A stretch of 64,000 bases of DNA from positions 310,001-374,000 of the forward strand of contig JAUPSS010000004.1 in NCBI GenBank assembly GCA_040285825.1. Reading direction: 5' to 3'. The stretch comes from Eukaryota sp. TZLM1-RC. Taxonomy: Eukaryota > Protista > Metamonada: BaSk clade. Under the pieces are notes generated by a model that worked only from the letters and a program-made list of their open reading frames with translations, was not told the origin of the DNA and did not search any database. Below, piece by piece: positions 1-64,000 of the stretch (position 1 is the stretch's first letter; every line of letters begins with the position of its first letter). Both the position numbers and the translations under genes were made by a program.

Positions 1-855
1 TTGGACAATGTTGAGTGTTTTCATTCCTTTAAAAGCAGGAACCATCCATTGAGGAAACACACTTCCATCAGAAAGTTCAATCAATCGCTCCCCAGGTTTT
101 AAACTGGGGGTTTCCCTTGCTGGAATGTGAATTTCTTCGTAATCTTGGTGCGGGAATCGTGAAGAGCCTTGGGGAAGGTCTACGTCTGTTGGGATTATTG
201 GTTTAATTGGAGTAAATCTAAAGGTGTGAGTGAGAGAAGAAACTGATTTAGTGGTGACGTCACCACTCACGTCACCAGTTTCCGTTTCAACTTCATCCAA
301 GACAACTTCCTCCATTACTTCCCCTTCCATATCTTCTTCTTCCTCCTCATCAATTGAGTATGCAATGTCCTCGTCAGCTGTCTCTCCCGGAAAGGTGGTG
401 GGGGTAAAGTCTGTGAGGAGGAGGGAGAGTTCGGATAGTGTGCGATAGTCTTGATCAGATATAGGACCTAAGAGTTCACTAGTGGAGTCTCTTCGTTCTC
501 TGTCTGAAATAGCTGATGATTTAAGTATAGAGAGCGACTCTTCAGCTGCAGCATATAGGGTTTCAGATGGTAGATCTCCAAGAATTGTAGTGATAATGTC
601 AAGGAATCGACGATATGCGGAGGCTGTGGCTTCAGTAGCGGGGTGATAAACACCCTCAGCTTGTAGAAATTGGGAAGTTGGTTGGGGTTTAATGATGGGT
701 GCTGATTTTGTCTCTGGACCACCATAGAAAGCTCTAGAGCCCATTTCCTCAACGGAAATCTTTCCACGAAGAGAGGATATCTCAGGAACATCCTTGTCGA
801 CCTTAGGACGGTCAGAAGTTTGAACTATAAGAGAAGGCTGATATCGAGGGTCCAT
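1..855 (-). CDS. BRR2: U5 snRNP 200-kDa Ski2-like RNA helicase Brr2, N-terminal 285 aa (runs off the left edge; absent from the ORF track)
   Basis: Manual translation from ATG 855 is open to the edge: MDPRYQPSLIV...GVYHPATEATASAYRRFLDIITTILGDLPSETLYAAAEESLSILK (Brr2 plug domain), an acidic tract, then DYEEIHIPA...PQWMVPAFKGMKTLNIVQ, the Q-motif region preceding the first RecA domain. Confidence 0.88.
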   Translation of the reverse strand, partial: MDPRYQPSLIVQTSDRPKVDKDVPEISSLRGKISVEEMGSRAFYGGPETKSAPIIKPQPTSQFLQAEGVYHPATEATASAYRRFLDIITTILGDLPSETLYAAAEESLSILKSSAISDRERRDSTSELLGPISDQDYRTLSELSLLLTDFTPTTFPGETADEDIAYSIDEEEEEDMEGEVMEEVVLDEVETETGDVSGDVTTKSVSSLTHTFRFTPIKPIIPTDVDLPQGSSRFPHQDYEEIHIPARETPSLKPGERLIELSDGSVFPQWMVPAFKGMKTLNIVQ

Positions 856-943
856 TTGTTGTTTTAGGGCTATGAGAACTGGAGGTTCCTACAATGAAAA
901 TTCAATCTCATTCTCCAAACGATTTTTTACACAATATCTCAAC
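856..943. promoter_or_regulatory. Compact bidirectional promoter region between BRR2 and RPB11
   Basis: The head-to-head start codons are 88 bp apart. The region contains the palindrome TGAAAATTCA at 895-904. Confidence 0.5.
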
Positions 944-1264
944 ATGGAGCAACCACCAATAGTCTTTACTCCAGACTCTGAGATACATAATGCAGCATTA
1001 TTTACCTTGTCCAACGAAGACCATACTCTAGGGAATCTCATACATGACCACATTCTCAATAACAACAGAAAAGTTATCTTTTGTGGATACAGGGTACCCC
1101 ATCCTTATGAAACACAAGTAGAACTGCGTATAAGAACAGCGGAAAACCAACCCTATGGTCCGGATGATGCCTTTATGGAAGGTATTGAACAACTTCTCCA
1201 TGACGACATTGCGAGAATCATTCTTGAAACACATGGTCTAGTTGACGTCAGTAGAAGGGATTAA
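944..1264 (+). CDS. RPB11: RNA polymerase II subunit RPB11 (RpoL/RPB11/AC19 family)
   Basis: EDHTLGNLI...VIFCGYRVPHPYE...RIRT...P.DAF signature. The likely start is ATG 944 rather than 872. The AC19/RPAC2 paralogue is not fully excluded. Confidence 0.8.
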   Translation: MEQPPIVFTPDSEIHNAALFTLSNEDHTLGNLIHDHILNNNRKVIFCGYRVPHPYETQVELRIRTAENQPYGPDDAFMEGIEQLLHDDIARIILETHGLVDVSRRD

Positions 1265-1812
1265 GTTGTTGTTTGATCTCTCAAGGGCTTTTGGTCCACA
1301 TTTGTAGGTTATGCTTATGTGAGTAATTTCATTAAACTTGATGATGTTGATGATTTGATACAGAAAACTTTATTACAATCTTTTACTGCAACTACACGTT
1401 GTCGCACGTTATCACATTGTTATATAGGAGGAGTTATATAGAAGTTGAATCTTTGTTGTTGAGGATTTCAGTGGAAATTTGAACCAGAAAAGATGGTAGT
1501 AAGCGCAGTGGTTCATTTTGAAAAAATTTTGCTATATTTAAGTCATTTCTAATTATACTTATCGAGAAACATTGTGTTAAGTGGGTATAAATTCGTTGTT
1601 TCGACACCAATTCATCTCCAGTTTCAGGAGCATCAAAATAGGGAGAATGTCATTATACAGCCCAGATTATATGCCCTTCATAACTGATTTGCTTCTGGAG
1701 AGAGATGACTGAAGCATTTTAATAAATAAATAAATTGGAGAAGAAACACAGCTTTTGATAGGAGATTTAAGATTTCAGACTTAGCTAAGGAAAATCATTG
1801 TTCTCTTACATT

Positions 1813-2277
1813 ATGCGAGTCCTTCCCTTTCTCTGTGTTTTGATGGTCACTTATGCGTGCTCACATCATCATAATAGCCATCGTGGTCAAAATCGACACC
1901 ACATTCACCAGCACAACTCATGCAACTGTGCTGCTGATCAGGACTGTGCGTGTACTCTCCCTACCAAAGTTCTCCCTGCTGATGATTCGTCATCATCCAT
2001 CCATCAGTATGAAAGAACCGATGCTTCCACCTTGCCATTCAATACTGACTGTCCCTGCTCTCCTGCATCAGAGACTTGCGAGTGTGTCCCCGTCCCAAAC
2101 CGTAGCTGTATTCAATGCCGTCCTACTTCTGGTTATAACTGCAGATATCATGCTTCATGTAATTCATTTTGCAAGTCGAATGAACATCAGTTTAGGCCTG
2201 GATCAACCAGTTGCCATTGGTGGCCCTCCAGTTCCATTGAGCCCGGTGGTTGCATGATTTGTGGTGATAGGCGATAG
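1813..2277 (+). CDS. Small secreted His/Cys-rich protein of unknown function
   Basis: Signal-like MRVLPFLCVLMVTYAC, a His-rich stretch and many CxC/CxxC motifs. AATAAA follows the stop. Confidence 0.6.
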   Translation: MRVLPFLCVLMVTYACSHHHNSHRGQNRHHIHQHNSCNCAADQDCACTLPTKVLPADDSSSSIHQYERTDASTLPFNTDCPCSPASETCECVPVPNRSCIQCRPTSGYNCRYHASCNSFCKSNEHQFRPGSTSCHWWPSSSIEPGGCMICGDRR

Positions 2278-2834
2278 ATTTGAATGTAAATTGTGCCAAT
2301 AAAGTTTTTAGTCAACCAGTTTTATTAGAATAAAAAATGGACACTTTTCATCAATTTCCAATCAAATTAATTGTCATTTTTGCTGCACCTCTCTCTTAAT
2401 TGAACTATTATATCTGAACATACTACGCTGGTACTGGTTCATTGTTGTCTGATTCCGAATACTTGAAAAGGTGATGGAGGGTCTATATGTTTAAATATTG
2501 AACATATCACTGTGTTCTTTGACAAACCCCAAAAGTTTTGCAGCAAAACTTTCTTTAAAATTCCTAAAAGTACTTTCAAATAGTAACTGTTGCAAAGCGT
2601 CACCAATTTTACACTGGAATAATTCTGCTCCTCTTGTAACCTGTTGAATTACAAAACAATTGCACGAAATTAATTACATAGACTAATAAGGGTGATAATA
2701 TAAGTATATTAGAATAAGACTAGCAGAGATAAGGGTTCGTTTTACTTTTTGATTTTGCTCTTTTCAGCAAAACAAAGCGGAGTTTCACCTTTTCCGCAGA
2801 GTCAATTGATGAATCCTCACAAACATCAATTTTT

Positions 2835-3461
2835 TTTGTTAATTATCAATTTTATTAAAAACCAATAAAGTAACATCTAAATAATCCATCTCTCCCAAAA
2901 CAGAAACACTAGGTGCAACTCTCTCATAGTGAGATCCAAGAGAAAGCGAAGCATCAGAAACCATCTTCAACATCCCCTTAAAAATAGAAAAAACAATTCT
3001 ATTTTGCGAAAACAATCTGTTGAAATTTCTGTTGGGTCTTCTCTTTACAGTTATTTCAAAATCTGCCAAAAAACGTATAGCCGTTGGTGTGTAAGTGAAC
3101 CAAATAAAGAAATTACAAATGAATACAAATTGTATTTTGCATGCTGTTGGGTCGACAATTTGGACAACGGTTCACTGTATTTTTTGATTTTCAAATTTTC
3201 TGCATTTGAAAGAGGATTATGCATTTCAGAATTAGCAAGTCTATCATTTGAGACATTACAGGGATCAACAGTTATTACATCCACTAAAATGAAGGTTCCA
3301 TCTAATCCAGGTAAAATGACATCACATCTATTATTCATATGAAAATAATCTTCAGATTTGACAACAAAGGTTCCAAAAAAGATTCAATGCTATGAGACTT
3401 ACACATACAGTATAATTGGTCTCTTACAGCATCGTAAACCTTGCTTCTTAGGGTAATAAAT
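2835..3461 (-). mobile_element. CRE-like RLE non-LTR retrotransposon, family A, decayed 3' fragment
   Basis: R.DVILPGLDG...DV..VDP and NRIVFSIFKG endonuclease-region motifs. Collinear with 22787-23420. Confidence 0.85.
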
Positions 3462-3527
3462 CGCCAATATTGAAAATACTAATCTCACCTTGCACTTTTT
3501 CCATTGCAATAAACAATTTCTGCATAT

Positions 3528-3991
3528 ATGGCACGCTCCAGTTCCCTTTTTCAACGTCTTTTACGCCTTCGTCAATATAATCTCAAATGGCCGGTCTTTG
3601 GCCTGATCTTACTTGGCTACTTCCTAATTACTTCTGGAATCATCTATGGTATATCTCTTCTTCTTCATCTAACCATACAGATCAAATCGTGGAACCTCCT
3701 TCCATAGGATCGGAACGCGATCCACAAACTGGTGCTGTCAAACCCGTCGCTGTCTTACCAGGCCGTCTCAATGGCCAATACGTCGTGGAAGGCTTTAGTG
3801 CTGCATTTTTCATGATTCTTGGAGCCTGTGGTCTCATCCTCCTTGATTTCGCCTCCACTTCTTTTAGGTTAAGCAAGACTGAGCAACAATCAGTCATTGC
3901 GGCAGGTGGTATCTTCTTTCTATTGGCGTATAACCTTTTGGTAGTATTTCTGAAGAAGAAAGTAGGTGGCTATTTGGTGTATTCTGATTAG
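3528..3991 (+). CDS. OSTC: Oligosaccharyltransferase subunit OSTC/DC2 (one intron, 3649-3680)
   Basis: Removing a 32-nt GT..CTAAC..AG intron gives [21 protein letters not shown]...GRLNGQYVVEG...FLKKKVGGYL, the DC2 signature. Confidence 0.92.
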
Positions 3992-4287
3992 AAAATAAAT
4001 TGTAAAATTTGAACAGCTTTATTAAAAAAATGAAAATCTTCAACAAATATGATGTGAAACTGCATTGAGAAATAATAATTTTGGAAACAAAGGAATTAAC
4101 ACAAATTAAAACTAAATCAAATTACCTAATTAATAATAAATTAATGATTAATGATTACAATGGTCCTATTTACTTCAAAGAAATTTTGGCATCAGATTAC
4201 ATTGATTAAGGTGAAAGTTGGAAAACATGGCGAGACTTGTAATCACAATCAATCAACCAATCAATCAGTCAAAATACTGACCCAATG

Positions 4288-5247
4288 TTAAGACATCTTT
4301 AGCAAATCATTTTTTGGATAAAAATTACTAAGATTTTCAAACAATTTTTCAAAAACAATCAAAATTTCGATTGCCAAACAGCTCTTATGCTCACCTTTAA
4401 CCAATAATAAAAGTTCACTTGATTTCTCCTTGATTGAAGTAATTAAATCATCAAATAAATATTGGTGACTATTACAAACTGTGGAATAAGAGAGACCAAA
4501 AAGAATTAAATAAGCATAAACAAGCAAATAAAACCTATCTTTAAAAAAAGAAATATTAAACCTTCTTATTATATGAGAAATAGTAACATTAGCAGTCTTT
4601 GTAATTAAGATTTGTGATAAGAAAACAGAAATTTTGGGGTCTACACATGCAATAATTGAAATAAAAGAGAAAGGATGGCTCAAGAAGAGATCAGATGGGA
4701 AACTTTGAAATATTAGAGTTTCCTGAACATTTAGGCAGAAAAAACAATCATTATCATGTTTGGTATCAAGGAAACATGAAATTTTCCGAATCAGACTGAA
4801 AAAAATACTAAACTTACACCCATGGTAGGAACAAAAGCCAGGTGTTAGATTAAAAAACAACAAAAGTAATTGATTCAATGATTCATGAGGAACAGTTGTA
4901 AAATCTATGTGATAGTAACAAAGTTCAAAAACATGGTTCAAAATCTCAAAATCATTTGACCTAAGTTGAAGAAATTCCGGAGAATCCGTTATGGAAAAAT
5001 CTAGCAAAAGCTGCAACAACTTTTCAAAATTAATGTCAGTGTGAAGATGGTAAACGTTGGAAGGAATGTCGAGAATGGTGTTGAGAAGAACAGATGATGG
5101 CTGTTCCCGGTAGTAGAGCGGAGTTCCATTGCATAGAGCATGGGATTCAAAGTGAGAATCATCCCAAGAAGCAAATGACAGCACAGTGTTGGGAGATACC
5201 CATTCAGGTGAAGAGTCTCTGTCATTGACAGGGGATGTGAAGGTCAT
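4288..5247 (-). CDS. Hypothetical protein, predicted helical
   Basis: Open frame of about 320 aa in AT-rich DNA; no motif recognised. Confidence 0.6.
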   Translation of the reverse strand: MTFTSPVNDRDSSPEWVSPNTVLSFASWDDSHFESHALCNGTPLYYREQPSSVLLNTILDIPSNVYHLHTDINFEKLLQLLLDFSITDSPEFLQLRSNDFEILNHVFELCYYHIDFTTVPHESLNQLLLLFFNLTPGFCSYHGCKFSIFFSLIRKISCFLDTKHDNDCFFCLNVQETLIFQSFPSDLFLSHPFSFISIIACVDPKISVFLSQILITKTANVTISHIIRRFNISFFKDRFYLLVYAYLILFGLSYSTVCNSHQYLFDDLITSIKEKSSELLLLVKGEHKSCLAIEILIVFEKLFENLSNFYPKNDLLKMS

Positions 5248-6001
5248 CAATCACCTTGTTTATTTTGGTGTTCAAGCTTATGTGTAGCTGATATTAAAGC
5301 AGTGATGCACACGATACAAAATGGTTATATTATCCAATATTGACTTGGGGTTTTCAATTTAGTTGCACAGCGGGACTTGAATTATCATCACTAGATTGAA
5401 CGAATTTTTAAAAATGATCCGAAATTACCAGAGTTGTGAATTGTCTCACGTCGAAGAGTTCTAGAATCCAAAATTGTGGCGTGTGAAGCCATACAAGTAA
5501 TAAACACTAATCTTTCGAATAAGACTAATTAAACCCTTGAATTCAGGAATGACATCATCACTAATTGAAACATCATTACCTTCCCAGTGCAGAATTCATT
5601 TGTTGTTCGTGACAGAGAGCTTTGAGATGAAGCAAGACAGTTTAATAAGTCAATCTAAACGTTAATTACTGAAATAGCAAAAGAATTCAAAAGACTGAAG
5701 AATGGTCATGTAGTGAAAGAATTTCAAATTATACAGCAATAATTTGTTCTAATAGATTACTGTTGTGATTTCTGCTTGATAAATCAATTACAACGTTCTT
5801 TATTATAAGACCATATCTTGTACACAATTGTGGAATATTGATCAGCAGAATGTTGGAAGGAAAAACTGAAAATCAAACGAATTTTACCACCAAAGTGAAT
5901 AAAATACAAAAAAATCCTATTAATTGAAACAAAAACAATAAATCGTAAAAAAATTTCAAAATATTCCAAAAAAATAAATCAAAATAAAATGCAAGAAACC
6001 T

Positions 6002-7939
6002 TCACTTTGCACAAACAAACTCTTCTCCACCAATACCTCTAGAAACAGCACTAAAATCAGAAAATCTTCGTTCCTGGAACCTTTTCTTTGGTGAAAAAGG
6101 TGGGGAAAAACTAATAAAAGGCTCACTCCTGGTTCTTGTTGGAGTCGTAGTTCTCGCCCTAACAGGAGGGAACTTCCTCCCAATCAAATCAAGATGCTCA
6201 CACTGATAGAGAGCCTGAACCGAAATGGCAGGGTCAAGTCTATAAACCCCCAAAGCAACACATTTAGTTAGGACCGGAAAACCTTCTTTTTCTAGCTGCC
6301 TAAAAGCAGATCGACTTAGTAGTATCTGGCCACCATGTGAAGCATTAGTTACAGCTCCACAAACACTTATCTGGCCTCCAAGATAACCTGATCTCGACCT
6401 TCTTGATCGAGTGTATCTGGTTAAAAGGGAGCCCATAAAGGAAGAAGCCGTGACTGAATAATCCACTAAACCATAATGAACTCCCATTCTAACACGCAAG
6501 CCTCTCCATATGAGAGAATCACCATGATAGCTTTCTGTACAGAGAGTCTCCTCAAGCAGCTCACTTGGCCAATTGACTTTATGTACCAAGTTATACTGTA
6601 CATCGGTACAAAACTCCACGGCTTCATTCACAGTGTTGAAGAGTCTGTGGTAAGTGAAAAGAAAGAAAGAAACACACAAGAGAAATCCATCGCCTTCATT
6701 GTAGAACACAAAACCATTATATTTATTTACCATTTCTCTTATTAATTGGTTATGTAATAGCACTGTTGTTTTCATCGTATGTTCACCCTTCTTGCTCCTC
6801 AACTTCTCCCAAAGGTAAGAAGAGCTCATTATGTCGGTCATGACAATGGCTCGGTGTTTTTTCTTTATCCGTGCTTGACCTAGAATGTTAGTAAATTTTT
6901 TGAGAAAAACAAAGATAAATAAAGTGATTAGACCAATCAGAGCCACACAGATATGTCGTTTATTTGCAGCCGTTCTGAGGGAAAGAGGAACTTTGTTTAC
7001 CACGATATTAGGATGTAAACTTGAAGTTCCATTAGTGATAATAAAATCTCCAGCAAACCCCCTAATTGGGGTTAGGGTTGGGGTTGGGGTTAGAGCTGAC
7101 AATGAATTAATTGACTTTGAAAAGCAACAATAAATGTCCAATAGCTCAATATTCACAGGACTTTCAGAGACTTCTGCAGGCAAACTATCAAAACAAGAAG
7201 AGCTTTCATAATGAAGTTCCGGAACATCTAGGAACACCGTATTAACTGCCTGTGAACCAAAGGAAGGCAAGCAGGGAAAAGGAACAAGATAAGCAGAAGG
7301 GAGAAGGTCAATAGCTTCATTAAGAACACGATCAACAAAAGCAACATTGCCTAGGGTGAAAAGCAAAGTGTTTGGAGGTAGTCCAGTTGGTTTAAAGAAT
7401 TCGTTTTTCTTATAGAGTTGCAACGAAACGTTTGTCTTGTCCATGACTTTGAGAATGAAGTTCATCACTTCAGGAAAATGGTAGATCTCAGATTCAGCTA
7501 CAGCAATGTTGGTAAAGGTAGATGAAAGTATAGATAGTGCTGTTTCAATAAGCAGAGGGGGCGGTGGACGAAGAGAAAAGACCAAAGGAAGGAAATTGTA
7601 ATAGGAATCATAAGTAAAAGGAGGGGCGTATTGAAGGAGAAAAATGGGAATATGGTGCGCTTGAAGATAGTTAAAAGTGTTTTTTTCAAGTAAGAGACCA
7701 TGGATGAAGACTGCAAAGATCTTTTTGGCAGAAACAGTAAAGAGAGAGGTGTTTAGTTGCTGCTGTGGGGAAAGATCTATAAAGACTAGTTCAGCAGGTG
7801 ATGTTTTCCAAGATTGTAAGAATGTGACAGTAGAAGCAACATTACCAAAATCATCAGATTTCCAGATGAAGTAGGTGGTATCAGCAATAACAGGGAATAG
7901 ATTGACTGCCAGTATCAGTAAGAAAGAGCAGAGATGCAT
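6002..7939 (-). CDS. Receptor-type class III nucleotidyl (adenylate/guanylate) cyclase-like protein; probable in-frame 33-nt intron at 6645-6677
   Basis: Signal peptide, large ectodomain and one TM (ICVALIGLITLFIFVFL), then AIVMTDI..S..LWE, EGDGF, GLRVRMGVHYG and HGGQILLS. Removing the intron restores EGDGFLLLFNT. Confidence 0.85.
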   Translation of the reverse strand: MHLCSFLLILAVNLFPVIADTTYFIWKSDDFGNVASTVTFLQSWKTSPAELVFIDLSPQQQLNTSLFTVSAKKIFAVFIHGLLLEKNTFNYLQAHHIPIFLLQYAPPFTYDSYYNFLPLVFSLRPPPPLLIETALSILSSTFTNIAVAESEIYHFPEVMNFILKVMDKTNVSLQLYKKNEFFKPTGLPPNTLLFTLGNVAFVDRVLNEAIDLLPSAYLVPFPCLPSFGSQAVNTVFLDVPELHYESSSCFDSLPAEVSESPVNIELLDIYCCFSKSINSLSALTPTPTLTPIRGFAGDFIITNGTSSLHPNIVVNKVPLSLRTAANKRHICVALIGLITLFIFVFLKKFTNILGQARIKKKHRAIVMTDIMSSSYLWEKLRSKKGEHTMKTTVLLHNQLIREMVNKYNGFVFYNEGDGFLLCVSFFLFTYHRLFNTVNEAVEFCTDVQYNLVHKVNWPSELLEETLCTESYHGDSLIWRGLRVRMGVHYGLVDYSVTASSFMGSLLTRYTRSRRSRSGYLGGQISVCGAVTNASHGGQILLSRSAFRQLEKEGFPVLTKCVALGVYRLDPAISVQALYQCEHLDLIGRKFPPVRARTTTPTRTRSEPFISFSPPFSPKKRFQERRFSDFSAVSRGIGGEEFVCAK

Positions 7940-8049
7940 AAATAACTATGCCCATAGATGTATTGTATCTAGTGTATATCTTGTTGAAGAACAGTTACAA
8001 GGATAGTTTAACTTGGAAGGTTTTTTTCAAATTTTTGATTTATTACTTT

Positions 8050-9180
8050 CAAAAAACAAAACACAAAAATTAAAATTCTATATCTTATAAATAATCATCC
8101 AACAAAAATTGATTGAAAGTTCTCGCTTCATAAAAGCGACCACGAGATAATAAAGCAGAAGATAATAAAGGGACAACACCTTTAAAAATTGAAAACGCAA
8201 TTCTATCCGCCACAAAAATTTTGTCAAAAATTCTTTCCATACGTTGTTTTACAATTTCACCAAAATCATCCAAAAAAGATAAACAAGGTCGTCTAAGCGT
8301 ACCATGTAAGGAAAAAGCAAATGGGCAAAAGACATAATGAGTTTGAGATTCAGCACTCAAGGAAACCAACTTTGCTTTATATTTATCAATTTTAGTATTT
8401 TCTGCAACAGACAGCGGATTCTTGTGTTTTAACTGAGCTAATGGTATGAAAGTACTTTTACACATATCAGTTGAACGCACATCAGTAATCATGGTGGTCC
8501 CATGAAGTCCTTCATGCATTAAATCACCTCTGTTACGACCAAAAGAATTCAAAGTATCCTCATCAACCAAACGAGAAAGTAATGGTTCCAACTAGGAGAC
8601 AATTGTGCGAGACTTAGACAAACAATAGAGCTGATCTCTAACTGCATCATGGACTTTTGATCGAAAAGTAATAAAATGTTTACAGTTAAACAAATGATTT
8701 GGAGAACTTTTTGATCCACATTTGCAAACCAAATTATGAGGATCGGTATTGGGTTAAATAGAACAACGAAGGCGCATTGTACAAGAAAATTCGGTATCAT
8801 CTAGACGACCATAAATTTGAGGAATTTGAGTAATTAAACACAAAGAGGAACTGTTTTGAGCATCTCAAGAAAAATTTGGGAAAACGGGATAATCATTTTT
8901 GGCTGAGCCAAGACGAACATTAAAATCCAAGCATTCACACATTATTGTTAATTTTTGTTGCAATTTTTAACACAATACCTCAAATTAACTAGTGTTCTAG
9001 GTGGTATTTCCTGCACCTTATCGGAAGAGCATTTACTCTAGCTTTCAGGAGGCAAACAATCAAGGGCATTTTCAAGGTCTCTTAAATAATTATTGCTTGT
9101 AGAATTCAATAGAGCAACATCATTGGGAAAACGGTTGCAAAATTCAAACAAGGCTTTTCCCTCCACCAAGAAAAGCAGCT
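8050..9180 (-). mobile_element. CRE-like RLE non-LTR retrotransposon, family C, 5'-truncated and decayed
   Basis: EPLL...NRGDL...TDVRSTD...K..KY...PFAFS RLE motifs. Collinear with 54830-55940. Confidence 0.85.
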
Positions 9181-9194
9181 ATAATTAATATTTA

Positions 9195-9280
9195 TTAAAC
9201 TTACACACTTAATAAAATTAATTCAAAACTAATGGGACAAAATTCATTGAACCAAAGTTTACTCTACAAAATCTTGATCG
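9195..9280 (-). mobile_element. Short 3'-terminal remnant of retrotransposon family B
   Basis: Matches 10000-10085 and the reverse complement of about 61830-61920. Confidence 0.6.
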
Positions 9281-9399
9281 ATCTAATGAAGTTACTTCAA
9301 AACTATACAGTGTTTCTCGACTTTCGTTTTCGCTACTCGTGATAATGTATTGAGATCAGGTTGTTGAATCGGACTCATTGGTATAGCATCACCTTCAGA

Positions 9400-9960
9400 C
9401 TATCATACAAACGGATTGCCAAAATTTTTCCTTAATTTTATGAATCAGCTTCATGTCTGCTTTTTGTTTTCCCTTGTGTTGGGAGAATTTTTCTTTTCAA
9501 TATTGTATTTGGTTAAATAAATTTGCTGGTTTCGTTCTAAAATTTCCTTTGCACAAATGCACTCACAAAATTCTTCCAAATTCGTTGATTTTGATTGCTT
9601 CCTCATATTTTATCTATAACTTTCTGTATTACTGTTGACGAAGTATTCACCTTGCCGTTTTTTGTATCCTTTCGATGTTTTAAAAAACCTAGCGAAGAAT
9701 TTCACCTTGGGTAGAAGACCAGGAGTCAATATTATGAATAACTTCTTATTTGTATTGTTTTCTTTGGATTGTTTCCTCATACAGCTCTACTTCATCTTCA
9801 TCATTTGAAAGTTTTGTACAGCAATCATCTTGATTTAATCTTTTTGAAACAGCATGATTCAAATCATACGCAGTTCGATCTGCGACAACTCAACCTTTGG
9901 AATGAAAAGTTGGTAATTTTTAAGAATGATTTGTTCACAATGATTAAATTGTTAGTTAAA
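9400..9960 (-). pseudogene. Fanzor/TnpB-like relic (RuvC-I to bridge-helix region), frameshifted
   Basis: Across frames: ID(+1 nt)PG at 9718-9730, SKSTNLEEFCECICAK, and KRKFSQHKGKQKADMKLIHKIKEKF(+1)GNP. This resembles the Fanzor1 pattern SKT...F..Y...RKLKF...KQK...L...IK.KFG. Confidence 0.5.
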
Positions 9961-9994
9961 AACTTCCCCATTTTTTCTCCTATCCAACATAAAT

Positions 9995-12290
9995 ATATTT
10001 ATTGAACATGCACACTTAATTAAAATAATTCATAACTGATGGGACGAATATCATTGAACCAAGATTTCCTCTACCAAATCTTGATCTGCTTGCTGTCTAG
10101 CTAAAGCTCCTCTTATTCGATTGAAAAACCGAGGTAATTTATCAATAATGGCACATTGAATTCGAGAACGCCATAAAAAATATCAAATCTTTTCATTGTT
10201 TTTTTTGAACCATTTTTTGGAAGTCATTCAAAAAAGTTTCTGCTTCAACTGATAATCTTCCGTTTATCGAAAATGGGATAGCACCAAAAAATAGCTGTGT
10301 ATTTCTTCCAGTATCAGCTTTTTCAATATCTTTATCATATTTTCTATGACTTTCCTTTGCTTTAAAATCAAGAGCACTCACAGGGTTGAGTTTTCTTCTG
10401 TGAAACAAAATATCATTTGCAACATTACATGAGACAAAGTCAACAATAGCTTCAGAACTATCAATCCAATCACAGTATACATCACCTCTATCATCAGAAC
10501 CAAACTTATTCAGAGAAAGTGTTTCCTTCAGCAGAGGCTAATTGATACACGATATTTTTGCAGTTTGTGCCATATTGAAAACAGTGTCTCTAACAGCATC
10601 ATGTAATGAAGAACGATAAGTTATTAATTTAGAACAATTCAGAGCATGGCGCAAAGTGAGTTGAGGTGAATTCGAACAAATACATTTTTCTTTTGATAAT
10701 AATTGATTAATGGGGATATTCAAATATATCTCATTTTTGTTACAAATGCTTCATTAGTGGCACACAATCCAAATCTTCGTGGTACAATGGTTACAAAAAG
10801 TGAAGAATCTGATGACTGGTTTTCACAAACACCCTTTTCCAATAACAATGAGTGAAGATCTTGATTTAAAACAGCCGAGCTGCATATATTATTATAAAGA
10901 TCATTTTCATACATTCCAGTCAATCGTTTCTGTAATGTTCGAAGAGTGTATTTTAAATTTAAAAGATTCTTGTCTGGAATATTGCCATTGAATGATTGGG
11001 GAATGGACGACTCCTTTTTTTACATCAATTTTTGAAATTTTGTCATTTAACGTAAAAACAGTGGAACTTTGCATTGTCATTAATAAATCTTTCCAATCTG
11101 CAAATCTTTCGGAAAACTCAAAGATTGCAATTCTGCATCCACTAATAAAAGCACACGAAGTAAGAATAGAAGCCTTCGTCCACCCTAAACCGCCATAATG
11201 TGGACTAAGATGAGCGTGATCTGAAATTTGGAACATTTTACATCCCAGTAATTGTGACAATACTTTTGTAAGTAACTTCTGGGCCAAAGGCCTAGTGATA
11301 AGAGGATTTGTAGATCGAAATATATGATTAAGGTTGAAACTAAAACACAGTCTTATAATGGTAAATTTGATATGTTTCTGTTTATCTAATTTCATCATTT
11401 CATCAATTTTTTCCGAAATTATGTTCAATTTATCAAACAATTTATTGGTAATTTCTTCATTATTTCCTAAAAACGAACCCACATGACGAATAGCATTATT
11501 TGAATTTAATTTGGCTTGAATTTCAATACCATCAACTATTGTGGAAACTGGAGAATTCGATAACAAAACACATTTAAGTAAATTAAGTCGGAGACCAATT
11601 TTGGTAAATAATTCTTTAAAACATACAAATGCTTCTTTCACAAAATTTAAATCACCTGTAAAAACAACATCATCCACATATGCAATCATTTTCAGCGAAG
11701 GAAACATCTCTTGAGTTTGTAATAAAATAGGATGAATGGACAAACAAAACAAAAGAGGTCCTAACGGATCTCCTTGCTTTACACCACTTGATGAACTCAA
11801 AATGGAATTACCAAAATGTAAATTAGAACTTGTGCTATATGTTGATTGAAAATACGGCATTAATTCCGGCATATATTGCAATAAAGCACCATGGATACTG
11901 CAACGACTGAGTGAATTGAATGCATTACTGAAATCCAATGACATACAAACATTGGATTCATTTTGGCGAAATAATACATCAGTAGCAAATATCGCTGAAA
12001 AGACTCCATCAGTGGTATTAATTCCATACTGAAAGGGCAATAAATTCGTTTGTGCTTTTTCATTGAACCTGCTTAAGCAGCAAGCAGAAGAAATATTATG
12101 TATGCACTCAGAGACTGCAATAGGAGGAACATCCATTTTTGAATTCTTGACAAATGCAGTCAAACGAGAACTTCTTAATTCTTCTGGGTATTTGAGTTGA
12201 CCGGTCAATATTCTATTGAAAAATTTAGTTAATAGAACAAGACAATCCTCTGATGAAATAATTGCGGCTTTTACATGATCAATCGAAAGA
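9995..12290 (-). mobile_element. CRE-like RLE non-LTR retrotransposon, family B (RT plus endonuclease), frameshifted and 5'-truncated
   Basis: RT motifs PIAVSE, LDFSNAFNS, SGVKQGDPLGPLLF, AYVDD and GGLG, followed by a CxC..H..C zinc finger and DDRGD RLE. Confidence 0.92.
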
Positions 12291-12499
12291 CCTATCCAAC
12301 TAAAACCATAAAAATGATAATGCGTCTTATTTCATTAATGGCGCAGTATGATAGATTTACCACAGTGATTGTTGTCAATGTCTTTAGAATTGTGTCGAAG
12401 AATCTGTCAGAGGGTTTTGATTCTGCGTTTAGTTGATTTCTTCATCTCGCCCTAGCTGCGTTTTCAATTTTTGACTCAGACACTTTCCTCTAAGCTGAC

Positions 12500-15016
12500 G
12501 TCTTGTCTGTCACCTCTATACATTATTTCTCACAATTGCAATGCATTTTCCTTCCCTTCAGATGAATTTATCAGCTGAAGCTCTTTCTGCTTTTAACTGT
12601 TCATGCTGTCTAGGTCTGCTCAAATCTCCTGTTTCCCTTTCATGCGGTAAGTATACATGTGACCAATGCTAATTACAGGACATTCTTTTTGTAAATCTTG
12701 TATTGAATCATGGTGCAAAGATCACAAAAACTGTCCATCCTGCCGTGCCTCTGTTGAACACGCATCTTTCAATGTCAACGTAGTGATGATGAACATTCTC
12801 GATCAAATGCTAAAAGGTACAGCGATTGACCCCTCAAAGCTGACTGATGTCAAGTTGATCAAATGCCTTTCCGATTGCAATGTACTTGCTGCTAGGTTCA
12901 ACGAGTCGCCTGTCCTTTGGTTTCAATATCGGAGAGAAGGAAACGATAGTCTAGTTTCTATCGCTAACGACCATTTCAACCTCTTCCAGTCTCTCGGCAC
13001 TTCTGACAACCTTCCACAAGTCCATGGCATTACCCACAACCCTGCTGGTATTGTCACTCAAAAGCTTGACGCTTTTGCATCTGAAATACTAGATGATCTG
13101 TCCAATGGTAGCAAGCTCAAGCTCCTGAAAGAGGCTGCCAAATCTCTAAACTCACTTCACTCGAACGACTTGATCCACGGCCACATTCATCCTGATAATG
13201 TCTTGGTGGATATCAATAACGAAGGAGTTAAACTTGCTTGCCTTTCTCCCGTCCATTATAAACCAGCTGATTCTCCAGTTGAGAAGAATGTTGTGTTGAA
13301 TGTCCCTTTTATTGCACCCGAAATCATCACTGGAAAAACAACCAAAACAACCAAATCTGCTGATGTGTATGCCCTGGGTTTGTTTTTTTGTCGTGTTTTG
13401 ATTGGAAAAGACTTTATTAATGAAGGTTATTTCGAATTATTATCAAAAATGATTGAAAACAATGGTCTTGCTCCTGTCAACTATGATCAATTACCTAAAA
13501 AAGTTACTGATTTAGTAAAAAGAATGTTACAACAAGACCCTGGTACTCGACCTTCTAGTTCAACACTTCTTGAGGAACTCAATGATCTACCCTCTCTCCA
13601 ACCAGACTCTGATGGCAATGATGATGACAACAGTGGTATATCTTCTTCAGTTTTACTTGCTCTATTTAGAGATTTAATAGGAGGAGGAAATTCTGATGAT
13701 TCTGATGATGAAGGCGATTTAGACTTTAAACAAGCAATTACTGCAGCAAAATTAGGTAACGCTAAGGCCATGTTCAACGTTGGCCAAAGCTATCGATTAG
13801 GGGACGATGGGGTACAACAATCCCATGAAAAGAGTCTGCATTGGTACCTCAAAGCAGGAGAGAATGGTTGTCCAGCAGGATATCACCAAGCTGGTTTGTG
13901 CTATCTCCGTGGTCTTGGGACTCGTCAAGATGAAAAGAAAGCTGTTGAACTGTTTCTAAAAGCAGCAAATCATGAGGAACGCCTTTCACACCCTGCCTAC
14001 CTCTTGGGCGTATGTCCCATACCCTAACCCTAACTCTAGGTTTGCTATGAACAAGGGAGAGGTGTACCAAAAGATGATCGTCAGCGGTATGTTATGGGGA
14101 TCAACAACTGACTAACCTTAGTTTTCACTGGTGTATGTCCTTTGATTCTATTCCTAACCAAAGATAACGAAGCTGCTGCTAGGGGTGATATGGATGCTGA
14201 GATGGAAAAGGGTATTTGTCTCAAGCATGGTATTGGATGTGATCAGGACAATTCCGCTGCTTATACTTGTTTTGTCAATGCAAGCAATGCAGGAATCGCT
14301 CGACCCTTGTACTTTTTGGGCATCATGGCTGCCACTGGCCAAGGATGCGATCAAGATTATCCAGCAGCATTTAATTACTTCAAAACTGCTGCTGAAAAAG
14401 GAGTTACTGATGCTTATTACAACCTGGCTGTTTACTATGAGTTAGGAAGAGGCACAGAGAAGAATGATCAGCAACGATTTTATTGGTGTTTGCTCTTTTT
14501 ATTTTGCTTATTACAGACAAAAAAAGTGGAGAAGCTGGTGAACCAAAGGGAATTTGCGAAACTGCTATTTGGTATGGTCTCTTTCATTGGTTCTTTATAT
14601 GCTAACCTTAGTTATATGACTGGTGCTGGTGTTGGAAGGGATTACAATGAAGGCTTTAGGTTGTTCCAACAAGCCCATGATATGGGTAATAGATCAGCTA
14701 CTGTCAAGCTTGGCCATGCTTATGAAGAGGGTCATGGATGTAGAAAGAACAATGAAAAGGCTTTTGAAATGTATAAGATGGCCGCAGAAGCAGAAGTAAC
14801 AGAAGGAATGATTCATTTGGCACGTTGCTATGGTAAAGGTATTGGTACGAAAAAGGATAAGAAGAAGGAAAACCAATGGCTTTTAAAGGTCAGTGGCAAG
14901 TTGTAAATAGTTTGGTTTGATTTTTTGGTTATTGTGTAAATATTTTCGTTTTTGTTTTCTTCATTCAGAATGGTTTTTGCAAATTGGTTTATTTATTTTT
15001 CACTATTCTTCAGACA
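12500..15016 (+). repeat. Segmental duplication, left arm (inverted relative to 34591-37105)
   Basis: Near-identical reverse complement of 34591-37105, including introns and short flanks. Confidence 0.95.
12541..14906 (+). CDS. RING finger - pseudokinase - SEL1-repeat protein, copy 1 (introns 12647-12678, 14010-14039, 14087-14121, 14133-14163, 14488-14516, 14572-14611; start may be 12562)
   Basis: Splicing gives a C3HC4 RING (CSCC..SCGHSFCKSC..CPSCR), a kinase fold with HGHIHPDN, APE and DVYALG, and contiguous SEL1 repeats (e.g. RFHWYNEAAARG, RFYWYKKSGEAG). Confidence 0.9.
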
Positions 15017-16477
15017 TATGTGATAAAAAAGGTTAATTTTATTTTACCTATAATTAAACATGTTTCAAACTGTACAACATTTATAATATAAAAGACGTGT
15101 TATAGATTTTTTTGAACATAAGGCTATACCCAAAAAATTGAGGAAATTCCTGTAAATTATTCATGTCATACTAAACGATTGTTGGTCACTCTTCCAACAT
15201 GAACTTTAGAAGTGGATCGGCTCAACAAAAGAAATAAGTTTACTATTGCAGACAACTAATCAAACGGGTGTGTCATAATGAAATGAGATACTGAGGAGAA
15301 AATAGATCAAATCATCTCAGATTTCTTTTGATATAACGATAAAGAATCAGATTAATTGTTTACAAATAGTTGTCCCTAATAAGGGACATCACTAATGAAG
15401 TCTGTGATATAAATTTGTTCTAGACTAAGAAAGTGTCTCTGTTTATGATAAACACATTTAATAAGTCTTATTTGACTCTGCCTAGTACAAGGTATTGCAG
15501 TGTTCTTAATCATTTGTGATACCCAATAATGGATACTGAGGATATAAAATTTGAATACAAGTTAAATAACAAACAGGACTTTAACACAAAATTCTGGAAA
15601 AGCCAGAAAAAAGTGAAAAGTACAAGAGTCAAAATAAGGCCTTAAACACAAATAAATTTTAAATTTTTTTTTGAGACCGTTTGCTGCTCCTCTTTATGTA
15701 AGCTTCGGTCCTAGTGGAACAAAATTTTTAATATTTCTCAGTTTGCACGAGTATGTCTCAATATAGGAATAATTTTTTATGAAACAATATGGGGAAAATG
15801 CAATATTGATCATGAAAATAAATAAAAAAATCAGCATTCATTTTTTCTGTTTTGTGTAATTTTAATTTTGATAGAACTGGTTACCTTTGGGACAATAGCA
15901 CACCTTTTTTGACCTTCATGTATTGATCACAAATTATCACACTGCACATCATTGCAATTTTGTTGATGAAGCAACAAAGGAACACTTTCATGAACCAAAA
16001 ATTTGTTCAAACAAAGTAAAGAAATTCATTATCGATTATTGGTTGATTGTTGCAGTGTCAAGTTCTGTGATATATTTTGTAATAAGAATCACGAAATTTG
16101 AAAATTTTATTATATAAAGATTTTGCAAAGGTAGGGACTGGTCTTCTCATAGAATGTACTTCACTGATGGTAAAACTAGTTTTTGCTTTATAATGTTCAT
16201 TTCATGATGATTGATGTCTTTGTGACTTTGTCTCCAGTTCCCAGGTGTTGTAATTGAAGTGTTAAATTTGAAGAACCGCTATGAACGCTAAATCATAAAC
16301 AAAACTGATGGAAATAGAGTTATAATTGGTTATCAGTAATTACCATTTCAATTCATAATTGTTTTTTATATTTTATTAAATTTTCATTTATGAAATTTGT
16401 TGTGCTCAATAAACATGGTAATAAATAATAATAATAATAAATAAACCCCGTAATTGTACATTCCTCAAACAATAGAG

Positions 16478-18493
16478 TTACAGTAAATTCAACAATATCC
16501 TTGCCATAACATTCTTATAGTCCTCAGGTGCCCCTTCATTGGCAATTTTCTCCAGAAATCTCTGTATCTCCTGACAAAAAGTAGTGTTGTTTTCAGAAAA
16601 TTCTTCGATTTGTTCAGCAAATGTCTCTGAAGCAGGATGATTCAAGATTTTATACTTGATTAAATCAATTTCATCACAAAAAGGCACCACCTCCTTGATT
16701 GCTGAAGGATGCCTACCACCTGGACAATCCTCATAATCCCATGGTGAGAGTAGGTTTGGTCCCTGAAGATCAGGATCAGCGACAACGTAATTACCCTCAC
16801 CATCTTTGTCTAACAATACTCCGCCCATTGTTTCAAAGCCAGGTACTTTTGAAAAATGACCATAAACTAAAAAAGGATGGTAATCAACACTCAATGGCAA
16901 ATATTTGTTTCCATTCCTTCCTACCACTAACCCAGATTCACTGGCGAAAGGAATGAGTACTGTACTACCTACAGGGGGTACTTCTTTGTTGAGGGCATGT
17001 GCAACAACATCCAAGGGTAGCAAATATTCACACGTATCAGCCAGCATTCGAGGTAGGAAAGGGATTGTGAGTGATGTCCCATTGTTGAGTTGTAACTTAA
17101 CCATTCTCCAATATTTTCGCTCAGAAATTTTCACCTTGCCTGTCTTAAATGATTTTGGAAGCTTATTGACTGACTGAATCACTCCCTCAATAAAACCATG
17201 TGAATTACCATTGAAATTGAATTGATGTGGTGAATTATTGAATTTTACGCCAAATTCTCTTGAATAGTACTTGTAAAATCTTTTCAGCCCTTCAGGAATT
17301 AGAGCAATTCCAGTACCTTTTGTAACCCAAAGTGAATCACGGTCTGCGTAGTTTGAGTGGTTATTTAAGGGGCGCACTTCAAAAGAAGATTCATAACATG
17401 ATGGATCCATTGCAACAGAATCTTTTTCTAGTTGAAAGTCTAATCCATCAGTTGATTGATGATTTGATTGATGATTTAATATCTTATCTTCTTCATCACT
17501 TAATTGTTCATTTGATTGATGATTTGATTGTGGTTGAGTGTCAGGTAAATCAGTATCAGTAGGAGTATCATCAGTGCATGAAGTAACCACAGTTTGGCCT
17601 GATTTGATATTTGGATTATCATAATGAGCGGTTGTTGATTCCTCAGGTTGAGGATCATTTTTGGGTTCTGCTTCTTGCAAGATTTCTTTTACAGGACTTG
17701 TATTGTAATTTTTACCGAGTTGAGGAAATTCTTTGATATTTGTGGGAGACGGACATGATTCATCCTGATGTGACCAAGAAACAGTTTGATCTATTACAAA
17801 AATTGGTGGTGAAGAAGCTTCAGAATCCATCAACTCAATTTGATTGGAAGAATGGTTGACTTTGTGAGCAGCAATTTTTGAATTTGATTGAGTTGATGAT
17901 TGATTACCCTCTACTTTCGAAATTGGACTGGAAGAAATGCCCTTGCTCAATAATTGTACAGTTGATTGATTTTGAGAATTGTCAGCACAATTTCCTGATG
18001 ATTGCCCATTTGATTGACTTTTTGATTGCCCATTTGATTGACTTTTTGATTGACTTTTTGATTGACTCTGAGGATGAACTCTGGATTGGTTCTTGGGCAT
18101 TTGGCTATTTGTCTTTTTTATCGAATCGACATCATTGTTTTTCCTTCTTTTCCTACTTACCCAATCCCCATAAACAAATGGAGGAAGTTCATCACAGGAA
18201 GACCAATTATCATCAGGTTCCAGCCATTGTGAGATTAGTGGTTGACTTTCCTTTTTGGGTTGAGTAGGGGTTGGGGGTTGGGGTGAAGGGTGTTGAAGAC
18301 CAAAACCGACCAAGCCTTGGAGTTTCTGAACAAGTTCGGGCTTTTGAGCACTCTTCTTGTAGGTCCACTTATTGACCTCCAAAACGGTAAGTATTTCTGT
18401 TCGAGTTAGCTGTTGTAGATCATCAACAGTGATGGTCTTGCGAGGATCAGTAAGTTGGTAGTAAAGAGTGGAGTATGACTTACTAGATGGCAT
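16478..18493 (-). CDS. Hypothetical 671-aa protein with an N-terminal HeH/LEM-like motif, an S/Q/N-rich linker and an unknown C-terminal domain
   Basis: Long ORF. LQQLTRTEILTVLEVNKWTYKKSAQKPELVQKL resembles the HeH/LEM/SAP helix-extension-helix motif. Confidence 0.7.
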   Translation of the reverse strand: MPSSKSYSTLYYQLTDPRKTITVDDLQQLTRTEILTVLEVNKWTYKKSAQKPELVQKLQGLVGFGLQHPSPQPPTPTQPKKESQPLISQWLEPDDNWSSCDELPPFVYGDWVSRKRRKNNDVDSIKKTNSQMPKNQSRVHPQSQSKSQSKSQSNGQSKSQSNGQSSGNCADNSQNQSTVQLLSKGISSSPISKVEGNQSSTQSNSKIAAHKVNHSSNQIELMDSEASSPPIFVIDQTVSWSHQDESCPSPTNIKEFPQLGKNYNTSPVKEILQEAEPKNDPQPEESTTAHYDNPNIKSGQTVVTSCTDDTPTDTDLPDTQPQSNHQSNEQLSDEEDKILNHQSNHQSTDGLDFQLEKDSVAMDPSCYESSFEVRPLNNHSNYADRDSLWVTKGTGIALIPEGLKRFYKYYSREFGVKFNNSPHQFNFNGNSHGFIEGVIQSVNKLPKSFKTGKVKISERKYWRMVKLQLNNGTSLTIPFLPRMLADTCEYLLPLDVVAHALNKEVPPVGSTVLIPFASESGLVVGRNGNKYLPLSVDYHPFLVYGHFSKVPGFETMGGVLLDKDGEGNYVVADPDLQGPNLLSPWDYEDCPGGRHPSAIKEVVPFCDEIDLIKYKILNHPASETFAEQIEEFSENNTTFCQEIQRFLEKIANEGAPEDYKNVMARILLNLL
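18000..18070. repeat. Coding 12-bp minisatellite (GATTGACTTTTT / GATTGCCCATTT) encoding QSKS/QSNG
   Basis: Tandem units are visible directly. Confidence 0.85.
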
Positions 18494-18871
18494 GTAAATG
18501 TTGATGAAGCTGGTGCAGGTAAATTAGCAAAATGTTCAATGACGAATACTATTCTGTATCAAAGAGGTTCTTGCCAATAGCTTCATCAATAGATGAATAG
18601 CTGTCTCTATGTCTCTGCAATACGTGAACAGTGCTTATTACTTAATCTCCTACATGAGTATGGTTTCATAATCTCCACATTTGGGAGCACAAATTGCATT
18701 ATGTTGTGTTTAAGTGAAACAAGTACGATAATCGGCGCTCATATCCTCAATCAAAATTTAAATGAAGCTATTCCATCATAGGGAAATTTCTTAGTTTATT
18801 TAAATAGTTAATCTCAGTGTTTCAGCATTCACTGCTGCTACAAGCTCACCACTTCTAATATAGCCCGAATT

Positions 18872-19924
18872 TTAATTTAAATTAGTAACATACAAAACAC
18901 TTACAGACTGATCAAAAGAACTACAAACCGCTAATCCTGGCTTATTAGGATGCCAATCAAAAGAGCAAACTGGCTGACTACTTATAGTTTGCTCAGTTAT
19001 CAACTCAACCTTCCCTGCCACTCCTTCCTCTTTCTTTGAATTTGCATCAATCACAGTACGTTCCTTGGGATACCTATACCTCCACAGTTTGACCTCTCCA
19101 GTCCCACCAGTTGATGCAAAAACATCCCTCGACGATGGTAAGTGTCTTGCCCTCCAAACAGTCCCATTATGTACTTTTTTCTTAACAAAAGCAAATCCCT
19201 TTTCCTCACTGTGAGTTTTCAAATCATAAACATTGACAAACCCGTCAAGATTAGTGACAACCAGTTTGTTTTTCTCCTTATTTAAACTATCAAATTCAAG
19301 ATTGACAGCTCCACCCCCAACATTAGTCTGCCACAAAATACCACCCATTCTCAAATCAACTACCTTAACATCACCATTATCATACCCACATGCCATTATT
19401 CTATCAAATGCAGAAGTGGCTCCTCCAAACGAAACTCCCCAACACTCTCTTTTTTGAGAGTCTTGGTTAGGGGTGATGTCAACAACAGGACCATCAGTTT
19501 GCCTGAAATCCCAAACCTTGGCTGTACCATCAGCACCAGCAGTAACTGCTTCAGAAGCTCCATGAGCAGTAACAGGACCACATCCGGCTATGGCGTGGAT
19601 AATACCATTATGTGCAGGAACGTTGAATAATGATTTGGATGGACATTCTGGATCCACTAGTAGAAGTTGACCTCCCGTATCTGCAAAAGCAATGTGGCGT
19701 TCATTTGTGGAAGCGTTGAAGGTTCCGCATTTAATGGGTTTTGAATGTTCATAACTGATAAGATTTTCAAGCTTTCCTTCATACATTTTGTAAACAGAGA
19801 AAGCACCAAGGTCACGTGGGGTTCCTCCCATAAGAACAAAGCGGGTTGAATAAGGAACCCATGCAGTATCAAAAGGAGTAACAAAGAGGGACTCACGGAT
19901 ATGCTCCACAATGGAAGTTCTCAT
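18872..19924 (-). CDS. DNAAF10: Dynein axonemal assembly factor 10 (WD-repeat protein 92)
   Basis: T.FD..WVP.S.RFV.MG, KCGTF, KVWD.RQ, GYDNGDVK..DLR, TVW..RHLP..RD.F, LWRY.YP..R and QPV.SFDW motifs. Confidence 0.93.
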   Translation of the reverse strand: MRTSIVEHIRESLFVTPFDTAWVPYSTRFVLMGGTPRDLGAFSVYKMYEGKLENLISYEHSKPIKCGTFNASTNERHIAFADTGGQLLLVDPECPSKSLFNVPAHNGIIHAIAGCGPVTAHGASEAVTAGADGTAKVWDFRQTDGPVVDITPNQDSQKRECWGVSFGGATSAFDRIMACGYDNGDVKVVDLRMGGILWQTNVGGGAVNLEFDSLNKEKNKLVVTNLDGFVNVYDLKTHSEEKGFAFVKKKVHNGTVWRARHLPSSRDVFASTGGTGEVKLWRYRYPKERTVIDANSKKEEGVAGKVELITEQTISSQPVCSFDWHPNKPGLAVCSSFDQSVSVLYVTNLN

Positions 19925-20093
19925 GTGGATAAAGATGTCAGGCTAATTGTAATTCAGTAGCTGAATTTCGGCTCCATAAAATATCATTCTTCCAATAAAG
20001 CTTGTCCATCCATGTTTGTCTTGTCATTCATAATTAGTTACAAGACATGTTTTCCTCATTAGTCTTTACCCTGTCTACTTCACTTTCTACAAT

Positions 20094-21173
20094 ATGCCAA
20101 CCTTTTTTGAAGAACTTAGTTTGTATAGCTTTGTCAACGCTGATTCCGCTAATCTTGATGAACTTGAGAATCTCAAGGAGAACAACATTGCTCCACATGG
20201 TATGTCTATCATTTCATCTTATCAGAGACGTTACCACTAATCCTACACTTATTCTCAAAGCATACAATGAATCAGAAAAAACTAAGAAACTTGTAGATGA
20301 AGTTGTAGCTGCAATGAATGCATCAGGAGTTTCAGAAGACCATATCGAAGACGCTATGGATCATATTGCCGTTTCTGTAGGATGTGAAGTCCTTAAGCTT
20401 ATCAAGGGCAAGGTAAGTACTGAACTTGATGCCAGATATTCATTTTCCACCGAAAAAACAATTGAACAAGGAAGAAAGATCATTTCTCTTTATGAATCCA
20501 ATGGTGTTGCACGTGATCGTGTTTTGCTCAAGATTGCTTCAACCTGGGAAGGCATTCAGGCTATCAAACAGCTGCAAAAGGAAAACATTAATTGCAACGC
20601 CACACTCATATTTTCCCTGCCCCAAGCCCTCGCTGCTGCAGATGCTCGTGCTTTTGTTGTTTCTCCCTTTGTTGGTGTGTTCTCCTTTTCCAACTCATTC
20701 TAGGTCGTATTTCTGATTGGTATAAGACAAGAGAGTTTGAAACAAGCCAGGACGCTGGTGTGCTGCTCGTGAAATCAGTATTTACGGCTTTAAAGAAGCT
20801 TGGTTCTCGTACAGAAGTCATGGCTGCTTCCTTTCGTTCTCTTGACCAAGCTTTATGTTTGACTGGTGCTGACATGATTACTCTCAACCCCAAGTTCATT
20901 CATGAGCTGGGAGAACGCCAAGGGGAACTTGAAAGAGTTTTGGATCCTACCTCTGCTCTTTCTTCAGATATTCCCATTAAGCATCTTGACGAAAGTAGCT
21001 TTAGATGGGTTTTGAATGAGAATACCATGGCAAGTGATTTACTTTCTGATGGAATAAGGAAGTTTGCTAACGATGCCAAAACTCTTGAAAATGTTGTTAG
21101 GGATCGTTTTTCCTTACCAAAAATTAAGGAGGCTGTTAATCCTGAAGAATTTACTGCCGGAATAGGTTTTTAG
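20094..21173 (+). CDS. TALDO1: Transaldolase (introns 20200-20227 and 20675-20703)
   Basis: The spliced product contains ADS, DVTTNPTLI, GKVSTELDAR, LLKIASTWEGI, NATLIFS, SPFVGRI and VMAASFR. Confidence 0.93.
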
Positions 21174-21411
21174 TTGTAAATATTGATAAAAAAAGTTGAA
21201 AATTTGATTTACTGATAACTTGAATTATGTACATAAAAAGAAAACAAAAAAACCTGGAAATTGGAGAGATACGATAAACAAAACAAATTCTTAAAGACAA
21301 ATAGTGAAATAAAAATCCAAAAAAATGAGACACAACTCCAATCAATGATTCAACAACGAATGATAAATCTCCAATGATTGAAAAACCCTAATAATATCCT
21401 CCCATTAATTA

Positions 21412-22380
21412 TCATTGTTTCAATAATTCAGCTGAAACAACTCTAGGGCTGGGAGGAGGGGTGCGATTAACAGGAGTAAACGAACGCACTCTCATAAAAG
21501 ACAAACTTCCCTTCAAAGGCCTATCCAAATGTTGACCTTTTACCGCTGAAATGGGTCGTTGGTTCTCAATAGCTCTGGTCAAGGAGATTCTTGACGACCT
21601 TCTCCCAGTGAACAAATTATTACTGGATCCTGATCTACCAAAGCTGGTATTGCTACATCTTATTGGACAACTACCCATAACTTCCAATGGTTCTTCTCTG
21701 CTGCCAGACCGCTTAAACTCTTTCACTGAGTGTGATGATACCGGAGGAGAAGAGACAGGAGATGATCGCAGAGCAGGTGGTGGTGGATAAGGGGAGGGGG
21801 ATTTGGAAATAGGCGACACGGTCATAGATGGCGATTTTGGGGGTGAAGATGTAGGGAAAGTACTGGGAAGGGGTGCTTGCCGGGGTACTTTGGACACCTT
21901 TACAGAGGGCTTTCTAGGTGCCTCAGGAAGCAAAGCAGCATAGTCAGAAGGGAGAGAAGTGGAATGGAGAACGAGAGAAGGTTGAGAAGGAGGTGATCGA
22001 CATGGGTTAGGGTTAGTGCTAGGGTTGGGAATGGATTCAATGATGGACAAACCCAGAGGAGAGGTCGGTGGACTACAAGAGGTAATAATTAAAGATTTAT
22101 TAGCCCTTAATGTCTTGTTTCGTGGAGTTGAAGTTGGAACACGTAGTGGGGAACTAGTAGGGCGTGTCCTAGATGAAGAGTTGCCACGAGAGGAGAGAGG
22201 TATGCATTGAAGTGAAGGGTTGACCCCATATACATCACTCAATATGTGTGAATCAGGGTCTATTGAAAGTTTACAAGTCTTGGATCGTCTTCTATGTACA
22301 GGACAAATAACTGTTCGTTTGTAGTTGTCAAGTCTTAATGTAGAATCTTCTTCAACAATCACGTCAATGGAATGAGCCAT
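21412..22380 (-). CDS. Hypothetical Pro/Ser-rich disordered protein
   Basis: Open frame with low-complexity composition. ATG 22380 is the first true Met. Confidence 0.65.
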   Translation of the reverse strand: MAHSIDVIVEEDSTLRLDNYKRTVICPVHRRRSKTCKLSIDPDSHILSDVYGVNPSLQCIPLSSRGNSSSRTRPTSSPLRVPTSTPRNKTLRANKSLIITSCSPPTSPLGLSIIESIPNPSTNPNPCRSPPSQPSLVLHSTSLPSDYAALLPEAPRKPSVKVSKVPRQAPLPSTFPTSSPPKSPSMTVSPISKSPSPYPPPPALRSSPVSSPPVSSHSVKEFKRSGSREEPLEVMGSCPIRCSNTSFGRSGSSNNLFTGRRSSRISLTRAIENQRPISAVKGQHLDRPLKGSLSFMRVRSFTPVNRTPPPSPRVVSAELLKQ

Positions 22381-22786
22381 CCGAAGAAGGGATAGCGATG
22401 GTGAACAAGGGTTCACAAGGGGGAAGCTGGCTTACTTATAATGGACTGTGCTAAGATGTGGAGTCGATGGATGTGGAGTCGATATACTGTGAATTTCACT
22501 TGTCAAGCATTCCCCTGTGAAATTCACTCCTGTTTTCATCTTTCTCAATGTCTACTCACAGGCTGTAAGAGACATGTAGCATCATTTGACAAAGACAATC
22601 ATGATCTTCATCAATGGGCTACCTCACTTAAATACACCTACTGCTTTCACAGAACAAAGCCTCGCGACTTGATGTATCTAAGTGCATCTACCAAATGCTA
22701 CTAAGCTATTTGTAGATCGCTCTCAAAAGATTTTCAAAAAAAAATTAAAAAAATAATAATAAACTCAAAAAAAAATTTTTAAAGGA

Positions 22787-24210
22787 TTTTTTTTATTAAT
22801 TTTAATTTTATTCAAAACCTATAAATCAACATCTAAAAAATCCATCTCTCCCAGAACAAAAACACTAGATGCAACTCTCTCATAGTGAGATCCAAGAGAA
22901 AGCAAAGCATCAGAAACCATCTTCAACATCCCCTTAAAAATAGAAAACACAATTCTATTTTGCCAAAACAATCTGTTAAAATTTCTGCCAGTTCTTCTCT
23001 TTACAATCATTTCAAAATCATCTAAAAAACGTAAAGCAGTTGGTGCAAGTGAACCAAAAAGGGAAAATACAAATGGATACAAATTGTATTTTGCATGCTG
23101 TAGGCTGGCCAATTTGGACAAAGGTTCATTGTATTTTTTGAATTTAAAATTTTCAGCATTTGAAAGGGGATTATGAACTTCAGAATTAACTAGCCTTTCA
23201 TTTGAGGCATTACAAGGATCAACAGACATTACATCCAATAAAATAAAACTTCCATCTAATCCAGGTAATATAACATCACCTCTATTATTCTTATGAAAAT
23301 CATCTTCAGCATCAAACAGATTTGACAACAGAGGTTCCAAGAAGGATTCAATTCTATGAGATTTACACATACAATATAACTGGTCTCTTACAGCATTTTG
23401 AACCTTGCTTCTAAAAGTAATAAAATGTTTACAATTTAACAAATGAGTAATTGTAATTTCTCGAGAACATTTACAAATTAAATTATGTGGTAAATTATCA
23501 GGCCAAATAAAGGAACGAAATCTCATATTCAGAGTCCAAGCAGAATCGAATAAGAGAGTACCATAAACTTGTGGAATTGTTGTTACTAAGGCAGAAGAAG
23601 TACTGTCACACATATCTTGTAAAAGATTTGCAAAAGCGGGATTCTTTTTCTTGGCCAAGCCAAGTCTAACATCAAAATCCAAGCTTTCAAAAATCTTTGA
23701 CAATTTTTGTTGAAGCTTTATACAGCAAAACTGTAAATTAAAAAGAGATCGGTTTGGAATTTTTTGAATTGATTGAGGAAAACATTTGGTCCAAATTTGT
23801 GGCGGCAATTTTTCAAGTTCACAAGATAACTCATACAAATACGGACTGCAATTGGGAACTAACAGATGAGAATCATCAGGAAATCTATGAGAAAATTCAT
23901 AAATTCAATTTTTGCCACCACCCAAGAATGCTGATTGACACAAAATTGAAGATTTAGTAAATCCAATACCACCCAAATTTGCTGAAGAAAATAAATGGCT
24001 TTTCAACATTCCTGGTTCTACATCCAATAAATCAGCAAAAAATTCTGTTCTCAATGAATTAAAAGAACGACAAAAATCTAATGCTATGGAAGGAGCACAA
24101 GATCTCAAAATGTGGGTTATTCTCCCAGTGTAGCAAATTTTAAGCATGAAAAATTTAATATGTTTTTCTATATCTAAAGAAGAAATTGAATCAAGTCTCA
24201 AACTCAATAT
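22787..24210 (-). mobile_element. CRE-like RLE non-LTR retrotransposon, family A, 5'-truncated with an A-rich tail
   Basis: Thumb motif GGIG, CKC...HLLNC zinc finger and NRGDV..DV..VDP RLE, with an AATAAA/A-rich tail. Confidence 0.9.
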
Positions 24211-24224
24211 AGAATAAAAGTTTT

Positions 24225-24290
24225 TCCAAAGTTTTTGTTTCTGAATGCTCAGGTTTCCCATTCATTTCCTCAACAGAGCATCTGGGCAAA
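24225..24290 (-). ncRNA. Candidate Fanzor omega-RNA scaffold element
   Basis: Minus-strand hairpin UGAAU-GG-GAAA-CC-ugagc-AUUCA (24242-24264) immediately after the stop codon. An alternative GAUGCUC/GAGCAUU pairing overlaps the ORF end. Confidence 0.35.
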
Positions 24291-26857
24291 TGTATCTTTC
24301 CGGCCACAATTCTTAATTTGAATATTTTTTGCAGCGTAAATATCTCTGCCATATACTATTTGACACTCAGTACAAATACGCATCTGCCATGAGCCTGCTT
24401 GAATATTCTCGGCCATGCAACAACTTGACAGTTTGCTTGTATTAAATTCACTGGTTGACAAGTGCTTCGCGTCCTTTTGAAAACACAACCATTTTCTGAA
24501 AGCCCTTGCTGATCCATATCGATTGACTTTTCGGCAAGCAGAACAGGAATTGGCAGAACCCACAGCAAGCTAGAGTTTTTCAGGATGTCCAGCCAGCCTT
24601 TGAAATTTGTTGTGACTCCTTCTGAACCGTCTCTCTGTTCGTCTGCGGTTATCAAATTTAATTATTTTCCATTTTTGGCGATTACTTTCCAAATACACTT
24701 TCTTCCTGACCAAATTCCAATGGTTCAAATATTGGTTGAAATTTTGAACGGAATATTGGTTGGGAGAGTGTTTATCGGGTGAAGGATTTGTCATGTATCT
24801 CCTGCCAGTTGGACACGGAATAACTCCACATTGATTATTATTTAAGAAGTAACCACATAATCTAGATTGGCCTAGATAAACGCCAATAAGACGCGCTTCA
24901 GGTAAGATTTCGACTTGCTGTTTGCATCTTCGACGGGGCATTTTTTAGTGCCCTTAGACGACTGTGTTTCTCTGGTTTTGCTGGTATCAGGGTCACTTTT
25001 CATTTCTTTCTTCAATCTTGATGATCCTTCAATAAGTGGAAATTGTGTCACATATTGGAAAACATGTGAAAGAACCTCAAGAAATTTAGAACCTTTATGA
25101 GAAGCTAAAAGTATTATTCTAAATTTCTTCCAGCAATGCATATGAGAAAAGAAAGACAGTAAGTACTGTGAAATTTCGGGATTAAAGAGAAAAAGCTCAC
25201 CAATTTTCTTTGAAGAATCCCGCTTTTGCAAATCTTTTACAAAATATGTGTGATAGTACTTCTTCTGCCTTAGTAACAACAATTCCTCAAGTTTATGGTA
25301 CTCTCTTAACTGATTCTGCTTGGACTTTGAATATGAGATTTCGTTCCTTTATTTGGCCTGATAATTTACCACATAATTTAATTTGTAAATGTTCTCGAAA
25401 AATTACAATTACTCATTTGTTAAATTGTAAACATTTAATTACTTTTAGAAGCAAGGTTCACGATGCTGTAAGAGACCATTTATATTGTATGTGTAAGTCT
25501 CATAGAATTGAATCCATTTTGGAACCTCTGTTGTCAAATCTGTTTGATACTGAAGATGATTTTTATAAGAATAATAAAGGTGATGTCATATTACCTGGAT
25601 TAGATGGAACCTTCATTTTATTGGATCTAATGTCTGTTGATCCTTGTAATGCCTCAAATGAAAGGCTTGTTAATTTTGAAATTCATAATCCTCTTTCAAA
25701 TGCTGAAAATTTCAAAATCAAAAAATACAATGAACCTTTGTCCAAATTGTCCAGTCAACAGCATGCAAAATACAATTTGTACCATTTGTATTTTCTCTTT
25801 TTGTTTCACTTGCTCCAACGGCTATACGTTTTTTAGCAGATTTTGAAAAGATTGTAAAGAGAAGAACTAACAGAAATTTCAACAGATTGTTTTGGCAAAA
25901 TAGAATTGTGTTTTCTATTTTGAAGGGGATGTTGAAGATGGTTTCTGATGCTTTGCTTTCTCTTCGATTTCACTATGAGAAAGTTGCATCTAGTGTTTTT
26001 GTTTTGGGAGAGATGGACTATTTAGATGTTGATTTATAGGTTCTGAATAAAAAAAATTAAAGAAATTTTCCTTAGAAGAAAAGGTGATTTTATCATGTGA
26101 AGACAGAAGAGACGCAGTGGCAGGAAATTTTTGAAGGAGATTCAAGAAAAACTAACATGTATTTAATAAAAAGAATCTTTCTCTTGAATTATTCAGATTG
26201 AAATTGATGTAGTGTTCGAGAACAGAATCAACAACTACTTTTTCGGGCTGGGCTAAGGGTTCATCTGGTGAAAGAGAGAGAAGATAATTGGCACAGACAT
26301 TCGTTTTATCTAGAGCTCTACAATGAGCACGAATACATTTTTTTGTCCAGGATTGACAAACTTTAGGTAGACTTGTCTTCACGTTAGACGACAATTGACA
26401 AGCCCGACAAGCAAGGTAAGGAGAAAGCCCTTTTCTATTGATAAAAATACAATTCTGAGACTGCAGCCAATCATTGAGAAAAAGATTGAATGAATTTCTA
26501 TAAGGCACTAAAGAATTTTCCCATGAAGAAACAAGCCCTGTCTTGTGGGCATTCAGGAAGAAATCCACTGTAAAAAATATGGAGTAATTACTGTTGGCTT
26601 TTAGAGGTGGATGGCTTTGGAAAAGAACCAGTGGTGATGACGGTTATAAACAGATACCATACATTTTGTTCCATCAAAGCTCTAGATGCCAACAAAATAT
26701 TTAAAAGAAAAGATTGAAGCAATAAAGATGCTTCATAACAAATCTCAGTGACCAAAGGAAAGTCAGTCCGAATTTGTTGCACCGCTGCAGGGGCCAGCAG
26801 CGAATTAAGTGCACAAGACCGAGTGAATACATGTGACACAGAGTGGGTGACTGTTAT
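24270..26857 (-). pseudogene. Fanzor (eukaryotic TnpB-family RNA-guided nuclease) gene, decayed and split by a retrotransposon at 25213-26060
   Basis: Ordered fragments: N-terminal LVTEICYEASLLLQSFLL, REC-like RKGLSPYLA...NVKT, RuvC-I LIGV(Y)LG, FNQYL..W...WKIIKF, RuvC-II SEFNTSK, zinc finger SCC...CTEC and RuvC-III RDIYAAKNI. Confidence 0.85.
25213..26060 (+). mobile_element. CRE-like RLE retrotransposon, family A, 5'-truncated, inserted into the Fanzor gene
   Basis: Highly similar to the reverse complement of 22810-23645. It has an A-rich tail and imperfect flanking repeats at 25202-25217 and 26064-26080. Confidence 0.92.
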
Positions 26858-28379
26858 GTAGTGAGAATAAACAGCTCATCTTTCAAATTTTACACTTGTC
26901 ACCCCATTTTCGACTTCTTGTTGCCTGTTTTGGGAGGTTTTTAACCCTCAACTTGGTTTCGGGAGGTTTTCACTATTCCCAAACTTTCCCCTCACTTCAT
27001 AAACTGGGTTCTTATTTCCCTCACTTACCTTCTGTTCCGAGCTTTAGGACTCCCCGTGTACTCTCGCTACCGTCCCTTCTATTCATCTTTGATAACAATT
27101 GTTTACTAATAGTGTACTGATTAACTCCACACCTTCTACTTGTACAGAATTTTTTATATTTCACTTTGATAAGAGAATGACATTTCTCTAATCCACAGTA
27201 CATTCCACAGCTTGCCGTGGTTGCTAAAGTTACAGCGAAGGTCGTTTTACATTATTGATAACAGTTGCAAGCAGCTTTCTTTCACAAACATGGTGGACTT
27301 AATCTATTCACCCATCAATTTTTCAGTCTCGGGGAACTGTCTAAAAAGGCTTATTTGACACCAAGACTACTAGTTGCTGTCGATACTCTTTTTTTCGGAT
27401 TGAATAACCTGATGTTCTTCTCCTCGCCAGAAGAGAGTACCATCTTCATGTGATCCACCATTGGAAGAGGTCTACTTCATCTTAGGGCCATTAAACAATG
27501 TTATGTGATTTAATCCTCAAATTTATCCGCATGTTCCATTTGGTTGATTCATTTCTTCAAAGGAGGTAACTACTGTTGTCAATTTTTCATATATAAATGC
27601 TACGTATGGCTAAATAGGTATTTAACAAAAAGGGTGATTGATGATTCATTTCTGCAAATTGAAGTTCAAAAATGACAATCCTCTTTGACAATTCACATTT
27701 CCATTTTTGTCAAACAAATTTCGAAGACTAAATTTATCAATTATTTTATTGCTATTTCAGTTGAATTAGAACGATGGTCTGTGATGGGATCTTTTTCAGC
27801 GTCCTTTGGAATCACAAAAATCTTGGAGTTGGCGATTATATTTGCTAAAACCAACTTGGACGATAACCAAAAACTCTTAGCTTATATTTCTGCAATGAAG
27901 TTAAGTTTTAAGAAAATTTAATTCATGCCGGATTTTTTGCCCAAAAACTTTTTGATATGGGTTATGTAAAAGCTAATCAAGTTTTAAATAAACTTTCACA
28001 ACGAGCTTCCCTACAACCTCTATTAAATGCTCATGATTTAAGAATTCTTCCAAGGGACCGATTTGTTCTATCAGATTCAGATTTGTTAAAGGTTTTGTCT
28101 AGTGGTTTTTTTGTCAATCTTAAATAAATTAACTGGGTAAATGTATTTTAAATGTATGTAAATGTATCACACAAATGTTGACTCTTTCAGTTGGTCCAAC
28201 CTGTATGTAGATAATCTACTTACAAGAATTAGAATGGACTTTAAGATTTCAAAGGTCGAAGGAAACTCAATAGGTCAGAAACACAAAAAAGGGATTAGGT
28301 GGGGATTAGGCATATAAGGAAAAGAAAAGGGATTAGTATTCAACCTAAAATTCATCCACAATAAATCTGTCTAAATCTC

Positions 28380-28930
28380 AACCCAAGTTGTCTCATTTGT
28401 CAAATTCCAAATATTTATGGTTTATTGTTAAGTGACAATCATTGGACAACTGCCTTAAGGATGAGGTGTTTTCTGTGGCCATGCAGTGTGCCAAATGATT
28501 TGATTTGTCGTTGTGGTCAGCTGATTACTTTGAATCATTTATTTAATTGCAAATTTAACATAACATATCGCTCAGTTGTCCGTGATACTGTCAGAGACAA
28601 ACTGTATGCCATGTGTAAAAGCCACCATATTGAAGCTTTTGTTGAACCACTTGTGCGTAAATTGTCATCTGAATATGAAGATGATAATACTTTCGGGAAA
28701 CGCCGTGCTGATCTAATTACTCCTGCTCCTGGGTCTGATGGTGTGATCAAAGTTCTTGTTGTTGTCACTGTTGATGTTTGTAAAGAATCAGCAATTGATT
28801 TTGCTAAAAAAAGATGAAACTCTACTTTGCTTTGCTGAAAAGGGGTAAAAGCAAAAGGCACAAAGAGCCTTTATCTCAGCTTGGTCGTGTTGAGCATGTA
28901 AATTACCAGCTGGTTCCATTTGTTGCTCTG
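28380..28930 (+). mobile_element. CRE-like RLE retrotransposon, family D, decayed 3' fragment
   Basis: LRMRC, CRCG...NHLFNC, EPLV and RRADL motifs. Confidence 0.8.
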
Positions 28931-29340
28931 TTTATACAGAATTTATAGAGTGTACACGAAGAAAAGTAGCTGCATCGATACGGGTGTTGTTATCAGTGTT
29001 TCCAACATTTTATTCTATGTTAAGAGAGTAGAAAGCATTTTCCATTGCAGAGAAGCTGTTGTTTATATTAAGGTCGCAGTCGATGTGTATTGATGAAATG
29101 ATGATGGTTCTCAACAAGTTAAATCTTTTCATGTCATTGTGTTTGAAGCCTGACGTGCAATTTCTCAACGGTTCAGACTTCTTTGAATTATTAATTATTT
29201 CTGATAAGATTACAACTAATCACACTGAGCCTATAGCTGTGCAAGTAGCACAATAAAATCAACGTTTGTGAAAATACAACTTTTTATTAGCAAAAGGTGA
29301 ACTTCATCAAACATCCAACATTCTGGAATCATCATAGATT

Positions 29341-30477
29341 ATGGGAGGTCTTGTTGCACTTGTCAATGCTTCAAACATCCCTGAAGACGTTCTCAAGCAC
29401 ATTCACTCCAACATTCTTGTGAACCTCCTTTCTTCTCCCAACTCTTTCTCACTATCCGTCGACTCTGACTGTGCTCTCGTCATTCAAGCCATGGACTTCC
29501 TTCACTCCAACTCTGTCTCCTGTTTTGTTCTAGTCTCATCCAGTACAGATCTCTCCCCTCTTGTTATAAGGCTTAAACAATCTGAGAAAAGAGTCATTGG
29601 AGTAGGTTCAACAGACTGTGTGGATAGTTACTCAAATTCCTGTGATCGTTTTATTTATTTTTCAAATACTGCCAGCATATTACCAAGCTCACCCACAATA
29701 ATAACTGACTTAATTAAAAAAGACAATATTTATTCAAAACTTTGCCAGAATATTGTGCTTTTATCTCCTGTTTCTTTTAAAAATGAGCTCATTAAACTTA
29801 ATTTAGGAGAATTGTTTGTTTTTTGTGCTGATCGAATTTCAGAACTGAACCAGCTTTCAATTGAAGAATTTTCTGAATACTTGATACGTTATAAGTTCAC
29901 TGTCAATCAATCAAGGAGCAATCAAAATGATTGGACTGTCACAGTCAATCATGGGGTTTTATTTTTGCAGTTTTTATTGATTAAAAACAAATTTCCATTA
30001 ATTGAACCTAAATTATTTTGTAAATTAGTTAAAATTTTAAATCAATTATGCGAAGGTAATTCTGAGTTCAATACATTTGACGAGTTGATTGAGTTGTTAA
30101 CCGAAACCTCTCAATCAGCTTTGATTGATTTGATTGATTGTGGTACTGTCAAGAAATTTGTCAATATTCTGTTTCTTGCTGATCTTTTTGGATTTACAAA
30201 TAACGGAAAAATAATTATTAAATCATTTAAATCACAAAATTCAGAGGATTTATTAATATTTATAGGAACGTTTATTTTGACTTTCATAGTTGAAAACTCT
30301 TCTCTATCATTTGATAGTCTTGATAAGTCAATCAATCAACCTATTCTGAGCTCTTTCCTTTTTGGGAGGGAAGGTGAAAAGTATCTGAAAAGAACAACAG
30401 CTTGTTTGAATCTTTTAGAGCAACAATTACCTTCAGATTTGGTTATGGAAAGATTTCTTAACAATATTGTTGATTAG
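29341..30477 (+). CDS. NYN (LabA/DUF88, PIN-like) domain protein with a degenerate active site
   Basis: SDCALVIQAMDFLHS...FVLVSSSTDLSPLVIRLKQSEKRVIGVG...CDRFIY matches the NYN pattern D.ALVIDAMD...LVSSDSDF.PL..RLRE.G..VIG.G. Confidence 0.78.
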   Translation: MGGLVALVNASNIPEDVLKHIHSNILVNLLSSPNSFSLSVDSDCALVIQAMDFLHSNSVSCFVLVSSSTDLSPLVIRLKQSEKRVIGVGSTDCVDSYSNSCDRFIYFSNTASILPSSPTIITDLIKKDNIYSKLCQNIVLLSPVSFKNELIKLNLGELFVFCADRISELNQLSIEEFSEYLIRYKFTVNQSRSNQNDWTVTVNHGVLFLQFLLIKNKFPLIEPKLFCKLVKILNQLCEGNSEFNTFDELIELLTETSQSALIDLIDCGTVKKFVNILFLADLFGFTNNGKIIIKSFKSQNSEDLLIFIGTFILTFIVENSSLSFDSLDKSINQPILSSFLFGREGEKYLKRTTACLNLLEQQLPSDLVMERFLNNIVD

Positions 30478-30796
30478 ACGATGTTTTGGCAATTACTTGA
30501 TGTTTTAATTTTGTAGTTGACATTATCCTGTTTTGGTTCGTTTCATCATGACTTTGCAGACAAGACCAAAGTCTCACTCAGTGTCTTTTCTTGATTGATT
30601 TTTGATTGATTTTTGATTAATTTTTGTATTTTTCCTTTTTGTCTCAAAACATGTAATAAAATGTGTAAATTATTGGGTACATAAAATGAAATAATTTACA
30701 AAAATAATTGGAATTACTAATATACAATAAAAAACATTTTCACATTTAAATATAAAGAAATCACAAAAAGTAGAAAAAAAAAGATCTAAATTAATT

Positions 30797-31969
30797 TTAA
30801 AGTGGTCTAAATCCAAAAGCACTTCTTCTTGCTGTGCTAGCTTGACCATCGATTCTATAAGAGAAACTGCTATTGAAAGTTTCAGAAGAGTCGACTGGAG
30901 CAGTAGAGCTCATTGTTGGTTTTGAAATATTCGAAATATTCAACTTGTCAAACGAAGATGACATTCTCTTAGGAGTGAATGTCACTGAGCTCGATGGGGA
31001 GTCAAAAGAAAATTTCGATCTACTCTTCTCCTTGTCAACAACTTTGGATGACTCACTGAAATTGTTACCAAAATTTTGACGAATACTACCTTGATCCCCT
31101 CTTTTTGACCTACTTCCCATTCGTGACGTGGCACTAAAATTTGCAGCTCTTTTCAAAGTATTGATATCTTCTGGCAAAGTAGTGTGAGCGTTTTCAACTT
31201 CCTGTTGTTTCACCTCTATTTTTGACCTACTATTCTGTGACCTCAGCGATTCAATATTTTGAATCGACTGCAATGACGTGACATTTTTGACCGATGACGT
31301 CATCACTGGCGGTGTTGACGTTTTATTTAAAACATCATTTCTCACGCTACAGACCATGTTATTAGATGCCCTTTTCTGATCAGCATAGTCAAACTGATTT
31401 TTAATTCTGGAATAATTCTCATACCCTTCATCAGCCGCCTGTCTTAAACTATTCATTGGAGTCAATGGTTTGTTCTGGCTTGTTTTCCGGGAAGAAGGAC
31501 ATCGTGGGGAAGAAGGGACAGAGTAAGAGTCCACAGTGGAAGTCTTGAAGGAAGGGTCTACCGAGAAGGAAGGGGATCTTGGTGTGCTTGGGGGACGAGT
31601 AGGAAGTTTGGGTCTGGCAATGGAGGGTGTTGCTGGCTTAGTTGAAGTAGGAGTGAATTGCTTTGGAGGGGAAGGTCTAGGGACAGATTTTGGAGGCATG
31701 GAAGATGGTGGTGCAGCAACATCTGACTTGGATGTACTGGGTTTGGGGGAATATGAGGACTTTGAAGGTTTCGATTTGGGGCTTGATCCAAAAGAGGGAG
31801 ACTGGACTGTGGGGATGGCAAACGATGCAAGAGATGGTTTAGATGAATGTTGTCTTGAAGGGGGTTTGGTTGTACTGGCAGAAGAAGATGGTCCATGCAA
31901 TGATGTTGGTGTATCAGATGGACGGCTTCTGACCACATGACCATCATCTGAGGACATTGCTTTGGTCAT
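30797..31969 (-). CDS. Hypothetical Ser/Pro-rich disordered protein
   Basis: 390-aa open frame with low complexity. Confidence 0.65.
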   Translation of the reverse strand: MTKAMSSDDGHVVRSRPSDTPTSLHGPSSSASTTKPPSRQHSSKPSLASFAIPTVQSPSFGSSPKSKPSKSSYSPKPSTSKSDVAAPPSSMPPKSVPRPSPPKQFTPTSTKPATPSIARPKLPTRPPSTPRSPSFSVDPSFKTSTVDSYSVPSSPRCPSSRKTSQNKPLTPMNSLRQAADEGYENYSRIKNQFDYADQKRASNNMVCSVRNDVLNKTSTPPVMTSSVKNVTSLQSIQNIESLRSQNSRSKIEVKQQEVENAHTTLPEDINTLKRAANFSATSRMGSRSKRGDQGSIRQNFGNNFSESSKVVDKEKSRSKFSFDSPSSSVTFTPKRMSSSFDKLNISNISKPTMSSTAPVDSSETFNSSFSYRIDGQASTARRSAFGFRPL

Positions 31970-32879
31970 TGAAACAGATATTGTCTATAACAATGAATGA
32001 ATAATGATGTTGAGGGACTGATTTTAATGCTTTTAAATCAAAGTTTTAATCTGAATCATTTCTTCAATTATGAGACTTCTTGATTCTAGCATGATAGTAC
32101 CATCTGTTTGTAACCTTCATCACCCTTGGGTCAATGTTAAAACCAGTTGGTTATATGAAGATTATTCATTTCTCCTCATTTGTTAGTCTTGAATAGTATT
32201 TATAGTTTAATTATATAGTTTATTAATATTCCGCCTATTAGTATAAGAAGAGAGAATACAATTCCTCTTCGTAATAAATCTCATTACTTTTACTCTGTAT
32301 GTCCCGTCATAACGAACAGTCAAGACCATCACATTGTTTAAATGAACTGAACAATTCATTTGTAAGAAAAGTAATCCTGTAAAACTACCCCATTTGTAAC
32401 TTCATTTGGTACCAAGACTGCGAGTAGTGACACTGATAAGCGAAGTGCAAACAATTTGTCTCCAACAATCAAATTACAAGTCATCAGAAAACCTTGTATC
32501 TTTAAATTGTACTTGCAAATATTTAAATGAATTCAATTGACTACATATTAAATTAAATTTAAATAATAAAGAAATAAATTAAATTATAGACTTTTGTGAA
32601 AGATAAGGGTTTGTAGTGTGAACATATTGCTATTCCTCTTTCTATCTTCTTTTGTCACATATTATAAATCGTTGTAGCAATAATCAATATTGAAATAACT
32701 TGAGGTTCGACATCTTTAGGCATCTTTACAGTACATAAAAACCAGACAAAACGTTCCAACAAACTGCAGCAAAATAAGAAAATAAGAAAATAATGTGACA
32801 ACGTTTTGAGTCCTATTTTGCTATATTTTGAAGTTCGTCATTTACATTGTATTGATTATTTTAATCAACAACGACAGTT

Positions 32880-34235
32880 AATAAATTTAAATTAGAACTA
32901 ATGGGACGAAATTCATGCAACAAAGATTTCCTCAACAAAATCTTGATCTGCTTGTTGCCTCGCTAAAGCTTCTCCAATTCGATTGAAAAACCGAAACTAT
33001 CTATTAATTGTGGTGAATGAACAATCCAATCACAGTAAATAGCACCTCTGTCATCAGAACCAAAACAATTCAATGACAGTGTTTCTCTAAGGAAACGCTC
33101 CTTAATACATGAGATTCTTGCATTACTTGCCCTATTAAAAACAGTGTCTCTAACAGCATCATGTAATGAAGAACGAAAAGGTATCAATTTGGAACAATTT
33201 AAAGCATGACGCAAAGTGAGCTGTGGTGAATCAGAACAAATACATGTTTCTTTTAATTGAAGTTGGTCAATAGGAATATTCAAATATAATCTCATTTTTG
33301 TTGCAAAGGGTTTACTAAATAGCCCAAACCTTCGTGGCACAATGGTGATCAATAATGATGAATCTGATGACTGGTTCTCGCACAGACCGTTTTCTAATAA
33401 CAATGAATGAGGATCTTGATCTAAAACAGTTGAGCTGCATAAATTATTATAAAAATCATTATCGTACATTTTGGTCATTCGTTTTTGTAATGCTTGAAGC
33501 ATGAGTATTAAATTCAAATAATTCTTTTCGGGAAGCTTGCCATCAAATCATTGAGAAAAACCCCTATTCCATTTTTCAGTATCAATTTTTAAAATTTCTT
33601 CTTTTAATACATAGTAGATATTTGCGTTGTCACTCATCAATCTCTCCAATCTGCAAATCTTTCAGAAACCTCAAATATTGCATTTCTACATCGACCAGTA
33701 AAAGCACACGAAGTAGGATTTGAAGCCTTTGTCCAGCCAAAACCGCCATAATGTGGACCAAGATAAACATGATCAGGAGTTTAAAAACATTTTACATCCT
33801 ATCAGTTGAGAAAAAACTTTCGCATGGATCTCATTGAACTTTTGGGCCACGGGTGTACAGATGAAATGATCAAAAGATCGAAATATATGACTGAAATTTG
33901 AATTGAAACAGAATCTTGAAATGGTAAATTTGATATGTTTTTGCACATCCAATTTCATCATTCGATCAATTTTTTTTAGAAATTATATTCAATTTTTCAA
34001 ATAATTGTTTGGAGATTTCATCATTATTGCCTAAAAACGAACCTAGATCACGAATTGCATCAGCTGAATATAACCTGGATTGAATTTTAATTTTATAAAC
34101 TATTGTTGAAATTGGAGTATCTTAGAGTAAACTCATTTAAGTAAGTTATGTCGAATATATATAACCAATTTTGTTGAATAATTCTTTGAAACATGAGGTT
34201 GCCTTTTCACAATCGTTTAGTCGCCTATAAGAACA
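32880..34235 (-). mobile_element. CRE-like RLE retrotransposon, family B, older internally deleted copy
   Basis: Collinear with 10000-11680 but more diverged. It carries RHALNC and DDRG motifs. Confidence 0.85.
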
Positions 34236-34590
34236 AGATTTCCATGAAGTGAATAATGTATTATTCTCTGGAAGGTGGGTAATTTTTTTATTACTTAATT
34301 ATACATAAAAACACTGAATTGGTGAGGTCTGGGCCATGTTTGAATTTAAAACAGAAAGACAATGTGGACTACTTCGTTGAATTTTGAAATTGTTCACTAT
34401 TTACGAATTTAAAAATAAGGATCTTCTAGAAAGTAACGTCAATATAGTGTTGTATAAGTTGATTTCTCTATTTAATTCAAACTGATGTTGGATTGGGGAT
34501 TCAAATCATCAAAAGCAATTCTTCTTTAAATCTACCTAAATTTTGCAAGTTTAATTTTGAATAAAGATTAATTGAACCTCTGAACAATTG

Positions 34591-37105
34591 TGTCTGAAGA
34601 ATAGTGAAAAATAAATAAACCAATTTGCAAAAACCATTCTGAAGAAAGAAAGCAAAAACGAAAATATTTACACAATAACCAAAAAAACAAACCAAACTAT
34701 TTACAACTTGTCACTGACCTTTAAAAGCCATTGGTTTTCCTTCTTCTTATCCTTTTTCGTACCAATACCTTTACCATAGCAACGTGCCAAATGAATCATT
34801 CCTTCTGTTACTTCTGCTTCTGCGGCCATCTTATACATTTCAAAAGCCTTTTCATTGTTCTTTCTACATCCATGACCCTCTTCATAAGCATGGCCTAGCT
34901 TGACAGTAGCTGATCTATTACCCAAATCATGGGCTTGTTGAAACAACCTAAAACCTTCATTATAATCTCTTCCAACACCAGCACCAGTCATATAACTAAG
35001 GTTAGTATATAAAAAACCACAGAAAAAGATCATACCAAATAGCAGTTTCGCAAATTCCCTTTGGTTCACCAGCTTCTCCACTTTTTTTGTCTGTGATAAG
35101 CAAAATAAAGCGAGCAAACACCAATAAAATCGTTGCTGATCATTCTTCTCTGTGCCTCTTCCTAACTCATAGTAAACAGCCAGGTTGTAATAAGCATCAG
35201 TAACTCCTTTTTCAGCAGCAGTTTTGAAGTAATTAAATGCTGCTGGATAATCTTGATCGCATCCTTGGCCAGTGGCAGCCATAATGCCCAAAAAGTACAA
35301 GGGTCGAGCGATTCCTGCATTGCTTGCATTGACAAAACAAGTATAAGCAGCGGAATTGTCCTGATCACATCCAATACCATGCTTGAGACAAATACCCTTT
35401 TCCATCTCAGCATCCATATCACCCCTAGCAGCAGCTTCGTTATCTTTGGTTAGGAAGAAAAGCAAAGAACAAACACCAGTGAAAACTAAGGTTAGATAGG
35501 TTGAACCCTATAACATACCGCTGACGATCATCTTTTGGTACACCTCTCCCTTGTTCATAGCAAACCTAGAGTAAGGGTTAGGGTATGGGACATACGCCCA
35601 AGAGGTAGGCAGGGTGTGAAAGGCGTTCCTCATGATTTGCTGCTTTTAGAAACAGTTCAACAGCTTTCTTTTCATCTTGACGAGTCCCAAGCCCACGGAG
35701 ATAGCACAAACCAGCTTGGTGATATCCTGCTGGACAACCATTCTCTCCTGCTTTGAGGTACCAATGCAGACTCTTTTCATGGGATTGTTGTACCCCATCG
35801 TCCCCTAATCGATAGCTTTGGCCAACGTTGAACATGGCCTTAGCGTTACCTAATTTTGCTGCAGTAATTGCTTGTTTAAAGTCTAAATCGCCTTCATCAT
35901 CAGAGTCATCAGAATTTCCTCCTCCTATTAAATCTCTAAATAGAGCAAGTAAAACTGAAGAAGATATACCACTGTTGTCATCATCATTGCCATCAGAGTC
36001 TGGTTGGAGAGAGGGTAGATCATTGAGTTCCTCAAGAAGTGTTGAACTAGAAGGTCGAGTACCAGGGTCTTGTTGTAACATTCTTTTTACTAAATCAGTA
36101 ACTTTTTGAGGTAATTGATCATAGTTGACAGGAGCAAGACCATTGTTTTCAATCATTTTTGATAATAATTCGAAATAACCTTCATTAATAAAATCTTTTC
36201 CAATCAAAACACGACAAAAAAACAAACCCAGGGCATACACATCAGCAGATTTGGTTGTTTTGGTGGTTTTTCCAGTGATGATTTCGGGTGCAATAAAAGG
36301 GACATTCAAAACAACATTCTTCTCAACTGGAGAATCAGCTGGTTTATAATGGACGGGAGAAAGGCAAGCAAGTTTAACTCCTTCGTTATTGATATCCACC
36401 AAGACATTATCAGGATGAATGTGGCCGTGGATCAAGTCGTTCGAGTGAAGTGAGTTTAGAGATTTGGCAGCCTCTTTCAGGAGCTTGAGCTTGCTACCAT
36501 TGGACAAATCATCTAGAATTTCAGATGCAAAAGCGTCCAGCTTTTGAGTGACAATACCAGCAGGGTTGTGGGTAATGCCATGGACTTGTGGAAGGTTGTC
36601 AGAAGTGCCGAGAGACTGGAAGAGGTTGAAATGGTCGTTAGCGATTGAAACTAGACTATCGTTTCCTTCTCTCCTATATTGAAACCAAAGGACAGGCGAG
36701 TCGTTGAACCTAGCAGCAAGTACATTGCAATCGGAAAGGCATTTGATCAACTTGACATCAGTCAGCTTTGAGGGGTCAATCGCTGTACCTTTTAGCATTT
36801 GATCGAGAATGTTCATCATCACTACGTTGACATTGAAAGATGCGTGTTCAACAGAGGCACGGCAGGATGGACAGTTTTTGTGATCTTTGCACCATGATTC
36901 AATACAAGATTTACAAAAGGAATGTCCTGTGATTAGCAGTGGTCACATGTATACTTACCGCATGAAAGGGAAACAGGAGATTTGAGCAGACCTAGACAGC
37001 ATGAACAGTTAAAAGCAGAAAGAGCTTCAGCTGATAAATTCATCTGAAGGGAAGGAAAATGCATTGTAATTGTGAGAAGGAATGTATAGAGGTGACAGAC
37101 AAGAC
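34591..37105 (-). repeat. Segmental duplication, right arm (inverted)
   Basis: Reverse complement of 12500-15016. Confidence 0.95.
34701..37064 (-). CDS. RING finger - pseudokinase - SEL1-repeat protein, copy 2 (same six introns)
   Basis: Near-identical translation to copy 1, with all splice signals retained. Confidence 0.9.
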
Positions 37106-37205
37106 TATTTACAGGTGACAAGAGTGTAGATAATGTTACAATATTAACACAGTTCACTTTTGAAGCTAAATTGACATTGGCCCAGCCTTAGTAGTGATCT
37201 AAAAA

Positions 37206-37741
37206 CAGTAACCTCTCTATATTTTGTCGTTATATACCTTCTCACTTTCTACAAATTGTCGTCTTTTCTGGTTCCCTGAGTCATTTATGATTGGAACTTC
37301 TCGCTTTTTCATGTCACAACCACGAAAACTCAAACCAGTACAGATGGGTGCCAAACAGTCAGTACTCATCATCCATTATGCTGATGAAAAAAATGAAGAT
37401 GAATCTAGACCAAGAGTTTCCACAATAGAAGCATACAATGTGCTGCAGATTATCAAAACTTATGCTATGGACAGTTTTGACCACAAACATCCTTCATTGT
37501 ATACTCTGAATGCAGTAGAAAGTGAGTTAGAAACCATTAGACTAAAGAGAAAGAAACAAATATTGTTGATGAGCTAACACCTCAGTTGAATGAAATTACA
37601 TCTGAAGTTATTGATATTGAATAAACATGTAACTTAAATTGGTTTAATGATAGTAATCAAAGAATTGTATAGGTTCTCCCTTTCTATAAGTTCTCGATTT
37701 TGGTTGGTTTTCAAGACAGAGAAGTTATAGAAAGTTTACTG
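37206..37741 (+). mobile_element. Internally deleted pogo/Tigger-like DNA transposon (MITE-like)
   Basis: TIRs CAGTAACCTCTCTATA / TATAGAAAGTTTACTG followed by TA. The fused transposase N-terminus (MSQPRKLKPV) and C-terminus match 46545-48073. Confidence 0.88.
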
Positions 37742-39235
37742 TATGTACATTTGGTTTGTTATGAATGAAGAAGATTAATTTGGTCCCCTAGTATTTTTCT
37801 ACAAAATTAGTTCATTAGGTAAGGAAAGTTCCATTTAGTTCTGAAAAAACATTAAATATTTTTATGTTCTACAAAATAATGTTGTCAACATGAAAAGATT
37901 AGTCACCAAATTCATTGAGATTTCTGCTACCATTTTCAATGAAGTAACTTGTCTGATATGTTCAGTCATTTGAGTGCAAGGCTATTGTTGTCATTGACTA
38001 GTCATTATGTGATTTCAATTATTTTCTCTTATTCAATAACCTTCAAACATAAAGTTTCTTTTATTGAGTCCAAACAAGAGATAAACAATTCTCTCACTTC
38101 GATCTATTTATTCCAATTCGACAATTGAAAATTTCCTGCAGTTACAAACTGTTACTAACAATAACTCAACAATGGTTCATCTGACATAATCATATTTACA
38201 TGAGCTAATGTTAAGTTTTGACAAGATATTAACAAGCCAGCAAGAAGTAACAACCCCAACTGAACTGTTTTGAAGCTTTTGCTTCACATTGAAACATATA
38301 AAATTGCAAGAAAATACTTGAGGCCTAATCTTTGACAATATATTTTTTCATTAATGATTGTTTTTAAACAACATTACATTCAAAACATAATTCACAACTT
38401 TATATGTTGTAAGAATTGATGAAGCATGACTGACTCTGTTATTGACCAATAAGTATCATCTTTTACTTGAAACAAAAAATGAAGACAGTTCTCCGTAACA
38501 AACTCATCATTTCAACCACCGTAGTTCGTATGTCAGTCCACTTATGAACGCATTGAATATTATTATTGCTTCTCAATTTAGTTTTTTTCGTTTAATATAA
38601 CTTGAAAACCATCGTATACGTGCTTGTTCTATCAATGTTGTAAGTCTATTACGTCATCTGGCAAAGTTGAGTAAAGAAAGTTGATTTAAAATTGAGTAGC
38701 ATTAAATGATGAACTAATGCTGTGCTTTTTGTAGTAAAGAAAATTGACATGAAAATAATTGACAATGTTTTGGAGAAATCTTTCAGTATGGAAACGAAAT
38801 ATCATACCAAGTAACATTCAATGTTAAAATAATGATAGGTTTAATCTACTGAATAAGTTGACCTATCATTGTGTGGGATGCTGATCTCTGAGATTTAACA
38901 ATTAAAATAATAAATATATAAAATAAAATAAAGTAAAAATACCTTGAAGAATTAAATTGTCGTGGTCCTGTTGACAAACTTTGTTGTTTCAGAGATATTG
39001 ACGTTTGAATAATATTCTAATTAAATAGAATTAAATTAAATTTTCGTTTAGACATTATTGGAATAGTTTACTTATAACAATGTATTCACCAAATGATTTA
39101 TTTTAAAAACCAGTTTCGATCAGCCGCTATATGAACGTTTGTTTTTGTTAATGTGACACATACAGTAATTGTTCCTCATACCTCCTTACTGCTCCTCTCT
39201 CAAAGTGTGGTTTGTGTAATGGGCTTACATATTAG

Positions 39236-41055
39236 ATGACCCCCCCTTTGCTGTTTTGTTTGGCTATTCATAATATTATTAAAATGACACAACAAGATTT
39301 CCCTGATTTGCGTATTGTTGCCTATATAAATGACATTTCTATTATTGGTTCTTTTGAAAGCATTTCTAGGGTTTCTGAAGACATTGCGGCGAAATACAAA
39401 GAAATTGGTTTAGCTTTGAACCCATCTAAATGTCTCTTGATTGGTAGAGAAAAACAATCTTTGATGATTGGTGGAGCTCAGATTCCTTTTATCAATTATG
39501 ACCAACAAGCTTTTAAGTTTCTTGGATGTTGGCTTGGCAATTTGGATGAAATTTATTCCCAGTTAAACAATTTATTGGAGAAGTTTGACAAGGATCTTAG
39601 TTTTATTGCTGAATGTGACATTGAGAAACACATCAAATTTTTTTATTTTAAAAATTTGTTATTCTGGAAAATTCACTCATATTTTAAGGTCAACTCCCCT
39701 TCGGTATCTCTCAATTTTTGCAGATCTTTTTAACAAACTTCGAGTCAAATTTTTTTCTTCTTTATTAGAAGTAAATGAATCTTTAATTCGAAGTCATGTA
39801 TTTTGTTCAGCAGATTTGGGTGGAATTGGATTCACCAAATCTTCGATTCTGTGTAAAGCAGCATTTTTGGGAGGTGGTAAAATTTTGTTTTTGAATTTTT
39901 CCAAAGGTTCCCTTTTGATGTTCATCTGATCAATGGTGAATCAAATTTTTACTTGAATCAACTACAATTTGAATTAGAAAATTTGCCTAGTGATATCTGG
40001 ATTCAGTGTTTTCCTCAAAATGTTCAAGAAATTCCCACTCGATCACTTCCAAATTTACGTTTTTGCTTGAAAAAGCTTCAGCACCATCTGGTTAAATTAT
40101 ATGAAGGCTTGGATTATGAAGTAAGACTTGGCTTGGCCAAAACTAAAAATCCCGCTTTCGGTAATTTTTTTAAAGGATATTCGTGATAGTTCAGCTGCTG
40201 CTTTAGTAACTCAAGTTCCCTCTGTTTATGGACTTTTGTTAAAAAGACAATGAATGGCTTCTAAACATGCGTTTTCGTTGTTTTCTGTGGCCAAACAATT
40301 TGCCCAATCATTTAACTTGTAAATGTGGTAAACCTCTTTTGTTTACTCATCTTTTGAACTGTAAACATTTCATTACGTTTAGAAGCAAAGTGCATAATAA
40401 CGTCAGGGACCAAATTTATGTAATGTGCAAATCATATCGTGTAGATTCCTTTTTAGAACCGCTGTTATCAAAATTAATTCTTGATGATCCCAATATTGAT
40501 AGTACGCGTTACAACAGAGCTTCTATGGGTCTGACTAGAGGTGATCTAGTTGTTCCGGGTTTAAATGGTAGTTTTACTATTTTGGACGCCATGTCTATTG
40601 ACCCTTGTAATTCCTCTAACGAACATTTCATTAACTCGGATGTAAATAATCCTCTTCTTGCAGGCGAAAAATATAAAATTGCTAAATATGCGAAACCCAT
40701 TTCCTCGGTTAATGACAATTCTCATGCCCAATATAATTTATGTCCATTTGTTTTTTCTTTGCTTGGATCTCTAGGTAAGGCTGCTATGGCTTTCCTTGAG
40801 GATTTTGTTGTAGTTGTAAAGGAAAGAACTGGAAGAATTTTCAATCGTGTTTACTGGCAAAACAGGATTGTATTTTCTATTTTTAAGGGAATGGTAACAC
40901 TAATTTCTGATTCACTATCTTCTTTTGGGAAATTTTCTGAATCTTTAGCGATTAATTGTTTTGATGTAGGGGAGGCAGGTTTTGAGGATGTGGAGTTTTA
41001 ATTGTGTATTTCATATTTGTTGTTGAATAAAAATAAATTACAATTAAAAAAAATA
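39236..41055 (+). mobile_element. CRE-like RLE retrotransposon, family E, 5'-truncated and frameshifted
   Basis: PLLFCLAIH, AYIND, FLGCWLG, GGIG, CKCG..HLLNC, TRGDL and WQNRI motifs, with an A-rich tail. Confidence 0.9.
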
Positions 41056-41304
41056 TTAGATGAAGATACATCGTTTCTTAAATGGAAATAGAAGATGAAA
41101 TGAATCATGAAATCCGAGTTTATAAGGAAATAGCCAAAAAAACGTATCAATATCAACAATAATTTATTAATATATATAAAAATCAATTAATAATGTAGAA
41201 AGTAGATCGAATCTAGGTCGGCCGACCTAAACCAGTTTCAAATTCATTGTTCAAGCATATAATGCAAATTTTCATTTTTCAATCCATCTTGTCACTCCTT
41301 GATC

Positions 41305-44300
41305 ATGCAACAAGAACTCATGGACTTACTACATGAACATAAGGTGTCGCACCACTATATTGATCTTCTATTACAAGAAGGTGTAAAAACTACTGAGGAT
41401 CTCACACTTGTTGTTGAGTACGAAGAACTGCCTGTGGGAAAAGCAATGGATAAAGCCACAGTCAAGAAGCTTGTTTCACAGCTTCCTATCCAGACTCAGC
41501 CACTTCCACAGAACAACTTAAGGGAGACCGAGACTTCAGCACAAACCATTCTGAATAGAGAAGAATCACCTCCATCTACATCTTTCCCACGTCATGGAAA
41601 CCACCCACCCACACGATTATCGACATTTCCTATAGCAAATCCCACACCAGTTGTCGATGAACCACCTCCCCGGTGCACTGCCGCTGGTATTGTTCCCTTT
41701 TTCCAAACACGTTCTAGCACAATGTTGTTGCTGGGTTACCAGAAGCGTGACTTTTCACTCAACTCTCAAATACATCCATTTGGAGGTCAAATTGATTCAG
41801 GTGAAACCACAAAAGATGCCGCCATCAGAGAGTTTATGGAGGAATGTTCAATTCAACACAGTCACTTCTCAACCAATCTTCGGCGTAATCTTGCTTCAGT
41901 GTTGACTCCAAAATTTAGTCGGTACATAGGGGAAGGCAAATACATGGCATACTTCCTTGATATTGATTTATTATCCCAATCAAACAAAAAGGTGATAAAA
42001 GAACTTCCAACCATGTTTACTTCTAATTTCGAAGTGGAGAAAATTGAATGGTTAAATTTGGCTAATTTCAGCAACAATCGATCAAAAACTTCAAAATCTT
42101 CATCACAATTTCTTCAAATAGTATTGAAGAAATTTAAACTTTTTCTTACCACTATTCCACCCAAAAATATTAGTTCAAGACCAGTTTCTGAGAAGGAACC
42201 AATTCATTACATTAATGACTCTGATTCTGATGACTTGATTGATGGTCTTTTGCCAACAACTACCGAAACCACTTTCAGATCCAAGCCAGTGTTAACACCT
42301 CAATTCAATTCTGCTTTGACCATCCAGCAGCAACTAGTAAATGAAATTAAAGAATCAAGTAATATTATAGATTTTTTTGTTTCAAAAAATTGGAAGCTCG
42401 AACTAAAACATCCAACTTTACCCAAAGTTACCAAAATTTCGCCAATCTCAACCATATCTCAAGGTGATCCTAAATATCATCAGCTAATTTCTGCTTTGCC
42501 ATCAGAAATGCATTCAACATTTTCGTCTGTAAGAACAGTTAACGTAACCTCTAGAATTTCTGCATTTAAATCAGAAAAGGATAGGTACACTCAAAACCAA
42601 GCAGTTAATGATTTGACTGTGTTCCATGGAACCCCTGAATCTTGGAGAGCAACTGCTATTGCTTTGAATGGTTTTAACTTAAGTATCACCCTTCATGGTA
42701 GAGCCCTTGGAAATGGAGTTTACACTAGCAGTGATGTTAATGTTACTAATTCTTATAGTGGTGGTCAAGGGTCGGTACTTTGCTGTAAGTCTTTTGTTAC
42801 TCACAACAGATCCAATCTTACTCCTCAGTCGAGTGGTAATATTTATGTTTTCAACAATCCCAACCATGTTCTACCTACTGTGCTATATGATTTTCAGCCT
42901 GATACTCAATCGTCAAACAGCAGTGCTATTAGTGTTGAAGAGGTTGAACGTCAAAGGGCCGAACAAGAACATAGAAACGACATTGAAAAAATGAAGGCTG
43001 AGGAGGTACAACATTCTCAGAAATTGAAGGATCGTTATGTTTCGTTGGTTGAAAAGTATTCGCAAAGATTGACTTTTTTGAAGCACCTATTTGAAAATCA
43101 TAAGAATAATCAACAAGAAGTAATGACTTTGCTGGAGAATGAAGCTCGGTATTTCAAAAGTTCATTACCAATTTATCATCACAAGGAAGAAATTTTAAAA
43201 GCATTTTCTAATTACGGGCTTGTTTTACTCCAATGTGATACTGGTTCTGGGAAATCTACTCAGCTTGCCCAATATCTCAATGACTACTTTTTAGAACAGT
43301 CAATCATCACCAATTCTGCAAAAGTTGATGGTAGAAAAATAGCTGTTCTTCAGCCACGAAGGGCTAACGCAATCTCAATTTCTACCCGTGTTGCCCATGA
43401 AATGGGTGTTACACTGGGAGAAGACGTTGGATTTACTATAGGGTTAGGGGTCGAGTCAACCAGTGACTCTACTCAAATTGAGTTTTTGACACATGGAAAG
43501 TTTCAATCTATTGCGTCTGATATTAAGCGGCTCTTGATGAATTACAAAGCTGTTATTGTGGACGAATGTCATTTGAGATCAATAGAAATTGATTTTGTTC
43601 TATCTCTTTTGAAAGAGACTTTCAAACTTGCAATGCGAGACAGAGTTACTGATTTCAAAGTCATTGTTACCAGTGCAACATTTGATCAAGATTTTGGTAG
43701 GTTGCTGACTCATTTCTTTTCTTCTGTCACTTCTGTCACATCCATTGGTTTTGAAGTCCCATCATTTCCAGTTTTGCTTAAATATGTTGATGTATTTTCG
43801 GGAGATTACCACAATGTAAAGGATACATTTGGATTTGATTATTTTTCCAATGCAATAGTGAATACAGCTATTGAAATGTCTTTCAAGATGTTAAAAAATA
43901 CGTCAGAGGGAAATATTCTGATCTTCCTTCCTTCCAAAAATTCAATTCAGCGCGCTCTAGACACCTTTACTGCCAAGATCCACAGAAAGCACAACCCTGA
44001 AGAATCAACTGAGAATAACCTTGATGATCAACATTGGATTAATCACTTTCTACAGTTTGAATATCAGTTCAAATCAAAACAAATATCTGTTGGTGTATAT
44101 GCTTTCCATGGTCGTCTTACACACACAGAAAGAAACAGAGTGCTCAATGCATCTGAAGATAGAGTCGTGATCATTTCAACAGATCTTGCTGAAACTGGCC
44201 TCACTTTGCCCAATATTCGTTACATAATTGATTCAGGTTTCACTCAGACTGTCAGATGGAATCCACTTTCAAATGTACAAGAAATGACAAGGGAGTTGGT

Positions 44301-46602
44301 GTCAAAAGCAGGGGCAAACCAAAGAAAAGGTCGTGCTGGACGTACTAGTAGTGGCGTCTGTATTAGACTCTACCCAGAACAAATGTTCAATCAGATGAGT
44401 CCAAACATTGAATCAGAAATATCATCTGGATTCGTACTACGCTCTGTTCTCTCTTTGTTGAACTACAGAACTCGTTGTCCAGAATTTAATCTTTTGGAGG
44501 AAATACCCTCAGACTTATATGATGGATCAATTGATTTGTTAAAAAGAGTAGGGGCAATTGATCCAGATTCTCATAAACCAACACAATCTGGACAGTTACT
44601 CTTAGGCCTTGGAGTTGACTTTCATACTGCCTTGTTTCTGATTAAAGCTATGGAGCTGGATTGTTTGGAAAGTGCTGCAAAGATTTCAGCATTGATTTCT
44701 TGTAACGCAAACTCTCTATTTGTCAATAATAATTCTATCAATAGACCGAGGTACATTGCCAAGTTTCTCCACCCAAGAGGAGAGCATGCCACGTTACTTA
44801 ACATTTTCAATAAGTTCCTTGAGCAAAAAGCTAAAAGCCGAAGACGTTGGTGCAGAGATAACGACCTAGATTTTGACATTTTGGCAGAGGTTGATGTAGC
44901 TTACAGTCATTTAGTGGAAACTTTATCTGCCAAGGGATTTGAAATTTGTGATAATCTTGATCCCAATATTGGGGATGTTCACACACATATAATTCATGCT
45001 CTTTGTTCTTCTTTCTTTGACAATATTGCCGTTTTCAGAAAACCTGGTGACATTAAAGGCAGGTTTATTTTATTAAGTTGTGAAGAGGCTGGCTCACCTG
45101 ATTCGTTAGATGTTGATGAAAAGCCAGATAACCTACTTACTTTGGGAACAGAATCTGCGTCTTTATTACAAAGTTGTCAAGTTTCTCCAGATTATTCCTT
45201 CATTGTGTTTTCCAGTCGAATGGCAACAGCTAGAGCAGATCCTGAATCAGGCGAACGATCTTTTAGTAATAGTCTTTCAATTGTCTCGTTTTGTACAAGG
45301 AAGGATCTCATCCAAAGTGCCCCCTCGTGGAGATTGTCGAGCATTAAAAATCAAATCAAACGTCACAGAAGAAGTACCTTTACTATCGATTTATCATCAG
45401 ATACTAAGAATATGTTGAGTGCCACTGGCCACTATCAGCTTAGGTCATTGAGAAATAGACTCAAAAGAGCAACCATAGATTTAACTGGAAATCAATTGAC
45501 TGTTACCACCAATTCTGGATTAAGTAATCATGTGAAGACGAGAATTAATGAATTTTTGGAGCTTTTAACACCAGAACCAATTGAGTTCAACAATTTGCAC
45601 GGTATTAAATTTGGAAAACTTATCGGCAAGAACGGAAAGGATAAAGATGATTTACTGAAAAGGATCAATGGTATTGTTTCAACCGCAACATCTGATCCAC
45701 AATCAGCTACACTCAAAATTGATTCAAAACGTAAATTTATTCGGGTGACTGTACCAAAAATTCCCAATGAATTTATCTCTGTCATAATTGGAATTGTACA
45801 GAGTCAATTAGCTACTTGTAGTGATGCTAGTTTTGTAGCGGATATACCAGACAATATGACTACATCACCAACAGTTTCAAATCATTTGAATTCTAATCCA
45901 AGATTGGTAAAACTTGTTGCTAGTATAGTTCCAACATTTAATTCATCAGTTTCAAGGGATGATTATGCTCTCCTTATTGCACATAGAGCGATTTGGGTCC
46001 TTGGTGCTCAATTGTATGGTGGTTTTGTTCGTGATTATGTTATTCGAAATCAATCGGCAAACGATATTGACTGCTTACTTGCTCCAACTCAAAACGTTGA
46101 TAACTGTATAAGGTTACTGACCACTGACCTTAATGGTTTTGGAATATCTGCTGGAGCTCCTTATCAGAAAGGTGCAGCTTTTTGTGTTCCATTCCAAACA
46201 CCTAGTGGAATTGTGGAGGTTGACTTGGTAGTCGCTGGAAGTATTAAAACTGTATCTCCAGGGGTGGATTGTGATTGTAACAACCTTCTGGTAGATCAAA
46301 ATGGTCTTTCATTGAAGGTGAATGGAGCTGGTGGCCAGCTTTGCAACTTGGCTAATTGTGTAAGGCATGCAAATGAACAGAAATTTGTATTTCTTTACCC
46401 TTTTACAAATCAAACAATGTCAATGTGCATCAGGCGACTTTCCAAAATGTTTAACAAGAATTTTATTTGTGTTTCGAAGTTACCACCCAGTATTGTCACA
46501 CAGTTTAGTTCTTATGCACATTTGATAAAACCTGAGGATGATTACAGTAACCTCTCTATAACTTCTCGGTCTTGGGAACCAACTAAAACCGAGAACTTAT
46601 AG
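41305..46602 (+). CDS. Multidomain protein: SAM-like, Nudix hydrolase, PARP-type ADP-ribosyltransferase, DEAH/RHA RNA helicase (with HA2), KH, and pol-beta-family nucleotidyltransferase
   Basis: Nudix box GGQIDSGETTKDAAIREFMEEC. ART motifs FHGT..IALNGF..G.ALGNGVY..SYS..NIYVF..HVLP. Helicase motifs TGSGKST, QPRR, DECH, SAT, TDLAETGLT and QRKGRAGR. KH motif GKLIGKNG. NTase motifs YGGFVRD..NDID..EVDLV..DCDCNNL. Confidence 0.93.
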   Translation: MQQELMDLLHEHKVSHHYIDLLLQEGVKTTEDLTLVVEYEELPVGKAMDKATVKKLVSQLPIQTQPLPQNNLRETETSAQTILNREESPPSTSFPRHGNHPPTRLSTFPIANPTPVVDEPPPRCTAAGIVPFFQTRSSTMLLLGYQKRDFSLNSQIHPFGGQIDSGETTKDAAIREFMEECSIQHSHFSTNLRRNLASVLTPKFSRYIGEGKYMAYFLDIDLLSQSNKKVIKELPTMFTSNFEVEKIEWLNLANFSNNRSKTSKSSSQFLQIVLKKFKLFLTTIPPKNISSRPVSEKEPIHYINDSDSDDLIDGLLPTTTETTFRSKPVLTPQFNSALTIQQQLVNEIKESSNIIDFFVSKNWKLELKHPTLPKVTKISPISTISQGDPKYHQLISALPSEMHSTFSSVRTVNVTSRISAFKSEKDRYTQNQAVNDLTVFHGTPESWRATAIALNGFNLSITLHGRALGNGVYTSSDVNVTNSYSGGQGSVLCCKSFVTHNRSNLTPQSSGNIYVFNNPNHVLPTVLYDFQPDTQSSNSSAISVEEVERQRAEQEHRNDIEKMKAEEVQHSQKLKDRYVSLVEKYSQRLTFLKHLFENHKNNQQEVMTLLENEARYFKSSLPIYHHKEEILKAFSNYGLVLLQCDTGSGKSTQLAQYLNDYFLEQSIITNSAKVDGRKIAVLQPRRANAISISTRVAHEMGVTLGEDVGFTIGLGVESTSDSTQIEFLTHGKFQSIASDIKRLLMNYKAVIVDECHLRSIEIDFVLSLLKETFKLAMRDRVTDFKVIVTSATFDQDFGRLLTHFFSSVTSVTSIGFEVPSFPVLLKYVDVFSGDYHNVKDTFGFDYFSNAIVNTAIEMSFKMLKNTSEGNILIFLPSKNSIQRALDTFTAKIHRKHNPEESTENNLDDQHWINHFLQFEYQFKSKQISVGVYAFHGRLTHTERNRVLNASEDRVVIISTDLAETGLTLPNIRYIIDSGFTQTVRWNPLSNVQEMTRELVSKAGANQRKGRAGRTSSGVCIRLYPEQMFNQMSPNIESEISSGFVLRSVLSLLNYRTRCPEFNLLEEIPSDLYDGSIDLLKRVGAIDPDSHKPTQSGQLLLGLGVDFHTALFLIKAMELDCLESAAKISALISCNANSLFVNNNSINRPRYIAKFLHPRGEHATLLNIFNKFLEQKAKSRRRWCRDNDLDFDILAEVDVAYSHLVETLSAKGFEICDNLDPNIGDVHTHIIHALCSSFFDNIAVFRKPGDIKGRFILLSCEEAGSPDSLDVDEKPDNLLTLGTESASLLQSCQVSPDYSFIVFSSRMATARADPESGERSFSNSLSIVSFCTRKDLIQSAPSWRLSSIKNQIKRHRRSTFTIDLSSDTKNMLSATGHYQLRSLRNRLKRATIDLTGNQLTVTTNSGLSNHVKTRINEFLELLTPEPIEFNNLHGIKFGKLIGKNGKDKDDLLKRINGIVSTATSDPQSATLKIDSKRKFIRVTVPKIPNEFISVIIGIVQSQLATCSDASFVADIPDNMTTSPTVSNHLNSNPRLVKLVASIVPTFNSSVSRDDYALLIAHRAIWVLGAQLYGGFVRDYVIRNQSANDIDCLLAPTQNVDNCIRLLTTDLNGFGISAGAPYQKGAAFCVPFQTPSGIVEVDLVVAGSIKTVSPGVDCDCNNLLVDQNGLSLKVNGAGGQLCNLANCVRHANEQKFVFLYPFTNQTMSMCIRRLSKMFNKNFICVSKLPPSIVTQFSSYAHLIKPEDDYSNLSITSRSWEPTKTENL

Positions 46603-48073
46603 AAAGCGAGAACTTATACAATTCCTTGATTACTATCATTAAACCTATTGAGATTACAAGTTTATTCGATATCAATAACTTCAGATGCAATTTCATTCAA
46701 CTTAGGTGTTAGAAAGTTCATCAACGGAATTTGTTTCTTCCTCTTTAGTCTAATGGTTTCTAACTCACTCTCTGCTTCATTAAGAGTATACAATATGTCA
46801 ATTTCAAAATGTGGTTATGTTGCATCACATCGACTTTGTTATTTGCCAAATAGACTTGCAAAATTATTTGATGTAAAAACATTCATTCTTCGACAAAATT
46901 TGGAGGGATATGACACAATTGAAACTATTTTAGAATCACAAATGGGAATTGTTGGTTCAAATCCTTTTATTTCTGCATTGAAACAAAATTATATTCTTTT
47001 AATTTTCAATGAAGAGGAAAATGTCGAGGGGATTTTATCACTACTTGTTGGAAAAGAACTATTAACTGAAACAAATATTATTTCAATTTATCGTCATGGT
47101 GATTTTGTATATCCAATTGTTGCACAAACACCAAATGGATGGTCAATGAGTGCAACAAAATTCACACCATCATTTAAAAAATTCATTCAGGAAGAAGTTC
47201 GTTCATCAATTCAGGTGAGTAGATTTACAATTCCAAATTTGTTGGAATTTCAAAATGTGGTTATGTGGAAATTGTCCTGTGTGACTCTTTCAGTAACAAT
47301 AATTGGCAATATTTTTCTTAGAAAATGTTTTGAATAAAAGCGCTTAAACACTGCAATAATTCCAGCATCGAGTGGTTGGATGTGTGAAGTGGCATTCTTT
47401 AACAAAAACTCAGTCCTCACATTAGACAAATTTTCAGTTAAAATGTGAGATGGGGCATTATCAATGAGCAACAGAATTTGTCTTCCATTTGCTCTCATTT
47501 TTTCATTCAGTTTCTTACAGTAATCGGTAAAAATTGATGAAGTCATCCAAGCCTTTTTGTTAGCATACCACAATAAGTTCAGTGAATTGGCAGTGTTTGG
47601 TTTCATACCGCGAGGCTTTTGAGACTTGTTGATGATACCGAGAGGCAGTTTGTTGAGTTTGACTCAACAAACAGTGCAAGAGCAGCATCAAGGTCAGGGT
47701 GTTTTACAGAACGAACTCTCTTTGGTCTCAAATTTTTGCCCAGGGCAAGAGCTTGCTCAAGAACTTGTGAACGTCGCTTCAAAATCTTTCCAATAGTTGT
47801 ACGATGGGGTTTTGAGGGCAAGTTGAAAGTCTCTTTAGCCCAGGATGCCAAAGCAGTATTCTTTAGATGAGGATTTTCGTCAGCATATTGGATGAGGAGT
47901 GCTGACTGTTTGACACCTATCTCTACTGGTTTCGGTTTTGGTGGTTGTGACATGAAAAAGAGAGAAGTTATAAAGCGAGAAGTTACAATTATAAATGACT
48001 AAGGGAACCAGAAAAAACGAGAATTTATAGAGAGTGAGAAGTTATATAGCGAGAAGTTATAGAGAGGTTACTG
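46545..48073 (-). mobile_element. Non-autonomous pogo/Tigger-family (Tc1/mariner superfamily) DNA transposon with TIRs and TA duplication
   Basis: TIRs CAGTAACCTCTCTATAACTTCTCG, with TA at 46543-44 and 48074-75. CENP-B HTH at 47603-47953 and DDE_1 fragment NKKAWMT..LLIDNAPSH..QPLDAGII, with internal deletions. Confidence 0.93.
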
Positions 48074-48865
48074 TATGATTAAGCTCAGGATGTATATTTC
48101 ATTAGGTGTTTTGTAAATAGGATATTGTCGATTTATTAACAAAATAGCCTTTTCATTTCAACAACATTCAAATCGAAAACGTTGTACCAACATGACTTTC
48201 GGGACCAACAACAAAATACACAATTAAAGATTGACGTACATGGTACTTGTTTGAAAACAGATAAATGAATATGAATATGAATATGAATAAGTTGCAGTTG
48301 ATCTTAGTCTTTTATATTCTGACTTTCAATTGGAGGAACACCATCAGTAGAAACAGGAACTTGTCTGTACAACATCCAAAAAGTGGTTCGAAGAAGAATG
48401 AGGAGAGTCTTTATCTTTCTATAGTGTTGTCAAATTCAATTTGTAATCAATTGAATAATCAAAGCAGTCTTCTTCAGCATGCCAGCGGATGATGATTTGA
48501 AGACAGTTGGCTGAACTGTATTTCATTCGTTTTATCATTGTTAAATTAAAAGTCAAAGTCCATCAGTAACTTATTTGTAAGTTCTGTAAACTTGAACTGC
48601 TTACTAAGTTGATAACTATCTCTATCTCCATCTCTAACATAAATCTATATATAAATAAATTTACAAAAAGAATGGATAAGAAGTTGAACAACGTGTGGAT
48701 TGTTTCAAAATGACTGATAGAAAGAAGATGATGTAATTTCACCAAAAGGTGAAGAAGTGAACTATTTTAAACTGTTTGAAACTGTAAATATATTCTTTAT
48801 TCAAATGAAAACGATGATAAATTTCGCAAATACTAATGTTAAGTAGGGATCAGAATGAATCTTAA

Positions 48866-49690
48866 TTAAGTCTTGAAAATTTCATAACATGATACCTGTT
48901 TCGAGCCAATTCCATCTGGTGATAAACAGAAATATGACGCTTTAGTGATTACGTTGTTGTAAATACCGTAATATTGTTTCCATTTTTTGAAAATACCATC
49001 AGCATTCATAAGCTTACTGAAGCTCAGAGAAAACGATTCATGTATCTCAATACAAACCCAAAGGTGGAAATGCAAACGTTTATCAATTTTTAAGCAATGA
49101 CTGTTCAGAAATTTGTGTTTGTGTAGTCCAAAACAATCAAAATACTGACACAATATTTACAAAATCTTCCAGGATAAATAAAGTTTTAACTCCAAAAATA
49201 CAACGTAACTGACTTATTGAGAATTAAAAAGAGAACAAACAATGGAATTATTATGTGTTGTGTGTATCTATCGCTATTTACACTTGATTGAATTTTGCTG
49301 CGTTTCTGAGATTTTTCATATTTATTCTTTAGTATCTTTACCTCATTGTGGTAGTGGTCATATTCACAGTAGATTCTGTACCTATTGGAGGAACATTTTG
49401 GTTGTGACCACTGTCAGATCAGCTCTCAGTGTAGACATGTGGATACATGGTTCAAAGGATTCAGTAATTTTAGACAATATTTTTATGTGCTTTTTGGGAC
49501 AGCTAGAAGGGATCAACGAGGAGACTTGCTGGAAAAAGGTCATTCTTCGAACAAGTGCTACGTCATCACTTGAAGTCCTCATCTGTTTATCAGCATAGTT
49601 TATCAGTAACAACAACAATTTGGGACAACTAGAAATAGATGTTTTTCGTGACATCAACGAACACAAGATTAGGATATTCAATTTATTTTA
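48866..49690 (-). pseudogene. Highly decayed coding relic, possibly the N-terminal half of another Fanzor
   Basis: Fragments TFFQQVSSLI, MSTLRADL, YLSWKIL..FDCFGLHKHKFLNSHCLKID and SPDG fall in the order expected for Fanzor1 REC/WED. No RuvC motif was seen. Confidence 0.25.
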
Positions 49691-49947
49691 TATTTATTTT
49701 ATTTATTTTTTATTGATGTTATTCAATTTATTCCTACAACAAGCTCGAAGATCGTAATGAAATGTATTCCGTAGAAAACAATGTTGTTGAAAATCATTTG
49801 GCTAGATTCGAAGACATTCGTCATGTGTGTTTTTCCTGAGCTCTGCAGGACCTCAAGCAGAAAAGAAGAAAATGAATAAATCAGTACACAACTACAACTG
49901 TTTCAGATCAGGTCAGTAAGCTAAAACCGAAATATATATAATATGTT

Positions 49948-50560
49948 TTATGAAAAAGTTTTTCTATCAACAATCAAGGTGAAATACTGACAGCATGAAA
50001 CAAATGCTTTACAAATGGTTTTCATTGTAGACCCTGGAATCAGTAATCTTTTCATCAATGAAATGCAGCTACTAGCAACTATTCCTCTTGTTGAAACTTC
50101 AAAAGGAAATGATTCAACCATAACATCTAAATTTGACAATAGAAATCTTGTGATATTTCGTACTTTTTAATGTACGTCTACTGTCTAATTATTTTTTCCA
50201 TCGGTGATGTTAACTCACAAATCAGGACTGTCTTCCTTCTTGATTCATCTGTGTTTTTTGACATTAGGATTAGATCATGTCTTAATTCAGTCAAAACCAA
50301 AGGAAAATTTACATAATGATTTGTGTGGTATGGTAAATCGCAGCAAACATCATAATGATCTAGGAAAGGAAGTAAGGACTTAACAAAACTATTTAAAATT
50401 GAATCATGTCTCCCTTTAGGACTATTCTGTAGTTCAGGGATCTGATAACGTGGACTACTACATACAATGTGACACAATGTACCAGGTCCAGACTGATATA
50501 TTGAGCAATTAAGAGACAATAGTTTAGATCCATCAGGCATTTCCGACAAATTTTCCATCG
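49948..50560 (-). mobile_element. RLE non-LTR retrotransposon fragment of a different clade (HERO/NeSL/R4-like endonuclease)
   Basis: TLCHIV.., RHDSIL, LRHDLIL, ICELTSPME and FPFEVSTRG correspond to the RH(D/N)..RPD..ELT.P.E..EV..RG pattern. Confidence 0.75.
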
Positions 50561-50574
50561 GTAAATATTATACC

Positions 50575-50765
50575 GGATTGAACATCGTATTTTCTATTGT
50601 GAAGGGAATGGTGAAACTAATTTCTGGTTCACTCTCTCCATTTAGTAAATTTTCTGAATCTTTAGCAATAAAATGTTTTGATGTAGTGGATGCAGGTTTT
50701 GAGGATGTGGAATTCTAGGTGTGTATTTGATGTTTTCATATTCGTTATTAAATGAATAAAAAAAG
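50575..50765 (+). mobile_element. 3' terminal fragment of retrotransposon family E
   Basis: Matches about 40850-41035. Confidence 0.8.
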
Positions 50766-51029
50766 TATAGATCAAATGTTTTGTGATTATATGTTGCATT
50801 TGTTCTACTTTTACATAAGTGCTGATGCAAAAGAAAATTTTTCTGAGATCCACTTGTGTGAGAAAGTTGCGATTGATTGTACAAAGGACTGTATAACTCC
50901 ATAATTAAAAACTAATTGAATTAAAGTTGCTGGTTCTATTTAATGAACATCCACACTGAACAAAATAATAACATAAGTCATGGGACGAAATTCATCTTTT
51001 CCCAAGTATTTTTAGTTTATTCCACCAAG

Positions 51030-51690
51030 AAATTAAACAACAAAATTAAAATACTAAATCTTCATATCCCAAATCAGCCAAAGAGAATTGATTGGAAGTT
51101 TTTTTTTCATAAAAACGACCAAGACATAATAAATCAGAAGATAATAAGGGGACAACCATTTTCAAAACTGAAAAGAACACTTCTGTTCTGCCAAAACATT
51201 TTGTCAAAAATTCTTTCCGTACATTGTTTTACAATTTTAGCAAAATCATTCAAGAAAGATAAAGCAAATGGACAAAGGACATAATGAGTATGTGATTCAG
51301 CAATCAAGGAAACCAACTTTGCTTCATATTTATCAATTTTAGTGTTTTCGGCAACAGTCAGCGGATTCCTGTGTTTTGACTGAGCTAATGGTATGAAAGA
51401 ACTTTTACACATATCAGTTTATCTCACATCAGTAATGATAGTCGTTCCTTCAAGTCCTTTAAGCAATAAATCACCACTATTACGACCAATAGAATTCAAA
51501 GTATCTTCATCAACAAAACGAGAAAGTAATGGTTCCAAATAGGAAACAATTCTTTGTGACTGTGACATTCAATAGAGCTGATCTCTAACTGCATCATGGA
51601 CTTTTGATAGGAAAGTAATAAAATGTTTACAATTAAAAAGATGATTTGGAGAAATTTTTGTTCCACATTTGCAAATCAAATTATAGGGCA
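51030..51690 (-). mobile_element. Retrotransposon family C 3' fragment
   Basis: Collinear with 8060-8750. Confidence 0.85.
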
Positions 51691-54600
51691 GAATGCATTG
51701 AACCAAGATTTTCTCTACCAAATTTTGATCTACTTGCTGTCTAGCTAAAGCTTCTCTAATTGGATTGAAAAACCGAGGTAATCTATTAGTAATGGCAAAT
51801 TGAATCCGACAGTGCCATAAACAGGTATCAAATCTTTTCATTGGTTTTTCTTGAGCCATTTTTTGGAATTCATTCAAATAAGTTGCTGCTTCTACTGATA
51901 GTTTTCCGTTTATAAAAAATGAAAGGCAATAAAACAAGTGGTCTATTTCTATCAGCATTAGCTTCTGCGATATCTTGTTCATAATTTCTATGTTTTCCTT
52001 TGCTTTAAATTCAAGAGCACCTACAAGATTGAGTTTTTTCTGTGAACCAAAGTGTCATTTGAAACATTACATGAGACAAAGTCAACAACCGCTTCAGAGT
52101 TATCAATCCAATCACAGTGTACATCACCTCTGTCATCAGAACCAAACTTATTCAGAGAAAGTGTTTCCTTCAGCAGAGGCTAATTGATACACGATATCCT
52201 TGCAGTTTGTGCCATATTAAAAACAGTGTCTCTAACAGTATCATGTAATGAAGAACGATAAGTTATCAATTTCGAACAATTCAGAGCATGTCACAAAGTG
52301 AGCTGAGGTGAATTCGAACAAATACATTCTTTTTGATAATAATTGGATAATTAAAATAATAATAATAATGGATATATATATTCAGATATAATCTCATTTT
52401 TGTTACAAACGCTTCATTAGTAGCACACAATCCAAAACTTCGTGGTACAATGGTTACAAACAGTGAAGAATCTGATGACTGGTTTTCACAAACACCCTTT
52501 TCCAATAACAATGAGTGAAGATCTTGATTTAAAACATCCCAGCTGCATATAATATTATAAAGATCATCTTCATATATTCCAGTCAATCGTTTTTGTTATG
52601 TTGGAAGAGTGTATTTAAAAATTTAAAATATTCTTTTCTGGAATATTGCCATTGAATGATTGGGGAAAGCATCGACTCCATTTTTCTTCATCAATTTTTG
52701 AGATTCCTCATTTAATGCAACAGTGGAACTTTGCGTTGTACTTAATAAATCTTCCCAATTGGCAAATCTATTAGAAAGCCCAAAAATTGCATTTCTGCAT
52801 CCACCAATAAAAGCACACGAAGTAAAAATAGAAGCCTTCATCCAACCTAAACCACCATAATGTGGACTAATGTAGGCATGAACTGGAATTTGAAACACTT
52901 TACATTCCAGTAATTGTAACAAAACTTTTGTACTTAATTCATTAAACTTCTGAGCCAAAGGCCTAGTGATAAGAGGATTTGTAGATCGAAATATATGATT
53001 AAGGATGGAACTAAAACACAGTCTTATAATGGTAAATTTGATATGTTTCTGTATATCTAATTTCATCATTTAATCAATTTTTTCGGAAATTGAGTTCAAC
53101 TTTTCAAACAATTCTTTGGTGATTTCATCATTATTTCCTCAAAACGAACCCAAATAACGAATAGCATCAATTGAATATAATTTGGCTTGAATTTCAATAC
53201 CATCAACTATTGTAGAAACTGCAGAACTCGATAACAAACACATTTAAGTAAATTAAGGAGGCCAATTTTGGTAAATAATTCCTTAAAACATACAGTTGCC
53301 TTTTTCACAATATTTAAATCACCTATAAGAACAACATCATCCATATAGGCAATCATTTTTAGCGAAGGAAACATCTCTTGAATTTGTAATAAAATAGGAT
53401 GAATGGTCAAACAAAACAAAACAGGTCCTAACGAATCTCCTTTCTTTACACCACTTGATAAACTCAAAAAAGAATTACCAAAATGTAAATTAGAACTTGT
53501 GCTATATGTTGATTGAAAATACGGCATTAATTCCGGCATATATTGCAATAAAGCACCATGGATACTGCAACGACTGAGTGAATTGAATGCATTGCTGAAA
53601 TCCAATGACATACAAACATTGGATTCATTTTGGCGAATATCGCTGAAAAGACTCCATCAGTGGTATTAATTCCATTCTGAAAGGGCAATAAATTCGTTTG
53701 TGCTTTTTCATTTCATCTGATGAAATAATTGCGGCTTTTATATGATCAATAGAAATACCAGAAACCCCAGCAAACTTACCGCGTGGTCGTTTCTTTATCA
53801 CTGAAAATACCTCTGATGCCATCAATGGATGGGTTTCCCAATAATTTCCATAATAATTTTGATCCATTATTGGGTCTTCCAATGGATGAAGGATTTTCAG
53901 TTTATCTATAGTCTGTTGATTGTTGGGAGATTTAACTCCGGGACTTAAAGCGGACAAAGCCCTAGACCACTTGTTATCAACGCATTTGTCTTCAAAAATT
54001 ATGCTCAATTTCTCATATAACTGTTTTCTCGGTGCTATATCAGTTGAATTTTCAGAATTATTTAAATTATTCAAATTTTGTTCCAAAGGAGCTCAAAAAA
54101 CCAAAAATTTCCAGAGAATATTGATAGCATACTTTCCCTTACATAATTGATCCAAAAACCTTTTAAAAACGAAAACAAATTAATTGTATTTTGACGGATG
54201 AATTTCTTGACGTATTTTTATGGGAGGATGGTAATTATCGACTATTCGGCATTTCAAGCATCGATCAGCCGTTTTACCTTTTGCATTTTTCCTAAAAGAA
54301 ACACCACAATTGTGACAAACTTTGTGCTTGATTTGCTTGTTGACTGGTTTTGCGACAACTTGTGGAGGATCATTTATGGGTTCTACCTTAGACTCTTTCC
54401 TTCTAATAAATTTTCTTTTACATTTTGTTTCAGAAATTGTCACATCATTTTTTCCAACATTGGGGCATGTTCGAGCATTATGTCCTTGTTGTCGACACTT
54501 TGAGCATCTGTAAGAGTGTGTCTCCGTTTTGAACAAACTTCATTTTCATCATCATTTTCTGAAACTTCTTGATCAGAAATTTGTTTGTCCAAAATTGAAG

Positions 54601-54760
54601 AGGGAAGAGGTTGAGGAGGAGAGGTGGAAAGGACGTCTTCAGCATTTTGTTGTCTATCATTTTTTCTTTTGACTCCATTGGAATTAGAAACTGATTCTGG
54701 CATCAACAAGAAAGAGTAGAAACAATGATCACAGTTCTGCAAGGAGTTAAGTTAAACGGC
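51691..54760 (-). mobile_element. Near full-length decayed CRE-like retrotransposon, family B
   Basis: N-terminal CCHC knuckle YRCSKCRQQGHNARTC and CHNC..CLKC, then LHP, RT motifs LDFSNAFNS/AYMDD and RLE. It has many frameshifts and an internal deletion. Confidence 0.9.
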
Positions 54761-54829
54761 TTTTTGTAGAGGAAAGGAAAAAACTCAGGATCAATAGAAT
54801 TGTCCAAACTGTGGTGTTTTTTTTTATTT

Positions 54830-57800
54830 ATTTTTATTTATTTCAATAAAAAAACAAACTTACGACAAGGTTTAAATTCTACGTCTTCATATCCCAAATC
54901 AGGCAATAAGAATTGACTGGAGGTTTTTCTTCGATGAAAGCGTCCAAGAGACAACAAAGCTGAAGATAATAAGGGAACAACACCTTTGAAAATTGAAAAT
55001 ACAATTCTGTTTTGCCAAAAACTCTTCTAGTACGTTGTTTCACAATTTCAACAAAATCATCCAGAAAAGATAAAGCAAGAGGATCGAGCGTGCCATGAAG
55101 GGAAACTGCAAATCGACAGAGGACATAATGAGTATGCGATTTTGCATTCAAGGATAACAATTTTGCCATATATTTGTCAATTTTGGCTTTTTCGGAAACA
55201 GTTAAGGGGTACCTATATTTTGATTGAGCCATTGGAATAAAAGAATCATTACAGACATCAGTGGATCTCACATCCGTAATAATGGTAGTACCTTCAAACG
55301 GGAAAGTATTGGTTCTAAATTTTTTTGGTTCTAATTTTTTTTACAAAATAGGAAACAATCTATGTGATTTTGACATACAATAGAGTTGATCTCTTACTGC
55401 ATCATGGACTTTTGATCGGAAAGTAATACAATGTTTACCATTGAATAAATGATTTGGAGAAATTTTTGATCCACATTTACATATTGAATTATGAGGCTCG
55501 TAATCAGGCCAAATGAAACAACGAAGGCGCATTGTACAAGAAAATGTGGTATCATCTAGAAGAAGACCATAAATTTGAGGAATCTGAGTAATTAAACACG
55601 AAGAGGAACTGTTTTGGGCATCTAACAAAAAATTTGCGAAGGCGAAATAATCTTTTTTGGCCGAGCCAAGACGAACATTAAAATCCAAGCCTTCAAAAAA
55701 TATTGATAACTTTTGATGCCATTTTTCAACACAATACCTCAAATTAACTAGTGTTCTAGAAGGTATTTCTTGCACATTGTCGGGAAAACATTTACTCCAG
55801 ATTTCCGGGGGCAAACAATCAAGAGCATTTTGTAGGTCTCTTAGATAATTATTGCTTGTAAAATTCAATAAATGAACATCATTGGGAAAACGGTTGCAAA
55901 ATTCAAAAACAAAAGTTTTCCCTCCACCAAGAAAATCATCTTGACAGAGAATAGACGATTTAGTGAAATTAATTCCACCAAAATTAGATGATGAAAATAC
56001 ATGACTTCGAATTTGTTCAGGATTGACATCAATCAAAGATGCAAAAAATTTTGTTCTCAAATAGTTAAATGAGCGGCAAAACTCACGTGAAATATCAGGA
56101 GATGTTGTTCTTAAAATGTGAGTAATTTTTCCGGAGTAACAAATTTTAAGATAAAAAACTTAATATGTTTCCCAATTTCAAATGACGAAATTGTATCAAG
56201 TTCAGGCAACTATTTCACTAAAAGATTATTTTATTCTTCATTAATTATTGGAACTTTTCCAAGCCAGCATCCTAGGAAACGAAAAGCATCTGAGGAATAG
56301 TTAAGAAATGGAATTTTAACACCATCAATGGTTGATCTATCTTTTACATTTCCTATGAGGAGACATTTGCCGGCATTAAGCAAAAAATCAATATCTCTGA
56401 AAAACGGCGAGGCTTCAGAAGCAATTTCATTTAAAACATTTAAAGGACCAATAATTGATATCATCCATGTATCCTACTATCTTCAACATCGGATAACGAT
56501 TACTGAAATGAATCAGAAATTTGTGAATTGCTAAACAAAAGAGTATCCAAGGGGATCACCTTGCTTAACTCCAGAGGACGAAAATAGAGTATGAGATTCA
56601 TAAATTAGTTCACTAGCTTTACCATAAAATAAATAAAAATAGCTGGATACTGCTGGAAATTCTTTTTGGATAACATCATAAACTGCACTTCGATGTACAG
56701 AATTGAAAGCATTCTTAAAATCTAAGTTGAAAATATAATTCTGATTATTAGAATGGAAAAATAAATCAGAAGTCAATGCATCAACTGATGCACCATCAAT
56801 TTTTTTAATTCCAAATTGAAAAGGTGCTAAAAATTTTGCAGCCTTGGAAGCAACACGATGAAACACAATTGAAACAAAAAGACGAGTAATTGAATCGCCA
56901 ATGGCAATTGGACGAATTCCATCTGGCTTCTTAGCATTTCCAGGTTTTACCAAGGCAATCAATCGAGCAGCCAGTAATTCAGTCGGAGGAATGGTACTGA
57001 GACAAACCAGATTTTGAAAATATTCTGCAAAATCGTCACATATTTCTGGAGCTTTCCTGCAAACGGATTTGAAAATATCAAACAAAATACTAGATGGACC
57101 TGCTGCTTTACCTTTGGGAAGATGGTTGATAGCAGTCTGTACTTAAGATGAATCAATCGGAGCATCAGTCCAAAACTTACAAATTTTTGGCTTCGGAAAA
57201 CAGAAAGTTTCTACAGGATGAAGATTTTCCAATTTGCTAATTGTGTCATCAGAAGGCTCAGCCAATTGAGAGGAGGAAATAGCTTTGTTAGCTGAACCAT
57301 AACGGCCTCTGAGACACATTTTTCTTACCAATTTGGTTTTTTGTGCACGTGACGTTGAAAGTTTAACGTGGTTTCTTCAACAGAGACTTTTTCTTTGCAA
57401 AAAATTTCCACAAATCAGTAATGACCCAATTATTATTATTCCTTAATTGAGAAGAAAATTTTCGCAGTTTCAAAGACAAATGAGTTGAACTTGCGGGGCT
57501 GGTGTCAACAGGAACTTTCACAGGGGGTCTCAAAGTATCTTTGGCAGTACATGATTTGCAAAATAGAACTGGCCGACCGTTGACTGACTCAGTTAAATCT
57601 TTTGAACAAAAAATACAAGTGTTGGGAAGACGAACTGGAGTATCATGATCAACGTTAGATAAGGTCAAAGAATTAGAATTCAAATCTTCCGCAAACATGT
57701 TTGAATTTTGAGGCTCAGTGTTTATTAACGAAGCTTCAAAAACAAATTTTTTCAGTATTAAGTTCCTCATTATCTTTTAATTTTTTCTTACAAGTCAAAA

Positions 57801-58190
57801 TATTATGTGACGAATCACCACAATAACTACATTTATATATTCTCTTCTTTCTTGATAGGTTATTAGGATGTGCTGCAGAAGTAAAAGAAGAATTTTTCAT
57901 TGAAACTTTGGATTTTTGGGATCTTGAAATGGTGTTTTGGTTTAAGGGAGAAGGATCTGTAGGCACCTAAGATAATTTGGAATGATTTCTGAATAAAATG
58001 ATTTTTTGGTGATGTTAATTCCGAATTTTTTTTTACTCGAAAATGAAGAGAGAGAAAGTTGTGTAGGAAGAGGGGATGAGTGATGTGAAGTTAGAACCAT
58101 CACAAAACGGCTACGAAACTCTGCGTCAATATCCCACTCAGGTGAACTTAATGCGTGATGCATCTTTAAAGCCACCGGAACAAGTACAAC
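54830..58190 (-). mobile_element. Near full-length decayed CRE-like retrotransposon, family C
   Basis: Knuckle YKCSYCGDSSHNILTC and CIFC..CKSC, then GIRPIAIG, LDFKNAFNS, SGVKQGDPLG, thumb, zinc finger, RLE and an A-rich tail. Confidence 0.9.
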
Positions 58191-58285
58191 AGAGAGCGAA
58201 AAACAGAGGGGGTTTGAACTTCAAACTTTGAAGGGTGGGAGGAAAAAAATGTGGTTGTTTTTGATTTGATATTCTTTCTCACCTT

Positions 58286-58989
58286 ATGAAAACCTTGTTT
58301 GTTTTGCTAGGATTGCTTAGCTACTTAGCTCTTGCTTCAGTTCGTTGCTGTGTTGGTGATTTATGTGTTAACTCACAATCTCACATCATTGATCAGACCA
58401 ATGTGTTCTACCTCTGTGGAACCGAGAACTACAAAGATTGTCAGCCTGAATGTCAAGAACTTGAAGAACAAGCACGTTTCCATGGTCCCTGTACCACCAA
58501 TGATCAAGAGGGTCTTCCCGATTGCCAAGCTGTTTTGGGATGTGTCAGACGTCAAACCGTCCTTGCCAGGGGTAAAAGATGGGTAGACAAAGGAGGTTTG
58601 TTCAGTGCTTCAGTTTCTAATACTAGTACCTTATAGTCAGAAGAAAACATTTGAAGGTTATAGAACGGATTGTTCTGGTTTTGTTTCCATGGCCTGGAAG
58701 CTTGCTAAACCTGGACGCACCACCAGAAACTTGAGCGGTGTTTCAAAGAGAATCTCCAAGAAGAGTCAAATTCAGCCCGGTGATGCCATGTTAAACGTTG
58801 GATCCCATGTTTGTTCTTATTTTTTACTCATTACAGGTTGCCTTATTTGTTGCCTGGGCCGATAAAGCTAAGACAAAATATGTTGCCTATGAAGAATCTG
58901 GCTCCAAGAAGAAGGCCATTAAGAGAGTAACACCTTATCCTTATTGGTCTGGTGGATACCACCCATACCGCTACAATAACATCTGTTAG
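58286..58989 (+). CDS. Secreted NlpC/P60-family cysteine peptidase (putative peptidoglycan endopeptidase); introns 58596-58626 and 58809-58836
   Basis: Signal peptide and Cys-rich N-domain. The spliced catalytic domain reads RGKRWVDKGVPYSQ..YRTDCSGFVSMAW..PGDAML..GSHVALF..AYEES. Confidence 0.9.
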
Positions 58990-59320
58990 GTTTTGTATAT
59001 TCATTTATAAAATTTATTGTTCCTTGTTTATCTGGATTTAGCAGGGTTGTCTCAATGGTCCATTTTTGTCAATATACCCCACACTTGACAGTTTTAGTAA
59101 AGCACAATTATGTGGCTCCTTGTCGAATTGTTTTTGTTGCATTATCTACGATACCTAGGCTGGATTACTAATATTAATTTTTGGTTTATTTGGTTTCTAG
59201 TATTAATTACTGACCAAATTATTTACAAAAAACAATAAAGTAAAAGCATCAAAAACACATCCAACTCCATGAAGTATCCAAAACAAAAATCACATTTATT
59301 AATTTACAACAAAAAAACAT

Positions 59321-60974
59321 TTAATCCCTTACTCCACTTTCATCATAAAAAAACATTGGTTCACCTACTTCCTCTTCCTCATCTACATTGCTTCTCAACG
59401 GGGGAAGTCCAGCAGGCCGCCTATGTGGAGGTGTATCCTTATTAATTGGTGAAAGCGCATTTGGTTCTATTTGACCTGGTAAAACTTCCTTATTCAGCTC
59501 ATCAAAATCTTGACTTGGTTCATCAGGAACCACTTCCTCAGCATTGACAGCAGCTCTTGCAGAGTTCAACCCTTCCTCCAAGTTTGACAACTTAGCATCA
59601 TGAGTGGTTTCCAATTGCTTTAACACTTTACCCCTAAATGAATCTCTGATATAGTAGACACCAGAGGTAATAGTAGCAGGTCTGTTGTCCCAATTGCTCG
59701 GATTGAGAGATAAGCTGAATAAAGAATTTGTAAATATTTCCTTACTGGTTTTGGATTTAATTTGGTGTAGCGTCTGTAACACTGATGAATTTACATCTTT
59801 TTGCTCAGCTGCTAGTGCTAATTGGGATACGTGAGTCTTTGAGATTCTTCTAGACTCAGAATAATGACCTGATAATATGTATGCAGAGAATACTATTAAA
59901 AGAGTCATGTGTAGAGTGAATGATAATGAAATTTTCAGCAAAAATGAAGAAAAGATCACCAGTCCAAATATTTGTAATGATTTGACAACTGAAAATGCCA
60001 AATCAGAGCTCTTCACTGAAAAATTAAAGGTCGTGAATGGTACAATTAATGGCAGCACCAACACAATTATAAACAAAATAGAATTAATTAATTCTTGATT
60101 AAAAATGATTAAATTTTGAACATGATTAAAATCCAGCAGAGGTTCATTTAAAACAAAAGAAACCAAAAAACAAATAGGAGAAGTTAAAAAGAATAATCCA
60201 AAAAATTGACCCAAGACCGTATTATAAATGGAAGGACAGCAGGCAAAAAATTGCAGGTCCTTGATCTGAGAGGCAAAGGCCACGTCCACCAAAGCTGCCT
60301 TGAACTCGGATTGGTTGGTAAAGGTGAATAAAGAAGATGGCTGCGAAGTGTACTGGGTGGTGGAGGTATAGGTATGAGAGTCTCTACCAAAGGAAAGAGC
60401 AAATCTTCTAGTGAGACTGGCTGTGATTGTAAACAAAAGAGTAGAGACGAGTGCCATGAGGGTGGGAATGAGAGGGACTGAGATAGAATGGAAAGAGACA
60501 CCAGAAACAGGGTCGAGGTCTGTTGTGAGGAAAAGAGCGATGGATGAGACAGAAAGGAGTCCAGCTAGGATACGGCCAAAGGATAGAGAGCGGCGAAGAA
60601 TAATCAGAGAAACAAAAGGAGAAAAAAAGAGTTCTGTGGAGAAGAGTAATATGCATAGCTGAAGATCATTGTGATTCATCAGGGACCATGTTGCTAGGAT
60701 TACGGAAGCAGAAAAGAGTAAGGAGGTGACAAGATAACATGGAACAGGAAGAAAGAGGTTGAATGTTTGTTTCCATCGGCTATGATAAGATTAGTGAACC
60801 ACCATACCGGATACACGTGTTGATGAGATAGAAGAATGCAATCAACGAAGGAAGAATGAAGATAAGTCCCAGTAAAGTAAAGGGAGCAGCTATGTTTAAA
60901 GCATCGGTAATCAGGGATACAACGAGAGCCAGAACAAGCGGCGTAGAGACTAGATAGAGTAGTGCAGCAATCAT
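59321..60974 (-). CDS. Multi-pass membrane protein, DMT / nucleotide-sugar-transporter-like (intron 60780-60807)
   Basis: A 28-nt GTATGG..CTTATCATAG intron joins the two ORFs in frame. About 10 hydrophobic segments precede a charged C-terminal tail. Confidence 0.7.
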
Positions 60975-61019
60975 ATGTGTTGCGCGGGTTTATTGTAAAA
61001 TCATTTTGTGAATCAATTG

Positions 61020-61922
61020 AGATAATATATGCAGCTCGGCTGTTTTAAATCATGATCTTCACTCATTGTTATTGGAAAAGGGTGTTTGTGAAAATAAGTC
61101 ATCACATTCTTCACTTTTTGTAACCATTGCACCACGAAGTTTTGGATTGTGTGCCACTAATGAAGCATTTGTGACAAAAATGAGATTATATTTGAATATC
61201 CCCGTTAATCAATCATCATTAAAAGAAAAATGTATTTGCTCGAATTCACCTCAACTCATTTTGCACCATGCTCTGAATTGTTCTAAATTGATAACTTATC
61301 GTTGTTCATTACATGATGCTGTTAGAGACACTGTTTTCAATATGGCACAAACTGCAAGAATATCGTGTATCAAAGAGCCCCTGCTGAAGGAAACACTTTC
61401 TCTGAATAGTTTTGGTTCTGATGATAGAGGTGATGTATACAGTGATTGGATTGATAATTCTGAAGCTATTGTTGACTTTGTCTCATGTAATGTTGCAAAT
61501 GATACTTTGGTTCACAGAAGAAAACTTAATCCTGTGAGTGCTCTTGATTTTAAAGCAAAAGAAAAACATAGAAAATATGATAAAGATATTGAAGAGGCTA
61601 ATGCTGATAGAAATACACAGCTAGTTTTTATTGCTTTCCCATTTTCGATAAATGGAAGATTATCAGATGAAGCAGAAAATTGTTTGAATGACTTCCAAAA
61701 AATGGTTCAAGAAAAAACAATGAAAAGATTTGATATTTTTTTATGGCGTTCTCGAATTCACTTTGCCATTATTAATAGATTACCTCGGTTGTTCAATCGA
61801 ATAAGAGGAGCTTTTGCTAGACAGCAAGCAGATCAAGATTTTGTAGAGGAAATTTTGGTTCAATGATATTCGTCCCATTAGTTATGAGTTCATTCAATTA
61901 AGTGTGCATGTTCAATAAATTT
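61020..61922 (+). mobile_element. Retrotransposon family B, 5'-truncated young copy with an open endonuclease frame
   Basis: Reverse complement of 9995-10895. CIC..HALNC, HDAVRD, DDRGD, K..KY motifs lie in a 266-aa open frame. Confidence 0.92.
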
Positions 61923-61959
61923 ATATGAATTTTCTGCAAGATGAGTCTTTTTTTTACAA

Positions 61960-62460
61960 TTTTTATGGACAATGAACACCTGTCTATGAAATCTTCAATT
62001 TGATATCACCATCTGGTGTTAAACACGGTCATCCATTAGGTCTTTTCTTCTTCCATCTTGCAGATCAACTTCTAATGTGTGAATTAAAACAGCAATACCC
62101 TGAAATTGAAATTCTGACTTATATGGATGACATTTCAATAATTTGTCCTCATTGATTTATTGGGATAAAATTCTAAAACTCAACAGAGTTGTAATCCAAT
62201 TGATCTTTCTTTAAACATTTTTCAATGTTTATTGATTGGTAGAGAGCCTGTTGAGCTTGTTATTGATTACCTAAGTGTTCATTTCATCAATTATTTTGAA
62301 CCAGGATGACGATTTTTAGGTTGTCATTTAGGTTTTGATGATCCCGCAATCAACTTTCATCTCTTGCAGCAAGTTTTGAGTGTGAATTTATCGCACTTCC
62401 AGATTCAGATCTTGAAAAACATATCAAATTTTTCATTCTCAAGTTGTTTAATTTCCGAAA
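61960..62460 (+). mobile_element. Old decayed RT fragment of a further CRE-like family
   Basis: SGVKHGHPLG, LTYMDDISI, RFLGC and LEKHIKFFILK across frames. Confidence 0.75.
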
Positions 62461-62879
62461 TTCCAAATATATAGTGTTTATTGTTAAATGACCACCAATA
62501 AACAACTACCCTAAAATTGAGGTGTTTTTGGGCTTTATTATTGTCACTTAATTTTGATTAATACCTTCGAAAATCAATAGTATTGATTTTTGGTCCTTCA
62601 GAAGAGTAATCCAGAAACTGGTTTTCAAGAAGGACAGTATTCAGAAAAAAAGAAATGAAAAAGCCAGGCTGTATATATTTATGAAGGGGAGCAGGAGTGA
62701 AACTGGAGTTTCAATACTTCAATTGATAAAATCATTCTTGCTGAATTGTTTAAATTCTAGAATTTTTCTAATCATTGATGAAACATTTAAACAAACAAAA
62801 TAATACAAAAAATGTTAATTAAAATCACAAGAGGCCTCCTGGTGGTTTTCAGCAAGTTTAAAAGTTCAAAAAGGAAAAC

Positions 62880-63320
62880 AATCAGGTTGAACTTTGATAA
62901 CTTAGTAATGGTTACACGAAATTATTACATGATCAGAAAATAAATAAATTATTTATAAAGCTGTTCAAATTCCAATAAAAATTTACCATGAGAAAACTGT
63001 TCAATGAAAAACAAACTTTTTCGTTAACCTTAAAACCTAAAATTAAAAATAAACAGTTGTTAAATTAAAACTTACATGTTGTGTGATCAACACCTCATCA
63101 AAAATCCAATAATAAACCAATGATTTTTGTAAGTTTTTAAAAGCTAATGGAAAATAATTCCATTCATTCTAAATCTGTCATTCAAGGTGATTTAAAGCCT
63201 GAAAACACCTGGTTTGTAAATGCACAAAATTGGCTTTATTGGCATTTACCCCCAAATATGCTGCATTGGATGTAGCAAGGTTAATGAATGTATGTAAAAT
63301 GATCCCTCAATAGACCAAAT
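62880..63320 (+). pseudogene. Protein kinase relic
   Basis: VIQGDLKPEN near 63178-63207 and TPKYAA downstream, interrupted by stops and frameshifts. Confidence 0.5.
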
Positions 63321-63479
63321 ATTGACAAAATAATTCAGTAAATCAAATTCATTGAGTGGTGGTAATGAAGAAATACAATTACCAAACAAAATTAATTTAA
63401 ATTAAAATTGAATCCTACAAATAAATAAATACTTCTTAAAAAAATCTCTAAAGTAGATAAATAGTAGTCATTGATAAAT

Positions 63480-64000
63480 GCTTTGATAACAAGTGGTCTA
63501 GGGCTTTGTCTGCTTTAAGTTTGGAGTGAAATCTCCCAACAATCAAGATACTATGGATAAACTAAAAATACTTCATCCATTGGAAGACCCCAAAAATGGA
63601 TCAAAATTTTTACGGAAATTATACGGAAACTCATCCGTTGATGGCATCAGAAGTATTTTCAGTGATAAAAAAGAGACCACGCGGTAAGTCTGCCGGACTT
63701 TCTCGTATCTCTATTGATCATGTAAAAGCGGCAATTATTTCATCAGAGGATTGTCTTGGTTTATTAACCAAATTTTTCAACAAAATATTGACTGGTCAAC
63801 TCAGATACCCAGAAGAATTAAGAAGTTCTCGTTTGACTGCACTTGTCAAAAATTCAAAAATGGATTTTCGTCCTATTGCAGTCTCTGAGAGCTTACAAAA
63901 TATTTTTTCTGCGTGTTGCTTGAGCAGGTTCAATGAGAAAGCAAAAAAGAGTTTATTACCCTTTCAGTATGAAATTAATACCACTGATGGAGTCTCTTCA
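63480..64000 (+). mobile_element. Retrotransposon family B, RT N-terminal part (runs off the right edge)
   Basis: Reverse complement of 53640-53980 and 12000-12285. It carries LHP and RPIAVSE motifs. Confidence 0.9.

Follow-up and report, generated by a model that had tools for sequence, protein, structure and literature searches.

A conserved, unnamed eukaryotic protein family that carries Nudix, PARP-like ADP-ribosyltransferase, DEAH/RHA helicase and nucleotidyltransferase domains in a single chain

Introduction

The RNA-surveillance complex TRAMP consists of three proteins: a Ski2-like helicase, a subunit that binds RNA and a non-canonical poly(A) polymerase. It is not known to contain ADP-ribose enzymes. 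Helicase, RNA-binding and nucleotide-adding activities are thus assembled on one RNA from separate chains.

ADP-ribose has its own connection to RNA. Phosphorylated RNA ends serve as substrates for ADP-ribosylation by the catalytic domains of PARP10, PARP11 and PARP15, and the modification is removed again by macrodomain hydrolases (PMC6582358). Most of what is known of RNA ADP-ribosylation comes from in vitro experiments on isolated domains of human PARPs (PMC6582358).

Here we analyze a gene in a 64,000-nucleotide stretch (hereafter the window) of contig JAUPSS010000004.1 from Eukaryota sp. TZLM1-RC, a metamonad. Judged by its sequence, the encoded protein is a member of a conserved eukaryotic family that is unnamed and unstudied and has a fixed domain order: an N-terminal helical domain, a Nudix domain, a PARP-like ADP-ribosyltransferase (ART) domain, a long helix, a DEAH/RHA helicase, a KH-like unit and a minimal Pol-beta nucleotidyltransferase (NTase). 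A prior annotation made from the DNA letters alone (the sequence-only reading) had put forward a SAM-Nudix-ART-DEAH helicase-KH-NTase chain as a candidate new RNA-surveillance or antiviral system with no described counterpart. We find that most of its domain calls stand and that the protein is not unique.

Results

The 5.3-kb ORF is intact and constitutes a gene with a single exon in a free-living metamonad (Table 1). The sequence-only reading had already described the ORF as intact, and one frame is indeed stop-free over 1765 codons. The stop-to-stop frame runs from 41299 to 46602 on the + strand, and the public gene model begins at the second ATG rather than the first. Over the gene span there is a single stop in the gene's own frame (its own stop codon) versus 82-174 in each of the other five frames, and the runner-up stop-to-stop frame within the window has 681 codons. 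From base composition, the mean open run expected by chance is ~14 codons, and the computed probability of 1767 stop-free codons is ~1e-57. The GC content at codon positions 1, 2 and 3 (0.45, 0.38 and 0.30) is that expected for coding sequence. Alignment with the relatives P0002 and P0003 is colinear over the full length, both termini included. We considered and rejected a read-through product that would include the in-frame ORF at 46648-47337, as the relatives stop where the window protein stops. No second copy, paralogue or fragment of the gene was found elsewhere in the window.

Table 1. Position and supporting evidence of the gene, its encoded modules and adjoining repeats in the window
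Feature	Residues	Coordinates (nt)	Strand	Basis and remarks
Complete single-exon CDS	1765 aa plus stop	41305..46602	+	Alternative annotated start 41320
N-terminal four-helix domain	1-59	41305..41481	+	AF2 pLDDT 90-97
Nudix hydrolase domain	~125-285	41677..42159	+	Pfam PF00293; AF2 pLDDT ~90
PARP-like ADP-ribosyltransferase domain	381-530	42445..42894	+	Foldseek; AF2 pLDDT ~90-97
Single long helix, ART-helicase linker	538-598	42916..43098	+	AF2 secondary structure
DEAH/RHA-type SF2 helicase	~616-1310	43150..45234	+	Pfam, PDB sequence, NCBIfam
Two small alpha/beta units	1373-1421 and 1424-1504	45421..45816	+	AF2 pLDDT 72-97
Pol-beta-fold nucleotidyltransferase domain	~1551-1740	45955..46524	+	AF2 pLDDT 91, pTM 0.88
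Decayed retroelement remnant directly upstream		39236..41020	+	RVT_1 29.5 bits; direct repeat D16; A-rich end
Inverted repeat arm, ~250 nt		46548..46800	.	I16; partner arm ~37495-37745

The architecture is not one of a kind. It is colinear in at least 18 of 21 aligned representatives, drawn from metamonads, a choanoflagellate, an oomycete, a chrysophyte and metagenomes, and the combination of ART, helicase and NTase occurs in ~20 large proteins. The nearest relatives of the window protein come from Skoliomonas isolates; named sources also include Choanoeca perplexa, Aphanomyces stellatus, Chlorochromonas danica, Kipferlia bialata and Carpediemonas membranifera. Many further relatives come from metagenomes, often with an added Macro domain. 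Database names of the relatives are all "hypothetical" or automatic, and the protein is less singular than the sequence-only reading held because the architecture already lies, unannotated, in public databases. The viral relatives share the NTase domain only. When the full-length family alignment was used as the query, ordinary DEAH helicases dominated the results. Skoliomonas TZLM1-RC also carries a paralogue with helicase and NTase domains (P0165), two locus tags from the Nudix-ART-helicase orthologue. The PADLOC anti-phage models gave marginal matches only (the HamB helicase at E 1e-5 without a qualifying stretch, others at E 2e-3 or weaker). A full-text literature search did not find a description of the architecture; an earlier mention in a review of ADP-ribosyltransferase evolution is possible.

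Pfam, PDB sequence comparison and two AlphaFold models searched with Foldseek support five of the domain calls. The exception lies at the N terminus, which had been called SAM-like. In the AF2 model, this region forms helices at residues 2-11, 16-24, 30-38 and 47-59, followed by a disordered linker (residues 64-117), and it is conserved in the nearest relatives only. The model thus has four helices in 59 residues versus the five-helix SAM fold, and the region has no Pfam match at E up to 10 and no PDB sequence match. SAM-driven oligomerisation, which had been proposed on the strength of this call, is without support, as no SAM family or structure was matched by sequence.

The Nudix domain lies where it had been predicted. 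The box expected at about 41780-41850 occupies nt 41785-41853 (residues 161-183) and contains R175, E176, E179 and E180. Of the 21 aligned family members, 18 have a Nudix box, and among the 18 relatives with this region all but one keep these four residues. PF00293 exceeds its cut-off of 21.1 bits both in the whole protein (29.4 bits) and in the domain alone (35.0 bits). By sequence the nearest proteins are MutT/MTH1-type enzymes, which match over the Nudix box only (E 1e-3), and NCBIfam matches are sub-threshold. The conserved box makes this an active-looking Nudix domain. Decapping, one of the activities suggested earlier, is no likelier than ADP-ribose processing: the Macro or WWE domains added in relatives are a pointer to ADP-ribose chemistry.

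The ART core, placed at 42460-42900 by the sequence-only reading, is confirmed as a predicted fold like those of PARP10, PARP12 and PARP15, with H441 and Y473 in place. Foldseek matches the model to PARP10, PARP12, PARP15, PARP14, ZAP and tankyrase (E 2e-7, probability 1.0, TM 0.60-0.67 on target). Sequence similarity is fainter. PF00644 (PARP) scores 17.9 and 22.2 bits, below its 26.7 cut-off, and phmmer against the PDB is marginal (E 0.07-0.3), with H441 and Y473 aligned to the tankyrase His and Tyr regions. Within the family, however, all 21 sequences have H441, G442, T443, Y473 and Y484. The third catalytic position shows no conserved acidic residue at residues 506-516, a position placed by the strand order of the model rather than by residue-level superposition, where at most 5 of 21 sequences are acidic in any column. 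As no catalytic Glu is conserved, the modelled ART family resembles mono-ARTs and not polymerases. The single helix that follows is predicted from the same model and may be a coiled coil.

The helicase layout comprises RecA1, RecA2, a predicted winged helix and ratchet, and a probable OB fold. The Pfam DEAD and Helicase_C models both exceed their cut-offs, PDB sequence matches to Prp43, DHX15 and HrpA (E 1e-58 to 1e-50) reach residue ~1250, and NCBIfam HrpA matches at E 4e-74, short of its equivalog cut-off; OB_NTP_bind is weak (12.4 bits versus a cut-off of 29.5). Motifs I, Ia, Ib, II, III, IV, V and VI are all present, with I-VI spanning residues 647-1013, in agreement with the DEAH motifs reported at 43230-44350. 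The motif residues are invariant across the 21 relatives with one exception: motif II reads DECH in the window protein versus DEAH in 20 of 21, the Cys replacing Ala here only.

Two small units are modelled between the helicase and the NTase. The first (residues 1373-1421) has an alpha-beta-beta-alpha order in the AF2 model and the second (residues 1424-1504) a KH-type-I-like beta-alpha-alpha-beta-beta-alpha order. The earlier call of a KH loop is upheld by the modelled topology, in which the GxxG loop (G1441-K-N-G1444) falls between the first two helices, and finds no counterpart in sequence, where there is no Pfam match to KH at E up to 10 and no PDB sequence match. Both GxxG glycines are kept in 11 of 21 relatives, and the loop is degenerate in about half of the family.

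At the C terminus, the GGFVRD/DID nucleotidyltransferase assigned to 45970-46460 proved correct: the G-G-F-V-R-D / D-I-D motif occupies residues 1572-1589 of a confidently predicted Pol-beta fold. The conserved residues of the domain are G1572, G1573, R1576, D1577, D1587, D1589, D1640, D1655, N1660 and K1714; the first six are invariant, and D1640, the third carboxylate, is kept in 20 of 21 sequences. In the AF2 model, the motif residues fall on the expected strand, helix and strands. Foldseek against the PDB returns class-II CCA/A-adding enzymes, FAM46/TENT5, TUT1 and Pol mu (probability 1.0, E 1e-4 to 3e-3), and against BFVD it returns giant-virus proteins annotated "NT pol-beta-like" or "Poly A polymerase head" and RING proteins (E 1e-8). 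Phage "Poly A polymerase head" proteins are also among the fold matches.

By sequence, the NTase domain matches 147 representative clusters, and no model for it exists in Pfam, NCBIfam or PADLOC. PF01743 is absent in the window protein and weak (E 0.0016) in 3 of 51 relatives. A profile built from the 51 relatives found nothing significant among PDB sequences; the CD-NTase CdnC was marginal (E 2.1), with a match that spans the region from the DxD to the third Asp. A single-sequence search of the C-terminal segment against PDB sequences gave no match, and a word-based protein search with the NTase region retrieved the protein itself and P0002 only. The domain is ~190 residues long and has no neck, body or tail, the parts through which CCA-adding enzymes bind tRNA. 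Given these missing parts and the lack of a PF01743 match, it is not an orthologue of the CCA-adding enzymes, and we prefer to regard it as an NTase family of its own that is still unnamed. Its partners vary: WWE is adjacent in 11 of 51 short relatives, RRM and cold-shock domains are also found, and the giant-virus domains of this type sit with RING, F-box or BTB modules.

Across the family, the catalytic signatures of the Nudix, helicase and NTase domains are conserved, as are the NAD-binding His and Tyr of the ART. Given this conservation, all four modules are probably active enzymes.

The gene stands among decayed mobile DNA, as had been noticed from the letters: the window holds seven loci with reverse-transcriptase-like pieces and ten loci of a second repeat family, one copy of which is the ORF just upstream of the gene. 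The upstream retroelement remnant combines a reverse-transcriptase fragment ORF with this repeat-family ORF (40267-41001) and ends ~290 nt before the start codon. On the other side, the inverted repeat arm overlaps the last ~18 codons, the stop codon and ~200 nt downstream; the residues beneath it form an unconserved protein tail of low model confidence.

Discussion

We propose a model, to which we give about an even chance of being right, in which the protein acts on RNA as a machine that links the making and turnover of ADP-ribose marks to nucleotide addition at the 3' end, most likely in a setting of RNA surveillance or defence. Single-stranded RNA would be gripped and threaded by the helicase together with the KH-like unit. 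With NAD+ as the donor, the ART would attach ADP-ribose to an RNA end that carries phosphate or to proteins close by, perhaps its own chain among them. The Nudix domain, which in relatives is accompanied by Macro or WWE, would cleave, take off or read the ADP-ribose adducts, so that a single polypeptide would both write the mark and turn it over. At the RNA 3' end, nucleotides would be added without a template by the C-terminal NTase, with the outcome that selected RNAs would be marked for decay, silencing or protection. The patchy distribution of the family, its fast divergence and its giant-virus homologues suit RNA surveillance, or defence against RNA viruses and retroelements, and the RNA-surveillance or antiviral role suggested from the sequence could reasonably be inferred.

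A more specific form of this proposal is one that we consider improbable. It would have the ART cap phosphorylated 5' ends with ADP-ribose, the unnamed minimal NTase tail the 3' end and the Nudix, Macro and WWE domains edit or read the mark, so that a single chain would mark RNA ends and be used against RNA viruses or retroelements. The giant-virus proteins that pair the NTase with ubiquitin-ligase adaptors would then possibly be a counter-measure.

The strongest competing explanation, which we judge unlikely, is a sensor-effector arrangement in which the helicase and KH-like unit sense foreign RNA and the NTase-fold domain does not tail RNA. The NTase would instead make a nucleotide signal, or bind or modify ADP-ribose or proteins, while the ART and Nudix domains would act on proteins and on free NAD+ or ADP-ribose. 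The NTase is minimal, with no tRNA- or RNA-binding body, and its WWE (11/51), RING, F-box and BTB partners belong to ADP-ribose reading and ubiquitin targeting. Its position beside RING, F-box and BTB modules in giant viruses is as compatible with action on proteins or small molecules as it is with RNA tailing, and the marginal match of the profile to CdnC among PDB sequences points the same way. However, among solved folds the closest belong to enzymes that extend RNA 3' ends without a template (CCA/A-adding enzymes, TENT5 and TUT1), and cGAS, OAS and the CD-NTases are not the nearest. The G-G..R-D signature is of the PolyA_pol head type, to whose model PF01743 three relatives weakly match, and the RRM and cold-shock partners of the domain likewise argue for an RNA-directed role. 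The coupling of ADP-ribosylation with 3'-end nucleotide addition is our preferred reading.

A further explanation, which is very unlikely, is that the gene is carried as cargo by a mobile element or was endogenised from a giant virus, and serves that element and not the host. Retroelement debris does fill the neighbourhood, an inverted repeat of ~250 nt has one arm at 37.5 kb and the other over the 3' end of the gene, relatives of the NTase domain occur in giant-virus contigs and proteomes, and the taxonomic distribution is patchy. Against this, orthologues that are colinear over their full length, at 27-44% identity, are found in at least four lineages of metamonads and in three eukaryotic groups beyond them, the gene is single copy in the window without fragments elsewhere in it, capsid, packaging and transposase genes are absent between the repeat arms, and the viral relatives have only the NTase domain in common, at ~27% identity. 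It is extremely improbable that the ORF is a mis-assembly, a chimera or a decaying pseudogene still open by chance: although a repeat covers its last ~18 codons, a 17-nt tandem duplication spans its stop codon and its helicase motif II has an unusual Cys, 1765 open codons stand against a chance mean of ~14, all domain boundaries are colinear with those in independent genomes, the family-invariant catalytic residues are all intact and the codon-position GC fits coding sequence.

By uniting a PARP10/12/15-like transferase with an RNA helicase, an RNA-binding fold, modules that process ADP-ribose and a putative 3'-end transferase, this conserved family could be a natural system for reading out the biology of RNA ADP-ribosylation. 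If the preferred model is right, ADP-ribose-based control of RNA, or immunity, would extend to deep-branching protists. Independently of function, the C-terminal domain defines a sizeable NTase family, given its 147 representative clusters and giant-virus homologues and the lack of any Pfam, NCBIfam or PADLOC model.

The protein resembles several known systems in part. Like TRAMP, it would act on one RNA with a helicase that moves 3' to 5', a module that binds RNA and an NTase that needs no template; it differs in being one chain with a DEAH helicase, and we claim no homology. With Prp43/DHX15 and bacterial HrpA it shares all helicase motifs and, probably, the winged-helix and ratchet region. 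It departs from them in its low identity (~27%), in scores far under the equivalog cut-offs, in an OB fold that is weakly detected and in its motif II (DECH), and those helicases lack its flanking enzymatic domains. The class-II nucleotidyltransferases (PolyA_pol head, PF01743), TENT5/FAM46 and the giant-virus "NT pol-beta-like" proteins have the Pol-beta fold in common with its C-terminal domain, including a helix that opens with G-G..R-D, a strand bearing DxD and, on a strand further along, a third Asp, whereas the neck, body and tail of the CCA/A-adding enzymes, and any Pfam match, are missing from the window protein.

The closest likeness among studied proteins to the ART domain is to human PARP10, PARP12, PARP13/ZAP, PARP14 and PARP15, its best structural matches. 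As in the human mono-ADP-ribosylating PARPs, the NAD-pocket His and Tyr are kept and no catalytic Glu is conserved, and in both cases the ART is combined with RNA-binding and ADP-ribose-handling domains, relatives of the window protein carrying Macro or WWE. None of the human PARPs, however, is known to have a helicase, Nudix or NTase domain, and the sequence similarity is marginal. A sister architecture is found in oomycetes, Paulinella and Pedospumella (P0004, P0113, P0120 and P0155), and runs helicase, long middle region, PARP, WWE and NTase. There the helicase is N-terminal, WWE replaces Nudix and the PARP lies between helicase and NTase, yet the two share a DEAH-type helicase, a PARP-like domain and a C-terminal NTase domain that matches at E 1e-22 to 1e-33.

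The gene and its reading frame

An ORF scan of the window finds the plus-strand reading frame open from 41299 to 46602, and its first ATG, at 41305, gives a protein of 1765 aa. The public gene model (P0001; 1760 aa), identical in sequence and placed on a 6.9-Mb contig, takes the following ATG (41320) as its start. Over this span the coding frame contains its own stop only and the other five frames contain 82 to 174; the runner-up stop-to-stop frame in the entire window has 681 codons. With stops at a frequency of 0.072 per codon, 1767 open codons would arise by chance with a probability of ~1e-57. GC content at codon positions 1, 2 and 3 is 0.45, 0.38 and 0.30, respectively, and no further copy or fragment of the ORF was found within the window. 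Thus, the intact ORF described in the sequence-only reading is confirmed, as are the coordinates of all the motifs listed there; the sole departures are helicase motif II and a SAM-like label. We regard the gene and its family as almost certainly real.

Features of the window protein and its surroundings (residues count from the ATG at 41305; other positions are window coordinates)
Feature	Position	Strand	Remarks
Nudix	residues ~125-285		PF00293 above cut-off
PARP-like ADP-ribosyltransferase (ART)	residues 381-530		AlphaFold model and fold matches; sequence evidence alone marginal
Long helix, 60 residues	residues 538-598		AlphaFold model; follows ART
Helicase	residues ~616-1310		DEAD and Helicase_C above cut-offs
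Pol-beta-fold nucleotidyltransferase (NTase)	residues ~1551-1740		AlphaFold model and fold matches
ORF, 645 aa	6002-7939	-	no Pfam match; single occurrence in window
ORF, 671 aa	16478-18493	-	no Pfam match; single occurrence in window
ORF, 390 aa	30797-31969	-	no Pfam match; single occurrence in window
ORF, 452 aa	59321-60679	-	no Pfam match; single occurrence in window
Inverted repeat, ~250 nt	arms 37495-37745 and 46548-46800		arms about 89% identical
Retroelement remnant	39236-41020	+	same strand as the 1765-aa ORF; A-rich end ~290 nt before its start codon
ORF of second repeat family, 244 aa	40267-41001		adjoins the 1765-aa ORF on its upstream side

Domains of the window protein

Residues 1 to 59 are confidently modeled by AlphaFold as four helices that are conserved among the nearest relatives only. 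The SAM-like label proposed for this N terminus is unsupported, as the segment matches neither SAM nor anything else in Pfam or among PDB sequences. The Nudix assignment, in contrast, stands: the box residues R175, E176, E179 and E180 are present, and among the 18 relatives that include this stretch 17 retain them. By sequence, the closest solved enzymes are of the MTH1/MutT types, with the match confined to the Nudix box.

By sequence, the ART domain falls below the Pfam PARP cut-off of 26.7 bits (17.9/22.2 bits) and matches tankyrase and PARP12 at E values of 0.07 to 0.3. Its AlphaFold model, which rests on 22 family sequences and has a domain pLDDT of about 90 to 97, resembles the catalytic domains of PARP10, PARP12, PARP15, PARP14, ZAP and tankyrase in Foldseek searches (E 2e-7, probability 1.0, TM 0.60-0.67). 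H441 and Y473 are invariant (21/21 sequences), and together with the fold match they uphold the ART call. The penultimate strand, which bears the catalytic Glu in PARPs, has no column with a conserved acidic residue, and its most frequent residue is Pro; in this respect the domain resembles a mono-transferase.

The helicase matches PDB sequences of Prp43, DHX15, DHX8, Prp16, Prp22 and HrpA at E values of 1e-58 to 1e-45, in alignments that extend through the winged-helix and ratchet region. The DEAH call holds. The motif residues are invariant across the family except for one Cys in motif II of the window protein, which reads D-E-C-H. The Cys (residue 755; 43567-43569) is unique to the window protein, being Ala in all 20 aligned relatives.

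Beyond the helicase, the C-terminal 396 residues were modeled from 51 sequences (pLDDT 91, pTM 0.88). Residues 1424 to 1504 are predicted to form a beta-alpha-alpha-beta-beta-alpha unit in which G-K-N-G lies between helices 1 and 2; an alpha-beta-beta-alpha unit precedes it. The topology and GxxG motif proposed for a KH domain are thus present in the model, but no KH sequence model or PDB sequence match was found for the region, and 11 of 21 relatives retain both glycines.

Among PDB structures, the NTase model resembles class-II CCA/A-adding enzymes, FAM46/TENT5, TUT1 and Pol mu (probability 1.0, E 1e-4 to 3e-3). G1572, G1573, R1576, D1577, D1587 and D1589 are invariant, and D1640, D1655, N1660 and K1714 nearly so; the model places the conserved residues on a strand-helix-strand and a later strand, as in the Pol-beta active site. 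Fold and motif back the proposed NTase. The domain matches no model in Pfam, NCBIfam or PADLOC; three of 51 NTase relatives reach PF01743 (E 0.0016).

Family and distribution

The nearest relatives are metamonad proteins. P0002, from Skoliomonas sp. TZLM3-RCL, shares 44% identity across 99% of the length, and in P0003, from Carpediemonas membranifera, colinearity extends from the N-terminal helices through the C-terminal residues. An exhaustive search with the last 396 residues returned 147 representative clusters, of which 99 had E<=1e-10. When domains were mapped on the large hits, about 20 proteins proved to have ART, helicase and NTase together, and 18 of the 21 aligned family representatives also have the Nudix box region. 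Members occur in Choanoeca perplexa (P0116, with an extra Macro domain), Aphanomyces stellatus (P0118), Chlorochromonas danica (P0151) and Kipferlia bialata (P0153), and as fragments in Skoliomonas GEM-RC1 (P0100, P0139).

In Skoliomonas TZLM1-RC the orthologue lies in two adjacent gene models, a Nudix-ART-helicase-KH model (P0194, P9112_012668) followed by an NTase model (P0101, P9112_012669); either the annotation has been split or the break is real. A helicase-NTase paralogue, P0165 (P9112_012666), lies two loci away. Since the Skoliomonas isolate orthologues are only 40-50% identical to one another and to the window protein, the protein appears to diverge fast.

The architecture had been thought new. 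Public databases in fact hold the same combination without a curated name, and members from metagenomes have been labeled automatically, for example as 'HrpA-like RNA helicase/O-acetyl-ADP-ribose deacetylase/MutT'; no description of a Nudix-ART-helicase-NTase architecture was found in the literature searched. In a sister architecture, found in oomycetes, Paulinella and Pedospumella, the helicase comes first and the same NTase domain is preceded by PARP and WWE. Among the short relatives, the domains that neighbor the NTase are WWE (11/51), RRM, cold-shock or PARP.

Two giant-virus metagenome contigs encode an NTase-type domain: one (L002:2896-3789) within a 297-aa protein, at 27% identity over about 180 residues and followed by a RING finger, and the other (L001:2614-5199) in an 861-aa ORF with the G-G-F..R-D/D-I-D motif. 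Fold matches in BFVD include many giant-virus proteins (E about 1e-8) labeled 'NT pol-beta-like', 'Poly A polymerase head domain' or RING-type, among them mimivirus-, klosneuvirus-, cedratvirus- and pithovirus-type proteins with RING, F-box or BTB partners.

Proposed mechanism

Four enzyme-type domains and one RNA-binding-type fold thus occur in fixed order, with catalytic signatures conserved family-wide. We tentatively propose, with confidence just short of even, that the protein marks RNA. The DEAH helicase and KH-like unit would engage single-stranded RNA, and the PARP10/12/15-like domain would use NAD+ to attach single ADP-ribose units, either to a phosphorylated end of the RNA or to proteins bound to it. 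The RNA-end option follows the precedent of the PARP10/11/15 catalytic domains, which modify phosphorylated RNA ends in a reaction reversed by macrodomains (PMC6582358). Nudix, with Macro or WWE in relatives, may cut, remove or read the ADP-ribose, and the NTase may add untemplated nucleotides at the 3' end.

A less likely alternative is a sensor-effector. Its NTase-fold domain would produce a signal, or would have ADP-ribose or proteins as its targets. The association of this domain with WWE, RING, F-box and BTB favors such a reading; against it, the closest solved folds are RNA 3'-end transferases. Patchy distribution, rapid divergence, the ADP-ribose toolkit and viral homologues fit, but do not prove, a conflict or surveillance role for the family.

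Genomic surroundings

The window is AT-rich (~35% GC) and rich in repeats. RT-like pieces lie at seven loci from about 10.9 kb to 64.0 kb, the longest open piece being 433 aa (RVT_1, 58 bits); several loci are broken into two to four pieces, and no copy seems complete. Ten loci belong to a second repeat family. The gene does, then, sit in decayed mobile DNA, as had been claimed. This context and the viral homologues could point to a mobile-element or viral gene, which we consider improbable given colinear orthologues in several lineages. An artefact or pseudogene is more improbable still.

The neighboring genes are ordinary eukaryotic ones (kinase with Sel1 repeats, WD40, NYN), and the four ORFs without Pfam matches are probably lineage-specific genes. 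No part of the window resembles human DNA. The NYN ribonuclease-type domain (E 5e-13) belongs to a 378-aa ORF at 29341-30477 (+), an RNA-processing gene 11 kb upstream. A recent segmental duplication has left inverted 2.5-kb copies, 97-99% identical, at 12500-15016 (+) and 34591-37105 (-), ~20 kb apart; both carry, besides a second Sel1-repeat ORF, a protein-kinase and Sel1-repeat ORF that in the left copy additionally starts with a RING finger.

The right arm of the ~250-nt inverted repeat takes in the last ~18 codons of the gene, its stop and ~200 nt beyond, and may be a duplicated gene end or a repeat-element end supplying the present stop codon. The folded protein is unaffected, because the overlapped codons encode an unconserved, low-confidence tail. 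A 17-nt tandem duplication (1.9 copies) at 46586-46618 crosses the stop codon, and the start of a downstream ORF (46648-47337) shows a short match at 37496-37570.

Comparison with known systems

The window gene is one more member of an uncharacterized family with modules all from known superfamilies: the helicase, Nudix, ART and NTase folds are each filed in one, and modeled topology and motif suggest KH for the unit with the GxxG loop. The window protein is not a CCA-adding enzyme, as it lacks neck, body and tail and has no PF01743 hit, nor is it a polymerizing PARP, as the catalytic Glu is not conserved. In TRAMP-type surveillance a helicase acts together with an RNA binder and with a terminal transferase, and the window protein is proposed to combine the same activities, a likeness that we offer as an analogy only.
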